Position numbers and translations under genes: made by a program
Origin: a bacterium
GTDB lineage: Bacteria; Patescibacteriota; Minisyncoccia; UBA6257; WO2-44-18
Direction of reading: 5' to 3'
Length of the DNA: 64,000 bases
Assembly: GCA_030646995.1 (NCBI GenBank)
Contig: JAUSKF010000006.1
Span: forward strand, 99,680-163,679
The notes under the pieces: generated by a model
What the model was told of the DNA's origin: nothing
What the model saw: only the letters and a program-made list of their open reading frames with translations
Database searches by the model: none
Part shown: in pieces, positions 1 through 64,000 of the stretch
Layout: every line of letters begins with the position of its first letter
How positions within the stretch are numbered: position 1 is the stretch's first letter

Positions 1-142
1 CATGTCCTATGCGTCCATGGTTGACCTGCAATATACGAAAGTCGTGGACGGCGACCTGGTGGTGGTATTCTCTTGGTACGACAATGAGTGGGGCTATGTG
101 ACGACTTTAGTCGATCACGTTCAGAAGGCGGCGGCTGTTTAG
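1..142 (+). CDS. gap: Glyceraldehyde-3-phosphate dehydrogenase, C-terminal fragment (gene starts upstream of window)
   Basis: Frame from nt 2 translates ...DLVVVFSWYDNEWGYVTTLVDHVQKAAAV*, matching the conserved GAPDH C-terminal WYDNEWGYS motif; TAG stop at 140-142. Confidence 0.8.
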   Translation, partial: MSYASMVDLQYTKVVDGDLVVVFSWYDNEWGYVTTLVDHVQKAAAV

Positions 143-144
143 AT

Positions 145-582
145 ATGAAAATTTATCTCGGGGGCGACCACGCAGGCCTACAATTAAAAGAAAAAGTTAA
201 AGCAGTTTTGATTGAATGGGGTCACGAAGTAAAAGACTGCGGCCCTTTTGAATATAACAATGACGATGATTATCCGGATTTTGTGAAGCTGGTTGCGGAA
301 GCGGTGGCGAAAGATCCTGATAATAGCCGCGGTATTTTATTTGGCGGCTCCGGTCAGGGAGAGGCGATGATGGCTAACCGTTATAAAAAAGTCCGGGCGA
401 CGGTTTTTTACGGTGGGCCGCAAGATATTGTTGAGCTTTCTCGAGAGCATAACAACGCCAACGTTCTTTCGATTGGTGCTCGCTTTCTTGAAGAAAAAGA
501 AGCTTTGCGTGTGATTAAGATGTGGCTGGAGGCGCCCTTCCCGGCAGAAGAGAGGCATAAACGTAGGATTGATAAGTTTTAG
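145..582 (+). CDS. rpiB: Ribose-5-phosphate isomerase B (RpiB/LacA/LacB family), Glu-base type
   Basis: ATG at 145 (MKIYLGGDHAG...); N-terminal GGDHAG Asp/His motif and a GGSGQGE motif (Glu-base variant as in mycobacterial RpiB); track ORF 88..582 trimmed to the ATG. Confidence 0.85.
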   Translation: MKIYLGGDHAGLQLKEKVKAVLIEWGHEVKDCGPFEYNNDDDYPDFVKLVAEAVAKDPDNSRGILFGGSGQGEAMMANRYKKVRATVFYGGPQDIVELSREHNNANVLSIGARFLEEKEALRVIKMWLEAPFPAEERHKRRIDKF

Positions 583-632
583 ATTTTCTGTTATAGTACC
601 TTTCGGTTCATAAGAAGAAAAAAGGAGGCGGG

Positions 633-1094
633 ATGACTGAGGGTCTGCCGGTCATGAAAAATCCGCAGGGTTCGAGGGCTTGCCCTTGTTCGGGCGTAAT
701 CGTCCGTCATCGTGGCAAGATTTTGATGCTCGACCGTTTGAAGGGAGTCCTTGGTTGGGCGTGTCCCGCCGGTCATCGTGATTCCGAAGAATTTCCTTTG
801 GATTGCGCCAAGCGCGAGCTTTTCGAAGAGACCGATATTGATTTGGCTAAGGCCCGTAATCTGGGATTGGTACTTCATTCTGAGATTAGCAATAATGCCT
901 GCGGTCGGGGAGCCAACTCGCACGTGTGGCACGTTTATTCATTGGAGGTGAACGACGATTATTTCAAATTGAAAGAGCCGACCAAACATAGCGATATGAA
1001 TTGGTTTTCCCCCGAAGAAATTGCGAAGATGAATCTTGAGCCAGTGTGGCGGTTGATTTTAGAAGAGGTTGGAATTTTGAAGAAGGTAGCGTAA
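633..1094 (+). CDS. NUDIX hydrolase
   Basis: NUDIX box G-x5-E-x7-REL-x-EETD (AGHRDSEEFPLDCAKRELFEETDID); strong RBS aaaaggagg 6 nt upstream of ATG. Confidence 0.8.
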   Translation: MTEGLPVMKNPQGSRACPCSGVIVRHRGKILMLDRLKGVLGWACPAGHRDSEEFPLDCAKRELFEETDIDLAKARNLGLVLHSEISNNACGRGANSHVWHVYSLEVNDDYFKLKEPTKHSDMNWFSPEEIAKMNLEPVWRLILEEVGILKKVA

Positions 1095-1207
1095 TATTCC
1101 GTCCGGCGAAAGCCGGATTTTTTATTATGGTAAACCCCCACACCAAACAAGGAGTTATACTTTCCGCTTTCTTGCTCCTTGTTGTGGTGTGGGGGTAAAA
1201 TTATTCA

Positions 1208-1654
1208 ATGATGGTAATCCCCGGAGTAGAAGGCGCCGATGCTGAATCAGTTAAGGCGCAATACGAAAAAGTTAAAGTAGTTTTGATTGAATGGGGCCAT
1301 GAAGTAGAGGACTGCGGTCCTTTTGAATATGACAACGATGATGATTATCCGGATTTCGTGATCCCAGTGGCAAAGGCGGTGGCGAAAGATAAAGAATCCC
1401 GCGGGATAGTATTCGGCGGATCCGGCCAAGGCGAAGCGATGGCGGCCAATCGTCAAAAAGGCATCCGGGCGGCGGTGTTTTATGGCGGTCCGGAGGATAT
1501 TATTTTGCTTTCCCGTATCCACAATAATTCCAACATTTTATCCATCGGCGCCCGTTTTATAGATGAGAAAGAAGCTTTGCGCGTCATTAAAATGTGGCTG
1601 GAAACCGAATTCGGCAAAGAAGAACGCCATCAGCGAAGGATCGAAAAATTTTAG
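1208..1654 (+). CDS. RpiB paralogue with rpe-derived N-terminus (chimeric; lacks N-terminal GxDHxG motif, possibly inactive)
   Basis: Residues 24-148 are ~85-90% identical to rpiB at 145..582, but the first 23 aa (MMVIPGVEGADAESVKAQYEKVK) match the N-terminus of Rpe at 4279; junction at the shared gaaaaagttaaag. Confidence 0.7.
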   Translation: MMVIPGVEGADAESVKAQYEKVKVVLIEWGHEVEDCGPFEYDNDDDYPDFVIPVAKAVAKDKESRGIVFGGSGQGEAMAANRQKGIRAAVFYGGPEDIILLSRIHNNSNILSIGARFIDEKEALRVIKMWLETEFGKEERHQRRIEKF

Positions 1655-1681
1655 CTCTATTTCAAGCTTTTTTATGAGGGC

Positions 1682-1711
1682 TTGACTTTTTAGGTCCTAC
1701 TATGCTATACT
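1682..1711 (+). promoter_or_regulatory. Sigma-70-like promoter upstream of DGR target gene (TTGACT-18-TATACT)
   Basis: ttgact at 1682-1687 and tatact at 1706-1711, about 80 nt upstream of the ATG at 1794. Confidence 0.5.
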
Positions 1712-1793
1712 TTCGACAGTTCCAGTCAAGGCAAGCTCTAGGTCTTGGCACATCGCCGCGATAAGGAGCAAGCCACAGAAAAAGGAGGGTCGT

Positions 1794-2420
1794 ATGTCCC
1801 AAAAGAGAAGTGAGTTTCTCGGGTCATTCGGCACCGCGTTCCAGGTTTTCAAGGCCCTGACGGACGAGGTGCTGGGTATGGGCGGCGGTGATGCTGACCT
1901 GCGTCGGATAGAGACCGACAAGGGTCTGCGTCAGAAGCTCGCCCAGCTGATCGTCGGCGTTCAGGAGAAGGCCGCGAACATCTTCAAGGTGATTGTGGAC
2001 TACTCGCTGTCGCTCGCCGACATGATCAAGCAGGTAAAGTCCGACTGGACAAACTCGGACATCACTGAGAGGCACTTCCCGCGCCCGTCGATCCCACGGG
2101 GCATCTCCAAGAAGGCGGAGGTGGCCTTGGAGCTGATACATTTCAACCGGAGTATCAGCTCTGACGATGCCATCGCCGAGCTCAAAAGGCTTGGCTACCG
2201 CCCCGCCACTATCTGGGAGCTCCTCGTTTTCGGGATGACCTATCCTGAAAAGCAGAGAGAATTCCCGATCGTGGCTCTCGGCTCGGTCTGGCGGCGCTGG
2301 GGTGGCTGCCGGGGCGTTGCCTATCTCTGGAGCTCTGCCGTCGGGCGGTACCTCTTTCTGGGTTGGTTCGAGGGCGGCTGGGTTGACGGCTATCGTTTCC
2401 TGGCCGTCCGCGAGTCTTAA
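1794..2420 (+). CDS. DGR target protein (variable protein with C-terminal CLec-type variable repeat)
   Basis: Strong RBS aaaaaggaggg; C-terminal 45 aa are encoded by the VR, which matches the downstream TR except at TR adenines; stop 7 nt after the VR end. Confidence 0.85.
   Translation: MSQKRSEFLGSFGTAFQVFKALTDEVLGMGGGDADLRRIETDKGLRQKLAQLIVGVQEKAANIFKVIVDYSLSLADMIKQVKSDWTNSDITERHFPRPSIPRGISKKAEVALELIHFNRSISSDDAIAELKRLGYRPATIWELLVFGMTYPEKQREFPIVALGSVWRRWGGCRGVAYLWSSAVGRYLFLGWFEGGWVDGYRFLAVRES
2276..2411 (+). repeat. DGR variable repeat (VR)
   Basis: 136-bp repeat aligned to TR 2697..2832 at offset 421; about 28 mismatches, every one at a TR adenine (A to G/T/C); the flanks gctcggtctggc, gttgcctatctctggagc and ctatcgtttcctggccgtccgc are identical. 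Confidence 0.9.
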
Positions 2421-2433
2421 CCGCCGGAGGCGG
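2421..2433 (+). promoter_or_regulatory. GC hairpin immediately 3' of VR (DGR cruciform/hairpin element)
   Basis: ccgcc-gga-ggcgg stem-loop 9 nt after the VR end and directly after the TAA stop, the position typical for the DGR hairpin. Confidence 0.5.
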
Positions 2434-2456
2434 TCAAAGACCCTTGGACCTATGCT

Positions 2457-2489
2457 CCGCAAGAGAAATCTCTTGCGGGGCTATTTTTA
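2457..2489 (+). terminator. Rho-independent terminator after DGR target gene
   Basis: ccgcaagaga-aat-ctcttgcgg perfect 10-bp stem followed by a T-run (gctattttt). Confidence 0.7.
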
Positions 2490-2696
2490 TAAACAAGAAA
2501 ATATTTTATAATTCAGAAAGACGAAACAGCCCGTGGCTACGGTTGCGGGCGGTCTGTAAGAAAATAAATAGACTCGGTGCCCTGCGCTAGGGAATTACAG
2601 ATTCCAAATGCGATACAATCCCGAGAGTATTCATCCCACACATAACAAGTTATGTGTGGGATTCAAAGGATGGTGGCTCAGGCGGCGCGGGGCACG

Positions 2697-2832
2697 AAAC
2701 GGCTCGGTCTGGCAGCACTGGAATGGCAACCGGAACGTTGCCTATCTCTGGAGCAATGCCGACAAGCGGAACCTCAATCTGAATTGGTTCGAGAACGACT
2801 GGAATGACAACTATCGTTTCCTGGCCGTCCGC
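2697..2832 (+). repeat. DGR template repeat (TR), noncoding template rich in AAC/AAT
   Basis: Counterpart of the VR; contains the adenines that are substituted in the VR; AAC-rich (NGNRN...SNADKRNLNLNWFENDWNDN in the VR frame); preceded by hairpin cccacacataacaagttatgtgtggg at 2635-2660. Confidence 0.9.
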
Positions 2833-2840
2833 TAGAATAT

Positions 2841-3182
2841 TTATTTTTTTAGCTGTTGTTTCCATCCCCCGATAATTTTGCCGATTTCGGCAAGGGGGAT
2901 AGAAATGACAGAGTATTTTTTATTATCCAAGGCTTTTATTTCCCAGGCGATCCGCAGAGACAGCTTGAGCAAGTCCAATTTTTGGCTGACTATTCTGATT
3001 GAATTACTCCGGCTTTCTTTTGAAGAGTAAATACTGAAATAAACAGCATCAACGAAATCCAGGAACTTCTCATCTATTTTGACGCCCAAGCTATAGCGAT
3101 GGAGTTTGGTGAGGTGCGGAAAATATCCGCTCCAAATTTTGTAGGCGTCAATGGATTTTTGTAAAACATCAATATGATCCAA
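2841..3182 (-). CDS. avd: DGR accessory variability determinant (Avd-like four-helix-bundle protein)
   Basis: 113 aa between TR and RT; C-terminal LAEIGKIIGGWKQQ resembles the Bordetella phage Avd C-terminus (AEVGRILGSWI) by recall; transcribed opposite to target, TR and RT; the start codon is uncertain because the first codon read from the displayed sequence is not a canonical start. Confidence 0.6.
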   Translation of the reverse strand: MDHIDVLQKSIDAYKIWSGYFPHLTKLHRYSLGVKIDEKFLDFVDAVYFSIYSSKESRSNSIRIVSQKLDLLKLSLRIAWEIKALDNKKYSVISIPLAEIGKIIGGWKQQLKK

Positions 3183-3191
3183 ATTCCGCCG

Positions 3192-3200
3192 GGGGGGGGG
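3192..3200. repeat. Poly-G (G9) homopolymer tract in the avd/RT divergent region
   Basis: Nine G at 3192-3200; lies between ATG 3174 and the RT frame; G8 would put ATG 3174 in frame with the RT. Confidence 0.9.
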
Positions 3201-3261
3201 CGTTATAGGTAGAACCCAATTCCGTCATAGTTTTGAGGATATTATTTCTGTTGAAAATCTT

Positions 3262-4188
3262 TTGGTTACTTGGCGGGAGTTCTTGAAAGGGAAGAGGGGA
3301 AAGAAAGACGTCCAGGAATTCGAGTTTAACTTGATGGATAATATTCTATCGCTTCACGAGGAGTTAGCAAGTCAGCAATACCGGCACGGTGGCTATTATC
3401 AATTCCGGATCGCCGATCCGAAACCCCGCATAATTCACAAGGCCGAAGTCAGGGATCGCCTAGCTCATCGCGCCATTCATAGATTACTATATCCGTTTTT
3501 TGATAAGACCTTCTTTGCCGACTCCTTTTCCTGCCGTGTCAAAAAAGGCACACACCGCGCGCTTAATCGTTTTCGGGCGATGGCTTATCAAGTCAGCCAA
3601 AACCATACCAAAACCTGCTGGGTGTTAAAATGCGATATCAAAAAGTTCTTTGATAGTATCAATCACGAAATTTTCCTGAAAATACTGAAAAAATATATCC
3701 CCAACCAGAAAATTATTTGGCTTTTGGAAAATGTCATAAATAGTTTCTCAACTAGATCGGGATTCGGCTTGCCTTTAGGCAATCTCACCTCCCAACTTTT
3801 CGCCAATATCTATTTAAATGAATTTGACCAGTTCGTGAAACACAAACTTAAAGTTAAGCATTACGTTAGATATGCGGATGATTTTGTAATTTTGTCAGGG
3901 GATAAACAGCAACTTGAATACCTAATTCCCAGAATCCAGGGCTTTCTCAAAGAAAATATTGGCCTCGTTTTACACCCGGACAAGCTTTTCCTGAAAACCT
4001 TTGCTATGGGGATGGATTTTCTCGGCTGGGTGCACTTTCCGGATCATCGAGTTCTGCGATCGGTTACTAAGCGGAAAATGTTTCGGAGGTTAAAAGAAAA
4101 TAACAACGAGCATTCCAGGCGGTCATATTTGGGGATGTTGAGGCATGGGAATACGGCTCTAATTAGCGGACAGGTCGTAAAGTTTTAA
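3262..4188 (+). CDS. DGR reverse transcriptase
   Basis: Motifs GNLTSQLFANIYLN and YADDFVIL closely resemble the Bordetella phage BPP-1 DGR RT as recalled (IGSLTSQLFANVY, YMDDIV); TTG start per the track; the RT frame is open from 3178 and the N-terminal homology (HSFEDIISVENLL) lies upstream of 3262 with no canonical in-frame start unless the G9 tract contracts. Confidence 0.9.
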   Translation: MVTWREFLKGKRGKKDVQEFEFNLMDNILSLHEELASQQYRHGGYYQFRIADPKPRIIHKAEVRDRLAHRAIHRLLYPFFDKTFFADSFSCRVKKGTHRALNRFRAMAYQVSQNHTKTCWVLKCDIKKFFDSINHEIFLKILKKYIPNQKIIWLLENVINSFSTRSGFGLPLGNLTSQLFANIYLNEFDQFVKHKLKVKHYVRYADDFVILSGDKQQLEYLIPRIQGFLKENIGLVLHPDKLFLKTFAMGMDFLGWVHFPDHRVLRSVTKRKMFRRLKENNNEHSRRSYLGMLRHGNTALISGQVVKF

Positions 4189-4278
4189 AAAAGGCATTCC
4201 TTATCCTGCTTACAAGTATCATACGACCGTACGATACTTGTAAGCAGGGCAGATGGATATATTTGCTAGAATTATCAA

Positions 4279-4932
4279 ATGGTAGTAATTCCCGGTATTG
4301 AGGGCGCGGATGCTGAGTCCGTCAAAGAGCAATATGAAAAAGTTAAAGATCTTAATCCAGAAGGCTGGGTGCATTTGGATATCACTGATGGGAAGTTTTC
4401 TCCGGCAGTGAATTGGGGCTCCCCCGCGGAGCTGTCTTCCCTAGTCGCTAGTCGTAAGTCGCTAAGTACTAAGTTTGAACTGCACTTGATGGTGGAAGAA
4501 GTGGAAAAAGTTCTGGATGGCTGGCTGAAGACCGGTTTAGTGAAGCGCGTCATCGTTCACCTTGAGGCGATGACCGATCCGGTATTTGTGGCGGCAAAAT
4601 GCAAAGAATATGGCGTTGAGCCAATGCTTTCAATCAAGCCGGAGACTGAAGTGGAGGGGTTGTTTGCCCACAAAGATGACTTCCGCTCTTTTCAGGTACT
4701 GGCGGTGGCTCCCGGTTGGGCGGGGCAGAAGTTTGGGGAGGAGGCTTTAAAGAAAATCGCATGGATAAGAGAAAAAATTCCGAATGCTATAATAGAAATA
4801 GACGGCGGAATTAATCCTGAAACCGCCCGTAAATGCTTTGAAGCGGGAGGGAGCGTGCTGGTTTCTACTTCTTATATCCAGAATAGCCCCGACCCCAAAG
4901 AAGCCTATAATTCGTTAGTCGTTAGTCGTTAG
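4279..4932 (+). CDS. rpe: Ribulose-phosphate 3-epimerase
   Basis: VHLDITDGKFSP, HLMV and IEIDGGINPET motifs of the Rpe TIM barrel; contains an internal tagtcg-type repeat insertion (LSSLVASRKSLSTK) and ends inside a heptamer tandem repeat. Confidence 0.85.
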   Translation: MVVIPGIEGADAESVKEQYEKVKDLNPEGWVHLDITDGKFSPAVNWGSPAELSSLVASRKSLSTKFELHLMVEEVEKVLDGWLKTGLVKRVIVHLEAMTDPVFVAAKCKEYGVEPMLSIKPETEVEGLFAHKDDFRSFQVLAVAPGWAGQKFGEEALKKIAWIREKIPNAIIEIDGGINPETARKCFEAGGSVLVSTSYIQNSPDPKEAYNSLVVSR

Positions 4933-4958
4933 TCGTTAGTCGTTAGTCGTTAGTCGTT
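4914..4958 (+). repeat. Heptanucleotide tandem repeat (GTTAGTC)x6 spanning the rpe stop and the rpe-tkt spacer
   Basis: Six perfect 7-bp units at 4914-4955 plus a degenerate unit; related degenerate copies at 4438-4470 (inside rpe) and 35323-35348 (inside pth). Confidence 0.9.
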
Positions 4959-4963
4959 ATCTT

Positions 4964-5827
4964 ATGATTGAACCCTTACACGAAAAAAAACTTAAATTTC
5001 TCGAAGAAAAAGCGAATCAGATCCGCGAGGATTTAATTGAGACACTATTAGTGGCCGGCTCCGGCCATTCCGCGGGACCTTTGGGTATGGCAGATATTTT
5101 TACCGCTCTTTATTTCCATGTGATGAATTATGATCCAAAGAAGCCGGAATGGCCCGAGCGGGATCGATTAGTTTTATCTAACGGGCATATTTGCCCAATC
5201 CGATACGTGACTATGGCGCACGCGGGATTTTTCCCTTTAGAAGAATTAAAAACTTTGCGGAAAATAAATTCCCGATTGCAGGGTCATCCGCACCGAAGCG
5301 CGTTGCCGGGCGTGGAGACAACTTCGGGTCCGTTAGGCTCCGGATTGTCGCAGGCTGTTGGTATGGCTTTAGCGGCGCGTATGGATAAGAAGCGCCATCG
5401 TGTTTATTGCGTAACATCTGATGGCGAGCATGATACCGGCAACACTTGGGAGGCAATATTATTTGCCGGCAAGAATAGGTTGAGTAATCTGACGATGATT
5501 GTGGATAGAAATAACATTCAAATTGACGGCACTACGGAAAATATAATGCCATTGGAACCATTGAGAGATAAATACGAAGCTTTTAACTGGCAGGTTCTGG
5601 AAGTGGATGGCCACAATATCGAGCAGTTTGTGGATGCAGTCAGTGAGGCGAAGGCAATTTATGAGAAGCCAACGGTAATCATTGCCCATACGATTCCCGG
5701 CAAAGGCGTGAGTTTTATGGAGAATGATTATCTGTGGCACGGGAAGCCGCCGAACAAAGAAGAGGCGGCGAAGGCGCTAGCGGAACTAAGAACTCTCGGT
5801 GGAAAAATAAGGTCGGAACATGAATAA
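4964..5827 (+). CDS. Transketolase, N-terminal (thiamine diphosphate-binding) subunit
   Basis: GHSAGPLGMADI, SNGH and TSDGE..GNTWEA motifs; split-type transketolase. Confidence 0.9.
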   Translation: MIEPLHEKKLKFLEEKANQIREDLIETLLVAGSGHSAGPLGMADIFTALYFHVMNYDPKKPEWPERDRLVLSNGHICPIRYVTMAHAGFFPLEELKTLRKINSRLQGHPHRSALPGVETTSGPLGSGLSQAVGMALAARMDKKRHRVYCVTSDGEHDTGNTWEAILFAGKNRLSNLTMIVDRNNIQIDGTTENIMPLEPLRDKYEAFNWQVLEVDGHNIEQFVDAVSEAKAIYEKPTVIIAHTIPGKGVSFMENDYLWHGKPPNKEEAAKALAELRTLGGKIRSEHE

Positions 5828-5851
5828 AAATAAAAATTAAAAAATAAAATT

Positions 5852-6118
5852 ATGGATAATATACAAATGCCGGTTAGCAGTTCAAGTACGTGGCAGCACA
5901 AAATACACACCGTTGCTCAATGGAAAGCCAGAGGTCTTTCTTTGCTTTCCGGCTTGATGTTGATTTTGGCTTGGGTTTCGACTTTTCGGGGCACAGTCTT
6001 TGGATTAATCGCTCCTCATTGGTATTGGAGCGCTTTAATCTTGGGATTGTTGTCATTATGCGTGAAGATAGTTTGGGCGAAAGATTGCGATAATAAATGT
6101 TCCGATTCTAAAAATTAA
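5852..6118 (+). CDS. Hypothetical small membrane protein
   Basis: 88-aa ORF with two hydrophobic helices; no recognisable motif; inserted between the transketolase halves. Confidence 0.35.
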   Translation: MDNIQMPVSSSSTWQHKIHTVAQWKARGLSLLSGLMLILAWVSTFRGTVFGLIAPHWYWSALILGLLSLCVKIVWAKDCDNKCSDSKN

Positions 6119-6119
6119 A

Positions 6120-6365
6120 ATGTTTCGCGTCTACATTCTTAAGTCTACAATCAACAATAGATATTATGTCGGCAGCACAGCTGACCTTTCTCGCAGATTA
6201 GAACAGCATAATCTGGGGACTGTTAAATCTACAAAAGGCTTTGTGCCGTGGACGCTGGCATATCAGGAAGAGCTGCCGACTCTTTCCGACGCGCGCAAAA
6301 GGGAATTACAAATCAAGTCTTGGAAAAAGCGCGCGGCCATAGAAAGGCTATTTAATAATTTTTAG
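6120..6365 (+). CDS. GIY-YIG nuclease domain protein (free-standing, 81 aa)
   Basis: VYILKS...YYVGSTADLSRRLEQHN matches the GIY-YIG motif. Confidence 0.75.
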   Translation: MFRVYILKSTINNRYYVGSTADLSRRLEQHNLGTVKSTKGFVPWTLAYQEELPTLSDARKRELQIKSWKKRAAIERLFNNF

Positions 6366-6419
6366 AATCGTGAATCCTCGATTCCGATAAAATCGGAATC
6401 GGGACTAAACAATAAACAT

Positions 6420-7421
6420 ATGTTGAACTCCGAGGCAAAACTCAATCCTAAAGTTCTCGAGCAAGACGTCGAGATGAAAGCCATCCGCGAAGGATATGGT
6501 GACGGTTTGATTATTGCCGGAGAGAAAGACCCGAATGTGGTGGTTTTGTGTGCCGACCTCACAGAGTCTACTCGTTCGCAGAAATTCGCGGAGAAATGGC
6601 CGGAGCGGTTTGTGCAGATTGGAGTAGCGGAGCAGAATCTGGCGGCGGTGGCCGCCGGGTTGGGGGTCTCGGGAAAGATTCCTTTTATTTCTTCTTACGC
6701 GACTTTTTCTCCCGGAAGAAACTGGGAGCAGATTCGGACCACTATTTGCTACAACGATTCTAACGTGAAGATTGCCGGTCACCACGCTGGTTTGATGACC
6801 GGTCCGGATGGTGCGACTCATCAAGCGACGGAAGACATCGCGATAATGAGATCGTTGCCGAACATGCGGGTTTTTGTGCCCTGCGATTCAATTGAGGCGA
6901 AAAAAGCCACGGTTGCGGCGGCAAAAATTTGGGGCCCGACTTACATTCGGTTCGCTCGCGAGAAATCTCCGACCGTCACCACAGAAGGAACGCCTTTTGT
7001 GCCTGGGAAAGCGGAGGTGTTCTGGCATCCGCCAGCTGGCGGAAAAAAGCCGGAAGTTTTGATTGTGGCCTGCGGAGTTTTAATGAGAAATGCGTTAATG
7101 GCAGCAAAAGAGTTAGAGGCCGAGGGAGTTGGCTCGGTAGTGCTGAACGTGCACACCATTGAACCGATAGACGATAAAAAGATTGCCGAATGGGCCAAGA
7201 AGGCCGGAGCGGTGGTTTCGGTGGAGGAGCATCAGGTTCAGGGAGGACTGGGTGGGGCGGTGGCGGAAGTGCTGGCGAAAGCCGCTCCTGTGCCGATGGA
7301 ATTTATCGGTATGCAGAATACATTCGGCGAATCCGGCGACCCGTGGGCGCTGGTGGAGAAATACGGAATGGGAGTGAAGGATATAAAGAAGGCGGCCAAG
7401 AAAGCTATCAGGAGAAAATAA
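6420..7421 (+). CDS. Transketolase, C-terminal (pyrimidine-binding) subunit
   Basis: GVAEQN, HAGLMTGPDGATHQATEDIA and RFAREKSPT motifs. Confidence 0.9.
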   Translation: MLNSEAKLNPKVLEQDVEMKAIREGYGDGLIIAGEKDPNVVVLCADLTESTRSQKFAEKWPERFVQIGVAEQNLAAVAAGLGVSGKIPFISSYATFSPGRNWEQIRTTICYNDSNVKIAGHHAGLMTGPDGATHQATEDIAIMRSLPNMRVFVPCDSIEAKKATVAAAKIWGPTYIRFAREKSPTVTTEGTPFVPGKAEVFWHPPAGGKKPEVLIVACGVLMRNALMAAKELEAEGVGSVVLNVHTIEPIDDKKIAEWAKKAGAVVSVEEHQVQGGLGGAVAEVLAKAAPVPMEFIGMQNTFGESGDPWALVEKYGMGVKDIKKAAKKAIRRK

Positions 7422-7480
7422 AAAAGTTCCGCTAGGCGGGGCTTTTTTATTTCTCCGCGTTGATATGATAAAATTACTCT

Positions 7481-8500
7481 ATGAAATTAAAATTGAATCA
7501 CGATAGACCAAGCTATGATCTTGTCTGTATCGGCGACTGCACCATTGATGCTTTTATCCGGCTCCAGGAGGCATCAGTTCATTGCGATGTTAATAAAGAG
7601 AACTGCCAGCTTTGCATGCCCTTTGCCACCAAGATCCCCTATGAATCTTTGGAGGTCATCCCCGCTGTCGGGAATTCTTCCAACGTTGCCGTCGGAGCGG
7701 CCCGAATGGGATTTAAAACCGCCATCATCACGGCGGTGGGCGGGGATCGTTACGGCACCGATATCCTTGATGTGTACCGCAAGGAGGGGGTGAGCACGGA
7801 ATTCGTGAAGATCAACAAAACTAAGCCGACCAATTATCACTTCGTTCTTAATTACGGACCCGAGCGGACGATTTTGATAAAGCACAATGACTATGAATAT
7901 TTTGACCCGAGAGTGGTAGATAAAAAGACCAAGTGGATCTATTTTTCCTCAATGGCAGAGAACACGCTCCCTTTTCACGACAAGATTGCTCAATATTTAA
8001 AGAGACATCCGGAAATAAAACTCGGATTCAATCCCGGTACCTTCCAGCTCCGCTATGGCATCAACAGGATGAAGGATATCTATCACCGCACTCATGTGTT
8101 GTTTGTGAATCGTGAAGAAGCCGCTTTCGTTCTTGGCAAGAAAAAGCTGGATGTTGGGCCGCTTTTTGAGGGGCTGCACAAGCTCGGTCCGAAAATTGTG
8201 GTGATCACGGACGGACCGAAAGGCGCCTATGCCTCCGACGGCATCAATCGCTATTATATGCCCATCTATCCCGATCCCAAGCCACCAATTTCCCGAACCG
8301 GAGCGGGCGATGCGTTCTCAACCGGATTTCTCTGCGCGATAATGTATGGCCTGACCGTTTATGACGCTTTACGCTGGGCTCCGATAGAATCTATGAATGT
8401 GGTTCAGCATTTCGGAGCGCAGGCCGGACTTTTCAAGAAAGCTCAACTTTTGAAAGCTTTGAGGGAAGCGCCAAAGAACTATCGACCGAAGCTCATCTAA
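7481..8500 (+). CDS. PfkB-family carbohydrate kinase (ribokinase/fructokinase-like)
   Basis: C-terminal TGAGDAF motif and ribokinase-type fold pattern (VCIGDCTID ... GGDRYG). Confidence 0.75.
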   Translation: MKLKLNHDRPSYDLVCIGDCTIDAFIRLQEASVHCDVNKENCQLCMPFATKIPYESLEVIPAVGNSSNVAVGAARMGFKTAIITAVGGDRYGTDILDVYRKEGVSTEFVKINKTKPTNYHFVLNYGPERTILIKHNDYEYFDPRVVDKKTKWIYFSSMAENTLPFHDKIAQYLKRHPEIKLGFNPGTFQLRYGINRMKDIYHRTHVLFVNREEAAFVLGKKKLDVGPLFEGLHKLGPKIVVITDGPKGAYASDGINRYYMPIYPDPKPPISRTGAGDAFSTGFLCAIMYGLTVYDALRWAPIESMNVVQHFGAQAGLFKKAQLLKALREAPKNYRPKLI

Positions 8501-9369
8501 TGCGAACTCTACGAGAAGTTTTAAGAGACGCGGAACGCCGAGGAGTGGCGGTGGGGCATTTTAATATTTCCGAGATTGGCGCGCTGAAAGCGATCGCGGA
8601 AGTGGCAAAAGAGTTGAAACTTCCGGTGATCGTGGGCACTTCGGAAGGAGAACGGGAATTTTTGGATATCCACGACGCGGTAGCCTTGGTGCGGGATCTG
8701 CGGGAAAAGCACGGTCAGGAAATTTATTTAAACGCAGACCATACGAAGTCTTTAGAAAAAATTAAAGAAGCGGTGAATGCCGGCTACGACGCAGTCTTGT
8801 TTGATGGCGGCGCGCTTCCATTGGAGAAAAATATTGAGATCACAAAAGCGGTAGTTAAATATGTGCGCGAATTTAATAAAGGAATTTTAGTGGAAGGAGA
8901 ATTGGGAAATATCGGCAGTGGCTCGACTATCCGGAAAGAATTGCCGAAAGGCGCCGCTATTAAACCCGAAGACCTTACGCACCCGGAAGACGCAGTGCGG
9001 TTTGTAAAAGAAACAGGAGTAGATCTGTTGGCGCCGGCAGTCGGGAATATTCATGGAATGTTTGCTAACGCTCCCGAGCCGGCTTTGAATATTGATCGAA
9101 TCCGAGAAATTAAAGACGCAACCGGCATCCCGCTGGTTTTGCATGGAGGCTCGGGCAATACTGATGCAGATTTTCTGGCGGCAATTGCGGTTGGTGTGCG
9201 GATTATTCACATCAGCACAGAGTTAAGATTGGCTTGGCGCAAGGGAATGGAGGCGACCTTGAAAGATAAACCAGATGAAGTAGCGCCTTATAAGCTTATG
9301 GAGGGCTCCATTGAAGAAATGAAGAAGGTTTTAACCCAGCGGCTGAAGCTTTTCAATCATATTAAATAG
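8500..9369 (+). CDS. fba: Fructose-bisphosphate aldolase, class II
   Basis: HFNISE, NADHTKS and VLHGGSG motifs of class II FBA; ATG overlaps the upstream stop (TAATG). Confidence 0.9.
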   Translation: MRTLREVLRDAERRGVAVGHFNISEIGALKAIAEVAKELKLPVIVGTSEGEREFLDIHDAVALVRDLREKHGQEIYLNADHTKSLEKIKEAVNAGYDAVLFDGGALPLEKNIEITKAVVKYVREFNKGILVEGELGNIGSGSTIRKELPKGAAIKPEDLTHPEDAVRFVKETGVDLLAPAVGNIHGMFANAPEPALNIDRIREIKDATGIPLVLHGGSGNTDADFLAAIAVGVRIIHISTELRLAWRKGMEATLKDKPDEVAPYKLMEGSIEEMKKVLTQRLKLFNHIK

Positions 9370-9408
9370 ACTTGTAAATTGTTTGAGATTGGGATAATAT
9401 ATATCCCA

Positions 9409-10116
9409 ATGGAATTAGTGGTGCAAAAAAGGGAGAAATTTGGAAAAGCGACCAAGGCTATGCGTAAGGCTGGTTTAGTGCCGGCCGAGCTTTATGGCCG
9501 TGGAATTGCCAACGTGCATTTGTCTATTCCGGCGAAAGAATTGCGAAAAGTTTTAAAGCAATCCGGTGAGAACACTATGGTTGACGTTATGATAGATGGC
9601 GAGAAGCGCCCCGTGATGATTCACGAGTTAGCTCTTGATCCGGTAAGCGATGAAATCACCAACGTTGATCTTTATCAGGTACGTTTGGACGAAAAAATCA
9701 AAGTTCGCGTGCCGGTGGAATTTGTTGGTGAATCCGATGCCGTTAAGAGCAAGAATGGTTTGTTGGTGAAGGCGATGCAAGAAATTGAAGTCGAGTCTTT
9801 GCCGACCGACATCCCTCGTTCGGTTTCCGTGGATATTTCTAAGATTGCCGACATCGGCCAGAGTGTCCACGTAAAAGATTTAGTACTACCGAAAGGTGTT
9901 GAGGTTGTAGCTGATGGTGAATCTGTGGTTGCCACCGTCACCGCTAAGATGACCGAAGAGCAGGAAGCTGCTCTGGCCGCTGAAGTTAAACCGGAAGATG
10001 TGAAAGTTGAGACCGAAGAAAAGAAAGAGGCTCGTGATGCTGAAAAGGCTGCCGCTGAACCCGCCACGGCGGGTAAAGCTCCTGCTGGTGGCGCTCCGAC
10101 TGCTGAAAAGAAATAG
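9409..10116 (+). CDS. rplY: 50S ribosomal protein L25 (general stress protein Ctc form)
   Basis: MELVVQKREKFGKA...LVPAELYGRG... with a Lys/Ala/Glu-rich C-terminal tail; track ORF 9379 trimmed to the internal ATG. Confidence 0.85.
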   Translation: MELVVQKREKFGKATKAMRKAGLVPAELYGRGIANVHLSIPAKELRKVLKQSGENTMVDVMIDGEKRPVMIHELALDPVSDEITNVDLYQVRLDEKIKVRVPVEFVGESDAVKSKNGLLVKAMQEIEVESLPTDIPRSVSVDISKIADIGQSVHVKDLVLPKGVEVVADGESVVATVTAKMTEEQEAALAAEVKPEDVKVETEEKKEARDAEKAAAEPATAGKAPAGGAPTAEKK

Positions 10117-10117
10117 T

Positions 10118-10154
10118 TGGAGTAATCGCGAATAATGCGAATTGGGGAGGTAAT
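10118..10154 (+). repeat. Dispersed intergenic repeat ggagtaatcgcgaataatgcgaattggggaggtaata (copy A)
   Basis: 37 nt identical to 41214-41250; related copy at 31062-31095; sits immediately after a stop codon and contains SD and ATG. Confidence 0.85.
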
Positions 10155-10155
10155 A

Positions 10156-11529
10156 ATGCGAATGGAAACAGAACGACTCCGCAAGAAATTGCGGGGTTTT
10201 TCGTTATATACTATGAATATGCGATTTATAGCTGTTCTCCTATTTATCCCTACTTTTATACTTAATACCGGATACTCGATACTTAATACTATCCCGGTGG
10301 CCTTTGCTCAATCCGCCTCCGAGCGGGAAGCTTTAGAGCGTCAATTGATTGAATTGGAAAACCAGATTGCCCAGCATGAGGCGACTGTGAATGTGTATAA
10401 AAAACAAGGAAAGACTTTGCAGGGCGAGGTGAGTTCCTTGAACTCTAAGATTGCCAAGTTGAATCTGCAGATCAAGGCGATTACGTTGAATCTGTCCAAG
10501 CTGGACAAGGATATAACGGTTAACAAGGGTCAGATAACAGAGGCGGAGGATAAACTGGAAACTAACAAGGGCGCGCTCGCTAATCTGATTAGGCGGTTGA
10601 ATGAAGAAGAAAATCTGGGTTTGATGGAGGTAGTTTTGAGAAATCCAAGACTTTCCGATTTTTTTGGAAATTTAAATAGTATTCTTGTGGTTAAAGACAC
10701 TCTTTCTATAACTGTCGGAAAGGTCGCAAAGTTACGCGAAGATCTTTTGGATAAAAAAGAAGCTTTGGCGAATAAGCGTAGCGACGCGGCCGCCTTAAAG
10801 GCTTATCAGGATTCTCAAAAAGCTTCCATCGCCAAAACTAAGAAAGACAAGGATGCTCTTTTGAAAGAGACGAAAGGCCAAGAATCCAAATATCAGGAGA
10901 TTTTAAAAGAAACTCGGAAAACTGCCGCCCAGATTCGCAGCCGCATCTTTGAATTTTTGGGTGGTGGAGAAATGAGTTTTGATGAAGCGTATCAATTTGC
11001 GAAGTTTGCCGAGCAGGCGACTGGAGTGCGCGCAGCTTTTATTCTGGCGATTTTGGATAGAGAGTCGGCGCTTGGTCAGAACGTGGGAAAGTGCGGATAT
11101 AAAACCGCTATGCACCCCACGCGGGATACGCCACTTTTCTTGGCACTAACTGCCTCATTGAGTATCAACCCTGATACGATTACGGTTTCTTGCGCGAATA
11201 GTGACGGCGCGTATGGTGGAGCGATGGGGCCATCTCAATTCATTCCGTCCACTTGGAATATATATAAAGACCGCATTGCGGAAGTCACCGGTCACAATCC
11301 GGCCTCTCCGTGGAATAACGGCGACGCATTCGTGGGCACCGCTTTGTATATGAAGGACTCTCTGACTGGTTGCAGGGCGATCTATTCCAAACAGTTGGAC
11401 CAAGAGCGTTGCGCGGCGGCTAAATATTATGCGGGAGGTAGATGGAGGAGTCATCTTTGGGGATATGGAGATAGGGTAGTTACTAAAGCCCAGCAGTTCC
11501 AAAGCGATATCGATATCTTAAATTCCTAA
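10156..11529 (+). CDS. Secreted coiled-coil protein with C-terminal lytic transglycosylase (SLT-like) domain
   Basis: Signal-peptide-like N-terminus, about 230 aa of coiled coil, then LAILDRESALGQNVGKC / AMGPSQFIPSTW / YYAGG reminiscent of the SLT family; SD ggggagg 6 nt upstream of ATG 10156; the start overlaps the dispersed repeat element. Confidence 0.6.
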   Translation: MRMETERLRKKLRGFSLYTMNMRFIAVLLFIPTFILNTGYSILNTIPVAFAQSASEREALERQLIELENQIAQHEATVNVYKKQGKTLQGEVSSLNSKIAKLNLQIKAITLNLSKLDKDITVNKGQITEAEDKLETNKGALANLIRRLNEEENLGLMEVVLRNPRLSDFFGNLNSILVVKDTLSITVGKVAKLREDLLDKKEALANKRSDAAALKAYQDSQKASIAKTKKDKDALLKETKGQESKYQEILKETRKTAAQIRSRIFEFLGGGEMSFDEAYQFAKFAEQATGVRAAFILAILDRESALGQNVGKCGYKTAMHPTRDTPLFLALTASLSINPDTITVSCANSDGAYGGAMGPSQFIPSTWNIYKDRIAEVTGHNPASPWNNGDAFVGTALYMKDSLTGCRAIYSKQLDQERCAAAKYYAGGRWRSHLWGYGDRVVTKAQQFQSDIDILNS

Positions 11530-11612
11530 GTCGCTTTGCCCCGCCGTCGGCGTGGGCGCGATATCGACATCCTGAATTCGTAGTGATATAGTTTTTTCGG
11601 TTCTTTGTAGAA

Positions 11613-11804
11613 ATGGAGGCAGTCATGAGTAAGTCGGACGTCAGGAGATTGAGCGGGTTGAAGATTTTTCGGTTCGTGTTTCCGACAATGTCGAATGGTT
11701 TGTATGATTTCAAGATTGAAAGCTTGGATTTTACCGCTAAGAACAAGAAGCAGGCCAAGAAGGACGCTATCGCTTATTTAAAGACCAGGATTTGCGAGCC
11801 CTGA
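11613..11804 (+). CDS. Hypothetical small protein
   Basis: 63-aa ORF with a ggagg RBS before the internal ATG 11625; no recognisable motif. Confidence 0.3.
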   Translation: MEAVMSKSDVRRLSGLKIFRFVFPTMSNGLYDFKIESLDFTAKNKKQAKKDAIAYLKTRICEP

Positions 11805-11930
11805 AACGGCCTAACTCCTGAACAGGCTGTTCAGGTGGCGGAGATTACGGAAGTCGCAGACGATTTTGAGATTACTGTGATTGGGCGTTGGCCGAAGAAG
11901 AATTGGCCTAGAAAGAAAAATAGTTAGAAA

Positions 11931-11955
11931 AAGCCCCGCAATGCGGGGCTTTTTG
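11931..11955. terminator. Bidirectional rho-independent terminator
   Basis: agccccgcaatgcggggct hairpin flanked by A-run and T-run between convergent genes. Confidence 0.8.
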
Positions 11956-11956
11956 T

Positions 11957-12697
11957 TTACTGTTGCGGGCGTTGCGCTTTTTGAATTTTGCTTAAAATTG
12001 CATCAAAATTTCCATTCAGCACCTCTTCTACGTTATGCACCTTGATCCCGAAGCGGTGGTCGGTGATGCGGTCGTCAGGGAAGTTGTAGGTGCGGATTTT
12101 TTCCGAGCGGTCGGCAGTGCCGACTTGGGCGCGGCGGGCGGAGGTTACGTCGCCAAACTCTTTTTCTTTTTGCATCGCGTAAAGCTTGGCGCGGAGCATT
12201 TCCATTGCCATTTCGCGGTTAGATTTCTGGTCGCGTTCTACGCGGCAGGAGATTACGATGCCGCTGGGTTTATGCAAAATGCGGACGGCGCTTTCAATTT
12301 TATTTACGTTTTGTCCGCCCGGGCCGCCTGCTCGGGAAAAGGTAATCTCTAAATCCTCGGATCGGATATTTACTTCTTTTGCCTCAACGACAGGAAGAAT
12401 GGCGACGGTGGCGGTGGAGGTGTGCACGCGGCCGGACTTCTCAGTGTTCGGAACGCGCTGAACCCGATGAGTGCCGGATTCATTTTTGAAAGCTTCATAG
12501 CAACCGACTCCGTCAACTCTGCCGATGAAAGTTTTGTAGCCGCCTAGAGTGCCAGGGGAAGTGTCGGAAATGGAAAAAGCCCAGCCCTGTTTCAGGGAGT
12601 ATTTTTGATACATTCGCACCAAGTCTCCGGCAAAGATGGAGGCCTCATCGCCTCCCGCCCCCGCCCGGACTTCTAAGATGATTTTGTTCATAGCCAA
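11957..12697 (-). CDS. prfA: Peptide chain release factor 1-like protein lacking N-terminal domain 1
   Basis: RAGAGGDEA, RVQRVPNTE (PxT type) and GGQ motifs; 246 aa; alignment by recall to E. coli RF1 starts at about residue 108; only about 110 nt of non-coding DNA lie upstream. Confidence 0.8.
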   Translation of the reverse strand: MAMNKIILEVRAGAGGDEASIFAGDLVRMYQKYSLKQGWAFSISDTSPGTLGGYKTFIGRVDGVGCYEAFKNESGTHRVQRVPNTEKSGRVHTSTATVAILPVVEAKEVNIRSEDLEITFSRAGGPGGQNVNKIESAVRILHKPSGIVISCRVERDQKSNREMAMEMLRAKLYAMQKEKEFGDVTSARRAQVGTADRSEKIRTYNFPDDRITDHRFGIKVHNVEEVLNGNFDAILSKIQKAQRPQQ

Positions 12698-12808
12698 TAG
12701 TGTAAAACAGGTTGATTTTTAAGTAAATATTAGGTACGATGTGGGCACATTAAGCTCTTTGCTTAATCGCCGACCACAGGCTTCGGTGGTGTTCTTTAAA
12801 AGGGGAAA

Positions 12809-13654
12809 ATGACGATGAAGGACTTAATCGTCGGCTTGTTCAAAGCCTCCCTGAACAGGGTTGGCTTTGGGGTAGATGGCTGTTTTGCTCGGAACTGGCG
12901 GGCGCTCCTCTTCGGAGTTCTCGTCTGCGTGTATATCGGCCTGTCGGTGATTGCTTATACCGACCATGGCGGTTCGCAATCCATTACGCCGCTTACCAGC
13001 CGTGAGCGTTCCGGATTGGAGGTTTGGAGAAAGAATAATTGTCAGGTTTGTCACCAGATTTACGGCTTCGGCGGTTTTTTGGGGCCGGACCTGACCAATG
13101 TTGTTGATGACGGACGTAGCGATGATGATTTCGCTAAGATTCTAACCGTCGGCTATAAGAAAATGCCGGCGATGAATCTGTCGGACGAGGATTGTGTGTC
13201 CGTTCTCGCTTTTTTGAGAGCGGTGAATCGCACGGGTCGTTCGCAGCCGAGAGCAAACGTGGCGAGGCGACCGATTAATCCCAAGTTTCATTGGGAGACG
13301 CTGATGGAGATGGCTGAAGATCGGAATCTTTCTGACGAGGTGAAGCAAGGATGTGAGATCGTAACGACTGCGTCTTGCGGATCGTGTCATGTGCCGTTTA
13401 TGCAGGGAGTGCATCGTTCGCCGGATCTTACGGCCGCGGCAGTTGATCGCTCGGTCAAGAATATCGGACCTGTCCTGAAAGACGGTCGCGGTGCAATGCC
13501 TTCCTTTCAGTTCTCGGATAAGGAGATTGCAAAGATCTCCGCCTTCTTGGAGTGGGTGGCCAAAAACCGTTCCGAGTTGGTGAAAAAGAATGACCAAATG
13601 CTTGATCGTGAAGGATTTTCCTGGCGGGATCTACAGTGGTGGGAGTACAAATGA
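12809..13654 (+). CDS. Membrane-anchored diheme c-type cytochrome
   Basis: Two CxxCH motifs (CQVCH, CGSCH); N-terminal TM helix; TGA stop overlaps the ATG of the next gene. Confidence 0.75.
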   Translation: MTMKDLIVGLFKASLNRVGFGVDGCFARNWRALLFGVLVCVYIGLSVIAYTDHGGSQSITPLTSRERSGLEVWRKNNCQVCHQIYGFGGFLGPDLTNVVDDGRSDDDFAKILTVGYKKMPAMNLSDEDCVSVLAFLRAVNRTGRSQPRANVARRPINPKFHWETLMEMAEDRNLSDEVKQGCEIVTTASCGSCHVPFMQGVHRSPDLTAAAVDRSVKNIGPVLKDGRGAMPSFQFSDKEIAKISAFLEWVAKNRSELVKKNDQMLDREGFSWRDLQWWEYK

Positions 13655-15018
13655 ACACCTTCCCACGTGATGGTAGGCCGGTGGCGGTGCTTGTGCTGAT
13701 GGCTATCAGCGCCTGCGCGTTGGCGCTGTTTAGCGGCGTTGCGGCTGGGCTGACTTATACCGATTTGGAATCGGCAATCCGCTCAATCGGGCTGACTCTT
13801 CAGCACATTCGTCCTATCCACGAATCGTTCGCGTTCGCCTGGGTCTTCCTGGGAGGCGTAGCGGTTGTTCATGCCTGGCTAATTTCGACCGGCGGACCTT
13901 TAAATCCGGCGGAGCGGAAACGCTTCGCGGTAATGATCGGTCTTTGGGTCGTAGCCGGAGCGGGAATTCTCGTGACCTTGCTAGCCGGACGATTTACCGG
14001 AAGAGAATATGCCGGATATCATCCGGTATTCTCGGTGATAATCTTCGTCGGCTGGTTGTTGTTCGCCTGGAATTTCTTCGGACGTACCCGATTTTCCCTT
14101 CGCGGACAGCCGGTTTACGTTTGGATGTGGACAGCGGCGATCCCGTTGTTCGCGGTCACTTTCTTGGAAGCCCATGCTTATACCTTTGACTGGGTTTCTC
14201 GGCAGCCGATCCGCGACATCGCTATCCAATGGAAAGCGAATGGCGTGATGGTCGGTAGTTTTAACCTGCTAGCCTACGGTTCAATGATGTGGACCGGAGG
14301 AAAGATGCGCGGGGACGACCGCTATTCGCGTTCAGCGACGGCCTTCCTGCTGTTCTCGGTAGGTATTGTGAACACGTTCACAAACTACGGGCATCATACT
14401 TTTCATCTGCCACAGACTCCGTGGGTGCATTGGGTAAGCTTCCTGATCTCGATGGCGGAAGTGCTGTTGCTGGCGAAGGCCGCTGTCGACCTCTGGGGTT
14501 TGAGGCGTAAGTCAATTCCGCCGGATCTGGCATTGCCGGACCGATTTGCCCGGAGCGTTACGCTCTGGACTACGGCGATGTTGGTGATGGCAATCGGGAT
14601 GTCCGTCCCACCGCTCAATTCATTGATCCACGGCACGACCGTCGTAACGGCTCATGCTATGGGTACGATGATTGGCATTGACTCAATGATCTTGTGGGGC
14701 GCGCTTTCGTGGCTAATCCGTCAATTTGCCGGACAGGTAGACGGCGTGGTTAATAGCCGATGGATGCGCCGCGCCGTGGCAATCCTTGATCTGTCGCTGG
14801 CGGGCTTCCTGACCGTTTTCATAATCCGGGGCATTGCTTCCGGATTGGAACGCCAGCTTGGTCCCTCGGCGCCGGACTGGAGCAGGTTCGTCTCGGTATT
14901 CCCGGTCCTGATGGTTGCCTTCGGGTCAGTGCTGGCGGTGACGGTGATTTGGATGGTCGTCCGTTGGATGATTGTATTGATCGGAGTTTTGCGCTCCGAT
15001 GAGATATCAAGTAAATAG
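13651..15018 (+). CDS. 12-TM His-rich membrane protein, heme-copper oxidase / NorB / NnrS-like (putative)
   Basis: About 12 predicted TM helices; conserved-looking His in helices (GYHPVF, NYGHHTFH, TAHAMG); translationally coupled (ATGA overlap) to the diheme cytochrome c gene; exact family not resolved. Confidence 0.5.
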   Translation: MNTFPRDGRPVAVLVLMAISACALALFSGVAAGLTYTDLESAIRSIGLTLQHIRPIHESFAFAWVFLGGVAVVHAWLISTGGPLNPAERKRFAVMIGLWVVAGAGILVTLLAGRFTGREYAGYHPVFSVIIFVGWLLFAWNFFGRTRFSLRGQPVYVWMWTAAIPLFAVTFLEAHAYTFDWVSRQPIRDIAIQWKANGVMVGSFNLLAYGSMMWTGGKMRGDDRYSRSATAFLLFSVGIVNTFTNYGHHTFHLPQTPWVHWVSFLISMAEVLLLAKAAVDLWGLRRKSIPPDLALPDRFARSVTLWTTAMLVMAIGMSVPPLNSLIHGTTVVTAHAMGTMIGIDSMILWGALSWLIRQFAGQVDGVVNSRWMRRAVAILDLSLAGFLTVFIIRGIASGLERQLGPSAPDWSRFVSVFPVLMVAFGSVLAVTVIWMVVRWMIVLIGVLRSDEISSK

Positions 15019-15021
15019 CAA

Positions 15022-15046
15022 AATCCCCTCGCAAGGAGGGGATTTT
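15022..15046. terminator. Bidirectional terminator between convergent genes
   Basis: aatcccctcgcaaggaggggatt hairpin followed by a T-run. Confidence 0.75.
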
Positions 15047-15310
15047 TTATTTCTTCGTTTTCCCTACTTTCTTCACGCGAGCCTTCTTTACAATCTTCGG
15101 AGCGGCCTCGGCTTTCGCGCGGCGGGCCTTAAACTTCTCAACTTTTCCGGCGGTATCAATCAAGTTTTGTTTACCGGTGTAGAAAGGATGGCAGTTGAAG
15201 CAGATTTCAACGTTAAGCTCCGGCTTGGTGGAGCCGGTGGTGAATTCTTTTCCGCAAACGCACTTAACTTTTGCTTTGTCGAAATATTGTGGGTGAATTT
15301 CTGTTTTCAT
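15047..15310 (-). CDS. rpmE: 50S ribosomal protein L31 with Lys-rich C-terminal extension
   Basis: MKTEIHPQY...CxC...CHPFYTGKQ zinc-ribbon pattern of bL31. Confidence 0.9.
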
Positions 15311-15398
15311 ATCGTTGAAAAGTATATTAAACCATCATTGCTTTTTTTACAAGTTCCGAGTACATTTGGAATCAGTTACTTCAAAAAGGAAACAAGCG

Positions 15399-15986
15399 AT
15401 GCGTTCCCTGATCCCCCCGCTGATGCTGTGTTCCGTTTTCTTTGTCAGCGGTTGCACTACCACGAAGACCGAGACGAAGATGACCGGACTTTTTGATAAC
15501 GATGCCGAAAAAATGATCGCCGCTTATGATCTGGTGGAGAAAGATAAAACGACGTTGGCGCAATTGACCGAAATCGGTTTCAATCCAAAGGCGCCCAACG
15601 TAAGCACTCTGGATGGACCGGAGGCGATGCGGGCGATTTTTGGTGAGCAGGCTTTCGATACAGCCCTGCGAGATCGAAAAAACATCCGTGAGTTGCTGGA
15701 CGAGTTGTCGCACTACAGCATGATTGAGGTCCCATATTTCTATTTGGAAGAGAAAGAAGACCGATTCTATTTCTCCACCCAGGATACCTTTCGAGATGGC
15801 AAGGAGGCGCGGCTTCGCTTCGTGCTTTATGATGGAGTTGTGATTTACGGTGACAAAAAGCACGTGATCATCAAGGGGCACGAGTCCGAGTCCGCTTTTG
15901 CCGAAGGTCTGTTCAAGCTGGTTGAGAAATTTGGCGGAGCGGCCGGCAAGATTAACGACCTGCTGAAGAAGGTGCTTGGAAAGTAG
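15399..15986 (+). CDS. Hypothetical lipoprotein
   Basis: Signal peptide with lipobox FVSGC; internal ATG at 15399 chosen (track ORF 15315). Confidence 0.55.
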   Translation: MRSLIPPLMLCSVFFVSGCTTTKTETKMTGLFDNDAEKMIAAYDLVEKDKTTLAQLTEIGFNPKAPNVSTLDGPEAMRAIFGEQAFDTALRDRKNIRELLDELSHYSMIEVPYFYLEEKEDRFYFSTQDTFRDGKEARLRFVLYDGVVIYGDKKHVIIKGHESESAFAEGLFKLVEKFGGAAGKINDLLKKVLGK

Positions 15987-15993
15987 CAACAAA

Positions 15994-16023
15994 AGCTCCG
16001 GTTCAAACCGGAGCTTTTTAATT
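15994..16023 (+). terminator. Rho-independent terminator
   Basis: aagctccggttcaaaccggagctt hairpin followed by ttttt. Confidence 0.8.
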
Positions 16024-16063
16024 TTCGATTCCTAATATGTAATTTCTAAACAAATCGTGGGGG

Positions 16064-16092
16064 TTGACGCGCATCGGGCCGTTGTATATAAT
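16064..16092 (+). promoter_or_regulatory. Consensus sigma-70 promoter (TTGACG-17-TATAAT), probable rRNA operon promoter
   Basis: Perfect -10 and near-perfect -35 with a 17-nt spacer; followed by a structured GC-clamped leader and the 16S gene about 600 nt downstream. Confidence 0.6.
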
Positions 16093-17559
16093 CTTTTCTA
16101 CGTGGTTAGAGCATCCGCCCCGTTTGATATTTCGAAATTTCGATATATTGATATCGGAACCTCGACCGGGGCGGGTGTTTTATTCAGTAGGCTCGCGGAA
16201 TTATCCGCAAGCGCTTCCGGAAAAACATGGCGACTTTGATAAGTGAATAGTTTCTTAAAAAAACTAGCATCTATTTTTTAAGAAGCGGCATCCTGAAAAG
16301 GAGATAGCTCCCGGTCGCGATGCTAGATATTTTCTTTCTAGCTCGAGGCGCGACGACGAAGGCGTGGTCTGTTCTACGCCAAGGAGGAGCAACAAAGAGA
16401 TAAAAGAAAATATCAGCATCCATTCGGTTGTTGCTAAAATTTCATATCGCTTTGTCATTCCTCCTAGCAATAGAATCTATTGCTGCGTCGTCATTTCTCG
16501 CGAATATAAAATTTTCGCTAACAACGCGACGGTGATTATCTCCTTTTTAGGATGCAAACCAAGAATCATATTTCGACGAGTCATTTCGGCTCGGTCGGAA
16601 ATCTACCAAAAGAGTCAAAAATTTTGTAGTTGTCCCAATTTATTCTTGTTTCGAGCAATGAGATAAAACTTATTGTTTGAAACTTATTAATGAGGATTTG
16701 ATCCTGGTCCAGGATGAACGCTGGCGGCGTGGATAAGGCATGCAAGTCGAACGGAATATTTTTTGAAGAAGTTGAGATTATATCAATGCAACGGATGAAA
16801 ATATTTAGTGGCGAACGGGTTAGTAACACCTTAGTACATACCTCAAAGTCGGGGATAGCCATTCGAAAGAGTGAGTAATACCCGATGGTCTCGCAAGAGT
16901 AAAGTCGCAAGACGCTTTGAGATTGGCTTAGGTCTGATCAGCTAGTTGGTGAGGTAATGGCTCACCAAGGCTATGACCAGTAGGGGGATTGAGAGATTGT
17001 TCCCCAACGAGGAAACTGAGACACGGTTCCTACTCCTACGGGAGGCAGCAGTCGAGAATATTCGACAATGGACGAAAGTCTGATCGAGCGACGCCGCGTG
17101 GAGGATGAAGGTCTTCGGATTGTAAACTCCTTTTCTACAGCAAAAAGTTATTGATTACTGTAGGAATAAGACGCTGCAAACTTCGTGCCAGCAGCCGCGG
17201 TAATACGAAGGCGTCAAGCGTTATCCGGATTTATTGGGTGTAAAGAGTGCGTAGGGGGTTTTGTGCGTCTGTTGTTAAATGTCACCGCTCAACGGTGTCG
17301 CTGCAATGGAAACGGCAGAACTAGAGGGGGCTAGAGGCTAATAGAACACATGGTGTAGGGGTGAAATCCGTTGATATCATGTGGAATACCAAAGGCGAAG
17401 GCATTTAGCTGGGGCCTTCCTGACCCTTAAGCACGAAAGCGTGGGGAGCAAAAAGGATTAGATACCCTTGTAGTCCACGCCCTAAACGATGCAGATTAGC
17501 TATTTCGAGTATCGACCCTCGGAGTGGCGTAGCTAACGCGTTAAATCTGCCACCTGGGA

Positions 17560-17591
<32 letters not shown>

Positions 17592-17715
17592 AGACGGGGA
17601 CTCGCACAAGCGGTGGAACATGAGGTTCAATTCGACGGTAAACGAAAAACCTTACCAGGGTTTGAAATGCACTTGAAGACCAGCAGAAACGTTGGTCGTC
17701 TCTCAAGGACAAGTG

Positions 17716-17747
<32 letters not shown>

Positions 17748-18065
17748 CTTTGAAGTGTTCCCTTAAGTGGGTTAACGAGCGCAACCCCTATCCTGTGTTT
17801 TATATGTCACAGGAGACCGCCGTGTTTAACACGGAGGAAGGCAGGGATGACGTCAAATCCGCATGGCCCTCTGATACCCTGGGCTACACTCGTGTTACAA
17901 TGGCCGGTACAATGGGCTGCCAAACCGCAAGGTGGAGCAAATCCCATCAAAACCGGCCCCAGTTCAGATTGGAGGCTGCAACTCGCCTCCATGAAGCCGG
18001 AATCGCTAGTAATCGTGGGTCAGCTATACCACGGTGAATACGTTCTCGAGTCCTGTACTCACAAG

Positions 18066-18925
18066 AATCGCGCACAGCAGGTTATGAAGCTAAGTCGTTC
18101 AAATCGACTCCTCCGAACGAGATCGGAGCGTAGCTGAAGGATAGTCGCCAATCGCGAGAGAGGCGGCAGAAGGATCCGAAAGCAAAGAGCAGTCCCGTTA
18201 AATCCGCCAGTTGGCGGACAGCCGCCGAGCCATGGTTGGGTGGTGAGCATGGCGAAGGCAAGTGCAAGCTGTAATGGGAATGTTCGGAAAAGTCTTATAA
18301 CTTACCTGTGGAGATCTGATATTGTCCTTGACGCAGCGTCAGGGTATAATGAAATTAACGCAATATCAGAAGTCAGCTGGGTCGTAGTATTCCGACGTAT
18401 AACGTCGGAGGAAGGACCCACTCAATGAAATGCTTACGAAAGATTACATAGTTGGTTTAGTAGATGGCGAAGGGAGCTTTACGGCTTACATTCGCGATCA
18501 AAGCAAGCCAACTAAGGTCAAAAGGAGAGTTAAGGTAGAGCCAAGGTTTTATCTGAAGCTAATCGAGAAAGATAAACCAGTACTAGATGAGTTAAAGAAA
18601 TTCTTTAATTGTGGGAATGTCTATTTTCAAAAAGACAATCGCGCAAATCATCAGCATTGCTATCGCTTCGAAGTAGCCAACAGGAAAGACCTTACTGAAA
18701 TAATTATTCCGTTTTTCAAGGAAAATCAATTGAAGTTCCCTTCCAAAAGAAAGGATTTCAAGATTTTCTGCGATTTAATGAGGAGGATTAATAAAGGCGA
18801 ACACTTAACTTCGGAAGGCTTGAGTAATCTTTATAGGATTAAGCAGCAAATGCATTGAGCTCGCGTAGTGCGGGAAATCCGCTCGCTACGTGGGAACATC
18901 AATTCTTTATTTCAAAGAAAATAAT
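18066..18925 (+). mobile_element. Intron/insertion in 16S rRNA carrying a LAGLIDADG homing endonuclease gene (boundaries approximate)
   Basis: 16S homology breaks after ...cctgtactcacaag at about 18065 and resumes at cgcccgtca at 18926; aatcgc is present at both borders. Confidence 0.75.
18430..18858 (+). CDS. LAGLIDADG homing endonuclease (intron-encoded)
   Basis: IVGLVDGEGSF motif; 142 aa; lies inside the 16S insertion. Confidence 0.85.
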   Translation: MLTKDYIVGLVDGEGSFTAYIRDQSKPTKVKRRVKVEPRFYLKLIEKDKPVLDELKKFFNCGNVYFQKDNRANHQHCYRFEVANRKDLTEIIIPFFKENQLKFPSKRKDFKIFCDLMRRINKGEHLTSEGLSNLYRIKQQMH

Positions 18926-19197
18926 CGCCCGTCAAGTCAAGGAAGCCGGTAATACCCAAACCCCGACGTTCGTCGGAGCAAGGTAGGATCGGTAACAGGG
19001 GCTAAGTCGTAACAAGGCACGCGTAGCGGAAGCTGTGCGTGGATCAATTAAACTAAAATTCTCAAAACCTTCTTTAATAGAAGTGAGAATAAGTTGTCGA
19101 TTTTTAAGCAATTAATTACAGGTTTTTATCGAGGAGCCTTTAAGTCTCGATCACTTTGGGATAACTACAAAATTTTGGACGTTCTTGGTTAACAAAA

Positions 19198-19224
19198 CCC
19201 CGCCACGTCGGCGGGGTTTTGTTG
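19198..19224 (+). terminator. Rho-independent terminator downstream of 16S
   Basis: ccccgcc-acgtc-ggcgggg hairpin followed by ttttgtt. Confidence 0.65.
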
Positions 19225-19406
19225 TCTAGGGCGGCCAAACCCCTTTCTCTTCCTCAACCCGCTTCGTTTGCTCCTGCGGCAAACTCCACTTAACGCTCGC
19301 GCTAATCGGGTTTTTGTTAAAGATATATTATACAAAAACCTCCTAGCCGATTAGGCTCGCTCGGGTTTCGGGGAAGAGAAAGAAGTTTGACCTGCGCACG
19401 ACTTAT

Positions 19407-19435
19407 TTGACGAATTGGAGATATTTTGTTATTAT
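19407..19435 (+). promoter_or_regulatory. Sigma-70-like promoter TTGACG-17-TATTAT
   Basis: About 30 nt upstream of the RBS and GTG start of the NUDIX-like gene; the gttattatctttcc motif is shared with the lipoprotein-array promoters. Confidence 0.55.
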
Positions 19436-19466
19436 CTTTCCAGCAACTTTTCACAAGGAGGTAGTC

Positions 19467-19979
19467 GTGGAACAGACGAAAGTCGGGTCGGTTTCGCCGG
19501 AACTGCTGGATGGGGAATACCTGAACGACGCCGGGACAGACATGCTGTTGGCCTTGCTGACGAAGCTGCGGCCCGGGAGATGGGGGAGGGCCTTCATTCC
19601 CCTGCGAAGCTTGATGGTGACGGTGGCTTGTGAGCTCGTGATTGTGGAAAGACGTCAGGTTCTACTCACTTATCGCGAAGACAAGCACTTCAAGGGCTGG
19701 CACACCCCCGGGACCTACATTGAACCCGGCGAGGATTTGCAGACGACTGCTCAGCGCTGCGCGACTCGCGAACTTGGAGAAAAAGTTCGGGTGCGATTCA
19801 AGGGCATCATTGGAGCCGTGAACCATCCGAAGAGCGCGCGCTTCCACGATCTTAGCGTGTTGGCTCTGTGTGAGATTGTTGAGGGAAGTCCGACGACGGG
19901 CGCGTGGTTTAGCGAATGCCCCAAAGACCTCATTCCGGATCACCTTGAGTATTGGCCGATGATTGAAAAAGTTCTCTAG
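19467..19979 (+). CDS. NUDIX-like hydrolase (hypothetical)
   Basis: GTG start 7 nt after aaggagg; degenerate NUDIX box GWHTPGTYIEPGEDLQTTAQRCATRELGE. Confidence 0.55.
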   Translation: MEQTKVGSVSPELLDGEYLNDAGTDMLLALLTKLRPGRWGRAFIPLRSLMVTVACELVIVERRQVLLTYREDKHFKGWHTPGTYIEPGEDLQTTAQRCATRELGEKVRVRFKGIIGAVNHPKSARFHDLSVLALCEIVEGSPTTGAWFSECPKDLIPDHLEYWPMIEKVL

Positions 19980-19988
19980 AAATTCCAT

Positions 19989-20024
19989 CCCCGCACTATG
20001 CTATAGCATAGTGCGGGGATTTTT
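19989..20024 (+). terminator. Rho-independent terminator
   Basis: ccccgcactatgctatagcatagtgcgggg perfect palindrome followed by a T-run. Confidence 0.85.
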
Positions 20025-20294
20025 GTTTGTTCCCGTATTTAACAGAGCGAATCGGCATTTCTTTGTAAGGAACCACAAGGGGAGGCTAGCCCAAAATAAT
20101 GAGTGCAGGGCAGATTTTTGGTTAAAAAATTGAATGGCCGGAAAATCCCGAAGGGAGGAACGGGAGCCGTTCAATTTATCCCAAAAATCAACCGGAGTGA
20201 ATATATTTTTTCTAGCCGTACCGGGTTCCTGAAAGAAATGCCGATGAGCCTTGTGGATAATCGGGAGTGGCTTTTTAATCGGCGAAATAAGATA

Positions 20295-20912
20295 ATGAGC
20301 TATATGATAAAAACATCTAAAAAAGGTTTCACGCTTATCGAATTACTAATCGTTATTGGTATTTTGGCAATTTTAGCAACGGCCGTTATTTTAATATTGA
20401 ATCCTGTTGAATTATTTAAACAAGCCCGTGATTCCCAGCGTATTTCTGATATGGCTACAATGAAAAGCGCTTTGGCCTTCTACCTTTCCACTGTTTCCGG
20501 AGCCAATTTAGGAGCTGCCGGCACTTGTTATGCTTACGCGCCTGCTGGTGGAGTTGCTTTGCCTGCTGATTGCGGCCTGCGCCACACCGCTTCCGCTGAA
20601 GTCTATGATGCAGATTTGTCGGTAGATGGTACTGGCTGGATGCCGATAGACCTTGGTCAGATTCCCGGAGGAGCGCCACTTTCCGCTTTGCCTCGCGACC
20701 CTCAAGCTTCAGCTGGTAAATTCTATTCTTATGTCGGCAACACTGCCGGTGGAACTTTTGAAATGAACGCAGACATGGAAAGCGGACGTTATTCTTGTGG
20801 AGGAAAAGATGACGTGGAAAGCACTGATGGAGGAGATAAGCCGATTGCCGGTGGCGCTTGCGATGCATCATCAGTTTACGAGGTAGGCAATGATCCTGGA
20901 CTCAATCTTTAA
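20295..20912 (+). CDS. Type IV pilin (prepilin with N-terminal methylation motif)
   Basis: Leader MSYMIKTSKKG followed by FTLIELLIVIGILAI, a class III signal peptide; Cys pairs in the C-terminal part. Confidence 0.85.
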   Translation: MSYMIKTSKKGFTLIELLIVIGILAILATAVILILNPVELFKQARDSQRISDMATMKSALAFYLSTVSGANLGAAGTCYAYAPAGGVALPADCGLRHTASAEVYDADLSVDGTGWMPIDLGQIPGGAPLSALPRDPQASAGKFYSYVGNTAGGTFEMNADMESGRYSCGGKDDVESTDGGDKPIAGGACDASSVYEVGNDPGLNL

Positions 20913-21435
20913 TTTAGTAATCGTTTCACTACTCCTTGGGGCGCAATGGTTAATGCGCCCTTTGGCGTTTTTCAGAATAACGAGGATTATTTTTTGGGTT
21001 TTACTTTTCGGAGCTTTATTTTTGTCTTTCTATTTAACCCATGAGCAATATAAGATTTGGCTCGCGCATCCGCTTTCTCAATTTTTACTTCCACCCCATC
21101 AGAGCGCTAATTATTTTATCTCCTATGCATCGGTGAATTTCTTTTTGCCCATCGTCGCGAACTTATTATTGGCTACTATGGCGATGCTGGCATTGTTTCT
21201 AATTAACAAAAATTCCAAAGGCAGATTTTTTGAATCAGTAGAGTCGTATTTGGCAGGAGTTGCCGTTTTGTTATCCGGAGCGGCCTGGCCGATTTTGCTC
21301 CTTGCGCTAGTCGGCATCGCTTTTTTGGGGTCAGTCATTAATCTTTTGCGTAAGCGTGGTGCGTTTTCCCTAGAATATTTTTGGCTCCCCGCTGCCGCAT
21401 CGGCTATACTTATACTAAAGATAATAAGTTTATAA
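20890..21435 (+). CDS. Hypothetical polytopic membrane protein in the pilus locus
   Basis: 181 aa with about 5 TM helices and no catalytic motif recognised; lies between the pilin gene and pilB. Confidence 0.45.
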   Translation: MILDSIFNLVIVSLLLGAQWLMRPLAFFRITRIIFWVLLFGALFLSFYLTHEQYKIWLAHPLSQFLLPPHQSANYFISYASVNFFLPIVANLLLATMAMLALFLINKNSKGRFFESVESYLAGVAVLLSGAAWPILLLALVGIAFLGSVINLLRKRGAFSLEYFWLPAAASAILILKIISL

Positions 21436-21516
21436 AGTTATAATGTTTATAAAGTAGAGACGCTTCCGTTTTTAACTTTAAAACCTTACAAACTTTACAA
21501 CTTTTAACTATTTAGC

Positions 21517-23232
21517 ATGGTCCAAATCCCCGACGATAAATTAAAAGAGATATTGGTAAAAGACGGCGTAGTAAGCGCCGCTGATTTTGATTCGGTAGCC
21601 AAAGATTCTAAGAGAATGGGGCAATCGGTGGCGCAGATTTTGGTTTCGAGAAATTTCATTAAGCCAGGATACTACAACGGATTGTTGGCTAAATATTTTG
21701 GCGTGGAGCCGGCGAATCTTTCTAGTCAGACAATTGATGAGGCGGCGTTGCGCTTATTAACCGAAGACCTCGCTCGCCAGAAAAAAGCAGTTATTTTTAA
21801 GCGCGACGAAGACGGGGCTTTGAATGTGGCGATGAGTGATCCGACTGACCTCGCTACGATTGAATTTCTCGCAAGCCGACTAGGCGCGCGCATCAAGCCA
21901 TATTTGGCCACCGATGAAGATTTGAAAAAGGGTTTTGCTGTTTATGGCAGAAAATCGGCGGATGACTTCCGGAAGATTATTGAGGAAAATGTGCAGGCAA
22001 CTTTGCGCGCCGAAATAGGTGGAAAGGTGGAGAAAGATGCGGCGCAAGAAGTGCCAGTGGTGGCTATCGTGGATAACTTGGTTTCTTATGCAATCGCCAC
22101 GCGAGCTTCCGATATTCACATAGAAATCTTGGAAGACGCAGTGTTGGTGCGCTATAGGATTGACGGCATTTTGCATGAAATTAGTAAAATTCCGAAAGAA
22201 GTTCATTCATCAATTTTAGCGAGGCTGAAATTGCTGGCTGGTCTACGCCTCGACGAACATTCCAAGCCGCAAGACGGACGCTTCCGCTATCAAGCGGGTG
22301 GGGATTTGATTGATATCCGCGTTTCAGTGATACCGACTTTTTACGGAGAAAAAGTGGAGATGCGCTTGCTTTCATCCACTACCCGCGCGCTTTCTTTTGA
22401 GGAGCTTGGAATGTTGCCGGACACGATTAAAACTATTCAGGAAAATACTTCTAAGACTTACGGCATTGTGTTGGTTACCGGTCCGACCGGTTCTGGAAAA
22501 AGTACCACGATTTATTCAATGTTGAGTGTTTTAAACAAACCAGAAGTGAATATTTCTACCATTGAAGATCCGGTTGAGTACGATATGAAATATATTAACC
22601 AGACGCAGGTGAATGAGGCAGCAGGCATTACTTTTGCGAATGGTTTGCGGGCGCTCCTTCGCCAAGACCCGAATATCATAATGGTGGGTGAGGTGCGCGA
22701 CGGTGAGACGGCGGAAATCGCCGTGCAGGCGGCCTTAACCGGTCACTTGGTGCTTTCAACTTTACACACCAACGATGCCGCTTCCGCTATTCCACGCTTG
22801 TTTGATTTGAAAGTAGAGCCATTTTTGGCGGCGGCGGTTTTAAATGCGATTCTTGCTCAGCGTTTGGTGCGGCAGATTTGCCCTGACTGCATTCAGTCTT
22901 ATCCGGTCACTCCAGAAATTGTGAAGATTATTCAGGGCCAGTTTAAGTCATTGGGTATTGAAGGGGAGTATAAGCCGCCGAGGGCAATGTTTAAGGGAAA
23001 GGGTTGCGCTACTTGTGGGAACATTGGCTACAAGGGGCGAATCGCTATTTTTGAAGCTTTCAGCGTGGATGAATCTTTGCGTAATCAAATCGTGGATTCT
23101 AAATTCACTTTGGACCTATTAAGGAAAGAGCTCCGGAAAAAAGGATATGTGACGATGTTTGAAGATGGGTTGCGGAAAGTTGCCAAGGGTATGACCACGA
23201 TTGAGGAGGTGTTGCGCGTTATTAGAGAATAG
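21517..23232 (+). CDS. pilB: Type IV pilus assembly ATPase PilB (GspE family)
   Basis: Walker A GPTGSGKST, Asp box, Walker B and CxxC...CxxC tetracysteine (CPDC...CATCG). Confidence 0.9.
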   Translation: MVQIPDDKLKEILVKDGVVSAADFDSVAKDSKRMGQSVAQILVSRNFIKPGYYNGLLAKYFGVEPANLSSQTIDEAALRLLTEDLARQKKAVIFKRDEDGALNVAMSDPTDLATIEFLASRLGARIKPYLATDEDLKKGFAVYGRKSADDFRKIIEENVQATLRAEIGGKVEKDAAQEVPVVAIVDNLVSYAIATRASDIHIEILEDAVLVRYRIDGILHEISKIPKEVHSSILARLKLLAGLRLDEHSKPQDGRFRYQAGGDLIDIRVSVIPTFYGEKVEMRLLSSTTRALSFEELGMLPDTIKTIQENTSKTYGIVLVTGPTGSGKSTTIYSMLSVLNKPEVNISTIEDPVEYDMKYINQTQVNEAAGITFANGLRALLRQDPNIIMVGEVRDGETAEIAVQAALTGHLVLSTLHTNDAASAIPRLFDLKVEPFLAAAVLNAILAQRLVRQICPDCIQSYPVTPEIVKIIQGQFKSLGIEGEYKPPRAMFKGKGCATCGNIGYKGRIAIFEAFSVDESLRNQIVDSKFTLDLLRKELRKKGYVTMFEDGLRKVAKGMTTIEEVLRVIRE

Positions 23233-23266
23233 GACGGTCCGGCTCTTTTTCTCGGACACAGAATAA

Positions 23267-23293
23267 CCGGCCTCCTGCGGGCCGGCTTTCTTC
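23267..23293 (+). terminator. Rho-independent terminator after pilB
   Basis: ccggcc-tcctgcg-ggccgg hairpin followed by ctttcttct. Confidence 0.7.
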
Positions 23294-23387
23294 TCCCTCG
23301 GCAGTTGTTCGTTCGTGGACTATATAACGAACGAGCCAAGCCCAACCGCCTCCGGCATGTTCCTTGAAAGAGAGTCGCCTCGCTTTG

Positions 23388-23409
23388 CCACTTTCCCGCG
23401 GGAAAGTGG
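23388..23409. promoter_or_regulatory. Palindrome ccactttcccgcgggaaagtgg (operator-like; family of three)
   Basis: Perfect 22-bp palindrome; related to 28061-28082 and 28567-28594; no T-run follows, so it is not a terminator. Confidence 0.5.
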
Positions 23410-23443
23410 ATTACTGTGGATAAGACCTCAATACCCCCCCCTC

Positions 23444-23451
23444 GTATTTAA
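23444..23451. repeat. Poly-C (C8) tract in the promoter region of the giant surface-protein gene
   Basis: Eight C immediately upstream of a TATAAT at 23464-23469, occupying the spacer/-35 position. Confidence 0.85.
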
Positions 23452-23513
23452 GATATAATTTCTTTAAGGCTATTTATAGCTAAAAACTCCATGAGATTTT
23501 TCCGTTTTCCATC

Positions 23514-23524
23514 GGGGGGGGGGG
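23514..23524. repeat. Poly-G (G11) tract inside the signal-peptide coding region of the giant surface-protein gene
   Basis: Eleven G; ATG 23491 (MRFFRFPSGGG...) is out of frame with the 1496-aa ORF at G11 and in frame at G10. Confidence 0.9.
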
Positions 23525-23557
23525 CGCCTAACTGTTCTTATATTTCTCAGTCTTTTT

Positions 23558-26500
23558 TTGGTTTCTCCAAGTCATTTATTTGCCAGAGAAACTATTGTTG
23601 CGGTTCCGGTAATTAACCCGTCTGTCATTGCGAGCGAGGCAAAGCAATCTAACACCATCATCGCCAGGTCAGTTGAGGTTTATCCCACCGCCAATCTTTT
23701 TGATAGTTTTCTTAGCGTTTTTCAAAATATTAGGGAATCGATACAGAATTTTGCTGTATCACTAATTAACCTAGCCAATCCCAAAGTTCCGGTAAGTACC
23801 ACTCCTCCACCCATACGAATTGTTGCTGTTCCCGTGTCTGCGACGCCCCCGGCTCCATCTGTCATTGCGATCCGCCAGCCGGCGGAGAAGCAATCTAACA
23901 TTGATGTGGTAAAATCCGTCTCCGCCCCCACGCCGCAGATAATATATATCCAACAACCTGCTCCGACCGGTACCGTAGGAGTCTCTTCCCAGTCCCAGTT
24001 AGATTCTTTGACTGCTGACCTGCTCGCCTTCAAAAAATCTCAGCAGGCCACGACCGAAAATCTGCAATACAATATGGGTCTAATGAGCCGCATCAGCTCT
24101 CTCGGCCCAGTCGGCAGCAATCCTCTTACAATTTCCAATCCAACATTCGCCGGATCTATTACGGGCATTGAAGACGGCGATATTCCCGACGACATCACCG
24201 CTTCCAATTACCTTTTGCGCGCCGGAGGTGAGCTCAGCGGCAACCTCACTATCGCGGGTAATCTCACAGTTGCCGGCGCGCAAATTTTGGGGGGAGGTGG
24301 TGGTTCCAATCCTTTTAGCCTTGGCGGCTCCTCCGCGCAGGGGACTTTAATTTTGGGAAATGGCACCACTGCTTCTTCTACGATTTCCGGCGAATACGGC
24401 AGGTTAGGTTTTGGTTCCACTTCTCCTTATGCCCAATTCTCCATTGAGGCCGTCCAGGGCGTAGTCGGTTCTTCCACCCCCGTCTTCGTTATCGGAGACA
24501 CAGGCTCTTCTTCTCTGCTCGTTGTCTCCGGAATCAATGGAGACGTCGGCATTGGCACCAATACTCCCGGAGCCAAATTGGATGTGGGAGGCTTTGCGAA
24601 TATCAAGGGGAATCTGAATATCTCCGCTACCTCCACTGCCGGTTCCTTTGTCGCCACTTCCACTTTGAGTGTCGGAACTTCAACTCCCGGAACGAATACC
24701 CAGCTGACGGTCCAGGGCAACTCCTATTTTACGGACGGATTATCTGTTGGCATCGCCGCCACAACTACCTCTGGATCCATCGCCAGCATTTTGCAATCGG
24801 CTGGAACTTTCTACGGCTCCGGAGTCGGCACTTCCTCATTTGAAGGAGGTATCAATGTGAAAGCCAACGGGGGAATTACTTCGGCTTCGGGATTAATCGT
24901 ATCGGCGGGAAAAGTTGGTATTGGAACGACGAATCCGTCGACGGTTTTAGATGTTCTGACGCCTGGTGGCTACCGATTGCTTTTCACGGACGACGCCAGC
25001 GCTTTCCAGATAACGGGTGTGAACTCGGGTATTACTGATAACGTTCCCTTGAGGATACAGGGTACTGATTTACGTTTTTATACAAATAGTGGTGGAGCGC
25101 AGGAACGACTTCGCATAACAACAGCTGGCAATGTTGGTCTTGCCCGAACCAGCCCAGATACTCTTCTTGATCTCGGGCGGGCGGGCGACGTGACCACTCG
25201 AGATTTAAATATTATTGGCTCTGACTTGAATATCGGCAACGGCATCCTCGCTACCTCCACTCTTTCGGGAGAATATGGAAAACTCGGTCTCGCTTCCACT
25301 ACTCCCTGGGGTCAGTTCTCCATTGAAGTCTCCGGAGTTCCCGGCTCCACCACTCCCGTATTCGTTATCGGCGACTCCGGCACCTCTTCCCCAATCTTCA
25401 TCGCCAACGTCAATGGAAGAATCGGTATCGCCACCAACACCGTGGATCAATATGGAGTTCTGGGTATCGGATTATCTGTGGCAACCTCCACATACATTGA
25501 AGGAGGATTGGGAGTGGGCGTTGCTACTTCTTCTGCCGGCGGTTTGTTCGTCAAAGGATCTGCAGATATTTATGGCGGACTAATTGTACGTGGCGGTAAA
25601 GTGGGCATTGGTACGACAAATCCGGGGTCAATATTAGAACTTAATTCTAATGAGCCAGTATTGCGAATGACAACCGGTGCGCCCGGAGGACAGTGGGATC
25701 TTATTGGCGGCAATGGGGTCGGTGTAGCCGTTGGTGATTTTGTTATTTTCAATGCTGGATACGGCAACACACCGTTTAGGATCATAAACGACGCAGGAAA
25801 CTTGAATAATAATGCGTTTATAATAAAAGGTGGCAATATCGGTATCGCTACTACCGTTCCAGGAACAAAATTGGACGTCCACGGCTTCGCCAATGTCGCC
25901 GGTAATTTAACTGTTTCTGCTACGACTACCACCGGATCCCTGATTGCCACCTCTACTTTAAGCGTAGGCACTTCCACGCCCGACTCCTTAGTTCAGTTCG
26001 CAGTTGGTGGAAATTCATATTTATCCGGCGGTCTTTCCGTCGGTCGCTCCGCGACGACTACCAACGGCGCCTTGATGGCGGGAGCTATTGATGGCACCAC
26101 TTTGAATCTCTCCGGCCGATTGGATTCAATCTTTACCGGCACCTCCACATTTGCGGGAGGGGTTTCTGTCGCCGGATTGGCTTCATCAAATGGATTGAAT
26201 GTAACAGCAGGAGATTCAGTTATCGGTCCGCTAAAAGTTGGGACGGCGGCGATTACGTCGACGGTGAGATTTTTTGGCGCTGACGGATCGACAGCCGCCC
26301 CCACATACGGATTTTCGTCCCGTACCGATGCTGGTATGTATAACGTTGGTAACGGGGAAATTGGGTTGGTCGGACAAGGCTCTCTGGAGGTTCGCATTTC
26401 ATCGGGGTCGGTTCAGATTGGGTCGGGAACCTTTTTGAATTTCGGGGGCACCACCGGATGGAAATATATCGCCGCTGCAAATATTCGGCAGGGAAACTCC

Positions 26501-28048
26501 TCCTCCGCCACCCCCATCGACCAGATATTCACCCTCGGCGAAGCGAGCAGGCCGGGGACGGATACTAACATTAGTGGTGCGACTGGAACGATTCAGAGCG
26601 GTCTAGGCACTGGGATTGGAACTGAATCATCGCTTATTTTTCAGACTCCAACATTGGCCGCTTCGGGTAGCGGAGTACAAACGTATGCAACGAGATTGAC
26701 TGTCGGTTCGGCAACTTCAACCTTCACGGGAGCCTTAACTGTGGGTGGTAGCGTCGGCATCGGCACCACGACCCCACGGGCAATGTTAGGTATCGCGGCG
26801 GGTAGCTCCACTCCCGGCCTTATGATTCAGACCGAGGGCAATACCGGGCAGGGAGCAATAGCAATCGTTGTCGATGCAAATGCTAACTGTAAAGACGGAG
26901 AATCAAACGGGGCCTGCGCTCTGAACGACTTGGCTGAGTTGTATCCAGTGTCCGAACCTCTGGAGAAGGGAGATATCGTGATGTTTGATGGTGGAGCGCC
27001 CGTTCATATAAAGAAAGCGACTAGTCGGAATAGTTTAGCTGGCGCAATCTCTACTTCTCCGGCCATCGTCTTTGAAGGCTCGATGATCAAAACAATGGGT
27101 GGAGTTTACGAGTGGAAAGGGAATACCGCTCCCCTCGCTCTTTCCGGTCGTGTGCCGGTGAAGGTTTCTCTAGAAAATGGCCCAATTCATATTGGCGATC
27201 CGATAACCGTGTCTTCTACTACTCCGGGCGTTGGCGTTAAAACCATCACCTCCGGCAAGATTATCGGTTATGCCCTTGATGATTTGCTAACCGCCACTAC
27301 TGCTCCAAATTCTTTTGATAAAATCCTCGTTTTCGCCAATCTCTCGCATTGGCAAAATCCGGATGAAATCTTAGAACCGTCTTCAACGTTTATTCAGAAA
27401 ATTATTGAGGCAATAACTGACTGGCTAAAGACTGCCGTTGTTACCATTAAAGAATTAGTCGTTGATAAGCTGACGAGCAAAGAAGTTAATACCGATAAAC
27501 TTTGTGTCGGCGCCACCTGCATTACCGAGAATCAACTGCAGGCATTGCTAAACCAAAATTTACCCGTCGCGGCGGGTGTGAACGGCGGAAATAGTCCTCC
27601 TCCCGCGCCATCGCCAACTCCCGCTCCTGAATCGGCCCCCGACACCGATGCGCCGGTGATTACTTTGAACGGATTGAATCCGACCGAGATTGAAATAGGA
27701 GCGGTATATTCGGATATGGGCGCCAATGTTACCGACAACGTAAACAGCAATCTTGGTTATAAGGTCAGCTTGGATGGTGGCCCGGAAACCTACCCCCAAG
27801 AGATGGAATTGGATACTTCCATGGCTGGCGAACATATCCTAATTTTTATTGCGATTGACCAAGCGGGGAATCGCGGAACCGCCTCAAGAGTAGTGAGGGT
27901 TGTGAATCCGAACGCTCCTAGCCCAGAACCGGAACCTAGCCCTTTTCCGGAACCCAGCCCCACCCCCGAACCTTCTCCAGCTCCCGAGCCATCCCCAACT
28001 CCTAGTCCCGCTCCCGAACCCATTCCTGCGCCCGAACCCGAACTTTAG
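23558..28048 (+). CDS. Giant secreted/surface protein (1496 aa) with fibre-like Gly/Thr/Ser repeats, Ig-like domain and Pro-rich C-terminal tail; probably phase-variable
   Basis: TTG start per the track and no in-frame ATG for about 170 codons; repeated KVGIGTTNP..L(D/E) units; region resembling the C-terminal modules of phage tail fibres (family not identified); C-terminal PEPSPTPEP repeats; located inside the type IV pilus locus. Confidence 0.75.
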   Translation: MVSPSHLFARETIVAVPVINPSVIASEAKQSNTIIARSVEVYPTANLFDSFLSVFQNIRESIQNFAVSLINLANPKVPVSTTPPPIRIVAVPVSATPPAPSVIAIRQPAEKQSNIDVVKSVSAPTPQIIYIQQPAPTGTVGVSSQSQLDSLTADLLAFKKSQQATTENLQYNMGLMSRISSLGPVGSNPLTISNPTFAGSITGIEDGDIPDDITASNYLLRAGGELSGNLTIAGNLTVAGAQILGGGGGSNPFSLGGSSAQGTLILGNGTTASSTISGEYGRLGFGSTSPYAQFSIEAVQGVVGSSTPVFVIGDTGSSSLLVVSGINGDVGIGTNTPGAKLDVGGFANIKGNLNISATSTAGSFVATSTLSVGTSTPGTNTQLTVQGNSYFTDGLSVGIAATTTSGSIASILQSAGTFYGSGVGTSSFEGGINVKANGGITSASGLIVSAGKVGIGTTNPSTVLDVLTPGGYRLLFTDDASAFQITGVNSGITDNVPLRIQGTDLRFYTNSGGAQERLRITTAGNVGLARTSPDTLLDLGRAGDVTTRDLNIIGSDLNIGNGILATSTLSGEYGKLGLASTTPWGQFSIEVSGVPGSTTPVFVIGDSGTSSPIFIANVNGRIGIATNTVDQYGVLGIGLSVATSTYIEGGLGVGVATSSAGGLFVKGSADIYGGLIVRGGKVGIGTTNPGSILELNSNEPVLRMTTGAPGGQWDLIGGNGVGVAVGDFVIFNAGYGNTPFRIINDAGNLNNNAFIIKGGNIGIATTVPGTKLDVHGFANVAGNLTVSATTTTGSLIATSTLSVGTSTPDSLVQFAVGGNSYLSGGLSVGRSATTTNGALMAGAIDGTTLNLSGRLDSIFTGTSTFAGGVSVAGLASSNGLNVTAGDSVIGPLKVGTAAITSTVRFFGADGSTAAPTYGFSSRTDAGMYNVGNGEIGLVGQGSLEVRISSGSVQIGSGTFLNFGGTTGWKYIAAANIRQGNSSSATPIDQIFTLGEASRPGTDTNISGATGTIQSGLGTGIGTESSLIFQTPTLAASGSGVQTYATRLTVGSATSTFTGALTVGGSVGIGTTTPRAMLGIAAGSSTPGLMIQTEGNTGQGAIAIVVDANANCKDGESNGACALNDLAELYPVSEPLEKGDIVMFDGGAPVHIKKATSRNSLAGAISTSPAIVFEGSMIKTMGGVYEWKGNTAPLALSGRVPVKVSLENGPIHIGDPITVSSTTPGVGVKTITSGKIIGYALDDLLTATTAPNSFDKILVFANLSHWQNPDEILEPSSTFIQKIIEAITDWLKTAVVTIKELVVDKLTSKEVNTDKLCVGATCITENQLQALLNQNLPVAAGVNGGNSPPPAPSPTPAPESAPDTDAPVITLNGLNPTEIEIGAVYSDMGANVTDNVNSNLGYKVSLDGGPETYPQEMELDTSMAGEHILIFIAIDQAGNRGTASRVVRVVNPNAPSPEPEPSPFPEPSPTPEPSPAPEPSPTPSPAPEPIPAPEPEL

Positions 28049-28060
28049 TTTATATTTACC

Positions 28061-28082
28061 CCACTTTCACGCGTGAAAGTGG
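28061..28082. promoter_or_regulatory. Palindrome ccactttcacgcgtgaaagtgg (copy 2; also a terminator-like hairpin)
   Basis: Perfect palindrome within ccccactttcacgcgtgaaagtgggtgggg followed by ttatttt; lies between the giant gene stop and the end of the trpR-like gene. Confidence 0.6.
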
Positions 28083-28094
28083 GTGGGGTTTATT

Positions 28095-28541
28095 TTAATC
28101 CCTATCCCCCATTACCCCGATTCCTTTTTGCAGGAAAGGTTTAAACACGATTGCTAGCGCAGCCACCGCGTCTAAAAGATTAATATTTTTCTTCTCCGCA
28201 TTGATCGCCAAGGAGGAATACCTTCTTTTCCCCTGCCCAAATCTGGCGCTCTGATAATGCCCAGTTTTACGAAAAGCGACTTTCTTGATCGCGCTAACGG
28301 TGGATGACGATATCCATAAAATCTCCCCGATCTCTTTATAAGACTTGCCCTGACTGACCAAAACCAATACCGCCAATCTTCGCAATAGCATTTTTTTCTC
28401 TTGCGAGCACAATAAACTTTCGAGAAGGTTTTTTGCATTTTGTTTTGATCCCATTTTCAGGATACTATCTAGCAACTCCTCCCACAAAACTTCTTGCCAC
28501 TCCTCCGCTGCCTTGCCCCTTAGATGTTCTGGTTTATTCAT
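28095..28541 (-). CDS. TrpR-like DNA-binding protein (YerC/YecD family)
   Basis: HTH LLRRLAVLVLVSQGKSYKEIGEILWISSSTVSAIKK typical of the TrpR/YerC family; flanked on both sides by the palindrome family. Confidence 0.65.
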   Translation of the reverse strand: MNKPEHLRGKAAEEWQEVLWEELLDSILKMGSKQNAKNLLESLLCSQEKKMLLRRLAVLVLVSQGKSYKEIGEILWISSSTVSAIKKVAFRKTGHYQSARFGQGKRRYSSLAINAEKKNINLLDAVAALAIVFKPFLQKGIGVMGDRD

Positions 28542-28566
28542 TTTTTTTATTAACTGTAATTATACA

Positions 28567-28594
28567 CCCCTACTTTCACGCGTGAAAGTAGGGG
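28567..28594. promoter_or_regulatory. Palindrome cccctactttcacgcgtgaaagtagggg (copy 3), about 26 nt upstream of the trpR-like start
   Basis: Same 18-bp core ACTTTCACGCGTGAAAGT as copy 2; sits in the promoter region of the regulator gene, so an autoregulatory operator is a candidate. Confidence 0.55.
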
Positions 28595-28727
28595 TGATGA
28601 GGACGAAAGGCCTGCCTACCGGTTTACCCGCCTATGGAGGGCAGGCAGGGATTTTATTAATTCAATTAGGCTGATTTGTTACGCGTACCAGACTTATAGA
28701 AATTAAGTGGAATGGTATAATTAAAGG

Positions 28728-29936
28728 ATGAAGTTTTCCTATAAAGCCGCTGATGCGGCCGGAAAGGTAGTAGAAGGCTCTATAGACGCCGAGAATACCG
28801 GGGATGTGTTGGCGTCTTTAGCTGCTAAGGGATTACGGCCTATTTCTGTTAGCGCTGAAAAAACCGTTGAGCGGAAATCTCAAAGTATTTTTGGCCAGTC
28901 AATTAATGTTACCGATAAAATTTTCTTAACCAGATATTTGGCATTGATGTTGCGGGTAGGGACTGATCTTTTTAAAGCTATCAATATTTTGATTGCTAAT
29001 TTTGATAAAGCGATTGTAAAGTCCCTTCTTTTGGAAATTCGCACTAACTTGGAAAAAGGCCAGCCGTTCTATCAGACCTTCGCTGCTTACCCGAAATATT
29101 TTTCTCCGGTATTCGTAAATTTAGTAAAAGCCGGTGAAGCTTCGGGAAATTTGCAAACAGTTTTTGAAGATTTAAGCGTAAATTTAGAAAAAGAGCACGA
29201 GTTGCAGAGTAAAATCCGCTCCGCTCTTATCTATCCGGTTATTTTGTTTGTTCTGTCATTATTCGTGTTGTTGTTCCTCGTGAGTTTCGCTTTGCCTCGT
29301 ATCGCTTCAGTATTTCAAGGAGGAGGGTTCGATCCGCCGTTGTTTTCTAAAATAGTATTCACTGTCGGATTGGCGATTGGCAACAACATTGCGATTATTT
29401 TAGCTGTGCTGGCAGTAGTAATATTTGGCGGCTGGATATTTATCGCCAAGACGTTGGCCGGAAGGCGATTTGTGTCGGCTTTGCTGAACGTGTTGCCGGT
29501 GGTTAAGACGGTGGTTTATAAAATTGCTCTGCAGAGGTTCGCGGCCACCTTGAGTTCTCTGATGGGAGCTGGATTGCCTATCTTGGAATCTTTGAACATT
29601 ACCGCCGATGCGGTGGTGCATCCGGGGATTCAAGATGCCTTGCGTCGAGTCGCTAAAGATGGAGTAACAAAAGGTTTGAGTTTGGGAGAGGCTTTCAGCC
29701 GAGAACCGATCTTCCCGCCGGTGGTAGTGAATTTGGTGGCGATCTCGGAAAAAGCCGGGCATCTCGACCAGGTCTTGAAAACTTTAGCGGATTTTTATGA
29801 TTCCGAGATTAGCGCGGCGGTGAAGAATCTAGTGGCCTTCATCGAGCCGTTATTGTTGGTCTTAATTGGTGGCGTTATCGGTTTAATCGCGCTTTCGATT
29901 CTCGTTCCGATTTATCAGCTCGTTACGCAATTCTAA
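28728..29936 (+). CDS. pilC: Type IV pilus assembly platform protein PilC (GspF family)
   Basis: Two GspF-type domains and three TM segments; 402 aa. Confidence 0.85.
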   Translation: MKFSYKAADAAGKVVEGSIDAENTGDVLASLAAKGLRPISVSAEKTVERKSQSIFGQSINVTDKIFLTRYLALMLRVGTDLFKAINILIANFDKAIVKSLLLEIRTNLEKGQPFYQTFAAYPKYFSPVFVNLVKAGEASGNLQTVFEDLSVNLEKEHELQSKIRSALIYPVILFVLSLFVLLFLVSFALPRIASVFQGGGFDPPLFSKIVFTVGLAIGNNIAIILAVLAVVIFGGWIFIAKTLAGRRFVSALLNVLPVVKTVVYKIALQRFAATLSSLMGAGLPILESLNITADAVVHPGIQDALRRVAKDGVTKGLSLGEAFSREPIFPPVVVNLVAISEKAGHLDQVLKTLADFYDSEISAAVKNLVAFIEPLLLVLIGGVIGLIALSILVPIYQLVTQF

Positions 29937-30388
29937 TGAAAAAAAATCCCGGATTTACACTAATCGAGATCTTAGTGGTTCTCGGCATCAGCATCATTTT
30001 GGCGATGGGCGGGTTGTTCAGCTTATCCAATTTGAGAAAGCATCAATCTTTGCGTTTGGCCTCCGAGGGGATGGTGGCTTTCTTGCGGGATGCCCAGCAG
30101 CGTTCCGTTAGTCAAGACGGCGGCTTGGGTTGGGGAGTCCATTTTGATAATTCCGCTAGCGAGCGAGATTCTTATTGGAGATTTAGCGGGGTGGATCCGT
30201 TAATAGCTTCCGAAAAAGTGGCGATAGCTCCCGGTGTAGAGCTGGAGACGTCGAGTGATAATGTTTTCTTTTCTAAGGTTAGTGGATTGCCCGACTCGGC
30301 TACGGTTGTTAAAGTTAAGTTATCTAATGACCCTGCGACATTCCGCACAATTACCATAAATGCTCAAGGCACAATTGAACAAAAATAA
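29936..30388 (+). CDS. Pseudopilin / minor pilin (prepilin-type N-terminus)
   Basis: MKKNPG-FTLIEILVVLGISII class III signal. Confidence 0.8.
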   Translation: MKKNPGFTLIEILVVLGISIILAMGGLFSLSNLRKHQSLRLASEGMVAFLRDAQQRSVSQDGGLGWGVHFDNSASERDSYWRFSGVDPLIASEKVAIAPGVELETSSDNVFFSKVSGLPDSATVVKVKLSNDPATFRTITINAQGTIEQK

Positions 30389-31061
30389 GACTGAATCAGG
30401 TCAATCTCTAATTGAGATCCTTATCGGGATTGCCATCGGCGCTATTTTGATAGGCGGAGCGGCGGCTACCATCACTTTGACTTTGCGTTCTAACGTACAG
30501 AACAAAAATATTCAAACAGCCTCTTCTTTGAGTCAGGCAATACTTGATAAGGTTACTGTTTACGCTGATGCCGATTGGCACAACATTGATGGGGTGGTTA
30601 ATTGCGGAACCACTGGCGTGGGTATTTTGCCGTCGCCCGCGTCTTATCATCTGGCTTCCGAAGATTACCTTCCAGGCTTGGAATGTAAGGCCGGCGCGAA
30701 GTCCGAGCCCGTGGATGCCGAGGGGATCACTTTCTCAACTTCTTTTAAGATTGAGCCGGCGCATCGCAATCAAGCCACCGATGCCATTGAGCCAGCCTCC
30801 TCTTCGACCTATGAAGATCCTTCTACTAAAAAAATTGTTTCCATTACGACTTGGTTAGAAAATGGTCAGGAAGCCGACGTGACTGTGAATAAATATATTA
30901 CCCGCAGCCGGAATTTGATTTTTAAGCAGACAGACTGGCAAGGAGGGAAGCCACCGCAAGAAACCTTTCCGGACGGCGGCATTACTGTGAATACTAAATT
31001 CTCGGCTTCGGCAGGGGTAAAATTTTCTGAAGCTGGAGTTTTGAAAAAATCAGGATTTTGA
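30360..31061 (+). CDS. Minor pilin-like protein
   Basis: N-terminus ...KTESGQSLIEILIGIAIGAIL resembles a prepilin; overlaps the previous gene by 29 nt. Confidence 0.65.
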   Translation: MLKAQLNKNKTESGQSLIEILIGIAIGAILIGGAAATITLTLRSNVQNKNIQTASSLSQAILDKVTVYADADWHNIDGVVNCGTTGVGILPSPASYHLASEDYLPGLECKAGAKSEPVDAEGITFSTSFKIEPAHRNQATDAIEPASSSTYEDPSTKKIVSITTWLENGQEADVTVNKYITRSRNLIFKQTDWQGGKPPQETFPDGGITVNTKFSASAGVKFSEAGVLKKSGF

Positions 31062-31095
31062 TGGAGTAATCACGAATAATGCTAATCACTACAAA
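31062..31095 (+). repeat. Dispersed intergenic repeat (degenerate copy C) overlapping the start of the next gene
   Basis: ggagtaatcacgaataatgctaatc...aataatattgcgaataa shares ggagtaatc-cgaataatgc and aatattgcgaataa with copies A and B. Confidence 0.6.
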
Positions 31096-32146
31096 TAATA
31101 TTGCGAATAAGAATCTACTCAAAACGACCGGTTTTATTTTGTCGTTCGTCGTTGGTTGTTTGTCGTTGGTCGGCATTGCGTTCGCCGCCGACGTTCCGGG
31201 AGTGGTTAATAATATCGCAACCGCTGATATTGATAGGCATGCTTGGAATGACGTTGTCGGCTGGATAGATTTTGGTTCGGACGCCACCGCCGGTACTGGT
31301 GAAGTTGAGGTTACCGACACCCAGCTGAAGGGTTACGCCAATATTTTGCAGGCCGGATTTTTGGCGCTTGATTGCGCCACTTCTCCCAATGGCGATATTT
31401 GCGCAACCAGCGGGTTTAAAGTTTTAAATGACGGAAGCGGAAATTTATCCGGTTGGGGTTGGAATGACAATATTGGCTGGGTTAGTTTTTCCGGCACGGC
31501 TACCGATGGCTCCCCGTACGGAGTGACGATCAGCGGTTCCTCCGGAGATTTTAGCGGTTGGGCTTGGAACGACGTGGTCGGCTGGATAAGTTTTAATTGT
31601 GTGAATTTAGGGCCGGGTTCCTGTAATACCGCGCCGCCTCCGGATGCTAAATACAAAGTGAACACTTCTTGGAGTTCCGGTCCGGATATTGATCCTCCTA
31701 CTGGTGGTCCGACGGGAATTACTCCCGGAGGCGGCGGGGGAGGCGGTGGTAGCGGCGGCAGTACCTTCGATGAGAATACCTGGTTAATCTCTAGCGTTTT
31801 TGACACTCAAGTCCAGGGCGGGGCGGCCTTAAATACGGTGATGTGGCTTGGCGAAAAACCGGGCGACACGGCGGTTGGAATTCAGATTGCCTCGTCTAAT
31901 TGTCCCAATGGCGCTACTAATTATCCGGCCTGTACGACCGGCGATTGGACTTATGTTGGTCCAGCCGCCCCGGGCATTCCCAAAGGCAATGATAAAAGTG
32001 CCTATGAAGCCGTCGATGGAAAGCAATTCCGTTTGAATCCCGCCGATCACAACAATAAGCGCTACTTCCGCTACAAGGTTTATCTTTTTTGGAGAGCTGG
32101 CGACACTCCGGAAGTTCAGGATGTGATAATTAACTATTCGCCTTAA
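31079..32146 (+). CDS. Secreted repeat protein (3x WNDVVGWIxF motif) in the pilus locus
   Basis: Signal peptide (...VGIAFA-AD); three copies of AWNDVVGWIDF / GWNDNIGWVSF / AWNDVVGWISF; Gly-rich linker. Confidence 0.6.
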   Translation: MLITTNNIANKNLLKTTGFILSFVVGCLSLVGIAFAADVPGVVNNIATADIDRHAWNDVVGWIDFGSDATAGTGEVEVTDTQLKGYANILQAGFLALDCATSPNGDICATSGFKVLNDGSGNLSGWGWNDNIGWVSFSGTATDGSPYGVTISGSSGDFSGWAWNDVVGWISFNCVNLGPGSCNTAPPPDAKYKVNTSWSSGPDIDPPTGGPTGITPGGGGGGGGSGGSTFDENTWLISSVFDTQVQGGAALNTVMWLGEKPGDTAVGIQIASSNCPNGATNYPACTTGDWTYVGPAAPGIPKGNDKSAYEAVDGKQFRLNPADHNNKRYFRYKVYLFWRAGDTPEVQDVIINYSP

Positions 32147-32173
32147 AGCGAATAGCAATATTTAAATATTGAA

Positions 32174-32623
32174 ATGTTTAAACATTTAAATATCGGAACA
32201 TTGGGAAAGCGTCGAGGTGTCTCGACGCTTCCCACAATGCTCCTTTTGGGTGGCATTATTATCGAGATTGCCATCGCTAGTGCTTTCCTAACTTATTATT
32301 TTAACGTCACTAATTTCGCCGCCCGTCTTTCCGCAGAGGCGCTTGCCGCTGCCCGAGCAGGAGCGGACGACGCCCTTATCCAACTGGTTCGAAATCGTAA
32401 TTTCGCTCCAACTCCCAATCCTTATGAAGTCAGCGTTGCCGGAGGACGCACGGCTTTGGTAACTATTTGTGGCGAGGCTTGTTATGGAGTGGCGGGAAAA
32501 ACCCAAGTGGTTTCCATTGCTACTGCCCTGAATAAGAAGAGCAAGGTGGAGGCTATTTTAACCGTTACCACAGATGGAAAGGTCACCGTGGATTCGCTGA
32601 AGGAAGTTCCTCTACAACTATGA
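32174..32623 (+). CDS. Pilus-associated membrane-anchored protein (pilin-like N-terminal hydrophobic segment)
   Basis: RRGVSTLPTMLLLGGIIIEIAIA N-terminal anchor; co-oriented with the pilus genes. Confidence 0.45.
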   Translation: MFKHLNIGTLGKRRGVSTLPTMLLLGGIIIEIAIASAFLTYYFNVTNFAARLSAEALAAARAGADDALIQLVRNRNFAPTPNPYEVSVAGGRTALVTICGEACYGVAGKTQVVSIATALNKKSKVEAILTVTTDGKVTVDSLKEVPLQL

Positions 32624-34125
32624 AATTAATGCGCTATTTAAATCCGGCGCCGATGATAGGTGGACTGGAAGTTTCCGACCTCGCTTTGAGGTTTTTGCGT
32701 TTTGAAGATGACAAACTCAAACAGGCTTCGGTGCAGTTGCCGCCGGGGGTAATCATGGATGGGAAGATTTTAGAGCGGGATAAATTAGTTGCCGCGTTGG
32801 GTGTCTTGCATTCTCAAATTGAAAAACCAAAAAAAATAATTCATTCAGTGGTGGTGATGCCGGCTTCGAACGTTTACACACAGTCTTTTTCTATGCCAAT
32901 GGTGGCGGAAAAGAATGTTCGTGAAACTGCATTATTAAATATGCAGATGGTTTCTCCGATTGATTCTAAATCGGCTTATTCCGATTATCAGGTTATCGGC
33001 GAGACTAAGCCCGGCCAAGTGGAGGCTTTGGGGGCCTTTGTTTCTGCGAAAGAAGTAGACGATATGGTGTCGGCTTTGAAAGAGGCCAATTTTGATGTAA
33101 TTGCAGTGGAATTTATCGGAATGTCGCTGATGCGTTTGGTAAAAAATTATTCCGCCGGAATGAAGCCCGACGCCCCATATCTGATTGCGCACCTTTCGGG
33201 TGATGGGCCGGATATTATGATTGTGAAGAACGGGCATCTTTATTTCAATTATTTTCATTCATGGGCAGCCATTCAGACGGAGATTGGCGGCCGCAAAATG
33301 GAAGCGAAGGATGTGCAGGATTTCTTGGCGACGCATATCCGCCAAGTTTTGAATTTTTATACTAGCCGTTGGGGTGGGGCGATTAAGGATATTGTTTTAG
33401 TGCAAAACCCAATTGCGAAAGAAATAAAAGACACGATTCAGCAGAGTTTCGGAATCGACGCGCATTTATTGACTATCGGAAAATATAATCAGCTTTCCAC
33501 CCTTTGGTATGCGGCTCTAGGCGCGGCATTGAGAGGATTGACGCCCCGCTCGAAAGATAATGACTTAACACTTACCGCGACCGGAGTAGACGTGGGATAC
33601 TATCGGGAGTCAGTGTTGAATTTTCTTAAATCTTGGCGGGGAGTTATCCTGATGGCTCTGGGATTCGTGGCGGTAGTATTTCTAGTGGGAGATTTATTCC
33701 TAATCCAAACTTCCACATCCGTTGCCGAAAGCCTTAAATCAGGAACCTTGGTGCCCCTTGCTGATATTCAGGCTTTGCAGAAGGATGTGCAGAAATTTAA
33801 TACTAATGTTGCCTATGCGTTAAAAGCGCAGGAGTTAGGAGATTTTTGGTCTCCTTTGTTTGATAAAATTTTAGCTAATATCCGCGCGCTTTCCGGGCAA
33901 ACTATCCGTATTGAACGGCTCTACATCGATCAGAGCCTTTCCGGTTTGCTGATTGCCAAAGCCAGCAACGATTCGGCAGTTATTAATTTCAAGAACGCGA
34001 TGGCCAAAGAAACAAACTTCGCCGACGTTGTATTGCCGCTTTCCAACATCAAAGTTAACTCCGACGGCACGGTTTCATTTACGTTGCAGTTCAAAGTTGT
34101 CTCACTTAAGTTCGACAGCCAATAA
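32620..34125 (+). CDS. Type IV pilus assembly protein, fused PilM-PilN(-PilO)-like
   Basis: N-terminal actin-like PilM region, central single TM (GVILMALGFVAVVFLVGDLFLI), C-terminal periplasmic region. Confidence 0.65.
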   Translation: MKLMRYLNPAPMIGGLEVSDLALRFLRFEDDKLKQASVQLPPGVIMDGKILERDKLVAALGVLHSQIEKPKKIIHSVVVMPASNVYTQSFSMPMVAEKNVRETALLNMQMVSPIDSKSAYSDYQVIGETKPGQVEALGAFVSAKEVDDMVSALKEANFDVIAVEFIGMSLMRLVKNYSAGMKPDAPYLIAHLSGDGPDIMIVKNGHLYFNYFHSWAAIQTEIGGRKMEAKDVQDFLATHIRQVLNFYTSRWGGAIKDIVLVQNPIAKEIKDTIQQSFGIDAHLLTIGKYNQLSTLWYAALGAALRGLTPRSKDNDLTLTATGVDVGYYRESVLNFLKSWRGVILMALGFVAVVFLVGDLFLIQTSTSVAESLKSGTLVPLADIQALQKDVQKFNTNVAYALKAQELGDFWSPLFDKILANIRALSGQTIRIERLYIDQSLSGLLIAKASNDSAVINFKNAMAKETNFADVVLPLSNIKVNSDGTVSFTLQFKVVSLKFDSQ

Positions 34126-34165
34126 GGGTATAGCCAGTAGGGTAAATACCTGGCATAATAAGACT

Positions 34166-34375
34166 ATGAGCTATAGATATACCAGCGTAATCAACAAAGA
34201 GGGGAAATTGTTCGTTGCGACCGCTATTGAGCTGGGAGTGGTTAGTCAGGGAAAAAACGTTGAGGATGCTCAAAAGAACTTAAAGGAGGCAGTGGAGCTT
34301 TATTTAGAAGATATGCCGAAATCCAAAAGATATCTTCATAAAGAAGCGCCTTTGGTGACTACCGCGGAAGCGTAA
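34166..34375 (+). CDS. HicB-like antitoxin domain protein (UPF0150), orphan
   Basis: YTSVINKEGKLFVATAIELGVVSQGKNVEDAQKNLKEAVELYLED resembles the UPF0150/HicB fold pattern; no HicA partner found. Confidence 0.55.
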   Translation: MSYRYTSVINKEGKLFVATAIELGVVSQGKNVEDAQKNLKEAVELYLEDMPKSKRYLHKEAPLVTTAEA

Positions 34376-34567
34376 GTATTACTCGATTTTCATTCAAAAA
34401 AATAAACCCACCACACTATCTCATGAGATAGTACCTGCCTTGCCTTATTTTACTTGGCGTGATATTATGTATCCGGTTCGTTGATTAAGCATCCACGAAA
34501 AATCGCTTTGCGATCTCGTGGTAAACCGCGGTCCCGACGGGTTCGGGTAACTTAAGGGGAAAATAAA

Positions 34568-34906
34568 ATGACTGCCACGGCTGATGTGATGTACAGGGGA
34601 ATAGTTTTCAACGAGGTAAAAGCCATCCAAATGTTCGATACGGGAGTCCTTAATTATTACGACGGACCGGAAAGATTTCTCGCTTATTTTTTTAATGAAA
34701 AGTTTTGGATTGTAAAGGAGGTTTATCGGTGTAAATTTCTTGGTATTTTTGGGACATCGCCTATTGAGAGCCGTGCCGTAGATTCTGTGATGAGCTCCGC
34801 ATCTTTGTGTGCGCAGTGGTTTCTGGATAAATTTAGCCGTAGTATCGCTGCTAAGCTCGATTGCAGCCTTCTTTGGGTCAAATGTCTCGCTGAACAAGAA
34901 GGTTAA
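34568..34906 (+). CDS. Hypothetical protein
   Basis: RBS aagggga before the ATG; followed by terminator aaaaaccgccaatccggcggttttt; preferred over the overlapping antisense ORF. Confidence 0.45.
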   Translation: MTATADVMYRGIVFNEVKAIQMFDTGVLNYYDGPERFLAYFFNEKFWIVKEVYRCKFLGIFGTSPIESRAVDSVMSSASLCAQWFLDKFSRSIAAKLDCSLLWVKCLAEQEG

Positions 34907-34960
34907 ACAATTTAAAAACCGCCAATCCGGCGGTTTTTCATTCATAATGAGTTAGTCGAA

Positions 34961-35449
34961 CTATTTCAGCTTTTCAATAACTTCCTCAAAAACTTTTTTC
35001 AGCGTTGCCATATCGGCGGCGCTGATTTTTTTAAGTACAAAGTCGCCGGCTTTTAGGCGTCCGCCAGCTGGCGGAGCTTCATTGGCTGGGCGGATGCCGA
35101 TGCGCAATCTCCAAAAATCGTTGGTTTTTAAATGTTGTTGAATGCTTTCAATTCCGTGATGACCGGCCGAGCCACGGGCGAAGTCTAGCTTATATTTTCC
35201 AATTTCCAGGTCGCTGTCATCTTGCGCGATTAGAATTTCTTCCGGTTTGGCGCCGATTTTTTTTGCCGCCTTCTCCACGTATTTCCCGGAGTTGTTCATG
35301 TATTCCGTGGACTTTGTTATTAGTCGTTGGTCGTTAGTCGTTAAGTAATCTACAAAAAGATGGCCGACATTGTGGTAGGTCTTTTCATATTCTTTGTCGG
35401 GATTGCCGAGTCCTATAACTAATTTGATTTTGCTGGCGTTGAAATCCAT
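34961..35449 (-). CDS. pth: Peptidyl-tRNA hydrolase
   Basis: GLGNPDKEY...HNVGH...GHHG motifs; contains a degenerate tagtcgt repeat at 35323-35348. Confidence 0.9.
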   Translation of the reverse strand: MDFNASKIKLVIGLGNPDKEYEKTYHNVGHLFVDYLTTNDQRLITKSTEYMNNSGKYVEKAAKKIGAKPEEILIAQDDSDLEIGKYKLDFARGSAGHHGIESIQQHLKTNDFWRLRIGIRPANEAPPAGGRLKAGDFVLKKISAADMATLKKVFEEVIEKLK

Positions 35450-35507
35450 AGTGTCCGTATGTTGTCTATTTTATCACAATCCACGATAATTAAAGGCAAT
35501 TATCCCT

Positions 35508-36020
35508 ATGAAGAAGTTCCTTGTATCAATTTGGGAGATAGTCGAAGTGGTCTTCGTTTCCCTTGTAACGGTATTTATTATCCGTACCTTCATTGCCCAA
35601 CCATTTTTGGTGAGTGGCGCCAGCATGGAGCCGAATTTTCAGAACGGCAATTATCTGATTATTGATGAAGTCACTTATCGTTTTCGAGAGCCCGAGCGAG
35701 GGGAGGTGGTAGTTTTCCGTTATCCGAAAGATCCGTCCACCTACTTTATAAAACGAGTTATCGGTTTGCCGGGGGATCGGGTGCTGGTGCGCGGCTCGGA
35801 GGTTTGGGTTTATGATGACGGCAAAGAAATTTTTCATGAAACCGGCACCGTTGGTGGAGTAGACAGAACTTTAGGAGCCGATGAGTATTTTGTTTTGGGC
35901 GATAATAGGTATAATAGTTTTGATTCCCGAAACTGGGGCCCAATCTCCAAGAAGCATATTATTGGGGTCGCCCGCGTCAGAGTTTTCCCAATTACTGAAT
36001 TTGAATTCGTAACTCATTAA
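35508..36020 (+). CDS. lepB: Signal peptidase I
   Basis: SGASMEP (catalytic Ser), KRVIGLPGD (catalytic Lys) and GDNRYNSFDSR boxes. Confidence 0.9.
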   Translation: MKKFLVSIWEIVEVVFVSLVTVFIIRTFIAQPFLVSGASMEPNFQNGNYLIIDEVTYRFREPERGEVVVFRYPKDPSTYFIKRVIGLPGDRVLVRGSEVWVYDDGKEIFHETGTVGGVDRTLGADEYFVLGDNRYNSFDSRNWGPISKKHIIGVARVRVFPITEFEFVTH

Positions 36021-36037
36021 ATTTAAAAAATATTAGA

Positions 36038-37327
36038 ATGCCTAATCCAGCAAAAAAAGTTCGCCCCAATGTCATCACCGGCCCGAAAGGAATGCACGAC
36101 ATTTTGCCGAGTGATCAGCCGTTGTGGGATAAGATTCGTAAAGCAGTCAAAGAAGTTTCCGATTATTATAATTTTTGGAGGATTGATACGCCTCTTTTAG
36201 AGAAGGCGGAGTTATTTAGCCGGCCATTGGGAGAGACTTCTGATGTCGTGGAGAAGCAGATGTTTTCAGTGAATACTAAAGGGGGAGATAATTTGGTATT
36301 GCGTCCGGAGGGCACCGCGCCGATTGCTCGGGCTTATATAGAGCATGGCTTGAGCCATCTTGGCCAACCCCTGAAGCTTTACTATGAAGGTCCGATGTTT
36401 CGCTATGAACAGCCGCAGGCCGGTCGTTTCCGCCAATTTCATCAGGCAGGTTTTGAGATTTTGAGCAATGAAAATGATACGGTTTATGACATTCAGGTAA
36501 TCTTGGCCTGCTACCGAACTTTGGAGGCCTTAAAACTTAAGGAGGTAAGTATCCAGATTAATAGCACCGGCTGCCAGCGTTGCCGCCCGGGATTCCGGAA
36601 GAAATTGATTGAGTATTATAAAAACAAAGAAAAATCTTTGTGCGGCGACTGCAAACGTCGGCTGAAGGTTAACCCGTTGCGTCTTTTGGATTGCAAGAAT
36701 GAGCCTTGCGTGGAGTTGAAGAAAGATTCGCCGAATATTCTCGACGGGCTTTGTTTTGATTGCAAAAGGCACTTCAAAAAATTATTGGAATTTTTAGAAG
36801 AAACCAAATTACCGTATAGCCTGAATCAATATTTAGTACGTGGCTTCGATTATTACAGTAAGACTGTATTTGAAATGTTTGCATCCGGTTTCGATTTTGC
36901 AATCGCGGCAGGCGGACGCTACGATTATTTGATTGATTCTCTGGGTGGCCGGCAATCTCCGGGAGTGGGCGGAGCAATCGGGTTGGATCGGGTGGTGGAG
37001 GTAATCAAAGCGAAAAATATTAATTTACTCGGTAAGTTGAAACCTAAAGTATTCCTGATTCATATGGGCGATATGGCAAAAATTAAGGCTATTGGTTTGG
37101 TTGAGGAATTGCGGGAAGCGGGCGTTGATGTGCATGAATCACTCGGCAAGGAATCCTTAAAAGCGCAATTGAAGGCGGCGGACAAGCTTCATTCCGAATG
37201 GGCGCTGATTTTGGGTCAGCAGGAAGTTTTTGAGCAATCGATAATTATTCGCGATATGAAATCCGGCGCGCAGGAAACTGTGCCGTTGAAAAAAGTGGTA
37301 GAGGTGGTCAAGAAGAAGCTGCGCTAA
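36038..37327 (+). CDS. hisS: Histidyl-tRNA synthetase with Cys-rich (zinc-ribbon-like) insertion domain
   Basis: Class II motifs and HisS-specific GGRYDYL and GGAIGLDR; insertion STGCQRC...CGDCKRR...CKNEPC...CFDCKRH. Confidence 0.9.
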   Translation: MPNPAKKVRPNVITGPKGMHDILPSDQPLWDKIRKAVKEVSDYYNFWRIDTPLLEKAELFSRPLGETSDVVEKQMFSVNTKGGDNLVLRPEGTAPIARAYIEHGLSHLGQPLKLYYEGPMFRYEQPQAGRFRQFHQAGFEILSNENDTVYDIQVILACYRTLEALKLKEVSIQINSTGCQRCRPGFRKKLIEYYKNKEKSLCGDCKRRLKVNPLRLLDCKNEPCVELKKDSPNILDGLCFDCKRHFKKLLEFLEETKLPYSLNQYLVRGFDYYSKTVFEMFASGFDFAIAAGGRYDYLIDSLGGRQSPGVGGAIGLDRVVEVIKAKNINLLGKLKPKVFLIHMGDMAKIKAIGLVEELREAGVDVHESLGKESLKAQLKAADKLHSEWALILGQQEVFEQSIIIRDMKSGAQETVPLKKVVEVVKKKLR

Positions 37328-37689
37328 TGGATTGCGTGTTTTGTAAGATAGTAAAAAAAGAGATTCCGGCGGATTTTCTTTATGAAGATGACCAATTAGT
37401 GGCTTTTAAGGATATTCGCCCGTCCGCGCCCGTGCATAATTTAGTTGTTCCAAAAGAGCACATTGCTTCAATTGCGCATTTAGAAGGTAACCATAAAGAA
37501 ATATTGGCGGCTCTCATATATAGAGCTAAGGACTTGGCAGTTCAGGCGGGTTTAAAGGGCTATAAATTGGTTTTTAACGTAGGACGCGATGGTGGGCAGG
37601 TAATTGATCATCTGCACCTTCATTTACTCGGTGGATGGGGGAGAAAAGAGGATATAGGCGCGATGCCGCATCCCAGTCTAGACAAGTAG
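37327..37689 (+). CDS. HIT family protein (histidine triad)
   Basis: HLHLHLLGG (HxHxHxx) motif. Confidence 0.85.
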   Translation: MDCVFCKIVKKEIPADFLYEDDQLVAFKDIRPSAPVHNLVVPKEHIASIAHLEGNHKEILAALIYRAKDLAVQAGLKGYKLVFNVGRDGGQVIDHLHLHLLGGWGRKEDIGAMPHPSLDK

Positions 37690-37717
37690 GGCTGGATTAA
37701 GTTATTATCTAAAAACT

Positions 37718-37936
37718 ATGGAAGTACGAAGAAAAGAGGGGGAGAATCCGAATTCGCTAATTTTTCGGTTCTTGAAGAGGATGCAACAGACCGGCATTTT
37801 GCGTGAATCAAAAAAGCGCCGCTTTCGCGCCCGACCGATTAATCGCTTAAAGCGGAAGTTGTCTGCTTTGCATCGTGAAGAGAAAAAAGTGGAATACGAA
37901 AAGGCCAAGAAGCTTGGTCAACAGGAATGGCGTTAA
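37718..37936 (+). CDS. rpsU: 30S ribosomal protein S21
   Basis: MEVRRKEGENPNSLIFRFLKR...; typical basic 72-aa bS21. Confidence 0.8.
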   Translation: MEVRRKEGENPNSLIFRFLKRMQQTGILRESKKRRFRARPINRLKRKLSALHREEKKVEYEKAKKLGQQEWR

Positions 37937-38379
37937 AAGAAACTCTTAGCGGAGAAATGAAAACAGCGATGAAGGCCGGCGATCCAGATCGCGTCGGCCT
38001 TTTTCGTATGATAATTTCCGCAATTAACAATAAAGAAATTGAAAGGAAGGGCCAGGGGAAAGAGGGTCCGATGTCCGACGAAGAAATCACCCAGCTTTTG
38101 ATGTCAGAGAGTAAGAAGCGCCGGGAGTCCGCAGAAGTATATACACAAGGCAACCGCGCAGATCTCGCTGATAAGGAAAAGAAAGAAGTAGAAATCATCA
38201 GTCATTTTTTGCCGAAGCAGATGTCTCCGGAGGAAACCGAAAAAGCAGTATTGGAAATTTTGAATAAGTCCGGAGCAAAAGAGATTGGCTTAGCGATGAA
38301 AGAAGTAATGAAAGAATTGCGCGGCAAAGCCGACGGAGCGTTGATTGGTGAAATTGTAAAGAAAAAACTTTCCAGCTAA
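37927..38379 (+). CDS. GatB/YqeY domain protein
   Basis: MALKETLSGEMKTAMKAGDPDRVGLFRMIISAINNKEI... YqeY pattern; follows rpsU as in many bacteria. Confidence 0.8.
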   Translation: MALKETLSGEMKTAMKAGDPDRVGLFRMIISAINNKEIERKGQGKEGPMSDEEITQLLMSESKKRRESAEVYTQGNRADLADKEKKEVEIISHFLPKQMSPEETEKAVLEILNKSGAKEIGLAMKEVMKELRGKADGALIGEIVKKKLSS

Positions 38380-38390
38380 GTGTTGCCGGT

Positions 38391-38768
38391 ATGAAATTAG
38401 TGGTTGTCAGTGGCCATAAGAGCTTCGATAAATTTAAACCGACGATCCGTAGGGTCGCCGGTTTTTTGGCAAAGCAGTTAAAGCAGGAAAAAACTTATTT
38501 GGAAGTTTATTTAGTTGGAAAAGAATTTATGTATAAGAATGTGCTTGCCTTTCCGGCTCCAAAGAATTTCCCACGACCGGACATCAAGTTAAAATCTCTC
38601 GGCGAGGTTTATCTTAACCCGCAATATATCAAAGAAAATGGGGAAGACCTTGTGTTTATGCTTATCCATGGATTTCTGCACCTTTTGGGCTATGACCACA
38701 AAAAAGAAAATGATAGAATAAGTATGGAATCTAAAGAAAAAGAATTGCTAAAATTGTTAGGTAAATAA
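38391..38768 (+). CDS. ybeY: rRNA maturation endoribonuclease YbeY (short form)
   Basis: HGFLHLLGYDH zinc-binding motif. Confidence 0.8.
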   Translation: MKLVVVSGHKSFDKFKPTIRRVAGFLAKQLKQEKTYLEVYLVGKEFMYKNVLAFPAPKNFPRPDIKLKSLGEVYLNPQYIKENGEDLVFMLIHGFLHLLGYDHKKENDRISMESKEKELLKLLGK

Positions 38769-38825
38769 GTCATTAAGGTTATCGGGCTTTTAATGACTTG
38801 GCTTCTTATTAAGCCGATAATCCCA

Positions 38826-40049
38826 ATGACTAATTACATAGTTGGACTGGACGTAGGCACTCATAGTATTAAAGCGGCAATTGCCGAAGTAAAAAAGAAC
38901 GGTAAATTATCTCTGGTTCGGGTGTTAAAGATGCCTTCGGCCGGAATGAAGCGGGGCGTTGTTGATGATCTGCCGGAAGCGACTCGGGCAATCGGCCAAG
39001 TGCTCGCTGAAATAAAGCAGGTTTCAAAGAACGCGATAAAAAATATTTATCTCGGCGTCGGCAGCCCGGATTTCAAAGTTCATCCCGGTCAGGGTATTGT
39101 GGCGGTTTCGCGCGCCGACTCGGAAATTTCTAAATATGATCTTGACAGCGCCGTTGAAGCCTCTCAAGCAATCAAGCTTCCCTTGAACCGGATGATTGTG
39201 CACGCCATCACTAAAGAACACATCGTTGATGAAGTTGCCGATGTCCGTGATCCGCTGGGTATGGTGGGGAATCGCCTGGAGGTGCGAAGTCTGATTATTC
39301 ATGCCTTTTCTCCGGCGATAAAAAACTTAATGAAGTGCGTTGAGAGCGCAGGCGGGGGAATTGCAGCTTTGATTTTTTCTCCATTGGCGGCTAGCCAGGC
39401 GATTCTTACGCGCAATCAAAAAGATCTCGGGGTGGCGGTGATAGATATAGGGTTCGGCAAGACCGGAATGGCGGTCTATGAAGAAAATAAACTTTTGCAC
39501 ACCGTAGTTTTCCCGGTCGGTTCCGGAAATGTTACCAACGATTTAGCTATTGGCCTCAAAACCTCCATCGCTTCCGCGGAGAATATAAAACTTACCCTGG
39601 GTTCAGCTTTGGCCAAAGAAGCGCCGGCGCGGGAGTTGGTAGATCTGAAAAAATTCGATTCGACTGCTAAAGGAAATGTTTCCCGCCGGTATATTTCAGA
39701 GATTATTGAAGCCAGATTGGTTGAGGTATTGGAATTTGCGAATAATGAGTTAAAATACATCAGTAAGTTAGCGAAGCTTCCCGGGGGAGTAATCCTGACC
39801 GGCGGTGGAGCGAAGATTCCGGGTATGGTAGATTTGGCTAAACAGGAGTTGCGGATGAGCGCTCAAATCGGAGTACCGAGTATTGTGGAAATTGATTCCG
39901 CCGATTCCGAGCTGGTGTCTCAGGCCGAAGATCCTGAAATGTCCTGCGCTTTCGGATTGCTGATGTGGGGAGGAGAGAAGCTTGCTCAATCGGAGTCTTA
40001 TGACGGCGTCGGTTTTATAAAAAAGATATTCCGTTCGTTCTTGCCATAA
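38826..40049 (+). CDS. ftsA: Cell division protein FtsA
   Basis: MTNYIVGLDVGTHSIKAA actin-fold N-terminus; internal ATG chosen (track ORF 38793). Confidence 0.85.
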   Translation: MTNYIVGLDVGTHSIKAAIAEVKKNGKLSLVRVLKMPSAGMKRGVVDDLPEATRAIGQVLAEIKQVSKNAIKNIYLGVGSPDFKVHPGQGIVAVSRADSEISKYDLDSAVEASQAIKLPLNRMIVHAITKEHIVDEVADVRDPLGMVGNRLEVRSLIIHAFSPAIKNLMKCVESAGGGIAALIFSPLAASQAILTRNQKDLGVAVIDIGFGKTGMAVYEENKLLHTVVFPVGSGNVTNDLAIGLKTSIASAENIKLTLGSALAKEAPARELVDLKKFDSTAKGNVSRRYISEIIEARLVEVLEFANNELKYISKLAKLPGGVILTGGGAKIPGMVDLAKQELRMSAQIGVPSIVEIDSADSELVSQAEDPEMSCAFGLLMWGGEKLAQSESYDGVGFIKKIFRSFLP

Positions 40050-40050
40050 A

Positions 40051-41211
40051 GTGATGTCTAATAACAGTAAAAAATCTTTGGGAGATTACGCTGCGAAGAT
40101 CAAAGTGATCGGCGTGGGTGGCGGTGGCGGCAACGCTGTTTCTCGTATGCAAGATGATTTTCAGATAAAATCGGTAGATTTTTTGGCAATCAACACTGAT
40201 GCTCAAGATTTAGATTATTGCCGGGCGAAACACAAAATTTATATCGGGAAGAATTTAACTCGGGGGCTGGGCACCGGAATGAATCCGGAGCTTGGTCGGC
40301 AGGCGGCAGAAGAGACGCGTTCGGAAATTGTGGAGGCCCTCAAGGGCGCTGATTTAGTGTTTGTGACGGCCGGTTTGGGGGGCGGCACGGGTTCTGGAGC
40401 TTCTCCGGTAATCGCGGAAATAGCGCGGGAGCAGGGAGCGTTGACTGTTGGGGTAGTCACTAAACCTTTCGCTTTTGAGGGAGCTCAACGGAGCCGGATT
40501 GCTCAAGAGGCCTTATTGAAACTGAAAGAAAAGGTGGACACTTTAATCGTGGTACCCAACGACCGTATTTTTAGTGTTATTAAAAAGGACACTCCGATTA
40601 TGAAGGCGTTCGAGTTTATTGATGATGTTTTGCGTTATAGCGTGCAGGGTATCGCCGAATTGATCGCTATGCCAGGCATCGTCAACGTGGACTTTGCTGA
40701 TGTGAAAGCGATCATGAAAGATGCCGGCTCTGCATTGGTGGGAATCGGTATTTCTTCCGGTCAGGAAAGAGCAATGGCTGCAGTGGATGCAGCAGTTAAT
40801 TCTCCTTTGTTGGAGACTTCGATTGATGGAGCTAAGGGTATTTTATTTGCGGTTTCGGGAGGTAAAGATTTACGTTTGAATGAAATCCACGACATCGCCA
40901 AAGTAATTGGTGAATCAGTAGATCCGGGGGCGAAAATTATTTTCGGTGCTTATCATGATCGCAAACTTCGGAAGGGCGCGATTAAAGTTATTTTGTTGGC
41001 TACGGGTTTTAACGGCCAAGCTTTGAAGAATAGCGAGTCTTCTATCTCGACCTTATTCGGCGGTGATTCTTCCCCGATAATCAAGCCGGTAATGATGGAG
41101 GAAAAGCTCATGCGTATTAATAGCGAGAAGGTGGTGGAGAAGGAATCCAAAGAGAAGAAGAAAGACGAAGATATTTGGGACATCCCGACTTTTTTGCGGA
41201 AGAAGAAATAG
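40051..41211 (+). CDS. ftsZ: Cell division protein FtsZ
   Basis: GVGGGGGNAV and AGLGGGTGSGASPVIA tubulin signature. Confidence 0.95.
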   Translation: MMSNNSKKSLGDYAAKIKVIGVGGGGGNAVSRMQDDFQIKSVDFLAINTDAQDLDYCRAKHKIYIGKNLTRGLGTGMNPELGRQAAEETRSEIVEALKGADLVFVTAGLGGGTGSGASPVIAEIAREQGALTVGVVTKPFAFEGAQRSRIAQEALLKLKEKVDTLIVVPNDRIFSVIKKDTPIMKAFEFIDDVLRYSVQGIAELIAMPGIVNVDFADVKAIMKDAGSALVGIGISSGQERAMAAVDAAVNSPLLETSIDGAKGILFAVSGGKDLRLNEIHDIAKVIGESVDPGAKIIFGAYHDRKLRKGAIKVILLATGFNGQALKNSESSISTLFGGDSSPIIKPVMMEEKLMRINSEKVVEKESKEKKKDEDIWDIPTFLRKKK

Positions 41212-41213
41212 TG

Positions 41214-41250
41214 GAGTAATCGCGAATAATGCGAATTGGGGAGGTAATAT
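41214..41250 (+). repeat. Dispersed intergenic repeat (copy B), 37/37 identical to copy A
   Basis: ggagtaatcgcgaataatgcgaattggggaggtaata directly after the ftsZ stop; only a 24-codon ORF follows, so this looks like a decayed copy. Confidence 0.85.
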
Positions 41251-41454
41251 TGCGAATAATACACCTAAAGTGTAATCAAAAACCCCTGACATTAACCGGG
41301 TGAGTAGATCGAGTAGTGGGTTATCTTATTGGTATCAATGTAAGGTTACACAAAAACTTTACACTAATTTCCAATCTGATCCACATTGCAAACTTCTTGC
41401 TACTCGATTCACTCCCCGGCATGCAGGGGTTTTTGATTTACTTGCAGGAATTAA

Positions 41455-42141
41455 TTAAGAGTGATGTTCTATCTCGCTCTCAAGCTTTCCGAGCCATTTG
41501 GTAGCCATTTCTTTGCCACCAAGACCGAAAGCTAAACCGCCAGCCAAGGACAACATCGCGATCAAACCCGTAATTAGGGTGTTGATTATGCTTACAGCGA
41601 CGCCAAGTTGCACCAAGGAAGTCAAAAGACCAAAAATCACTACAATCCACCAGGTGAGCGCGCCCAATCCTTTCGCTCCATGGAGGTTGGCGCTCATAAC
41701 TGACGCGCGAACCAATCCTTTGAGGAAGTTAGCCAGCATTAAGGCCGCTAACAAGATGAGCATAGCCACCAATACCTGCGGAACATAATTTAATACGTCC
41801 CTTAAAAATGCGGAAAGCGTGAAGAATCCGAGGATATCCGAAGCAGCCAACAAGAAAGCCAAAACGAAGAACCAATAGACTATTTTCCCGACGAAGTGTC
41901 CGGAATCAAGTTTCATGTGTGCCCGTTCCGCGATTCCTTCGACGCCAAGCTTTCTAAGCAAGACATCAAGGCGGACATAGAAGACCAACCTCTCAACTAT
42001 CTTCTCCAATACGGCAGCTACGATAAGACCGACAATAAAGACGATTAAAGCGCCGATTAAAGAAGGTAAGAAGTTGGCAACTGTGATCCAAAGCTCTTGG
42101 ATGGAAGCCCTCAAGACGTTCAGCCAATTTTCAACAATCAT
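41455..42141 (-). CDS. Hypothetical polytopic membrane protein
   Basis: 228 aa with about 6 TM helices; no catalytic motif. Confidence 0.5.
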   Translation of the reverse strand: MIVENWLNVLRASIQELWITVANFLPSLIGALIVFIVGLIVAAVLEKIVERLVFYVRLDVLLRKLGVEGIAERAHMKLDSGHFVGKIVYWFFVLAFLLAASDILGFFTLSAFLRDVLNYVPQVLVAMLILLAALMLANFLKGLVRASVMSANLHGAKGLGALTWWIVVIFGLLTSLVQLGVAVSIINTLITGLIAMLSLAGGLAFGLGGKEMATKWLGKLESEIEHHS

Positions 42142-42627
42142 TTTTGTTAATTAAATAAAACTTAGGCTTACTCGACCTTTTACTATTGAATTATAGCATT
42201 TTGAGCCAAAACCAGCCTTGGCTCTGTGCATAACTGCTCCGGGAAGCTACTTTTCGGAAACGGCGTAAATTGCTTCCAGCGAGCAATTTCGCCTCTCCCT
42301 CGCTACGCCGCTTCGAAGAGACCTAGCCGGCGCAGCTCCGGCATGTTCCTTGAAGTAGCTTCCCTGCGCTTTGTTTGTGAATAAAAACCCCCGCTTCAAA
42401 AATAGCCAAAATTCCTGTTGGTGGTGTTATTTTAGCATTTGCGCGAACCTTTTTTGAACGAAACTCCTGATGCGCCCCGCCACTATTTTTCTGGGGCAAA
42501 GGAGGCGGGGCGACGGACTCGCCCGCGTGGAGGAGGGGTCTGGGGAGGAATCCGCGCGGACTTTGGCTTTCTTTTTTGGTGAAATTCAGACGAGCCTAAC
42601 GCATAGAATTTTAGTATAATAGTTCTT

Positions 42628-42993
42628 ATGGATAAAGATTCCGAAGATATTCTGAAAAAAGCTATCAAGCAGGCAATCGCAAATTCTACAAAAAGGACGA
42701 ATGTTTGGCCACCACCCCAACCATCTTTTTTGACCAACTATTTAGTAAAATCAATAGGTACATTTATAGATCTTTCAATAAAAGAAACGGGTGGGAAAAT
42801 AGTAGTATTTTTCCAATTACAGAATTATAAAAAACCGCCTCAATTGGACACTGAAAAAATATTTAAGCAAGGAGTATTTTGGACAGCATTTTTTGATGTA
42901 GAAAATTACAGAGATACCCCAGCTAATATTAGTAATTTTGAACAGCTTGCGCTCTCAGACCAAGTAATTTTTTTGAAGAAATATTTAAAATAA
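42628..42993 (+). CDS. Hypothetical protein (AT-rich islet)
   Basis: 121 aa; low GC relative to neighbours; no motif recognised. Confidence 0.35.
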   Translation: MDKDSEDILKKAIKQAIANSTKRTNVWPPPQPSFLTNYLVKSIGTFIDLSIKETGGKIVVFFQLQNYKKPPQLDTEKIFKQGVFWTAFFDVENYRDTPANISNFEQLALSDQVIFLKKYLK

Positions 42994-42999
42994 AAATTA

Positions 43000-44154
43000 T
43001 CAAATATTTCTATTTTTAATCACCCGCACGAGAACAGCTCTCTTCTTGTTTATAAAAATGTACTGTAGAGATTTTTTAAGTATCTTGAGATTAACAGCGT
43101 GTATATCTTTTACGCCATACCATTTTACTTTTTCCGAGTGTTTTCTAAAATGAGGAGTAAACAAAAATTTTATACTTCCATATACATCAGGTGCATAATT
43201 ATAAGATGGCAAATAACTTTTTAATATATGCCTTTGTACGAACATGGGAACCTTTAACAAAGTTGTAAGTTTTTCATAACCAACGATTCTACGCTCCATT
43301 CGTTCTTTGTTGGAATCAAATTTTTCTTGAGTTAAATTATTAGGTGCTTCTTTTTGAACATACAAAACATAAAGATGTCCTTTTAAACCAAGATTCACCA
43401 GATAGCGTAATTCTTCGTCTAGCCGTGCATCATGCCCTGAATCAAGCATAATATTGTAGTCCATACTCCTAGCTTCATTTTTTAGATCAAAACCGCACTT
43501 ATCACAATTAAATTTTTCAGATCTTATAGTGTTTCTTTTTTTACATTGCGAACAAACTACCAAAACAGCCGCGGAACCATCGCCATCCATCATTCCTGCT
43601 AAAAAAGCGGCGTTCTGTTCTTCATTCAATTCAGAAAATATTTTCGGCGGTAATCTTTTCTGAAAAATTTTAAAAAATGAAGTGATCTCCGGATTATCGT
43701 CAAAAAATAATCCGTATTCCAAAAGGTGTTCTACAAAATTTTTAGGAATAGGACAAAATATTTTAAAATGAACCTCGCTTTCTCTGGTTCCCTCAAAACG
43801 ATTCTGCAATAAATCAATGTCGATGACTTGTTCAAATGTTTTGTTTCCTTTTACGATAAAGATTTTAAATCCTTCCTCCGAAATGGGAAGTAATTTGTTT
43901 TTACACAAATGTAAAAACATCAATATCAAATCATCCTTATTTCCACATACAATGTAAAGCGATTCATCTTTCAGGTATCCTTTCAGATTGGCGGCAAAAC
44001 TTTTAAAATATTTTCCGTACCCAACGGACATATCAGTAAACAAAGAACCCCACAGTTGAAACTGTATAGGTAGCCAATCTGATGGATTTTTCAACCAATC
44101 ATCAGGTTTTATCTTGTCATATTTAGCAAGTATTTGTTTCTGTTCTTCGCTCAT
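43000..44154 (-). CDS. Hypothetical protein with LAGLIDADG-type motif and CxxC...CxxC zinc ribbon (AT-rich islet)
   Basis: AAFLAGMMDGDGS motif followed by CSQCKK...CDKCG; GC content about 30%; start overlaps the stop of the HTH remnant (ATGA). Confidence 0.5.
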   Translation of the reverse strand: MSEEQKQILAKYDKIKPDDWLKNPSDWLPIQFQLWGSLFTDMSVGYGKYFKSFAANLKGYLKDESLYIVCGNKDDLILMFLHLCKNKLLPISEEGFKIFIVKGNKTFEQVIDIDLLQNRFEGTRESEVHFKIFCPIPKNFVEHLLEYGLFFDDNPEITSFFKIFQKRLPPKIFSELNEEQNAAFLAGMMDGDGSAAVLVVCSQCKKRNTIRSEKFNCDKCGFDLKNEARSMDYNIMLDSGHDARLDEELRYLVNLGLKGHLYVLYVQKEAPNNLTQEKFDSNKERMERRIVGYEKLTTLLKVPMFVQRHILKSYLPSYNYAPDVYGSIKFLFTPHFRKHSEKVKWYGVKDIHAVNLKILKKSLQYIFINKKRAVLVRVIKNRNI

Positions 44155-44157
44155 GAT

Positions 44158-44253
44158 TTTAAAAGTTTATCGACAGAAACGCCAAGTGCTTTTACGAGGC
44201 GTTCAAGCTGATTAAGAGTAATGTTCTTTTCCCCCATTCTCTATAGCACTCAT
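44158..44253 (-). pseudogene. Frameshifted remnant of an XRE-family HTH regulator gene abutting the tRNA-Ala 3' end
   Basis: Frame 0 gives MSAIENGGKEHYS* (HTH helix 3, IENGK-like); the +1 frame gives MGEKNITLNQLERLVKALGVSVDKLLKS* (helices 4-5); together they make a cI/XRE-like HTH split by a frameshift. Confidence 0.55.
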
Positions 44254-44296
44254 ATATCCTCTGTCCATTTTTAAAAATCTGCAAATGGCGCTTTCT

Positions 44297-44370
44297 TGGT
44301 GGACCCGAGGGGAATCGAACCCCTGCCTCGGCAATGCGAATGCCGCGTAATGCCACTTTACTACGGGCCC
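44297..44370 (-). tRNA. tRNA-Ala (anticodon CGC), CCA encoded
   Basis: Manual fold: acceptor GGGCCCG/CGGGTCC with a G3:U70 pair, D-stem GTAA/TTAC, anticodon stem CGGCA/TGCCG with loop TTCGCAT, T-loop TTCGATT; 74 nt. Confidence 0.85.
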
Positions 44371-44378
44371 CTCTCTGG

Positions 44379-45398
44379 CTATCTAGTGTAGTAGAATATC
44401 TCCAAAATTATCAAGGCGAACCAACCGACTTGAAGCACGAAGAAAAGAATTATTTGGATTAATTCCATCAGGTGAGTTCTGGAAATGCTGAAGTTCTCGG
44501 AGACGATTGAATAGATGTCTTCTAGGGAATCCAGCTTCTCTTTTACCACCCTTCTCCATTCCTCGAGTTTATATTTCTTTGAAGCGAGGCCATATAAACG
44601 GGCAGAGTACCAATCCCCAATCAGTTTGATGTCCCGATCGATGGTTTCAAATTCGGCGATAGCTTTTGAGCGCGCTTGGATCACTTCTTGAAAGGCGCTT
44701 TCTATATCCTTTCTTTTAAACGAGATGATTTTAGTATCGGGATTTTGAGTGAATTTGTTGATGCGAGCCAATTTATTGTCTAAGTCATAATCTAGGGCGC
44801 GGTAGCGGAGCAGTTGCAAATTTGCTGTCTGTAATAGGTCCACGATGTCATCTATTTCTCCCTTGGTATCGAACACGAAGGATCCGTCCCAGTCCACGAT
44901 TACCATATCGTTCTGGCTGTATTTAATTTGGGAGGCGAGGGTGTAGGCGATTTCGTTTTCATCCAACGGCTCTCTTTCGGACTTCAAAAATGCGGCAATT
45001 TGCTCGCTTTTGTTCAGGAATTGCTCCGGATCACCGTCATATCCGGACACCAATGCAATTGAATATTCTTCACTCAATCCAATGTTGCCGCCTTTTTTCT
45101 GGGAGATTTTTTGGCAGGCATTAATCAATTCTTCGCGTAGCTTGAAAGCTTTTTCCGAGAAAACATCATCGACTTCGATTGAAGCCTCAACGACGAAATT
45201 TTCCGGAGGATAAGAACGCACAAAAAACTTTACTTCCTTTCCTCCAACCATGGCTTTTTCCTCTGACATGGCGAATTGGTGGGGGATGGCGGATTCGTAG
45301 TATTGAGGGGCGCTCTGGAGTGGTTTTTGTTCCAGAACTGCACCTTTTTTGAGGCGGGGGGACTCGGAGATTACAAATGAGATAATCTTATGCATCAA
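44379..45398 (-). CDS. Hypothetical protein with C-terminal TM anchor
   Basis: 339 aa; single C-terminal hydrophobic helix; no motif recognised. Confidence 0.45.
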   Translation of the reverse strand: MMHKIISFVISESPRLKKGAVLEQKPLQSAPQYYESAIPHQFAMSEEKAMVGGKEVKFFVRSYPPENFVVEASIEVDDVFSEKAFKLREELINACQKISQKKGGNIGLSEEYSIALVSGYDGDPEQFLNKSEQIAAFLKSEREPLDENEIAYTLASQIKYSQNDMVIVDWDGSFVFDTKGEIDDIVDLLQTANLQLLRYRALDYDLDNKLARINKFTQNPDTKIISFKRKDIESAFQEVIQARSKAIAEFETIDRDIKLIGDWYSARLYGLASKKYKLEEWRRVVKEKLDSLEDIYSIVSENFSISRTHLMELIQIILFFVLQVGWFALIILEIFYYTR

Positions 45399-45591
45399 GG
45401 TGTTCTAAGGGGTCTATCTTCCTAGTATGCCACAGATTGGCCAAAAAATCCTGAAATTTACATAGCATAGCCAAAAGAACTCGGATGGGTTATATATGTT
45501 AGTATTAGATACGGGCATTTGAGCCTATTTGAGCCTATTTCAATACTGAAGAGGGTCAAAGGGTAACCCAAGCGCCCCCTATTCGTTATAT

Positions 45592-46134
45592 ATGCTAGAG
45601 GGAGAAATCAATTTAATAAAAGCGGCCAAAGACGGCGATCATGCCAGTTTTGGTAAGCTCTACGACCACTACATAACCCCTATTTACCGGTTTGTGATGG
45701 TTAAGACTAACCATAAGCCTGATGCCGAAGATTTGACCCACGAGGTCTTCCTTAGCGCTTGGCAGAACCTGAAAAACTATAAGTTTCAGGGCTTTCCGTT
45801 CTCCAGCTGGTTGTACCAGATTGCCAGGAATAAGGTAATCGACCACTACCGCACCAAGAAGATGCACTATGGCATTGATGATGTGGATGAAAATATTTTC
45901 GAGGTGGTGGGAGCCTTAGAAAGTGGTTTGGATCGGTCTATCGCGCTTGAGTCGGTAAAAGAAGCAGTTGCTTCTTTGAGTCCCGATCAGCAAGACGTGA
46001 TCGTGATGAAATTTATTGAAGATTTATCCAACGAAGAAATCGCCGCCGCTTTAAAGAAAAGCGATGGCGCCGTCCGGTTACTTCAGCATCGAGCTGTAAA
46101 TAATCTGAAAGCAAAGCTATGGAAGACCAATTAA
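45592..46134 (+). CDS. RNA polymerase sigma factor, ECF subfamily
   Basis: Sigma-70 region 2 (DLTHEVFLSAWQ...YQIARNKVIDHYR) and region 4 (LSNEEIAAALKKSDGAVRLLQHRAVNNLK); a GTAACC-N16-CGTT ECF-like promoter lies immediately upstream. Confidence 0.85.
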   Translation: MLEGEINLIKAAKDGDHASFGKLYDHYITPIYRFVMVKTNHKPDAEDLTHEVFLSAWQNLKNYKFQGFPFSSWLYQIARNKVIDHYRTKKMHYGIDDVDENIFEVVGALESGLDRSIALESVKEAVASLSPDQQDVIVMKFIEDLSNEEIAAALKKSDGAVRLLQHRAVNNLKAKLWKTN

Positions 46135-46511
46135 TCAAAATTTTAAAATCGCTTAAATCTATTACCCCAGATGAAGGGTTTATTTCCCGTTCTAAAAATC
46201 TGGTCACCGCCGCTTCCCAGCATAGCGCCGGCTGGTTTATTTTCCGGGGCAGTGTTTTGCAAAGTATTAAAATGGGCGCTGCCTTAACTTTGGCGAGCGG
46301 CTTGCTCTTTATCGTTTTGGGAGGCATCTCTTTCTTCAATATCCGCAATCTTTCTCCAGTAATGCTTTCTAGCGTCAATAAAGAAAATATCGAAGCAGAA
46401 GCGGAAAATCTGGATTTTCAAATTCAGCTCGGGCAGGTGAAATATGATGTCGATTCGGAAAAAGCTATTGGAGCGCAGATAGATGCAGTATTAAAGAATC
46501 TAAGTCTATGA
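46119..46511 (+). CDS. Putative membrane-anchored anti-sigma factor
   Basis: Overlaps the 3' end of the sigma gene; single TM helix (ALTLASGLLFIVLGGISFF); typical ECF operon position. Confidence 0.5.
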   Translation: MEDQLIKILKSLKSITPDEGFISRSKNLVTAASQHSAGWFIFRGSVLQSIKMGAALTLASGLLFIVLGGISFFNIRNLSPVMLSSVNKENIEAEAENLDFQIQLGQVKYDVDSEKAIGAQIDAVLKNLSL

Positions 46512-47278
46512 TTTTTGATAATAGTAAGTTAAGGATGGCCCGCCTAGACTCGGCGAGGCTGGCGACCATTATGGTCGCCGTGAGTTTTCTTGGGGGCGTT
46601 AGCCCGGTTTTGGCTACGGGAATTATTCCGACTGCCTCTGCTCAGTCTGAAGCCGTCAAAACTGCCCTAGAGACTTTGGATAATCAAGAAGTTGAGCTTT
46701 CCCCACGGGATCAATTAAGGGGAGTTTTGGGTGTACTAATGGCTCAAATAGATGATTTAAAGGCGGGCTTATTGTCGATTAAGGGCTTGAACGAAGCGCA
46801 GTTGGAAAAAAGAGGAGAGCATCTGGATTTTCTTAAAGATGCCGCCGGCTTTATTCTGGCTTTGCAGATTGACGCTGAATCGGCTGATGTAAAATTTGTT
46901 GCCGAAGAATTGCAGGAATGGCGGGAGGAAGTCTTTAATCCCGGTGTTAAAAATATAGTGGATTTTTCTTTGGTGTTCCAAGTTCAGACGGTTCTGCGGA
47001 TTGCCGAGGCTCGCTATATGAAGATTCATTCTGATGTGGGTCGTTTGGAAGATTTGAAGATTTTAAAAAACAATCGCGCTCGTTCTCTATTGAGCGAATC
47101 CAGGCTTTTGTTGACTAGCGCCGCTAATCTACGTAGCCAGGCGAGCGAGCTGTTGCTTAGCGGAGAAGAGGAGGACGGGCAGATTCGCCAGCTCTTAAAT
47201 GGCTCCATCACTAGAATCAGGTTGGCTTATAAGAAATTCTTAGAAATAAGCCAGCTAGTGAAAGATTCTTTGAAATAA
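46508..47278 (+). CDS. Hypothetical secreted helical protein (ECF operon)
   Basis: Signal-peptide-like N-terminus; overlaps the previous gene by 4 nt; terminator follows. Confidence 0.45.
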   Translation: MIFDNSKLRMARLDSARLATIMVAVSFLGGVSPVLATGIIPTASAQSEAVKTALETLDNQEVELSPRDQLRGVLGVLMAQIDDLKAGLLSIKGLNEAQLEKRGEHLDFLKDAAGFILALQIDAESADVKFVAEELQEWREEVFNPGVKNIVDFSLVFQVQTVLRIAEARYMKIHSDVGRLEDLKILKNNRARSLLSESRLLLTSAANLRSQASELLLSGEEEDGQIRQLLNGSITRIRLAYKKFLEISQLVKDSLK

Positions 47279-47281
47279 AAA

Positions 47282-47310
47282 CTGCCCCCTCACGAGGCAG
47301 TTTTTATTTT
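47282..47310 (+). terminator. Rho-independent terminator
   Basis: ctgccccctcacgaggcag hairpin followed by tttttatttt. Confidence 0.75.
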
Positions 47311-47498
47311 TACTACAACTTATTTAAACGATAGTTTTGGTCTGGGGCGATTGGTTTGAGGAACATCTCGGAGGTATGCGAGCTTGGTTCGGTCGTTTTC
47401 CATTTAAACCGACCGAGCGCATACCGAGAGAGAAGCGCTGCTTGCCGTTGGAGCAAGCGGACGCTGTGTCCGAAAACTAATTGCCCCAGTTATCAAAA

Positions 47499-47774
47499 CT
47501 ATCTGACCGCGTCCTTCAATCCCTGTCCTGCTTTGAACTTTGGCTTGGTCATCGCCGGAATCTGAAGCTTCTCTCCAGTTTTCGGGTTGACGCCCATCCG
47601 AGCTTTCGCTTTGACGACTCTGAAAGTGCCAAATCCGGTTACGCCGACTTCTTCTCCGCGGCTCAAGGTTTTAGTGATGGTATCAAATACTGCGTTCACC
47701 GCTTCCTGCGCAGCTTTTTTCGTTTCCAATCCGGCTGCTTTCATTACGGCCTCTATTAATCCTTCTCTTTTCAT
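47499..47774 (-). CDS. hup: DNA-binding protein HU
   Basis: GFGTFRVVKAKARMGVNPKTGEKLQIPAMTKPKFKAG arm motif. Confidence 0.9.
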   Translation of the reverse strand: MKREGLIEAVMKAAGLETKKAAQEAVNAVFDTITKTLSRGEEVGVTGFGTFRVVKAKARMGVNPKTGEKLQIPAMTKPKFKAGQGLKDAVR

Positions 47775-48035
47775 AATATTTTTTTATTTTTGAACGACCT
47801 TGCTTCCTTGGATTCATTATACAGAATGGCCGTTGAAAAACCAAAGACCCCACTTGCGCGGGGTCTTTAGCCACAAATTGATCCGGGTACTTCTCGATCC
47901 GGCTTGCGCTGGACTGAGCAATACTCACAATCACTCTGTTTTCTATTATAATCTATTTGACACCAGGAGTCAAGTTCTGTATTATGTGGATAAGTCGTAT
48001 GCAGTCAATTTATATTAACGAAATTTCAATTAAAC

Positions 48036-49526
48036 ATGGAACAAACACTCCTGTTCGGGGGCGCTTTACTGTTGGTGGGCACAGCTTTGGGGTATCTCGT
48101 TCGTCAATTACTCTCCGCCAAACACGCTAGCTCCGTCGAGCAAAAATCTAAGCAGATAATTCTTGAGGCGCAAGAAAAAGCCGTCGGTCTTTTGGACGAA
48201 GCAAAAAAAGAAGAGCGTGAGAGAAAAATTCAGGTAGATAAATTGGAAGAGCGAGCACGTCACAAAGAGGAGACATTGGATCAACAATCCAAGGATTTGG
48301 TTAATCAGGAAATTCAGCTAAAGGCAGAATTGGGCAAGGTAGAGCAATCCAAAAAAGACATCGCGGAGGTACAAAACAAAGCCGTTGCGCAATTGGAAAA
48401 GATCGCCGGTTTGTCGGCCGCCGAAGCCAAAACTCGCTTATTGGCCGAAGTTGAAGACCAGCATCGTCATGAATTAGTGAGAAAGTTGCAGGAATTGGAA
48501 AAAGATAAGCGAGAGCAGATTGAAAAGAAGAGTTTGGAGATTATCACCGGAGCAATGCAGAGATATGCCCGCTCTCACGTGGCTGATTTGACCACTACCG
48601 TTTTCACTATTCCTAATGAAGAGATGAAAGGTAAAATCATCGGCCGTGAAGGAAGAAATATCCGCACCTTAGAGCGTTTAACGGGCGCGGAATTGATTAT
48701 GGATGAATCGCCGGAGAATATTATTATTTCTTCGTTCGACCCATTGCGTCGCGAAACCGCCAGAATGGCTTTGGAGAAGTTGATTAAAGACGGCCGTATT
48801 CAGCCGGCGAAAATCGAAGAGAAGGTTGAGGAGGCGAAGAATGAATTGGAGAAGCGGATGCAGGAGATTGGGGAGCAGGCTGCTTTGGAGCTTGGCATTA
48901 TCGATTTTCCGAAAGAGATTTTGCAATTGATTGGCCGCCTACATTTCCGCACCAGTTACGGGCAGAATGTTTTGGTTCATTCCGTTGAAATGGCGCACAT
49001 CTCCGGCATTATGGCCGCTGAATTGGGAGCCAATGTGGAAATCGCTAAGCGTGGCGCTTTACTCCACGACATCGGCAAGGCTATCAGCCATGAAGTTGAA
49101 GGCACGCACGTTAATTTGGGCCGCAAGATTTTGCAGAAATATAATATTGACCCGAAAGTTATTTTGGCGATGGAGGCTCATCACGAGGAATATCCGTTTG
49201 CCACCACTGAAGCCTTTATCGTGGCTTGCGCTGATATTTTGTCGGCTGCTCGCCCAGGTGCCCGCCGCGATACGGTAGAAAATTACTTGAAGCGCTTGGA
49301 GAACTTGGAAAAGATCGCCACTAGCTTTGCGGGTGTGAAGCAGGCCTATGCCTTGTCTGCTGGCCGTGAAATCCGCATTTTCGTAGTGCCGGAAAAGATT
49401 GATGATTTCGGCGCTTACCAGCTGGCCAAAGATGTGGCTACGAAAGTGCAGGCAGAGTTGAAGTATCCGGGTGAGATTAAGGTGAATGTGATTCGGGAAA
49501 CCCGCGCGGTTGAATTTGCGAAGTAA
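48036..49526 (+). CDS. rny: Ribonuclease Y
   Basis: N-terminal TM, coiled coil, KH domain (IIGREGRNIRTLE) and HD domain (HSVEMAH...LLHDIGK). Confidence 0.9.
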   Translation: MEQTLLFGGALLLVGTALGYLVRQLLSAKHASSVEQKSKQIILEAQEKAVGLLDEAKKEERERKIQVDKLEERARHKEETLDQQSKDLVNQEIQLKAELGKVEQSKKDIAEVQNKAVAQLEKIAGLSAAEAKTRLLAEVEDQHRHELVRKLQELEKDKREQIEKKSLEIITGAMQRYARSHVADLTTTVFTIPNEEMKGKIIGREGRNIRTLERLTGAELIMDESPENIIISSFDPLRRETARMALEKLIKDGRIQPAKIEEKVEEAKNELEKRMQEIGEQAALELGIIDFPKEILQLIGRLHFRTSYGQNVLVHSVEMAHISGIMAAELGANVEIAKRGALLHDIGKAISHEVEGTHVNLGRKILQKYNIDPKVILAMEAHHEEYPFATTEAFIVACADILSAARPGARRDTVENYLKRLENLEKIATSFAGVKQAYALSAGREIRIFVVPEKIDDFGAYQLAKDVATKVQAELKYPGEIKVNVIRETRAVEFAK

Positions 49527-49831
49527 GGGTTCACCAGCTGCTTTTCTCGCAACCCGCTCTGGTTAGATAAAGCCAATTCACTCCGGTTGATTTTTTAGAT
49601 AAATCGAACAGCTCCCGTTCCTCCCTTCGGGATTTTCCGGCCATTCGATTTATTCGCTAAAAAATCCGCCCTTCGTTCATTGTTTTATGGCTAACCTGCG
49701 CTTATGGTTGCTACGAAAAGAGCTGGCTCTCTTTGTTCTTAAGGTAGGCGAGTTCTCGCCTTGGGGATTTTTCATTTTACAAAAGATCAAAAATTGATTA
49801 TTATCTTTTGGTTCATTGAAGGAGTGGCGCT

Positions 49832-50080
49832 ATGGGTTCGTTTAAGGATTTGCCTGAATTGCGCGCAGAAAAAGCAGTTCTCCGCGCTCTGAAAAGCGGG
49901 CGGCCACAAAAATTCCAGCCGTTACTTATGGGGCTTTATCGCAAATTTGCTCCAGTCTATTACCCCAAACTCGCACCTACAATCGTTGACGCTCTCTGGC
50001 GGTTACAGACTATGGGGCGCATCAAGTTTACCCCCGGCAGGAAATACCAGCTCGTGAAGTTCAGAAAGCAGCCGCGCTAA
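49832..50080 (+). CDS. Hypothetical small basic protein
   Basis: 82 aa; preceded by the shared ttattatcttttggttcattgaaggag promoter-leader motif; terminator follows. Confidence 0.4.
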   Translation: MGSFKDLPELRAEKAVLRALKSGRPQKFQPLLMGLYRKFAPVYYPKLAPTIVDALWRLQTMGRIKFTPGRKYQLVKFRKQPR

Positions 50081-50202
50081 GCGCGGTTTTTTATTGACAA
50101 GGCAGGAAAAATTAGTTATTATCTTTCCGGTTCGTTGAAAGGCTAAATCAATCCATCGTGGATTGATCGCCCGATCAACGAGGTTGATCTAGGGAGGTAG
50201 CC

Positions 50203-50568
50203 GTGAAGAAGGTTGCTCTGCTGGCTCTCGTCGCCGTGCTGTCCGTGGGGTGCGCCGCTTCGCGTTTATATAGCCAGTGGGGTATGGAAAGAAAGGGCAT
50301 CGGCTATGTTCAAGAAGTACGAAAAGAAAAGGAAAATGGCGTCATTGTTTACTCGGTGGTTATTCATTATAAGGGCAGGCCTAGTGAGCCGTTCCGCACT
50401 TATGAACCCGCGTTTTCCTCTCTAACTTTGGGCGATGAGGTGCGCCTGGAGCTTAGTCATTATGTGACTATAGGCAGTGAGGTGGTCACCGCGGAATACC
50501 TGGCATCTAATTACAAGCTGGACAAAAAGTTTCTACGGCGCACTTCTTTTTGCATCACTTTTAAGTAA
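50203..50568 (+). CDS. Small lipoprotein (paralogous array member 1)
   Basis: GTG start 7 nt after agggagg; lipobox LSVGC. Confidence 0.6.
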   Translation: MKKVALLALVAVLSVGCAASRLYSQWGMERKGIGYVQEVRKEKENGVIVYSVVIHYKGRPSEPFRTYEPAFSSLTLGDEVRLELSHYVTIGSEVVTAEYLASNYKLDKKFLRRTSFCITFK

Positions 50569-50668
50569 GCATCTCGCAAGTTGACGAAGCGGGGGAATTC
50601 GACTATTATCTGTCTTGGTTCGCCCCTTACATAAATTATGTGAGGGATTCATTAAAAAGGAGGTAGCC

Positions 50669-51094
50669 GTGAAGAAGTTTGCTCTGTTGTCTCTCGTTGC
50701 CGTGCTGGCGTTCGGGCTCGCGGGGTGCGCTACTTCTCAAGAGGGCTGGAGTAAGGGTCTTAAGGATGACCGCCATGCGACCGTTTGCGGCAAGGAACTT
50801 GCTCTAGTTTCGTCGCCGGATGACCCTAACGGGACCCGATCGGAGTACCGCATCCAGCTTACTTGGCATGAGGTAGAGCGCGGGGCACATCCGGTGCTTT
50901 GGGCGATTGTCAGCGAAAAGACCTACGAGGTGACTAATATTTCTGATAAGGTTGTCCTTGCGTCCTGCGATTTCGGTCAATCAAACGGTCACGTGACTGT
51001 GAAGTTTATGTGGATGGATGAACGGACGTGCGAGATCAATGAGGCGAAGTATGAATATGATCTTCCGTGGGATTGGCCCGGCCGGAAAAAGTGA
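50669..51094 (+). CDS. Small lipoprotein (array member 2)
   Basis: GTG start after aggaggtagcc (identical RBS context to member 1); lipobox LAGC. Confidence 0.6.
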   Translation: MKKFALLSLVAVLAFGLAGCATSQEGWSKGLKDDRHATVCGKELALVSSPDDPNGTRSEYRIQLTWHEVERGAHPVLWAIVSEKTYEVTNISDKVVLASCDFGQSNGHVTVKFMWMDERTCEINEAKYEYDLPWDWPGRKK

Positions 51095-51450
51095 ACTATA
51101 CAGCCCTCGCTCCGCGGGGGCTTTTTATTTGACTTGATACGAAAGATGAATTATTGTTCCTTTGGCTTCTTTGAAGGAGTAGCCTCCTTCCTTCCTGTAA
51201 TCCCTCGCTGCGTTGGCGAGTTAAAACTCCAGGATACAAGGAGGGAGGAGGCAGTCGTAGACTCTACGGCAACGACGAATGACGACGTTGCCTGGAGTTT
51301 TAACCCCAACCCGGTCGGGATGCTGAAATTTTAGCTCACAGCATTGTTGCTCGGCTTGGAGATAGATTTCTATTCTCCAAGCCTCGCGTCTCGCTGTGAA
51401 CAAAAATTTCTAGCATCGCGGCTGAGGTTTACAAGAAGGAAGGAGGCCGT

Positions 51451-51864
51451 ATGCATAAGATTGCTCAGCTGATGTTGGTTGCAGCGCTGGCGTTCGGGCT
51501 TGCGGGGTGCGCCGGCAGTTTCAGGAAGCCGTGGAACTTTCCTGATCCCGATAAGGCAACCATTGTCGATGTTTGGAGCAGTGATGAGACTGGCGAAGAT
51601 CAGAGTGGCGAATCTTATGTTGTGGTGTTTGAGCAAAGGGAGCGATTTGTGGAATTGAGCGTAGATAAGGCCACCTTTGATTCTGTTCACGAGGGCGACA
51701 CGGTGGAGATCGAACTGATCTCCATTACCTCCACCGAAGATAATAGGTACATCCTTGAAGTTGAATATCTCTGGCATGTGGGTGGTCAGAAATATCCGGT
51801 TATTTTCCGATGGGACGCCAAAGATCGTCCCGTCCGCCCTAAAACGGACCCGTCCCGCACATAG
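51451..51864 (+). CDS. Small lipoprotein (array member 3)
   Basis: Lipobox LAGC; RBS aggaggc; terminator cccgcacataggttatgtgtggg at 51853-51877. Confidence 0.6.
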   Translation: MHKIAQLMLVAALAFGLAGCAGSFRKPWNFPDPDKATIVDVWSSDETGEDQSGESYVVVFEQRERFVELSVDKATFDSVHEGDTVEIELISITSTEDNRYILEVEYLWHVGGQKYPVIFRWDAKDRPVRPKTDPSRT

Positions 51865-51941
51865 GTTATGTGTGGGATTTTTTATTGGACAAAGCCATAG
51901 TATTTCGCTAATATCTATTCAGTTTTTAAGAGGAGGCAGAC

Positions 51942-52355
51942 ATGAAGAGTCCGATGCTGTTATCGATTATTCTGTTCGCCGGTTGTCGTATGCAGACAAC
52001 GCATGAGGATCCGACACAGACGATGCGCGAAGAGCCGATTGATCCGGCCAATCCGCCACCGAAGATTTCGGTGACGGTTAAGCTGGTGGAGTATCCGACT
52101 AAGGATGTTTCAGTGAAGCTGACTAAGGTGGTGTTTGTGTGGCGCGGAGCCGCCAGCAATCCCATCTATATTTTCGGAGATCAGCGGGAGAGCGTACGCG
52201 TCGGTCAGGTGATTGAAAACTGCATTATCTGGGATCTTTACTATAGAGGAGACAGATCTGACTATATTTATCAGCTGGATTATAGGCCATTCGACTTTCC
52301 CCGCCTGCTGTATTTTTCGAAGAACTTGATAGTCCCCGGAGATCCCAAAAAATGA
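51942..52355 (+). CDS. Small lipoprotein (array member 4)
   Basis: Lipobox FAGC; shares the KVVFVWRG...P(I/V)Y(I/L)(F/H)GDQ core with member 5. Confidence 0.6.
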   Translation: MKSPMLLSIILFAGCRMQTTHEDPTQTMREEPIDPANPPPKISVTVKLVEYPTKDVSVKLTKVVFVWRGAASNPIYIFGDQRESVRVGQVIENCIIWDLYYRGDRSDYIYQLDYRPFDFPRLLYFSKNLIVPGDPKK

Positions 52356-52466
52356 AGTCACCCCGCATTGCCCGGTGCCAAATATATTTGGCACCGGGTT
52401 GCGGGGATTTTTTTGACTAGAAAGTAAAAATCATTTACCATCTAGTTGACTCATTAGGAGGCTATT

Positions 52467-52844
52467 GTGAAGAGATTCGCGATTGTAGCGCTGGTGGTCG
52501 CACTATTTTTAGGGCTCATCGGATGCGCGGAGAAGCTCGTCTATGATCCGGAAAATGACCCGGATCCGATGCCGCAACGCATTTCCGTCTCGGTTGAATC
52601 GGTTAAATTGATGAGCTCGGGAGAGTTTGTTCACACCAAAGTTGTGTTTGTGTGGCGCGGGATTTCCAGCGCTCCCGTCTATTTGCATGGAGACCAAACG
52701 AATGTTGTTTCCATAGGTATGGAGTTTAGCGATATAGAATTGGCTGATTGGGCGAATGGCAATCCGGATTATCGGTTGCGCTATAAACCGACTAACCGTA
52801 GTTATATGTTGCGTTTTTCTAAAGATACGAAAGAACAAGAATGA
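52467..52844 (+). CDS. Small lipoprotein (array member 5, paralogue of member 4)
   Basis: Lipobox LIGC; terminator cccgtacataagttatgtgcggg at 52883-52907. Confidence 0.6.
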   Translation: MKRFAIVALVVALFLGLIGCAEKLVYDPENDPDPMPQRISVSVESVKLMSSGEFVHTKVVFVWRGISSAPVYLHGDQTNVVSIGMEFSDIELADWANGNPDYRLRYKPTNRSYMLRFSKDTKEQE

Positions 52845-52949
52845 GTCGCGATAATAGCAATATCCGCCTTCGGGCGGACGCGTCCCGTACATAAGTTATG
52901 TGCGGGATTTTTTATATAAAAAAACCGGGCGGTAAAGCCCGATTTTCGT

Positions 52950-53390
52950 TCCGCTCCCTAATGAGCTGTATGTGGTGACCTCCAATACAATTTGTGTCCG
53001 GCGGTCTTTGAAAACTATAATCTCTGGCGCGGCATCCAAATTTTTGTTTCAGAGCGATGCTTTGAGGCCGCAGGTGTAGACTCTACTCCCAGGGCGAAAA
53101 GCGCAGCTATGAGATAAAAATTTTGATGCCCCGTTGGGTTGCGCCAATAATGCAATTCTGCTTTGTTGCGCGATTTTGCAATAGAGTCTATTGCTATCAA
53201 TCGCGCGCCGCGCATAATCGCATTATCAATAAGCCGCCTTGTGGACTGCATGTGGTGACCTCCAATACAATTTGTGTTGAGTGAGTGCGCGTCCATGCAG
53301 TCCACGAGAAGGCCTATAAAGAAAAGTGGCGCAACGCGCCGAGAGCTATAGTTTTCAAAGACCGCTGGTGCCGTCCATACAGCTCATCAG
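52950..53390. mobile_element. MITE-like element with about 45-bp terminal inverted repeats (element 1)
   Basis: Left end gagctgtatgtggtgacctccaatacaatttgtgtccggcggtctttgaaaactataatctctggcgcgg; right end (53330-53385) carries the reverse complement of the left end, cgcgccgagagctatagttttcaaagaccgctgg...catacagctc; internal direct copy of tggtgacctccaatacaatttgtgt at 53253. Confidence 0.5.
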
Positions 53391-53455
53391 AGAGCCGACT
53401 AAATCATTATATAGCGGTTTGGCTGAATGGCAAAAATCGTTTAGATTGAAGCTAG

Positions 53456-54388
53456 ATGCAATTCCAGGAAAACGTCAGCTTAAAAGAATACAGCAACTAC
53501 AAGATAGGCGGGCCGGCCCGTTATTTTTTTGCGCCCAAAACAGTTGATGAATTAACCGAGGCGGTGAAAAAAGCCAGGGTGGAAAAGTTGAAGATATTTA
53601 TTCTCGGTGGCGGCACCAACTTAATAATCAATGACGCCGGGTTTGAGGGCCTAGTAATAAAGCCGGAGATTGGGGGACTACGGCGCGAAGGGAATTTAAT
53701 TTTGGCCGGAGCGGGAGTGTTGATGGCCGACCTGCTGAATTTCGCGATAGAAAATTCTCTTTCTGGTTTTGAGTGGGCGGGAGGCCTTCCCGGCACGGTC
53801 GGCGGAGCGGTGCGGGGCAATGCCGGAGCCTTCGGCGGGGAGACGAAAGATAATATTAAAGAAGTGGTCAGTTTGGATATCCGTGATGCTGAGCCGAATC
53901 TGACGAAAAGAAATCGGGAGGCCTGTCAATTTGGTTATCGGAATAGCGTTTTCAAAATCAACGACGGCCATGAGATTGTTTTGGAGGCGGAATTTGAATT
54001 GACGCCCGGAGATTCGGCAGAAATAAAAAAACTGATTGATGAAAAAATAAAATACCGCCAAGACCGTCAGCCTTTGGAATATCCTAATATCGGGAGTATT
54101 TTTAAAAACGTAGACGTGCATAAGGCTTCGGCGGAGGTAGTGGAGGCCTGCAAGGCGGTGATCAAAACCGATCCTTTCCCCGTAATTCCGACGGCCCATT
54201 TGATCAACGAGGCCGGATTAAAGAATCAGCAGATTGGTCAGGCGATGGTTTCTCCAAAGCATCCGAATTTTATTATTAATTTAGGCGGGGCGACCGCTGA
54301 GGACGTGAAGGCGTTGATAAAAGTTGTGAAGTCTACTGTGAAGGAAAAGTTTGGCGTTGATTTAGAGGAGGAAGTAATTTATGTTTAA
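53456..54388 (+). CDS. murB: UDP-N-acetylenolpyruvoylglucosamine reductase
   Basis: FAD-binding N-terminus NYKIGGPARYF...ILGGGTNL and MurB C-terminal domain. Confidence 0.85.
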   Translation: MQFQENVSLKEYSNYKIGGPARYFFAPKTVDELTEAVKKARVEKLKIFILGGGTNLIINDAGFEGLVIKPEIGGLRREGNLILAGAGVLMADLLNFAIENSLSGFEWAGGLPGTVGGAVRGNAGAFGGETKDNIKEVVSLDIRDAEPNLTKRNREACQFGYRNSVFKINDGHEIVLEAEFELTPGDSAEIKKLIDEKIKYRQDRQPLEYPNIGSIFKNVDVHKASAEVVEACKAVIKTDPFPVIPTAHLINEAGLKNQQIGQAMVSPKHPNFIINLGGATAEDVKALIKVVKSTVKEKFGVDLEEEVIYV

Positions 54389-54391
54389 GCT

Positions 54392-54754
54392 ATGAAATTA
54401 AACCTTAAATTCACCGGATTGGATTCGACTTTAGCTATCAAGACTTATATTGAGGATGCCATGGTGACTTTGGGAAAGTTCTTAAGCAGAACTGATGGAG
54501 ATTCGGTGTTAGCGGATGTGGAGCTAGCCCGCAATACTAACCATCATCAAAAAGGAGACGTGTATCACGCCGAGTGTAATTTAGTAGTAGATGGCAAGAC
54601 ATTGCGAGTCGCTTGTGAGGGCTCTGATCCGAGAGTTTGCATTGATGATGTGGTGGATAGAATGAAATCGGAAATCAAAAAGATGGGCGCGCTTGGGCGG
54701 CCACAAGATTCCGGAAGTCAGGAAAAATTAAGAAAATTGCGAGGTAAAGATTAG
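54392..54754 (+). CDS. hpf: Ribosome hibernation promoting factor (RaiA/HPF family)
   Basis: MKLNLKFTGLDSTLAIKTYIEDAMVTLGKF... matches the HPF/RaiA (S30AE) family pattern. Confidence 0.8.
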   Translation: MKLNLKFTGLDSTLAIKTYIEDAMVTLGKFLSRTDGDSVLADVELARNTNHHQKGDVYHAECNLVVDGKTLRVACEGSDPRVCIDDVVDRMKSEIKKMGALGRPQDSGSQEKLRKLRGKD

Positions 54755-54782
54755 CCAAACAAAGGCTAAAAGAATAAAAGCC

Positions 54783-55062
54783 CCAGCCCCCACTTTGCTA
54801 TAAGGCTCTAGCAGCGTTGTGAGGTATAAATTCTTTATTTCGAGGAGACGAATTTTGAGGCATAGACTCTATGCCCATGATTCGACGACATAGAAATAAA
54901 GAATTTTAACCACAACCCTCTGGGATGCGGGATTTTATTATTTATTACTTCGTTTCTCGGACTGGAAGTAGAGTCTACATCTGCGCCCTCAAAGCCTCGT
55001 ACTAAATAAAAAATCTCCGCATCGCTGCGGAGTTTTATAGCAAAGTGGGGGCTTCGCGCGGG
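54783..55062. mobile_element. MITE-like element with 18-bp terminal inverted repeats (element 2)
   Basis: gcccccactttgctataa at the left end and ttatagcaaagtgggggc at the right end; nested palindromes (aattctttatttc...gaaataaagaatt; gcatagactctatgc); shares the motif ctttgagg-cgcag-tgtagactctac with element 1 in inverted orientation. Confidence 0.5.
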
Positions 55063-55070
55063 TTTTTCTT

Positions 55071-55316
55071 TTATTCTCTGTCGTCAGCTTTCACTTTATT
55101 CACCTCCTTAAGTTCCAAGAGCTTACCAACCAAATCGTGATGATTTTTCAGTCGACGTCCGTCGGGCTGGCTGGTATCAGAAACTGTAATATAGTTCTTG
55201 AGAAATTCAGGATCGCGAGCCTTTTGTCCGAAAATTCTTTCGAGCTGGTCCCAGATGCGATTGATCAGCTCAACCGTCGGCTTACCGAGCTTTGGGGTTT
55301 CCATGGTTGCATTCAT
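55071..55316 (-). CDS. Hypothetical small protein
   Basis: 81 aa; strong RBS aggaggtggg 5 nt before the ATG. Confidence 0.45.
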   Translation of the reverse strand: MNATMETPKLGKPTVELINRIWDQLERIFGQKARDPEFLKNYITVSDTSQPDGRRLKNHHDLVGKLLELKEVNKVKADDRE

Positions 55317-55481
55317 CTCCCACCTCCTAGGGTTACCTTCGAATCACTAATATCACGTTGCTCTTTTTTGTTCCTATTGTCAACTGCTCGGCCTCATTGC
55401 TTTGGGAAAACGGGATGAGAAATAAAAACGCCCCACCGATTAGACGTGGCGGAATAAGCCAAAAAGCGCTATAATAAGCCA

Positions 55482-57851
55482 ATGTTTCAGTGGATAAATA
55501 AGCTGTTCAAATCCGATAAAGCGCTTCGTTTGAAGGTGGCGGAGGTTAACGCTTTGGAGGCGGAAATAAAAGAATTTTCCAGCGAGCGATTGCTTGAGGA
55601 GAGTAATTCTTTGAAGCGCTTGATCCAGCAGAAGGAAAGCCTGCCCGCCTCTGGCGGGATGACTTTAGACGAGGCCCTGCCTCGGGCTTTTGCGTTGGTG
55701 CGGGAAACCGCCAAGCGGACTTTGAATCAGCGGCATTTTGATGTGCAGTTGATGGGCGGAATGGTTTTACATCAGGGAAAGATTGCCGAGATGCGCACGG
55801 GCGAAGGTAAAACTCTTTCGGCTACCGCTCCGGTTTATTTAAACGCTCTTTCCGGAAAAGGAGTGCATGTGATTACCGTCAATGAATATCTGGCGAAGCG
55901 TGACGCAGTCTGGATGGGTCAGATTTATCACGCGCTCGGTCTGAAAATCGCCTGCCTGATTCATGAAGGAGCGAAAATGTATGACCCGGAATTCCGCGGC
56001 AAGAACCAAGAATCGGCTTTGCTGGATAAAGAGCGCGATACTACCGGAAGTTTTTTGGTGCAGGAAGATTATTTGCGTCCTGTGAGCCGCCGGGAGGCTT
56101 ATCTCGCAGACATCACCTACGGAACCAATCATGAATTCGGTTTTGATTATCTGCGTGATAATTTGGTTTATTCCACTGATCAGCAGGTACAGCGAGAGAG
56201 AAATTACGCAATCATCGACGAAGTCGATAGCGTTTTAATTGATGAAGCCCGCACGCCTTTAATTATTTCCGCCCCCGATACTGCTTCCAGCGATTACTAC
56301 AAAACCTTTGCCCGCTTAGTGCAGGGATTAGAAGATGGCGTGGATTACATTAAAGATGAAAAAATCCGCACGATTGAAATTACTGATGAAGGAATTAACA
56401 AAGTAGAGAAAGCGGCGAATGTGCAGAATATTTATTCTCCGGAAAATTTGCGGCTTACACATTATCTCAATGAAAGTTTGAAGGCGAGGGCTTTATTCAA
56501 GCGGGATAAGGATTATGTGGTGAAGGACGGCGAAATTATTCTAGTGGATCAATTCACTGGCCGGTTGATGCTGGGTCGCCGCTATTCCGGCGGATTACAT
56601 CAGGCGATAGAAGCGAAAGAAGGCGTGCAAGTTCAGCAGGAGTCCCGGACTTACGCTTCCATTTCTATCCAAAATTATTTCCGTTTGTATAAAAAACTCG
56701 CCGGCATGACCGGTACGGCGCAGACCTCTGCGGAAGAATTCGATAAGGTTTATAAACTTGAGGCAAACAGCATTCAGCCGAACCGGCCGATGGTGCGCAA
56801 AGATGATCCGGATTTGATTTACAAAACAGCCGCCGGAAAATATTTGGCGATTGCCGCTGACGTAAAAGAGCGGCAGAAAAAAGGCCAGCCGGTGTTGATT
56901 GGCACGGTTTCGATTGTGAAAAATGAGGAGCTTTCCAAGGCTTTGCGGGATGCCGGAATTCAGCATGAAATGTTGAACGCAAAAAACCATGAGCGGGAAG
57001 GCGCCATTATCGCGCAGGCTGGAAGGGCCGGAGCGGTAACAGTGGCCACGAATATGGCCGGCCGCGGTGTGGATATTATCTTAGGTGGAAATCCTCCGGA
57101 TATTACCGAATCGCAAAAAGTAAAAGACGCGGGAGGTTTGCACGTAATCGGCACCGAGCGGCACGAGTCCCGTCGTATTGATAATCAGTTGCGTGGTCGT
57201 TCGGGCCGCCAAGGAGATCCGGGTTCTTCGCAATTCTTTTTGTCGCTGGAAGACGATTTGATGAGAATTTTCGGCGGAGAAAGAATTCGCTCAATGATGG
57301 AGTGGTTGAAAGTGCCGGAAGACATGCCAATCAGCGCGAAGTTGGTGACTCGTTCGGTTTCGCAGGCTCAATCAAAAGTGGAGGGTTTCAATTTTGACGC
57401 CCGCAAACATTTATTGGATTACGACGACGTAATGAATAAGCAGCGTTTGGCGATTTATAAAAAGAGGCAGGATTTATTGTTGGAGAAAAGCCACCCGCAA
57501 ATTTTGGGAATGTTCGATATGCTCTGGATGAGTCATTTGGAGAATATGGAAGCGCTTGCTGAATCTGTGCGCCTACGCGCTTATGGCCAGCACGATCCGC
57601 TTGTTGAATACCGCCGTGAAGGTCATCTATTGTTCCAGCAGTTGCTGGCGGAATTTGATCAGTGGATGGTGGAGAACGCGGAAAAGTTGAAAGAGCATGC
57701 CGGCCACGACCATTCGCAAATTCCTCAGCCAAATATTCCAAAAGCGGATTCTACTTCCGGCAGCGAAGTTGGCAGAAATGATCCGTGTCCATGCGGATCA
57801 AAGAAGGAAGATGGATCGCCGAAAAAGTATAAACACTGTCACGGTAAATAA
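55482..57851 (+). CDS. secA: Preprotein translocase ATPase SecA (short, 789 aa, with C-terminal zinc-binding tail)
   Basis: DEAD-like motor motifs (MRTGEGKT, DEVDSVLIDEARTPLIIS); C-terminal CPCGSKK...HCHGK. Confidence 0.9.
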   Translation: MFQWINKLFKSDKALRLKVAEVNALEAEIKEFSSERLLEESNSLKRLIQQKESLPASGGMTLDEALPRAFALVRETAKRTLNQRHFDVQLMGGMVLHQGKIAEMRTGEGKTLSATAPVYLNALSGKGVHVITVNEYLAKRDAVWMGQIYHALGLKIACLIHEGAKMYDPEFRGKNQESALLDKERDTTGSFLVQEDYLRPVSRREAYLADITYGTNHEFGFDYLRDNLVYSTDQQVQRERNYAIIDEVDSVLIDEARTPLIISAPDTASSDYYKTFARLVQGLEDGVDYIKDEKIRTIEITDEGINKVEKAANVQNIYSPENLRLTHYLNESLKARALFKRDKDYVVKDGEIILVDQFTGRLMLGRRYSGGLHQAIEAKEGVQVQQESRTYASISIQNYFRLYKKLAGMTGTAQTSAEEFDKVYKLEANSIQPNRPMVRKDDPDLIYKTAAGKYLAIAADVKERQKKGQPVLIGTVSIVKNEELSKALRDAGIQHEMLNAKNHEREGAIIAQAGRAGAVTVATNMAGRGVDIILGGNPPDITESQKVKDAGGLHVIGTERHESRRIDNQLRGRSGRQGDPGSSQFFLSLEDDLMRIFGGERIRSMMEWLKVPEDMPISAKLVTRSVSQAQSKVEGFNFDARKHLLDYDDVMNKQRLAIYKKRQDLLLEKSHPQILGMFDMLWMSHLENMEALAESVRLRAYGQHDPLVEYRREGHLLFQQLLAEFDQWMVENAEKLKEHAGHDHSQIPQPNIPKADSTSGSEVGRNDPCPCGSKKEDGSPKKYKHCHGK

Positions 57852-57852
57852 A

Positions 57853-57876
57853 AACCGCCCGAATGGGGCGGTTTGC
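57853..57876. terminator. Bidirectional terminator
   Basis: accgcccgaatggggcggt hairpin flanked by A-run and T-run between convergent genes. Confidence 0.75.
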
Positions 57877-57878
57877 GT

Positions 57879-58100
57879 TTAGTCTTTGACGTACTCACGA
57901 TGCCATCCGCATTTGGTGCAGGTGGCAGAAACTTCAGTTTCCATTCTGTCGAAACGAGGTCCGGATTCTTCGTGGGTAATCAACTGTTCGATTCTTTCCC
58001 CTTCGGTGAGGCGGCGATATATCGCCAATTTTGTTTCTTTCGTATTCCACGAATGCTTGCACAGTAGCGACCGGAACCACCGAATAATCCAGCGCATCAT
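57879..58100 (-). CDS. Hypothetical small zinc-ribbon-like protein
   Basis: 73 aa; CKH...CTKCGWH; strong RBS aaggagg 4 nt before the ATG. Confidence 0.45.
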   Translation of the reverse strand: MMRWIIRWFRSLLCKHSWNTKETKLAIYRRLTEGERIEQLITHEESGPRFDRMETEVSATCTKCGWHREYVKD

Positions 58101-58156
58101 CGCCTCCTTGGTTTGTGTTCTGCGGAGATAATATCACCTTTGCTATACTAAAACAA

Positions 58157-58759
58157 ATGCCTGAACTCGGACTCTGGTACTACACTTTAAGCGCTATTCC
58201 GCAGACCTTAGCGGCGATGATTGCTCTGGTCTCTACTTTTGTTGTTTATAAATTAAGCCGCGTGAGCGACCGCGTGGAAAAAGAGCGGGGATTAGTGAAG
58301 TCCTTTTTGTTTCATTTACATCCGGAAAAGGAAATTCATCACATTGAGGGAATGCGAGGAGATGAATTATTGGAGGCGTTACAAGAGGGAATCGCTAAGC
58401 TTGATCCTGAAGAAAAAGACCTCGGCTTTGAAGAATTTAAGAAGCTGGAAGCGTTGCTGAAGGAGTTTATCGAGGCGTGGCATCGAAGAACGGGGACTTC
58501 CGGGCAAACGATTTATAACTTTTTACAGCAAAAAGAAAATATCTTCCGCAATCTGGTGCACACCCGCAAAACGGCAATTAATTTGTTGATTACCTGTCTA
58601 TTCCTTACTGCCGTTCCTACCTGCGTCTCCTTGTTGGCATTACCGAACGTAGATTATTTCGCCGCCAATATGCTGCCGATTGCTTTTGCCCTTTCGGGAC
58701 TCGCTTCTATTAGTATTATTTTTACTACTTACAGTGTTTGGAAGATAGCGAAACTTTAA
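58157..58759 (+). CDS. Hypothetical membrane protein
   Basis: Internal ATG chosen (MPELGLWYY...); N-terminal and C-terminal TM helices. Confidence 0.4.
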   Translation: MPELGLWYYTLSAIPQTLAAMIALVSTFVVYKLSRVSDRVEKERGLVKSFLFHLHPEKEIHHIEGMRGDELLEALQEGIAKLDPEEKDLGFEEFKKLEALLKEFIEAWHRRTGTSGQTIYNFLQQKENIFRNLVHTRKTAINLLITCLFLTAVPTCVSLLALPNVDYFAANMLPIAFALSGLASISIIFTTYSVWKIAKL

Positions 58760-58873
58760 ATTGCTTCGCCTAAAGGTTAATGTAATCCCTCGCTACGGCT
58801 GGGGATTGCTGTTGCAAACAAAATTTTTTGCTTCTTTGAATTGAAAATTTTGAGCAACAGGTAAAAAACCGCC

Positions 58874-59038
58874 CTATGTGGGCGGTTGGGTTGCAGGCTG
58901 AATGCACGGGCCGTTGGGGTGGCAGGCTTCGCAGAGGCATCTTTCACAGATTATGCAGGGCATTTGCGTACCCCAGCACCAATCAATTTCCCGATATTTC
59001 TTGCGCTGTTCGTCGGTGATCTTGTTCTTTGGTTCCAC
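58874..59038 (-). CDS. Small cysteine-rich protein (54 aa; below the ORF-track length cutoff)
   Basis: GTG start 7 nt after aggagg; VEPKNKITDEQRKKYREIDWCWGTQMPCIICERCLCEACHPNGPCIQPATQPPT with 7 Cys including a ferredoxin-like C-x2-C-x2-C-x4-C-x-P spacing; stop codon sits inside a terminator hairpin. Confidence 0.45.
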   Translation of the reverse strand: MEPKNKITDEQRKKYREIDWCWGTQMPCIICERCLCEACHPNGPCIQPATQPPT

Positions 59039-59083
59039 AAAAAATCCTCCTAAAAGTTCTAACGAAAGCTTACTATAAAATTC

Positions 59084-59605
59084 TTATTTAGCGATAGGGC
59101 TGGCAGAAGACTTGAGAGTGCGGGTGACTTCGTTTTGCGGGTTGGTGTTGGAGTTGGAAACGGTCATTTCGATCTCGATCGTATGGATCGGTACCAGAGA
59201 GGGGATGTCTTCGGCGGAGGGATTAGTGACCGTATACTTAGTGAATTTCAGATTACCTACTTTAACTTTTCCAGTGGTGATTGGTGTGCCGTTCACTAGA
59301 ATTTCCGTGCCAACTCGCTCAATTTTTTGCGATCCGGAGGCGGTGACGAGCGTCAGTAAGGAGGTCGGCGTAAAAGAGGGCGGCACGCCGACGATCGGTT
59401 CGGAGGAAAGATTGGATTCTCGGATCAGGCTTTGGATGCGGTTCATCGCGAAATTCATCTGCTCGGAAACTTCCACTAAGCCGCTTTGCTGTCCCTCAAC
59501 CCGCAAAATAATCACCAAAATTCCGGTGAACATTCCGGCGACCATCGCGAAGATGGCTACGTACAATAGCAACTCTATTAATGTAAAACCGCCCGCCTTT
59601 CTCAT
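59084..59605 (-). CDS. Prepilin-type protein (type IV pilin-like)
   Basis: MRKAGG-FTLIELLLYVAIFAMVAG class III signal. Confidence 0.75.
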   Translation of the reverse strand: MRKAGGFTLIELLLYVAIFAMVAGMFTGILVIILRVEGQQSGLVEVSEQMNFAMNRIQSLIRESNLSSEPIVGVPPSFTPTSLLTLVTASGSQKIERVGTEILVNGTPITTGKVKVGNLKFTKYTVTNPSAEDIPSLVPIHTIEIEMTVSNSNTNPQNEVTRTLKSSASPIAK

Positions 59606-59631
59606 TGTATTTTTATAATAACATAGGCGAA

Positions 59632-60219
59632 TTAAACGGCGGTCGGATCGAAGAACATTATTGCCGCGGTCTTGGCGAGGATTTTTGCGTCCATCGCGAG
59701 CGATTTGTTTTTTAGATAATGCGCGTCGAGTTCTAATTCTTTTAAAAACGGCAGGCCGGAGGCGCCGCTTACTTGAGATAGTCCCGTGAGCCCGGCTTTG
59801 GCGAGCATCAGGTGTTTGTACTCATTGGGGTAGTGCACCACTTCTTCCGGTTCGTGTGGTCTTGGGCCAACCAACGCCATATCGCCCTTCAGTACATTGA
59901 TTAGCTGGGGGATTTCATCAATGCGGAATTTGCGGAGCAGGCGGCCGACTTTAGTTACGCGCGGGTCTTTGGTCATTTTGAAGAACGGGCCGTCGGTTCG
60001 TTCATTGAGCACCTTCAACACCCTTTTCATTTCGTGCGCCCCTTCATACATAGAACGGAACTTGAATACCCGGATTTTTTTACCGTTGCTGACCCGGTTC
60101 AAGCGGATGACGGCCGGTCCTTTTGATTCAACTCTAATCGCGGCCGAGATGATCGGGTAAAGCGGCGCAGTTATCAACAATCCCAGCGCCGAGCCGAGTA
60201 GGTCTATTAGCCGGTTCAT
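59632..60219 (-). CDS. Sugar transferase (polyprenyl-phosphate hexose-1-phosphate transferase family)
   Basis: Conserved C-terminal domain ...LVGPRPHEPEEVVHY... of the bacterial sugar transferase family. Confidence 0.75.
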   Translation of the reverse strand: MNRLIDLLGSALGLLITAPLYPIISAAIRVESKGPAVIRLNRVSNGKKIRVFKFRSMYEGAHEMKRVLKVLNERTDGPFFKMTKDPRVTKVGRLLRKFRIDEIPQLINVLKGDMALVGPRPHEPEEVVHYPNEYKHLMLAKAGLTGLSQVSGASGLPFLKELELDAHYLKNKSLAMDAKILAKTAAIMFFDPTAV

Positions 60220-60239
60220 ATTATAATTTTAGCATTCTC

Positions 60240-61331
60240 ATGAAAGTTGCGCTCGTGCACGATTATCTAAATCAGTACGGCGGGGGAGAGCGGGTGTTGG
60301 AGTGCTTAATGGAAATGTTCCCGGAAGCTCCGGTGTACACCCTGCTTCACGACGTGGAAAAAACCGGTGGCCGCTTTGAAAGCCGCGTGGTTAAGACCAG
60401 TTTTTTGGATTTTAAATTTGCCCGCCGCAATCACCGCTGGTTTATTCCGTTTATGCCGTTGGCGGCCCGCTCGCTGAATTTGGGAGATAAATATGACCTG
60501 ATAATTTCCGATACCGCAGGCTTCGCGAAAGGAATCCGCTATAATCGCCTCACCACCAAGCATATTTCCTATATTCACACTCCGCTCCGCTACGCATGGG
60601 AGCAGGAGGAATACCTCGGTAACTTAATGACTAACTCCCAATTACTAATTTCTAAGCCAATCCTTAATTATCTGAAGAATTGGGATTATAAATATGGAAA
60701 GCGGCCGGATGTGTTATTGGCGAATTCTAAATTCATCGGGAAAAAAGTGAAGGAGTATTATGGCCGCCCCGCGAAAGTAGTTTATCCGCCGGTAGATATG
60801 GATGTTTTTTATTATGACGAAGGCGAAAAACCGAAAATTCGGAACCCGTATTATCTCGCTATCGGCAGGGTGTTGCACTACAAGCGTTTTGATTTGGTGG
60901 TGGAGGCGTTTAAGAAATTGGGATTACCGCTGAAAATAGCCGGTGGCGGGCCGGAGCTGGAGAATATAAAAAAACTGGCGGCGGGCGTGGGCAATATTGA
61001 ATTCCTAAGTTTTTTGAACGACGAAAATGATTTGCGGAAACTTTACGCGGGAGCAAAAGCGTTGATCTTCCCGCAGGTGGAAGACTTTGGTTTGGTGGCG
61101 GCAGAGGCGCAGGCTTGCGGCACGCCGGTGATTGCTTATGCCGAAGGGGGAGCGTTAGAGATAGTGGAGAATGGAAAGACCGGAATTCTTTTTCCCCAGC
61201 AAAGCGTGGAGAGTTTGGTTGGGGCGGTGGAGTTGTTTGAGAGGAAACGTTTTAGCCGAAAAGCCATTGCTACCTCTGCGCAACGTTTCTCAAAAGAGCA
61301 TTTTAGGAGGGAGATTGTGAGTCTGATTTAG
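60240..61331 (+). CDS. Glycosyltransferase family 4
   Basis: GT4 E-x7-E motif (EDFGLVAAEAQACGTPVIAYAEGGALEIV). Confidence 0.8.
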   Translation: MKVALVHDYLNQYGGGERVLECLMEMFPEAPVYTLLHDVEKTGGRFESRVVKTSFLDFKFARRNHRWFIPFMPLAARSLNLGDKYDLIISDTAGFAKGIRYNRLTTKHISYIHTPLRYAWEQEEYLGNLMTNSQLLISKPILNYLKNWDYKYGKRPDVLLANSKFIGKKVKEYYGRPAKVVYPPVDMDVFYYDEGEKPKIRNPYYLAIGRVLHYKRFDLVVEAFKKLGLPLKIAGGGPELENIKKLAAGVGNIEFLSFLNDENDLRKLYAGAKALIFPQVEDFGLVAAEAQACGTPVIAYAEGGALEIVENGKTGILFPQQSVESLVGAVELFERKRFSRKAIATSAQRFSKEHFRREIVSLI

Positions 61332-61477
61332 ACTGATTTTTGCCCGGAAATAGGCCTGCCTGACCGGTAGGCAGGCTCAAAATAGTTCTATTGACATTTT
61401 CCTAATAGTATGCTAAACTGTACTTAGTCAGGAGTAGTTAAACCAATTGAAAAATCAAAATAGAGGAGGATGGTCGG

Positions 61478-61738
61478 ATGATTACACCCGAACGGATCCA
61501 TGCAAGAGAAAGGGAAACGCGCCGGATGTCCATTGCCCCCAATCCGGGATGTATCGGATGGGGCGAGCTTCGGTCTTGGCCCGACGTTTCTCCGGAGGTC
61601 AGGTACCACGTCGGTATCTGCGCTTTTTGCAAGAACCTCGTCTCCCCCATGGTGGAGGAGATCCAGGCGAAGAAGCGGCCGAGTCTGCTTGGCAGGCTTG
61701 CCGGGTTTTTCCGGAAGATCTTCAGCTCCAATAACTAG
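61478..61738 (+). CDS. Small zf-HC2-type protein (putative anti-sigma-factor-like zinc finger), paralogue 1
   Basis: H-x3-C-x2-C (YHVGICAFC); RBS gaggagg; GC-rich compared with flanks. Confidence 0.45.
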   Translation: MITPERIHARERETRRMSIAPNPGCIGWGELRSWPDVSPEVRYHVGICAFCKNLVSPMVEEIQAKKRPSLLGRLAGFFRKIFSSNN

Positions 61739-61750
61739 GAGGAGAATGCG

Positions 61751-62182
61751 ATGGAAGAAATGAGTCACAAGAATTACAAAACAGTTCCGATGTTGGCCGT
61801 GTACGATCCATTAAGAACGACAGACCATCGTCTGGAGGCGGCGCCTAAGATCGACGTGACGACCTGCCTTTCTCAATCCGAAATTCGGGACTGGGAAGAG
61901 GTGGGTGCCGGCGTCAAGTTGGACGCAGAAAGATCGTGGCACATTCAGATCTGTCCGATCTGCCGCGAGGTGGTTCTTTGTCTGGACAAGCTCGGTGTAC
62001 CGCCCGACGTGATGGCGGATGCTTACTGTCGGGAGAAGACGAGGCAGATCCCGCAGCAGCTGGAGGCGCTTATTGTGCGGCCGGAAATTCCGGAGTTACC
62101 GGTGGTCATGAAGAAGAGGCCTCGGCAGCCGGCGAAAACCGGCCTCTGGGACTCGATAACGAAGTTTTTCAGGAGGTCCTAA
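61751..62182 (+). CDS. Small zf-HC2-type protein, paralogue 2
   Basis: H-x3-C-x2-C (WHIQICPICRE); RBS aggagga; terminator aggaggtcctaacggacctcctttttt follows. Confidence 0.45.
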   Translation: MEEMSHKNYKTVPMLAVYDPLRTTDHRLEAAPKIDVTTCLSQSEIRDWEEVGAGVKLDAERSWHIQICPICREVVLCLDKLGVPPDVMADAYCREKTRQIPQQLEALIVRPEIPELPVVMKKRPRQPAKTGLWDSITKFFRRS

Positions 62183-62238
62183 CGGACCTCCTTTTTTATT
62201 GACTTTTTTCACCAATTTTATATATACTTCTACCTATC

Positions 62239-63024
62239 ATGTCCGAGTTAGATAATAACAGTACGGCTTTAGCGGGAGAGGATTCAGTTCCGCAGGAGCA
62301 AACGATGGACCAGACCTTAATGGAAGAAATGGTTAAGGCGGGTGTTTTGTATGGAAGAAAGAAATCCAAAACTCATCCTCGGATGAGGCCTTTTATTTTC
62401 GGAACCCGCAATGGCATTGAGATTTTGGAATTGGCTAAGACTATGGAATCAATTGATAAGGCCGGAGATTTTTTGAAAGAAACCGCCAAGAAAGACGGAT
62501 TGGTTTTAGTGGTTGGCACTAAACCCGCCTCTCAAGATTTGATGCAGGAATTTGCTAAGAAATTTTCCTATCCTTATGTAGTGAAGCGCTGGTTGGGAGG
62601 CACGTTAACTAATTTCAAAACAATTCTTACCCGCATTCAGTACTATATGAATTTGAAGGTTAATAAAGCGACCGGCAAATTGGAGAAATATACCAAAAAG
62701 GAGCGGGTGGAATTTGATAAGCAGATTGAAAAAATGGAGGGCTTCTTTTTGGGATTAGAGAGATTGTCCCGCCAGCCGGATGCCGTGATAGTGGTGAACG
62801 TGAACGATCACATGACCGCCGTGCGTGAGGCCAAGCGTATGAATATTCCGGTGGTGGCAATTTTGAGCACCGACACTAGCCCGGAGATAGTGGAGTACCC
62901 GATTCCGGCCAACGATAATTCCCGCAACAGCATTGCTTGGATTTTGGCTAAGTTGGAGGCGAAGGTGCAGGAAGGCTTGAAGGAGCGCCCGGCCGCCGTA
63001 GGCACAGTGACTCCCGCTAAGTAG
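62239..63024 (+). CDS. rpsB: 30S ribosomal protein S2
   Basis: MVKAGVLYGRKKSKTHPRMRPFIFGTRNGIEILEL matches the conserved bS2 N-terminal region; true start may be an internal Met. Confidence 0.9.
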   Translation: MSELDNNSTALAGEDSVPQEQTMDQTLMEEMVKAGVLYGRKKSKTHPRMRPFIFGTRNGIEILELAKTMESIDKAGDFLKETAKKDGLVLVVGTKPASQDLMQEFAKKFSYPYVVKRWLGGTLTNFKTILTRIQYYMNLKVNKATGKLEKYTKKERVEFDKQIEKMEGFFLGLERLSRQPDAVIVVNVNDHMTAVREAKRMNIPVVAILSTDTSPEIVEYPIPANDNSRNSIAWILAKLEAKVQEGLKERPAAVGTVTPAK

Positions 63025-63125
63025 TTTTCGGTCTGTTTGTTGTTTGGTATAGTTAGTAAGCTTGGAGGATTTAAGTTTGATATTTAAACGTTTAAATATT
63101 TAAATAATAAAAATATTCTACAACT

Positions 63126-63569
63126 ATGGCAGCTGCTGACGTACAAAAATTAAGAGAATCTACCGGAGCAGGAATGATGGACTGCAAGCGGGCTTTGGAT
63201 GATGCCGGTGGTGATTTTGATAAAGCCGCTTTGCTTATCAACGAGCGTGGTTTGACTAAAGCCATGAAGAAAGCCGATAGGGCTACGGGCGCCGCTTTAT
63301 TGGAAAGCTATATTCACAACGGCCGAGTTGGTGTGCTTTTAGAATTACGTTGTGAGACAGACTTCGTGGTGCGCTCCGAGCCTTTTAAGGAGTTGGCGCA
63401 TAATTTGGTGATGCATATTGCCGCGATGAATCCGGAAAATGTGGAAGCTTTGTTGCAGCAGCCTTATGTAAAAGACCCGAATCTTATTATTGATTCTTTG
63501 GTTAAGGGCGCGATTGCTAAGATTGGTGAGAATATTCAAGTTTCCAAATTTTGCCGGTACGAAATCTAA
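63126..63569 (+). CDS. tsf: Elongation factor Ts (short form)
   Basis: VQKLRESTGAGMMDCKRAL matches the EF-Ts N-terminal UBA-like signature; 147 aa. Confidence 0.85.
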   Translation: MAAADVQKLRESTGAGMMDCKRALDDAGGDFDKAALLINERGLTKAMKKADRATGAALLESYIHNGRVGVLLELRCETDFVVRSEPFKELAHNLVMHIAAMNPENVEALLQQPYVKDPNLIIDSLVKGAIAKIGENIQVSKFCRYEI

Positions 63570-63895
63570 TGTGGATTCGCTCCGTTCTTCAAATAATAGT
63601 TTTCTCCAGTTTGGGCTTGGTGATTTATATGATTGCTAGAGCGATTCCGAGAGTTCCTGAAGAAGTCTCCACGCATAGGCGTTCCAGTTGGGTAGACCGA
63701 TTGATGTCGAAGATTCCGATGTCGGCAATTGACGACCGGCTCAATTCTTTTATTGCTAAATTTTTGCGGAAATTTCGCGTGATAATGATGAAAATTGATA
63801 ATTTCATCAATGACCGATTGGGTAAGTTGAGTAAAAAAACGAAAGAACCGACAGAGGAAAGCCCTAGCCAGGATCAAAATAAGACCGTTTTGTAG
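63569..63895 (+). CDS. Hypothetical membrane protein
   Basis: ATG overlaps the tsf stop (TAATG); N-terminal TM helix. Confidence 0.35.
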   Translation: MWIRSVLQIIVFSSLGLVIYMIARAIPRVPEEVSTHRRSSWVDRLMSKIPMSAIDDRLNSFIAKFLRKFRVIMMKIDNFINDRLGKLSKKTKEPTEESPSQDQNKTVL

Positions 63896-63902
63896 TCATC
63901 AA

Positions 63903-63927
63903 AAAATCCCCTAAATGGGGGATTTTT
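63903..63927 (+). terminator. Rho-independent terminator
   Basis: aatcccctaaatgggggatt hairpin followed by ttttt. Confidence 0.8.
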
Positions 63928-63932
63928 TGATT

Positions 63933-64000
63933 GAGCCGGTGAGGTGAATCGAACACCTGTTTTCGCTTTACAAAAGCGTTGCTCTGCCATTGAGCTACAC
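63933..64000 (-). tRNA. tRNA-Thr (anticodon UGU), 5' end beyond window edge
   Basis: Reverse complement reads ..GTG-TA-GCTC-AATGGCA-GAGC-A-ACGCT-TTTGTAA-AGCGA-AAAC-AGGTG-TTCGATT-CACCT-CACCGGC-T; CCA not encoded. Confidence 0.6.

What the first reader, a model, noticed from the sequence alone, without database searches (positions are those of the whole stretch)
23440..23600. Giant surface protein gene has a promoter poly-C tract and a poly-G tract that puts its ATG-initiated signal peptide out of frame
The 1496-aa ORF has no in-frame ATG for about 170 codons; its first ATG is at about 24073. An upstream ATG (23491) encodes MRFFRFPSGGG, then runs through G11 (23514-23524) in another frame and stops after 41 codons. 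With G10 it reads MRFFRFPSGGGRLTVLIFLSLFLVSPSHLFA-RE... This has a charged N-region, a hydrophobic core and an AxA-like cleavage site, and it is fused to the giant protein. A C8 tract (23444-23451) sits in the -35/spacer region upstream of a TATAAT. Together these are hallmarks of slipped-strand phase variation at both the transcriptional and translational level of a large adhesin-like protein in a pilus locus.
Basis: partly seen in the sequence, partly recalled or inferred. Interest (0 to 1): 0.75.

Follow-up and report, generated by a model that had tools for sequence, protein, structure and literature searches.

The report
Poly-G switch in giant surface-protein gene
In an uncultured ultra-small (CPR/Patescibacteria) bacterium, a run of eleven G's sits in the signal-peptide part of a huge, phage-tail-fibre-like surface protein gene and knocks it out of frame by one base, which looks like a classic slip-prone ON/OFF switch but has not been seen switching.

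Summary
G11 (23514-23524) separates ATG 23491 from the 1496-codon ORF. G10, G7 or G13 would give a 1518-aa protein with a good Sec signal peptide. The C8 tract is at 23434-23441, not 23444-23451.

Relatives of the protein begin with in-frame signal peptides of the same layout and have no homopolymer. The annotated TTG start (23558) would cut the hydrophobic core in half. An independent Logan assembly also gives C8 and G11, and A/T runs in the window cause no frameshifts, so a miscount is unlikely but not excluded.

No other dataset carried this locus, so tract-length variation, the defining test, could not be made. Best reading (about 0.55): a slipped-strand translational switch, caught OFF.

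The gene is not a conserved pilus component. With a divergent HTH gene it forms a 5.45-kb insertion between pilB and pilC that close relatives lack. The protein is tail-fibre-like and not PilC/PilY1-like. The promoter C8 role is plausible but weak.

Side finding: the window's only other long G run (G10, 3191-3200) lies between the avd and RT genes of an active DGR. 55 of 68 related DGRs carry G7-G12 at that spot, and 4 carry GT or GA repeats instead.

The parts
21517..23232 (+). pilB (GspE/PulE-type type IV pilus ATPase). Its stop codon marks the left edge of the insertion.
   Evidence: Pfam T2SSE E=5e-121. Homology to relatives L164-L166 ends at 23232/23233.
23267..23285 (+). Terminator-like hairpin followed by a T-rich tail after pilB, so the giant gene needs its own promoter.
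   Evidence: Terminator scan.
23389..23408 (.). Palindrome P1 (CACTTTCCCGCGGGAAAGTG). One of three copies found only in the cassette. Candidate operator for the cassette's HTH protein.
   Evidence: 3 matches in 64 kb, 0 expected.
23415..23423 (-). TTATCCACA (DnaA-box-like 9-mer), 30 nt upstream of the -10. The same 9-mer sits at the same distance upstream of the homologous gene in L082.
23434..23441 (+). C8 tract between P1/9-mer and the -10. It overlaps the expected -35 and upstream spacer. Possible transcriptional tuning site (inferred).
   Evidence: Identical in the Logan contig L001.
23454..23459 (+). TATAAT, the likely -10 box, 31 nt upstream of the ATG. The spacing is the same in L082, and many genes in the window have a TATAAT close to the start and no Shine-Dalgarno sequence.
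23491..23493 (+). ATG, the natural start codon of the giant protein.
   Evidence: N-termini of relatives.
23514..23524 (+). G11 tract in the n-region of the signal peptide (Gly-Gly-Gly). ON at G7/G10/G13 and OFF as assembled.
   Evidence: Same length in L001.
23491..23616 (+). 41-codon dead-end reading frame produced by the G11 allele.
23495..28048 (+). Open frame of the giant tail-fibre-like protein. Annotated in GenBank from TTG 23558 as MDO8467267.1, 1496 aa. With G10 it would give 1518 aa and a signal peptide cleaved after Ala (23582-23584).
23624..23649 (+). In-frame small palindromic element GTCATTGCGA...AAGCAATC (VIASEAKQS). The homologue P0007 has the same element in frame.
23861..23895 (+). 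Second in-frame copy of the same element (VIAIRQPAEKQS). The Logan contig L001 breaks inside it.
26678..27697 (+). Conserved C-terminal module (aa 1041-1380). The beta-rich core resembles phage cement/beta-tulip proteins and pre-mature phi29 gp12. Probably a divergent Peptidase_G2-type auto-chaperone.
   Evidence: core pLDDT 70-92; Foldseek E about 1e-3; weak Pfam hits in 6 of 14 members.
27659..27901 (+). Bacterial surface Ig-like domain (DUF5011).
   Evidence: Pfam PF16403, E=2.9e-7.
28062..28081 (.). Palindrome P2 (perfect) between the stop codons of the convergent giant and HTH genes.
28095..28541 (-). HTH regulator gene (Trp-repressor/LuxR/sigma-70 region 4-like), part of the insertion.
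   Evidence: Pfam. Absent from relatives.
28571..28590 (.). Palindrome P3, directly upstream of the HTH gene's TATAAT (28560-28565, minus strand), over its -35 position.
28728..29936 (+). pilC (T2SSF platform protein). Homology to relatives resumes at 28673-28727, the right edge of the insertion.

Best explanation
What it is. The window comes from an uncultured Patescibacteria (CPR) genome. Its nearest PilB is 69% identical, from Candidatus Harrisonbacteria. A 5.45-kb lineage-specific cassette is inserted between pilB and pilC. It carries a giant (about 1518-aa) secreted protein resembling a phage tail fibre or appendage, and a divergent HTH regulator gene.

Shown from sequence and homologues: the giant gene's natural start is ATG 23491, and its Sec signal peptide is MRFFRFPSGGGRLTVLIFLSLFLVSPSHLFA|RE. 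The three glycines of the n-region are encoded by a G tract. At G11, the assembled state, the ribosome leaves the tract in the wrong frame and stops after 41 codons, so no exported protein is made (OFF).

Inferred by analogy, not observed here: slipped-strand mispairing during replication gains or loses one G at high frequency. G10 or G13 restores the frame (ON), so a population keeps ON and OFF cells for a large exposed protein that is probably a target for phages, hosts or predators. The sampled population is mostly OFF.

Weakly inferred: transcription starts from a -10-only promoter (TATAAT 23454) that probably depends on a factor bound at the cassette-specific palindrome and/or the TTATCCACA box upstream. 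The C8 tract between these sites and the -10 could tune promoter strength when its length changes.
For: 1. Frame arithmetic. The hydrophobic core LTVLIFLSLFLV is already in the giant ORF's frame, upstream of the first in-frame start codon. The annotated TTG start would therefore bisect a signal peptide.
2. Relatives begin with in-frame signal peptides of the same design and have no homopolymer. P0007/L082 has MISRKKATFLVIGSLLLGLVFILSFKALA|KEE. P0130, P0137 and P0129 are similar. Most complete family members have an N-terminal hydrophobic segment.
3. The protein is extracellular in character. It has a DUF5011 Ig-like domain, tail-fibre-type GNVGIGTT repeats, homologues annotated as tail fibre or hemagglutinin, and a beta-tulip/phi29 gp12-like C-terminal module.
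4. G runs >=10 are far beyond chance and rare in relatives: 5 G/C runs >=9 in 1.27 Mb of related CPR loci.
5. The 1496 codons downstream of the frameshift are intact.
6. An independent Logan assembly of SRR13727527 reproduces C8 and G11, and G10 at the DGR. The A/T runs of 7-8 nt that I checked sit in ORFs that are still intact or with full-length domain matches, or in intergenic DNA.
7. The same genome and its relatives use such tracts elsewhere. At the DGR avd/RT junction, tract length varies between relatives. L084 and L085 are 100% identical over 386 flanking nt and differ only in the tract.
8. Known precedent: Neisseria pilC has a poly-G tract in its signal-peptide region that gives frameshift phase variation (PMC13017665).
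Against: - No tract-length polymorphism was observed at this locus. Only one sample carries it, and both assemblies show the OFF length.
- Scans of JGI metagenomes and IMG/VR found no other copy.
- Nothing is known about slippage rates or mismatch repair in this organism.
- A consensus OFF state is also what a recent inactivating mutation or a one-base consensus error would look like.
- The homologue in L082 works without any tract, so the tract is not required for the gene.
- For C8: no recognisable -35, and the length is not beyond chance.
Confidence: 0.55

Rival explanations
1. Consensus miscount. The true tract is G10, the gene is simply ON, and G11 is a homopolymer error shared by both assemblies because they used the same reads.
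For: Both long G runs in the window (3191 and 23514) look one G too long for their upstream ATG, which could reflect a systematic bias. The Logan contigs may derive from the same run as the MAG.
Against: Two different assemblers agree at both tracts. None of the A/T runs of 7-8 nt that I checked is associated with a broken ORF, so this is not error-prone long-read data. At the DGR, most relatives start RT downstream of the tract, so the 'one too long' inference there is not compelling. Even if true, a G10 tract in a signal peptide remains a slip-prone site.
Confidence: 0.12
2. Recent, effectively permanent inactivation. The strain-specific cassette is being lost, and the +1 G is an ordinary frameshift at a mutational hot spot with no adaptive switching.
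For: The cassette is accessory and absent from close relatives. The consensus is OFF.
Against: There is no further damage in 1496 codons. The promoter, palindromes and HTH gene are intact. An 11-nt G run is itself hard to explain without selection. The mutation is reversible by the same mechanism that made it.
Confidence: 0.12
3. Recoding rather than DNA switching. The G11 allele is expressed at a low level because RNA polymerase slips on the C11 template, or the ribosome shifts +1 on GGG GGG GGG. The tract would then set a fixed low expression level.
For: A homopolymer longer than the RNA-DNA hybrid allows realignment. All-G codons allow perfect re-pairing in the +1 frame. Both follow from general knowledge of slippery runs; no tool result bears on this.
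Against: There is no stimulatory element: no stop or rare codon follows the run (GCG CCT), and folding of the region is not better than shuffles (z = -1.65). By my recollection, transcriptional slippage is best documented for A/T runs. This reading does not exclude DNA-level switching.
Confidence: 0.1
4. The gene starts at TTG 23558 as annotated, and the protein is made without a signal peptide. The tract would lie in the 5' UTR, as it does for most RT genes of the related DGRs.
For: GenBank annotation MDO8467267.1. In 43 of 56 DGR relatives the tract is upstream of the RT start.
Against: TTG 23558 falls inside the hydrophobic core. The product would begin MVSPSHLFARE and could not be exported, although the family is extracellular and its relatives have signal peptides. 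The frame is open for 21 codons upstream of the TTG, and those codons encode exactly the missing h-region.
Confidence: 0.03

Closest known systems
Neisseria gonorrhoeae/meningitidis pilC1/pilC2 (poly-G tract in the signal-peptide coding region; frameshift phase variation)
   Same: A G homopolymer lies inside the signal-peptide coding part of a large surface protein gene, next to type IV pilus genes. ON/OFF is decided by tract length modulo 3 (PMC13017665).
   Different: There is no sequence or domain relationship: no PilC/PilY1 domain, and the protein is tail-fibre-like. The gene is an insertion in the pilus operon and not a conserved pilus component. Switching has not been observed here.
Campylobacter, Helicobacter and Neisseria contingency loci (poly-G/C tracts in surface-structure genes)
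   Same: Intragenic G/C tracts of about 8-13 nt near the 5' end of genes for exposed structures, often found OFF in genome sequences (PMC8355987, PMC5084427, PMC2823697).
   Different: Those are host-associated Proteobacteria/Campylobacterota with measured switching rates. This is a groundwater-type CPR bacterium, for which my literature searches found no report of SSR phase variation.
Bordetella pertussis fim2/fim3/fimX promoter C-stretch
   Same: A C tract lies between an activator-binding element and the -10 box. In fimX, C7 versus C8 changes transcript level about fourfold (PMC1891110). Here C8 lies between a cassette-specific palindrome plus 9-mer box and TATAAT.
   Different: No activator is known here, no -35 or transcription start is mapped, fim2 and fim3 tracts are longer (10-18), and no variation has been seen. 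The resemblance is in layout only.
Listeria monocytogenes inlA 5' poly(A) tract, and homopolymeric tracts at 5' ends of genes in general (Orsi et al. 2010)
   Same: A 5' homopolymer gives a very short truncated product (8 aa for InlA) and reverts at about 1000 times the point-mutation rate (PMC2831843). The logic is the same as the 41-codon dead end here.
   Different: That case is poly(A), not poly(G), in a Firmicute pathogen, and it was tested experimentally.
Phage phi29 gp12 pre-neck appendage and other tail fibres with intramolecular chaperone domains (Peptidase_G2/S74)
   Same: The family is annotated 'tail fiber domain-containing'. The C-terminal module gives fold hits to pre-mature gp12 (3suc) and to beta-tulip cement proteins, and weak Peptidase_G2 IMC hits.
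   Different: This is a cellular, signal-peptide-bearing protein. The matches are weak (Foldseek E about 1e-3; Pfam below the curated cut-off). Autoproteolysis was not tested.

Membership tests
SSR-mediated translational phase-variable (contingency) gene | Homopolymer or short repeat long enough to slip (usually >=7-8 G/C) inside the ORF | tested here: met
   G11 at 23514-23524. Runs >=11 are expected 0.03 times per window.
SSR-mediated translational phase-variable (contingency) gene | A +/-1 unit change toggles between the full-length ORF and early termination, and the downstream ORF is intact | tested here: met
   G7/G10/G13 give 1517-1519 aa. Other lengths stop after 12-42 codons. 1496 codons are open.
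SSR-mediated translational phase-variable (contingency) gene | Tract length polymorphic within populations or between closely related strains | not testable with these tools
Only one sample carries the locus. Pattern scans of JGI metagenomes and IMG/VR gave 0 hits. Typed-sequence protein searches did not even return P0005, so they are uninformative.
SSR-mediated translational phase-variable (contingency) gene | High-frequency reversible switching of the phenotype | not testable with these tools
   The organism is uncultured. This needs time-series deep sequencing or a reporter assay.
SSR-mediated translational phase-variable (contingency) gene | The gene encodes a surface-exposed or surface-modifying product | tested here: met
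   Restored Sec signal peptide, DUF5011 Ig-like domain and tail-fibre-like family.
Promoter homopolymer transcriptional phase variation (Bordetella fim, Neisseria porA/opc type) | Tract located between the -35 (or an activator site) and the -10 of a mapped promoter | tested here: inconclusive
   C8 ends 12 nt upstream of TATAAT and lies 10 nt downstream of the 9-mer box. No -35 is recognisable and no transcription start is known.
Promoter homopolymer transcriptional phase variation (Bordetella fim, Neisseria porA/opc type) | Tract length varies and changes transcript level | not testable with these tools
   C8 is the same in both assemblies. There are no other copies.
Type IV pilus tip adhesin PilC/PilY1 | PilC/PilY1 C-terminal beta-propeller domain, and a conserved position among the minor pilin genes | tested here: not met
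   Pfam finds only DUF5011. The gene is absent from syntenic pilus loci of close and distant relatives.
Tail-fibre-like proteins with a C-terminal intramolecular chaperone (Peptidase_G2/S74) | Recognisable IMC domain with its autocleavage site | tested here: inconclusive
   The window protein scores Peptidase_G2 E=0.04-0.05, below the cut-off. 6 of 14 aligned relatives score, the best at 5.7e-5. The fold hit to 3suc has E=1.7e-3. PF13884 is present in many homologues but not in this protein.
Diversity-generating retroelement (side finding, 1794-4188) | RT gene, accessory Avd, and a TR/VR pair differing only at TR adenines | tested here: met
   RVT_1 E=7.6e-25 and bAvd E=2e-10. In the TR 2700-2833 versus VR 2285-2418 alignment, every mismatch falls at a TR adenine.

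The most novel reading that the evidence does not exclude
Simple-sequence repeats may be a general contingency device in this CPR clade. They would control accessory surface proteins (G11 in the giant gene) and also the mutagenic machinery itself. A G7-G12 tract, or in four cases a (GT)n or (GA)n repeat, is conserved at the head-to-head junction of the avd and RT genes in about 88% of 68 related DGRs. It often lies inside the first codons of avd (M-P-P-P...) or of RT. It is frequently out of frame, and it differs between otherwise identical contigs. If so, targeted hypermutation by DGRs would be under stochastic ON/OFF control by a second, untargeted hypermutable element. I found no description of this arrangement in the literature.
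Probability: 0.4. Interest if true: 0.8.

Novelty: new member of a known kind. Interest (0 to 1): 0.55.

Why it matters
CPR/Patescibacteria are thought to live attached to other cells, and their giant surface proteins and pili are prime candidates for host contact. How they vary these structures is known mainly through DGRs.

A homopolymer switch in a signal peptide would add classic contingency-locus behaviour, so far studied in pathogens, to this uncultured radiation.

It also has a practical side. The GenBank annotation starts the gene at an internal TTG and hides both the signal peptide and the switch. Similar cases are probably mis-annotated in many MAGs. Tract lengths in metagenomic reads could be used directly to measure ON/OFF ratios in nature.

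The side finding of a conserved repeat at the DGR avd/RT junction could make regulation of DGR activity testable.

Tried and rejected
1. Tract-length comparison in other datasets.
- An exact-flank pattern with a variable G count found nothing in JGI metagenome contigs or IMG/VR.
- Exact-protein look-ups found the locus only in one Logan sample, at the same tract lengths.
- Look-ups of the RT, Avd and DGR target proteins with my chosen start codons were not on record.

2. Orthologues in related genomes.
- 80 PilB loci from GTDB species representatives contain no orthologue next to pilB.
- Three Logan relatives with >=90% identical PilB lack the cassette altogether.
- So no orthologous tract exists to compare.

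3. Protein searches with the restored N-terminus returned little, and not even P0005, which shares 138-298 identical residues. I treat them as uninformative, not as evidence of absence.

4. RNA structure. C8 and G11 are complementary and are predicted to pair around the start codon, but the fold is not better than shuffles (z = -1.65). The likely transcription start lies between them. Not pursued.

5. DnaA idea. The TTATCCACA box suggested DnaA regulation, and I guessed that ORF 48036, which has the same box upstream, was dnaA. It is RNase Y. The box is left as an unexplained promoter-proximal motif.

6. The G9 tract found downstream of pilB in L010 is simply in frame inside pilC. It is not a parallel case.

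7. Rfam found no RNA family in the region.
Full report
**1. Observation**

- Reading 23200-24200 and listing homopolymers confirms G11 at 23514-23524, ATG at 23491 and TATAAT at 23454-23459.
- The ATG frame ends after 41 codons (ORF 23491..23616).
- The giant ORF is listed from TTG 23558 to 28048 (1496 aa). Its frame is open from 23495, and its first in-frame ATG is at 24074.
- Changing the tract in silico shows that G7, G10 and G13 fuse the ATG to the ORF (1517-1519 aa). Every other length stops after 12-42 codons.
- The window has only three G/C runs of 7 or more: C8, G11, and a G10 at 3191-3200.
- Under a first-order Markov model, runs >=10 are expected 0.13 times per window (two observed, P about 0.003). 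Runs >=8 are expected 1.8 times. So the G tracts are real features, and C8 alone is not remarkable.

**2. Organism and locus**

- The window carries a 16S rRNA gene. Its PilB is at most 69% identical to any GTDB species representative. The nearest are Candidatus Harrisonbacteria and other Paceibacteria-like Patescibacteria.
- The ORF is GenBank MDO8467267.1 ('hypothetical protein Q7S83_03975 [bacterium]'), annotated from the TTG, on a 169-kb MAG contig.
- Neighbouring genes are type IV pilus genes: a pilin-like gene, pilB, pilC and further pilins.
- In 80 related genomes pilB has no such gene next to it.
- Three Logan contigs whose PilB is >=90% identical (about 80% at DNA level) have pilB followed directly by pilC, or by one unrelated small ORF.
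- Homology to the window stops at 23232/23233 and resumes at 28673-28727.
- The giant gene and the divergent HTH gene (28095-28541, minus strand) are therefore a 5.45-kb lineage-specific insertion and not a conserved pilus component.

**3. Where the gene starts**

- The hydrophobic core of the proposed signal peptide (LTVLIFLSLFLV) lies downstream of the tract. It is already in the giant ORF's frame, but upstream of the first in-frame start codon. The annotated TTG encodes a leucine inside that core.
- The best collinear homologue, P0007 (37% identity in the best segment, collinear from the N-terminus), was fetched with its DNA (L082). It begins ATG-MISRKKATFLVIGSLLLGLVFILSFKALA|KEE, in frame and without a homopolymer.
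- An exhaustive HMMER search with the N-terminal 228 residues found further relatives. Their N-termini have the same plan: Met, basic residues, a hydrophobic run, then Ala followed by Lys, Ser or Glu (P0130, P0137, P0129). They align with the restored window N-terminus.
- Most complete family members have an N-terminal hydrophobic segment. SecA is encoded in the window.
- Genes in this genome rarely have a Shine-Dalgarno sequence and often have a TATAAT shortly upstream of the start. That fits TATAAT 31 nt upstream of ATG 23491. L082 has the same 31-nt spacing.
- I conclude that ATG 23491 is the natural start and that the G11 allele is frameshifted.

**4. What the protein is**

- Pfam finds only a DUF5011 surface Ig-like domain (aa 1368-1448) and a Pro-rich tail.
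- The 120 listed homologues are giant CPR proteins, several named tail fibre domain-containing, hemagglutinin or DUF5011. Many carry PF13884.
- The region aa 1041-1380 is a module conserved across the family.
- Its AlphaFold core (pLDDT 70-92) matches phage cement/decoration (beta-tulip) proteins and the pre-mature phi29 gp12 appendage, at E about 1e-3.
- 6 of 14 aligned relatives give weak Peptidase_G2 IMC hits.
- The protein is therefore a secreted, tail-fibre/appendage-like fibre. It is not PilC/PilY1-like.

**5. Is G11 an error?**

- A Logan contig assembled independently from SRR13727527 is 100% identical over 659 nt, including C8 and G11. Another reproduces the G10 at 3191.
- The A/T runs of 7-8 nt that I checked lie in intact ORFs or in intergenic DNA. 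So this is not homopolymer-error-prone data.
- The two assemblies may share reads, so a consensus miscount cannot be excluded.
- I could not test heterogeneity. The flank pattern with a variable G count has no match in JGI metagenomes or IMG/VR. No other sample carries the cassette.

**6. Promoter**

- pilB is followed by a terminator-like hairpin.
- Upstream of TATAAT there is no recognisable -35.
- A 20-nt palindrome (CACTTTCACGCGTGAAAGTG, up to 2 mismatches) occurs exactly three times in 64 kb, all inside the cassette:
  - 23389-23408;
  - 28062-28081, between the two convergent stop codons;
  - 28571-28590, over the -35 position of the HTH gene's own TATAAT.
- It is a plausible operator for the cassette's HTH protein (Trp-repressor/LuxR-like).
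- An exact TTATCCACA lies 30 nt upstream of the -10 both here and in L082.
- C8 lies between these sites and the -10. This is the layout of the Bordetella fim 'C-stretch', where C7 versus C8 in fimX changes transcript level about fourfold (PMC1891110).
- This makes a transcriptional role possible, but nothing here tests it.

**7. Mechanism and rivals**

- The best-supported reading is a slipped-strand translational switch caught in the OFF state.
- Shown: the anatomy, the natural start, the secreted nature of the product, and the non-random tract.
- Inferred: slippage, reversibility, and any selective role.
- Rivals are a consensus miscount (true G10), a recent permanent frameshift in an accessory cassette, expression through transcriptional or ribosomal slippage, and initiation at the annotated TTG.
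- The last is very unlikely, for the reasons given in section 3.

**8. Comparison with known systems**

- The closest analogue in design is Neisseria pilC, whose poly-G tract lies in the signal-peptide sequence and gives frameshift phase variation (PMC13017665).
- The proteins are unrelated, and the defining PilC/PilY1 features are not met.
- More generally, this is the architecture of Campylobacter, Neisseria and Helicobacter contingency genes (PMC8355987, PMC5084427, PMC2823697) and of the Listeria inlA 5' tract (PMC2831843).
- Searches for phase variation or homopolymeric tracts in CPR/Patescibacteria found no such report. One paper describes a hypervariable repeat gene in a Gracilibacterium (PMC6851277).
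- Verdict: a new member of a known kind.

**9. Side finding that bears on the interpretation**

- The only other long G run (G10, 3191-3200) lies in a complete DGR:
  - target gene 1794-2420;
  - VR about 2285-2418;
  - TR about 2700-2833;
  - bAvd on the minus strand, 2841-3182;
  - RT up to 4188.
- Every TR/VR mismatch falls at a TR adenine, so the element has been active.
- The tract sits between the divergent avd and RT starts.
- I fetched 80 metagenomic loci with RTs 58-80% identical. Of 68 non-redundant loci with enough upstream DNA:
  - 55 have G7-G12 at this spot (mode G10);
  - 4 have (GT)n or (GA)n instead;
  - 1 has C8 and 1 has G6;
  - 7 have nothing.
- On the RT strand, the start codon is downstream of the tract in 43 of 56 loci. 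It is upstream and in frame in 7. There is no in-frame start in 6, including the window, which would need G9.
- On the avd strand, 19 loci have their only in-frame start upstream of the tract (several read ATG-CCCCCCCCC, M-P-P-P). 10, plus the window, start after it. 27 have no in-frame canonical start.
- L084 and L085, from two different wells, are 100% identical over 386 flanking nt and differ only in the tract (G9 versus GGTG8).
- What is conserved is the repeat nature of the site, not its sequence. That pattern points to a mutable switch for DGR expression.
- I found no description of this in the literature.
- It also shows that such tracts change length in this clade, which indirectly supports the main interpretation.

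**10. Scores**

- Interest is 0.55. This is a clean, probably mis-annotated contingency-type locus in an unusual lineage, but it follows a textbook mechanism and lacks the decisive heterogeneity data.
- The most novel reading not excluded is SSR control of several loci, including the DGR itself. I give it about 0.4 probability.

Noticed in passing
window 1794-4188 (G10 at 3191-3200); loci L005 and L084-L163: A complete DGR: target gene, VR 2285-2418, TR 2700-2833, bAvd on the minus strand, RT. All TR/VR mismatches fall at TR adenines. A G10 tract sits exactly between the divergent avd and RT starts. Of 68 related DGR loci from metagenomes, 55 carry G7-G12 at the same spot, 4 carry (GT)n or (GA)n, 1 has C8 and 1 has G6. 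In many loci the tract lies inside the first codons of avd or RT and is out of frame. L084 and L085 are identical over 386 flanking nt and differ only in the tract. This is a candidate SSR switch for DGR activity. I found no description in the literature.
   Followed up: partly
window 4912-4959: A perfect heptanucleotide repeat (TCGTTAG x 6.9) lies between a TATAAT (4906-4911) and the ATG (4964) of the transketolase N-terminal subunit gene, overlapping the 3' end of rpe. The Logan contig L083 ends inside it. It is another slip-prone repeat, here in the leader of a housekeeping gene.
   Followed up: partly
window 23389-23408, 28062-28081, 28571-28590: The 20-nt palindrome CACTTTCACGCGTGAAAGTG occurs three times in the window, only inside the inserted cassette: upstream of the giant gene's promoter, between the two convergent stop codons, and over the -35 of the HTH gene's promoter. 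Probably the operator of the cassette's HTH regulator.
   Followed up: partly
window 23415-23423, 20252-20260, 47985-47993; L082 5898-5906: The exact DnaA-box-like 9-mer TTATCCACA lies upstream of the giant gene (30 nt from the -10, the same distance as in the homologous locus L082), upstream of the pilin-like gene, and upstream of the RNase Y gene. Near-matches (1 mismatch) are about twice as frequent as expected in the window (28 versus 12). Function unknown.
   Followed up: partly
window 23624-23649 and 23861-23895; L082 6160-6230: Small palindromic elements (GTCATTGCGA...AAGCAATC, translated VIASEAKQS / VIAIRQPAEKQS) sit in frame inside the N-terminal region of the giant protein. The homologue P0007 also has one in frame (VIASKAKQSKEIATSDR...). 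They resemble repeat elements seen as odd peptides in many MAG proteins. The Logan assembly breaks in the second copy.
   Followed up: no
window 16686-18858: A 16S rRNA gene (1429 nt matched to the 1533-nt model) is followed by a group II intron D1-D4 hit (18350-18417, at the threshold) and a LAGLIDADG endonuclease ORF (18430-18858). This suggests intron or homing-endonuclease sequences associated with the rRNA operon, as is common in CPR.
   Followed up: no
L005 3248-4615: In this related MAG the DGR RT ORF is 455 aa and continues about 120 aa beyond the RT, into a region that reads like a response-regulator receiver domain (by eye). The avd there appears frameshifted. Not checked with Pfam.
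   Followed up: no
proteins P0133, P0138, P0139, P0145, P0027, P0029, P0047, P0085 and others: A subset of the giant tail-fibre-like family starts with a conserved cytoplasmic-looking motif (...KYIS.K.A.E..GY..DYIGQLCR.GKI...GR.W.V...S...Y) followed by a transmembrane segment, instead of a signal peptide. This looks like an HTH-like N-terminal anchor domain.
   Followed up: no
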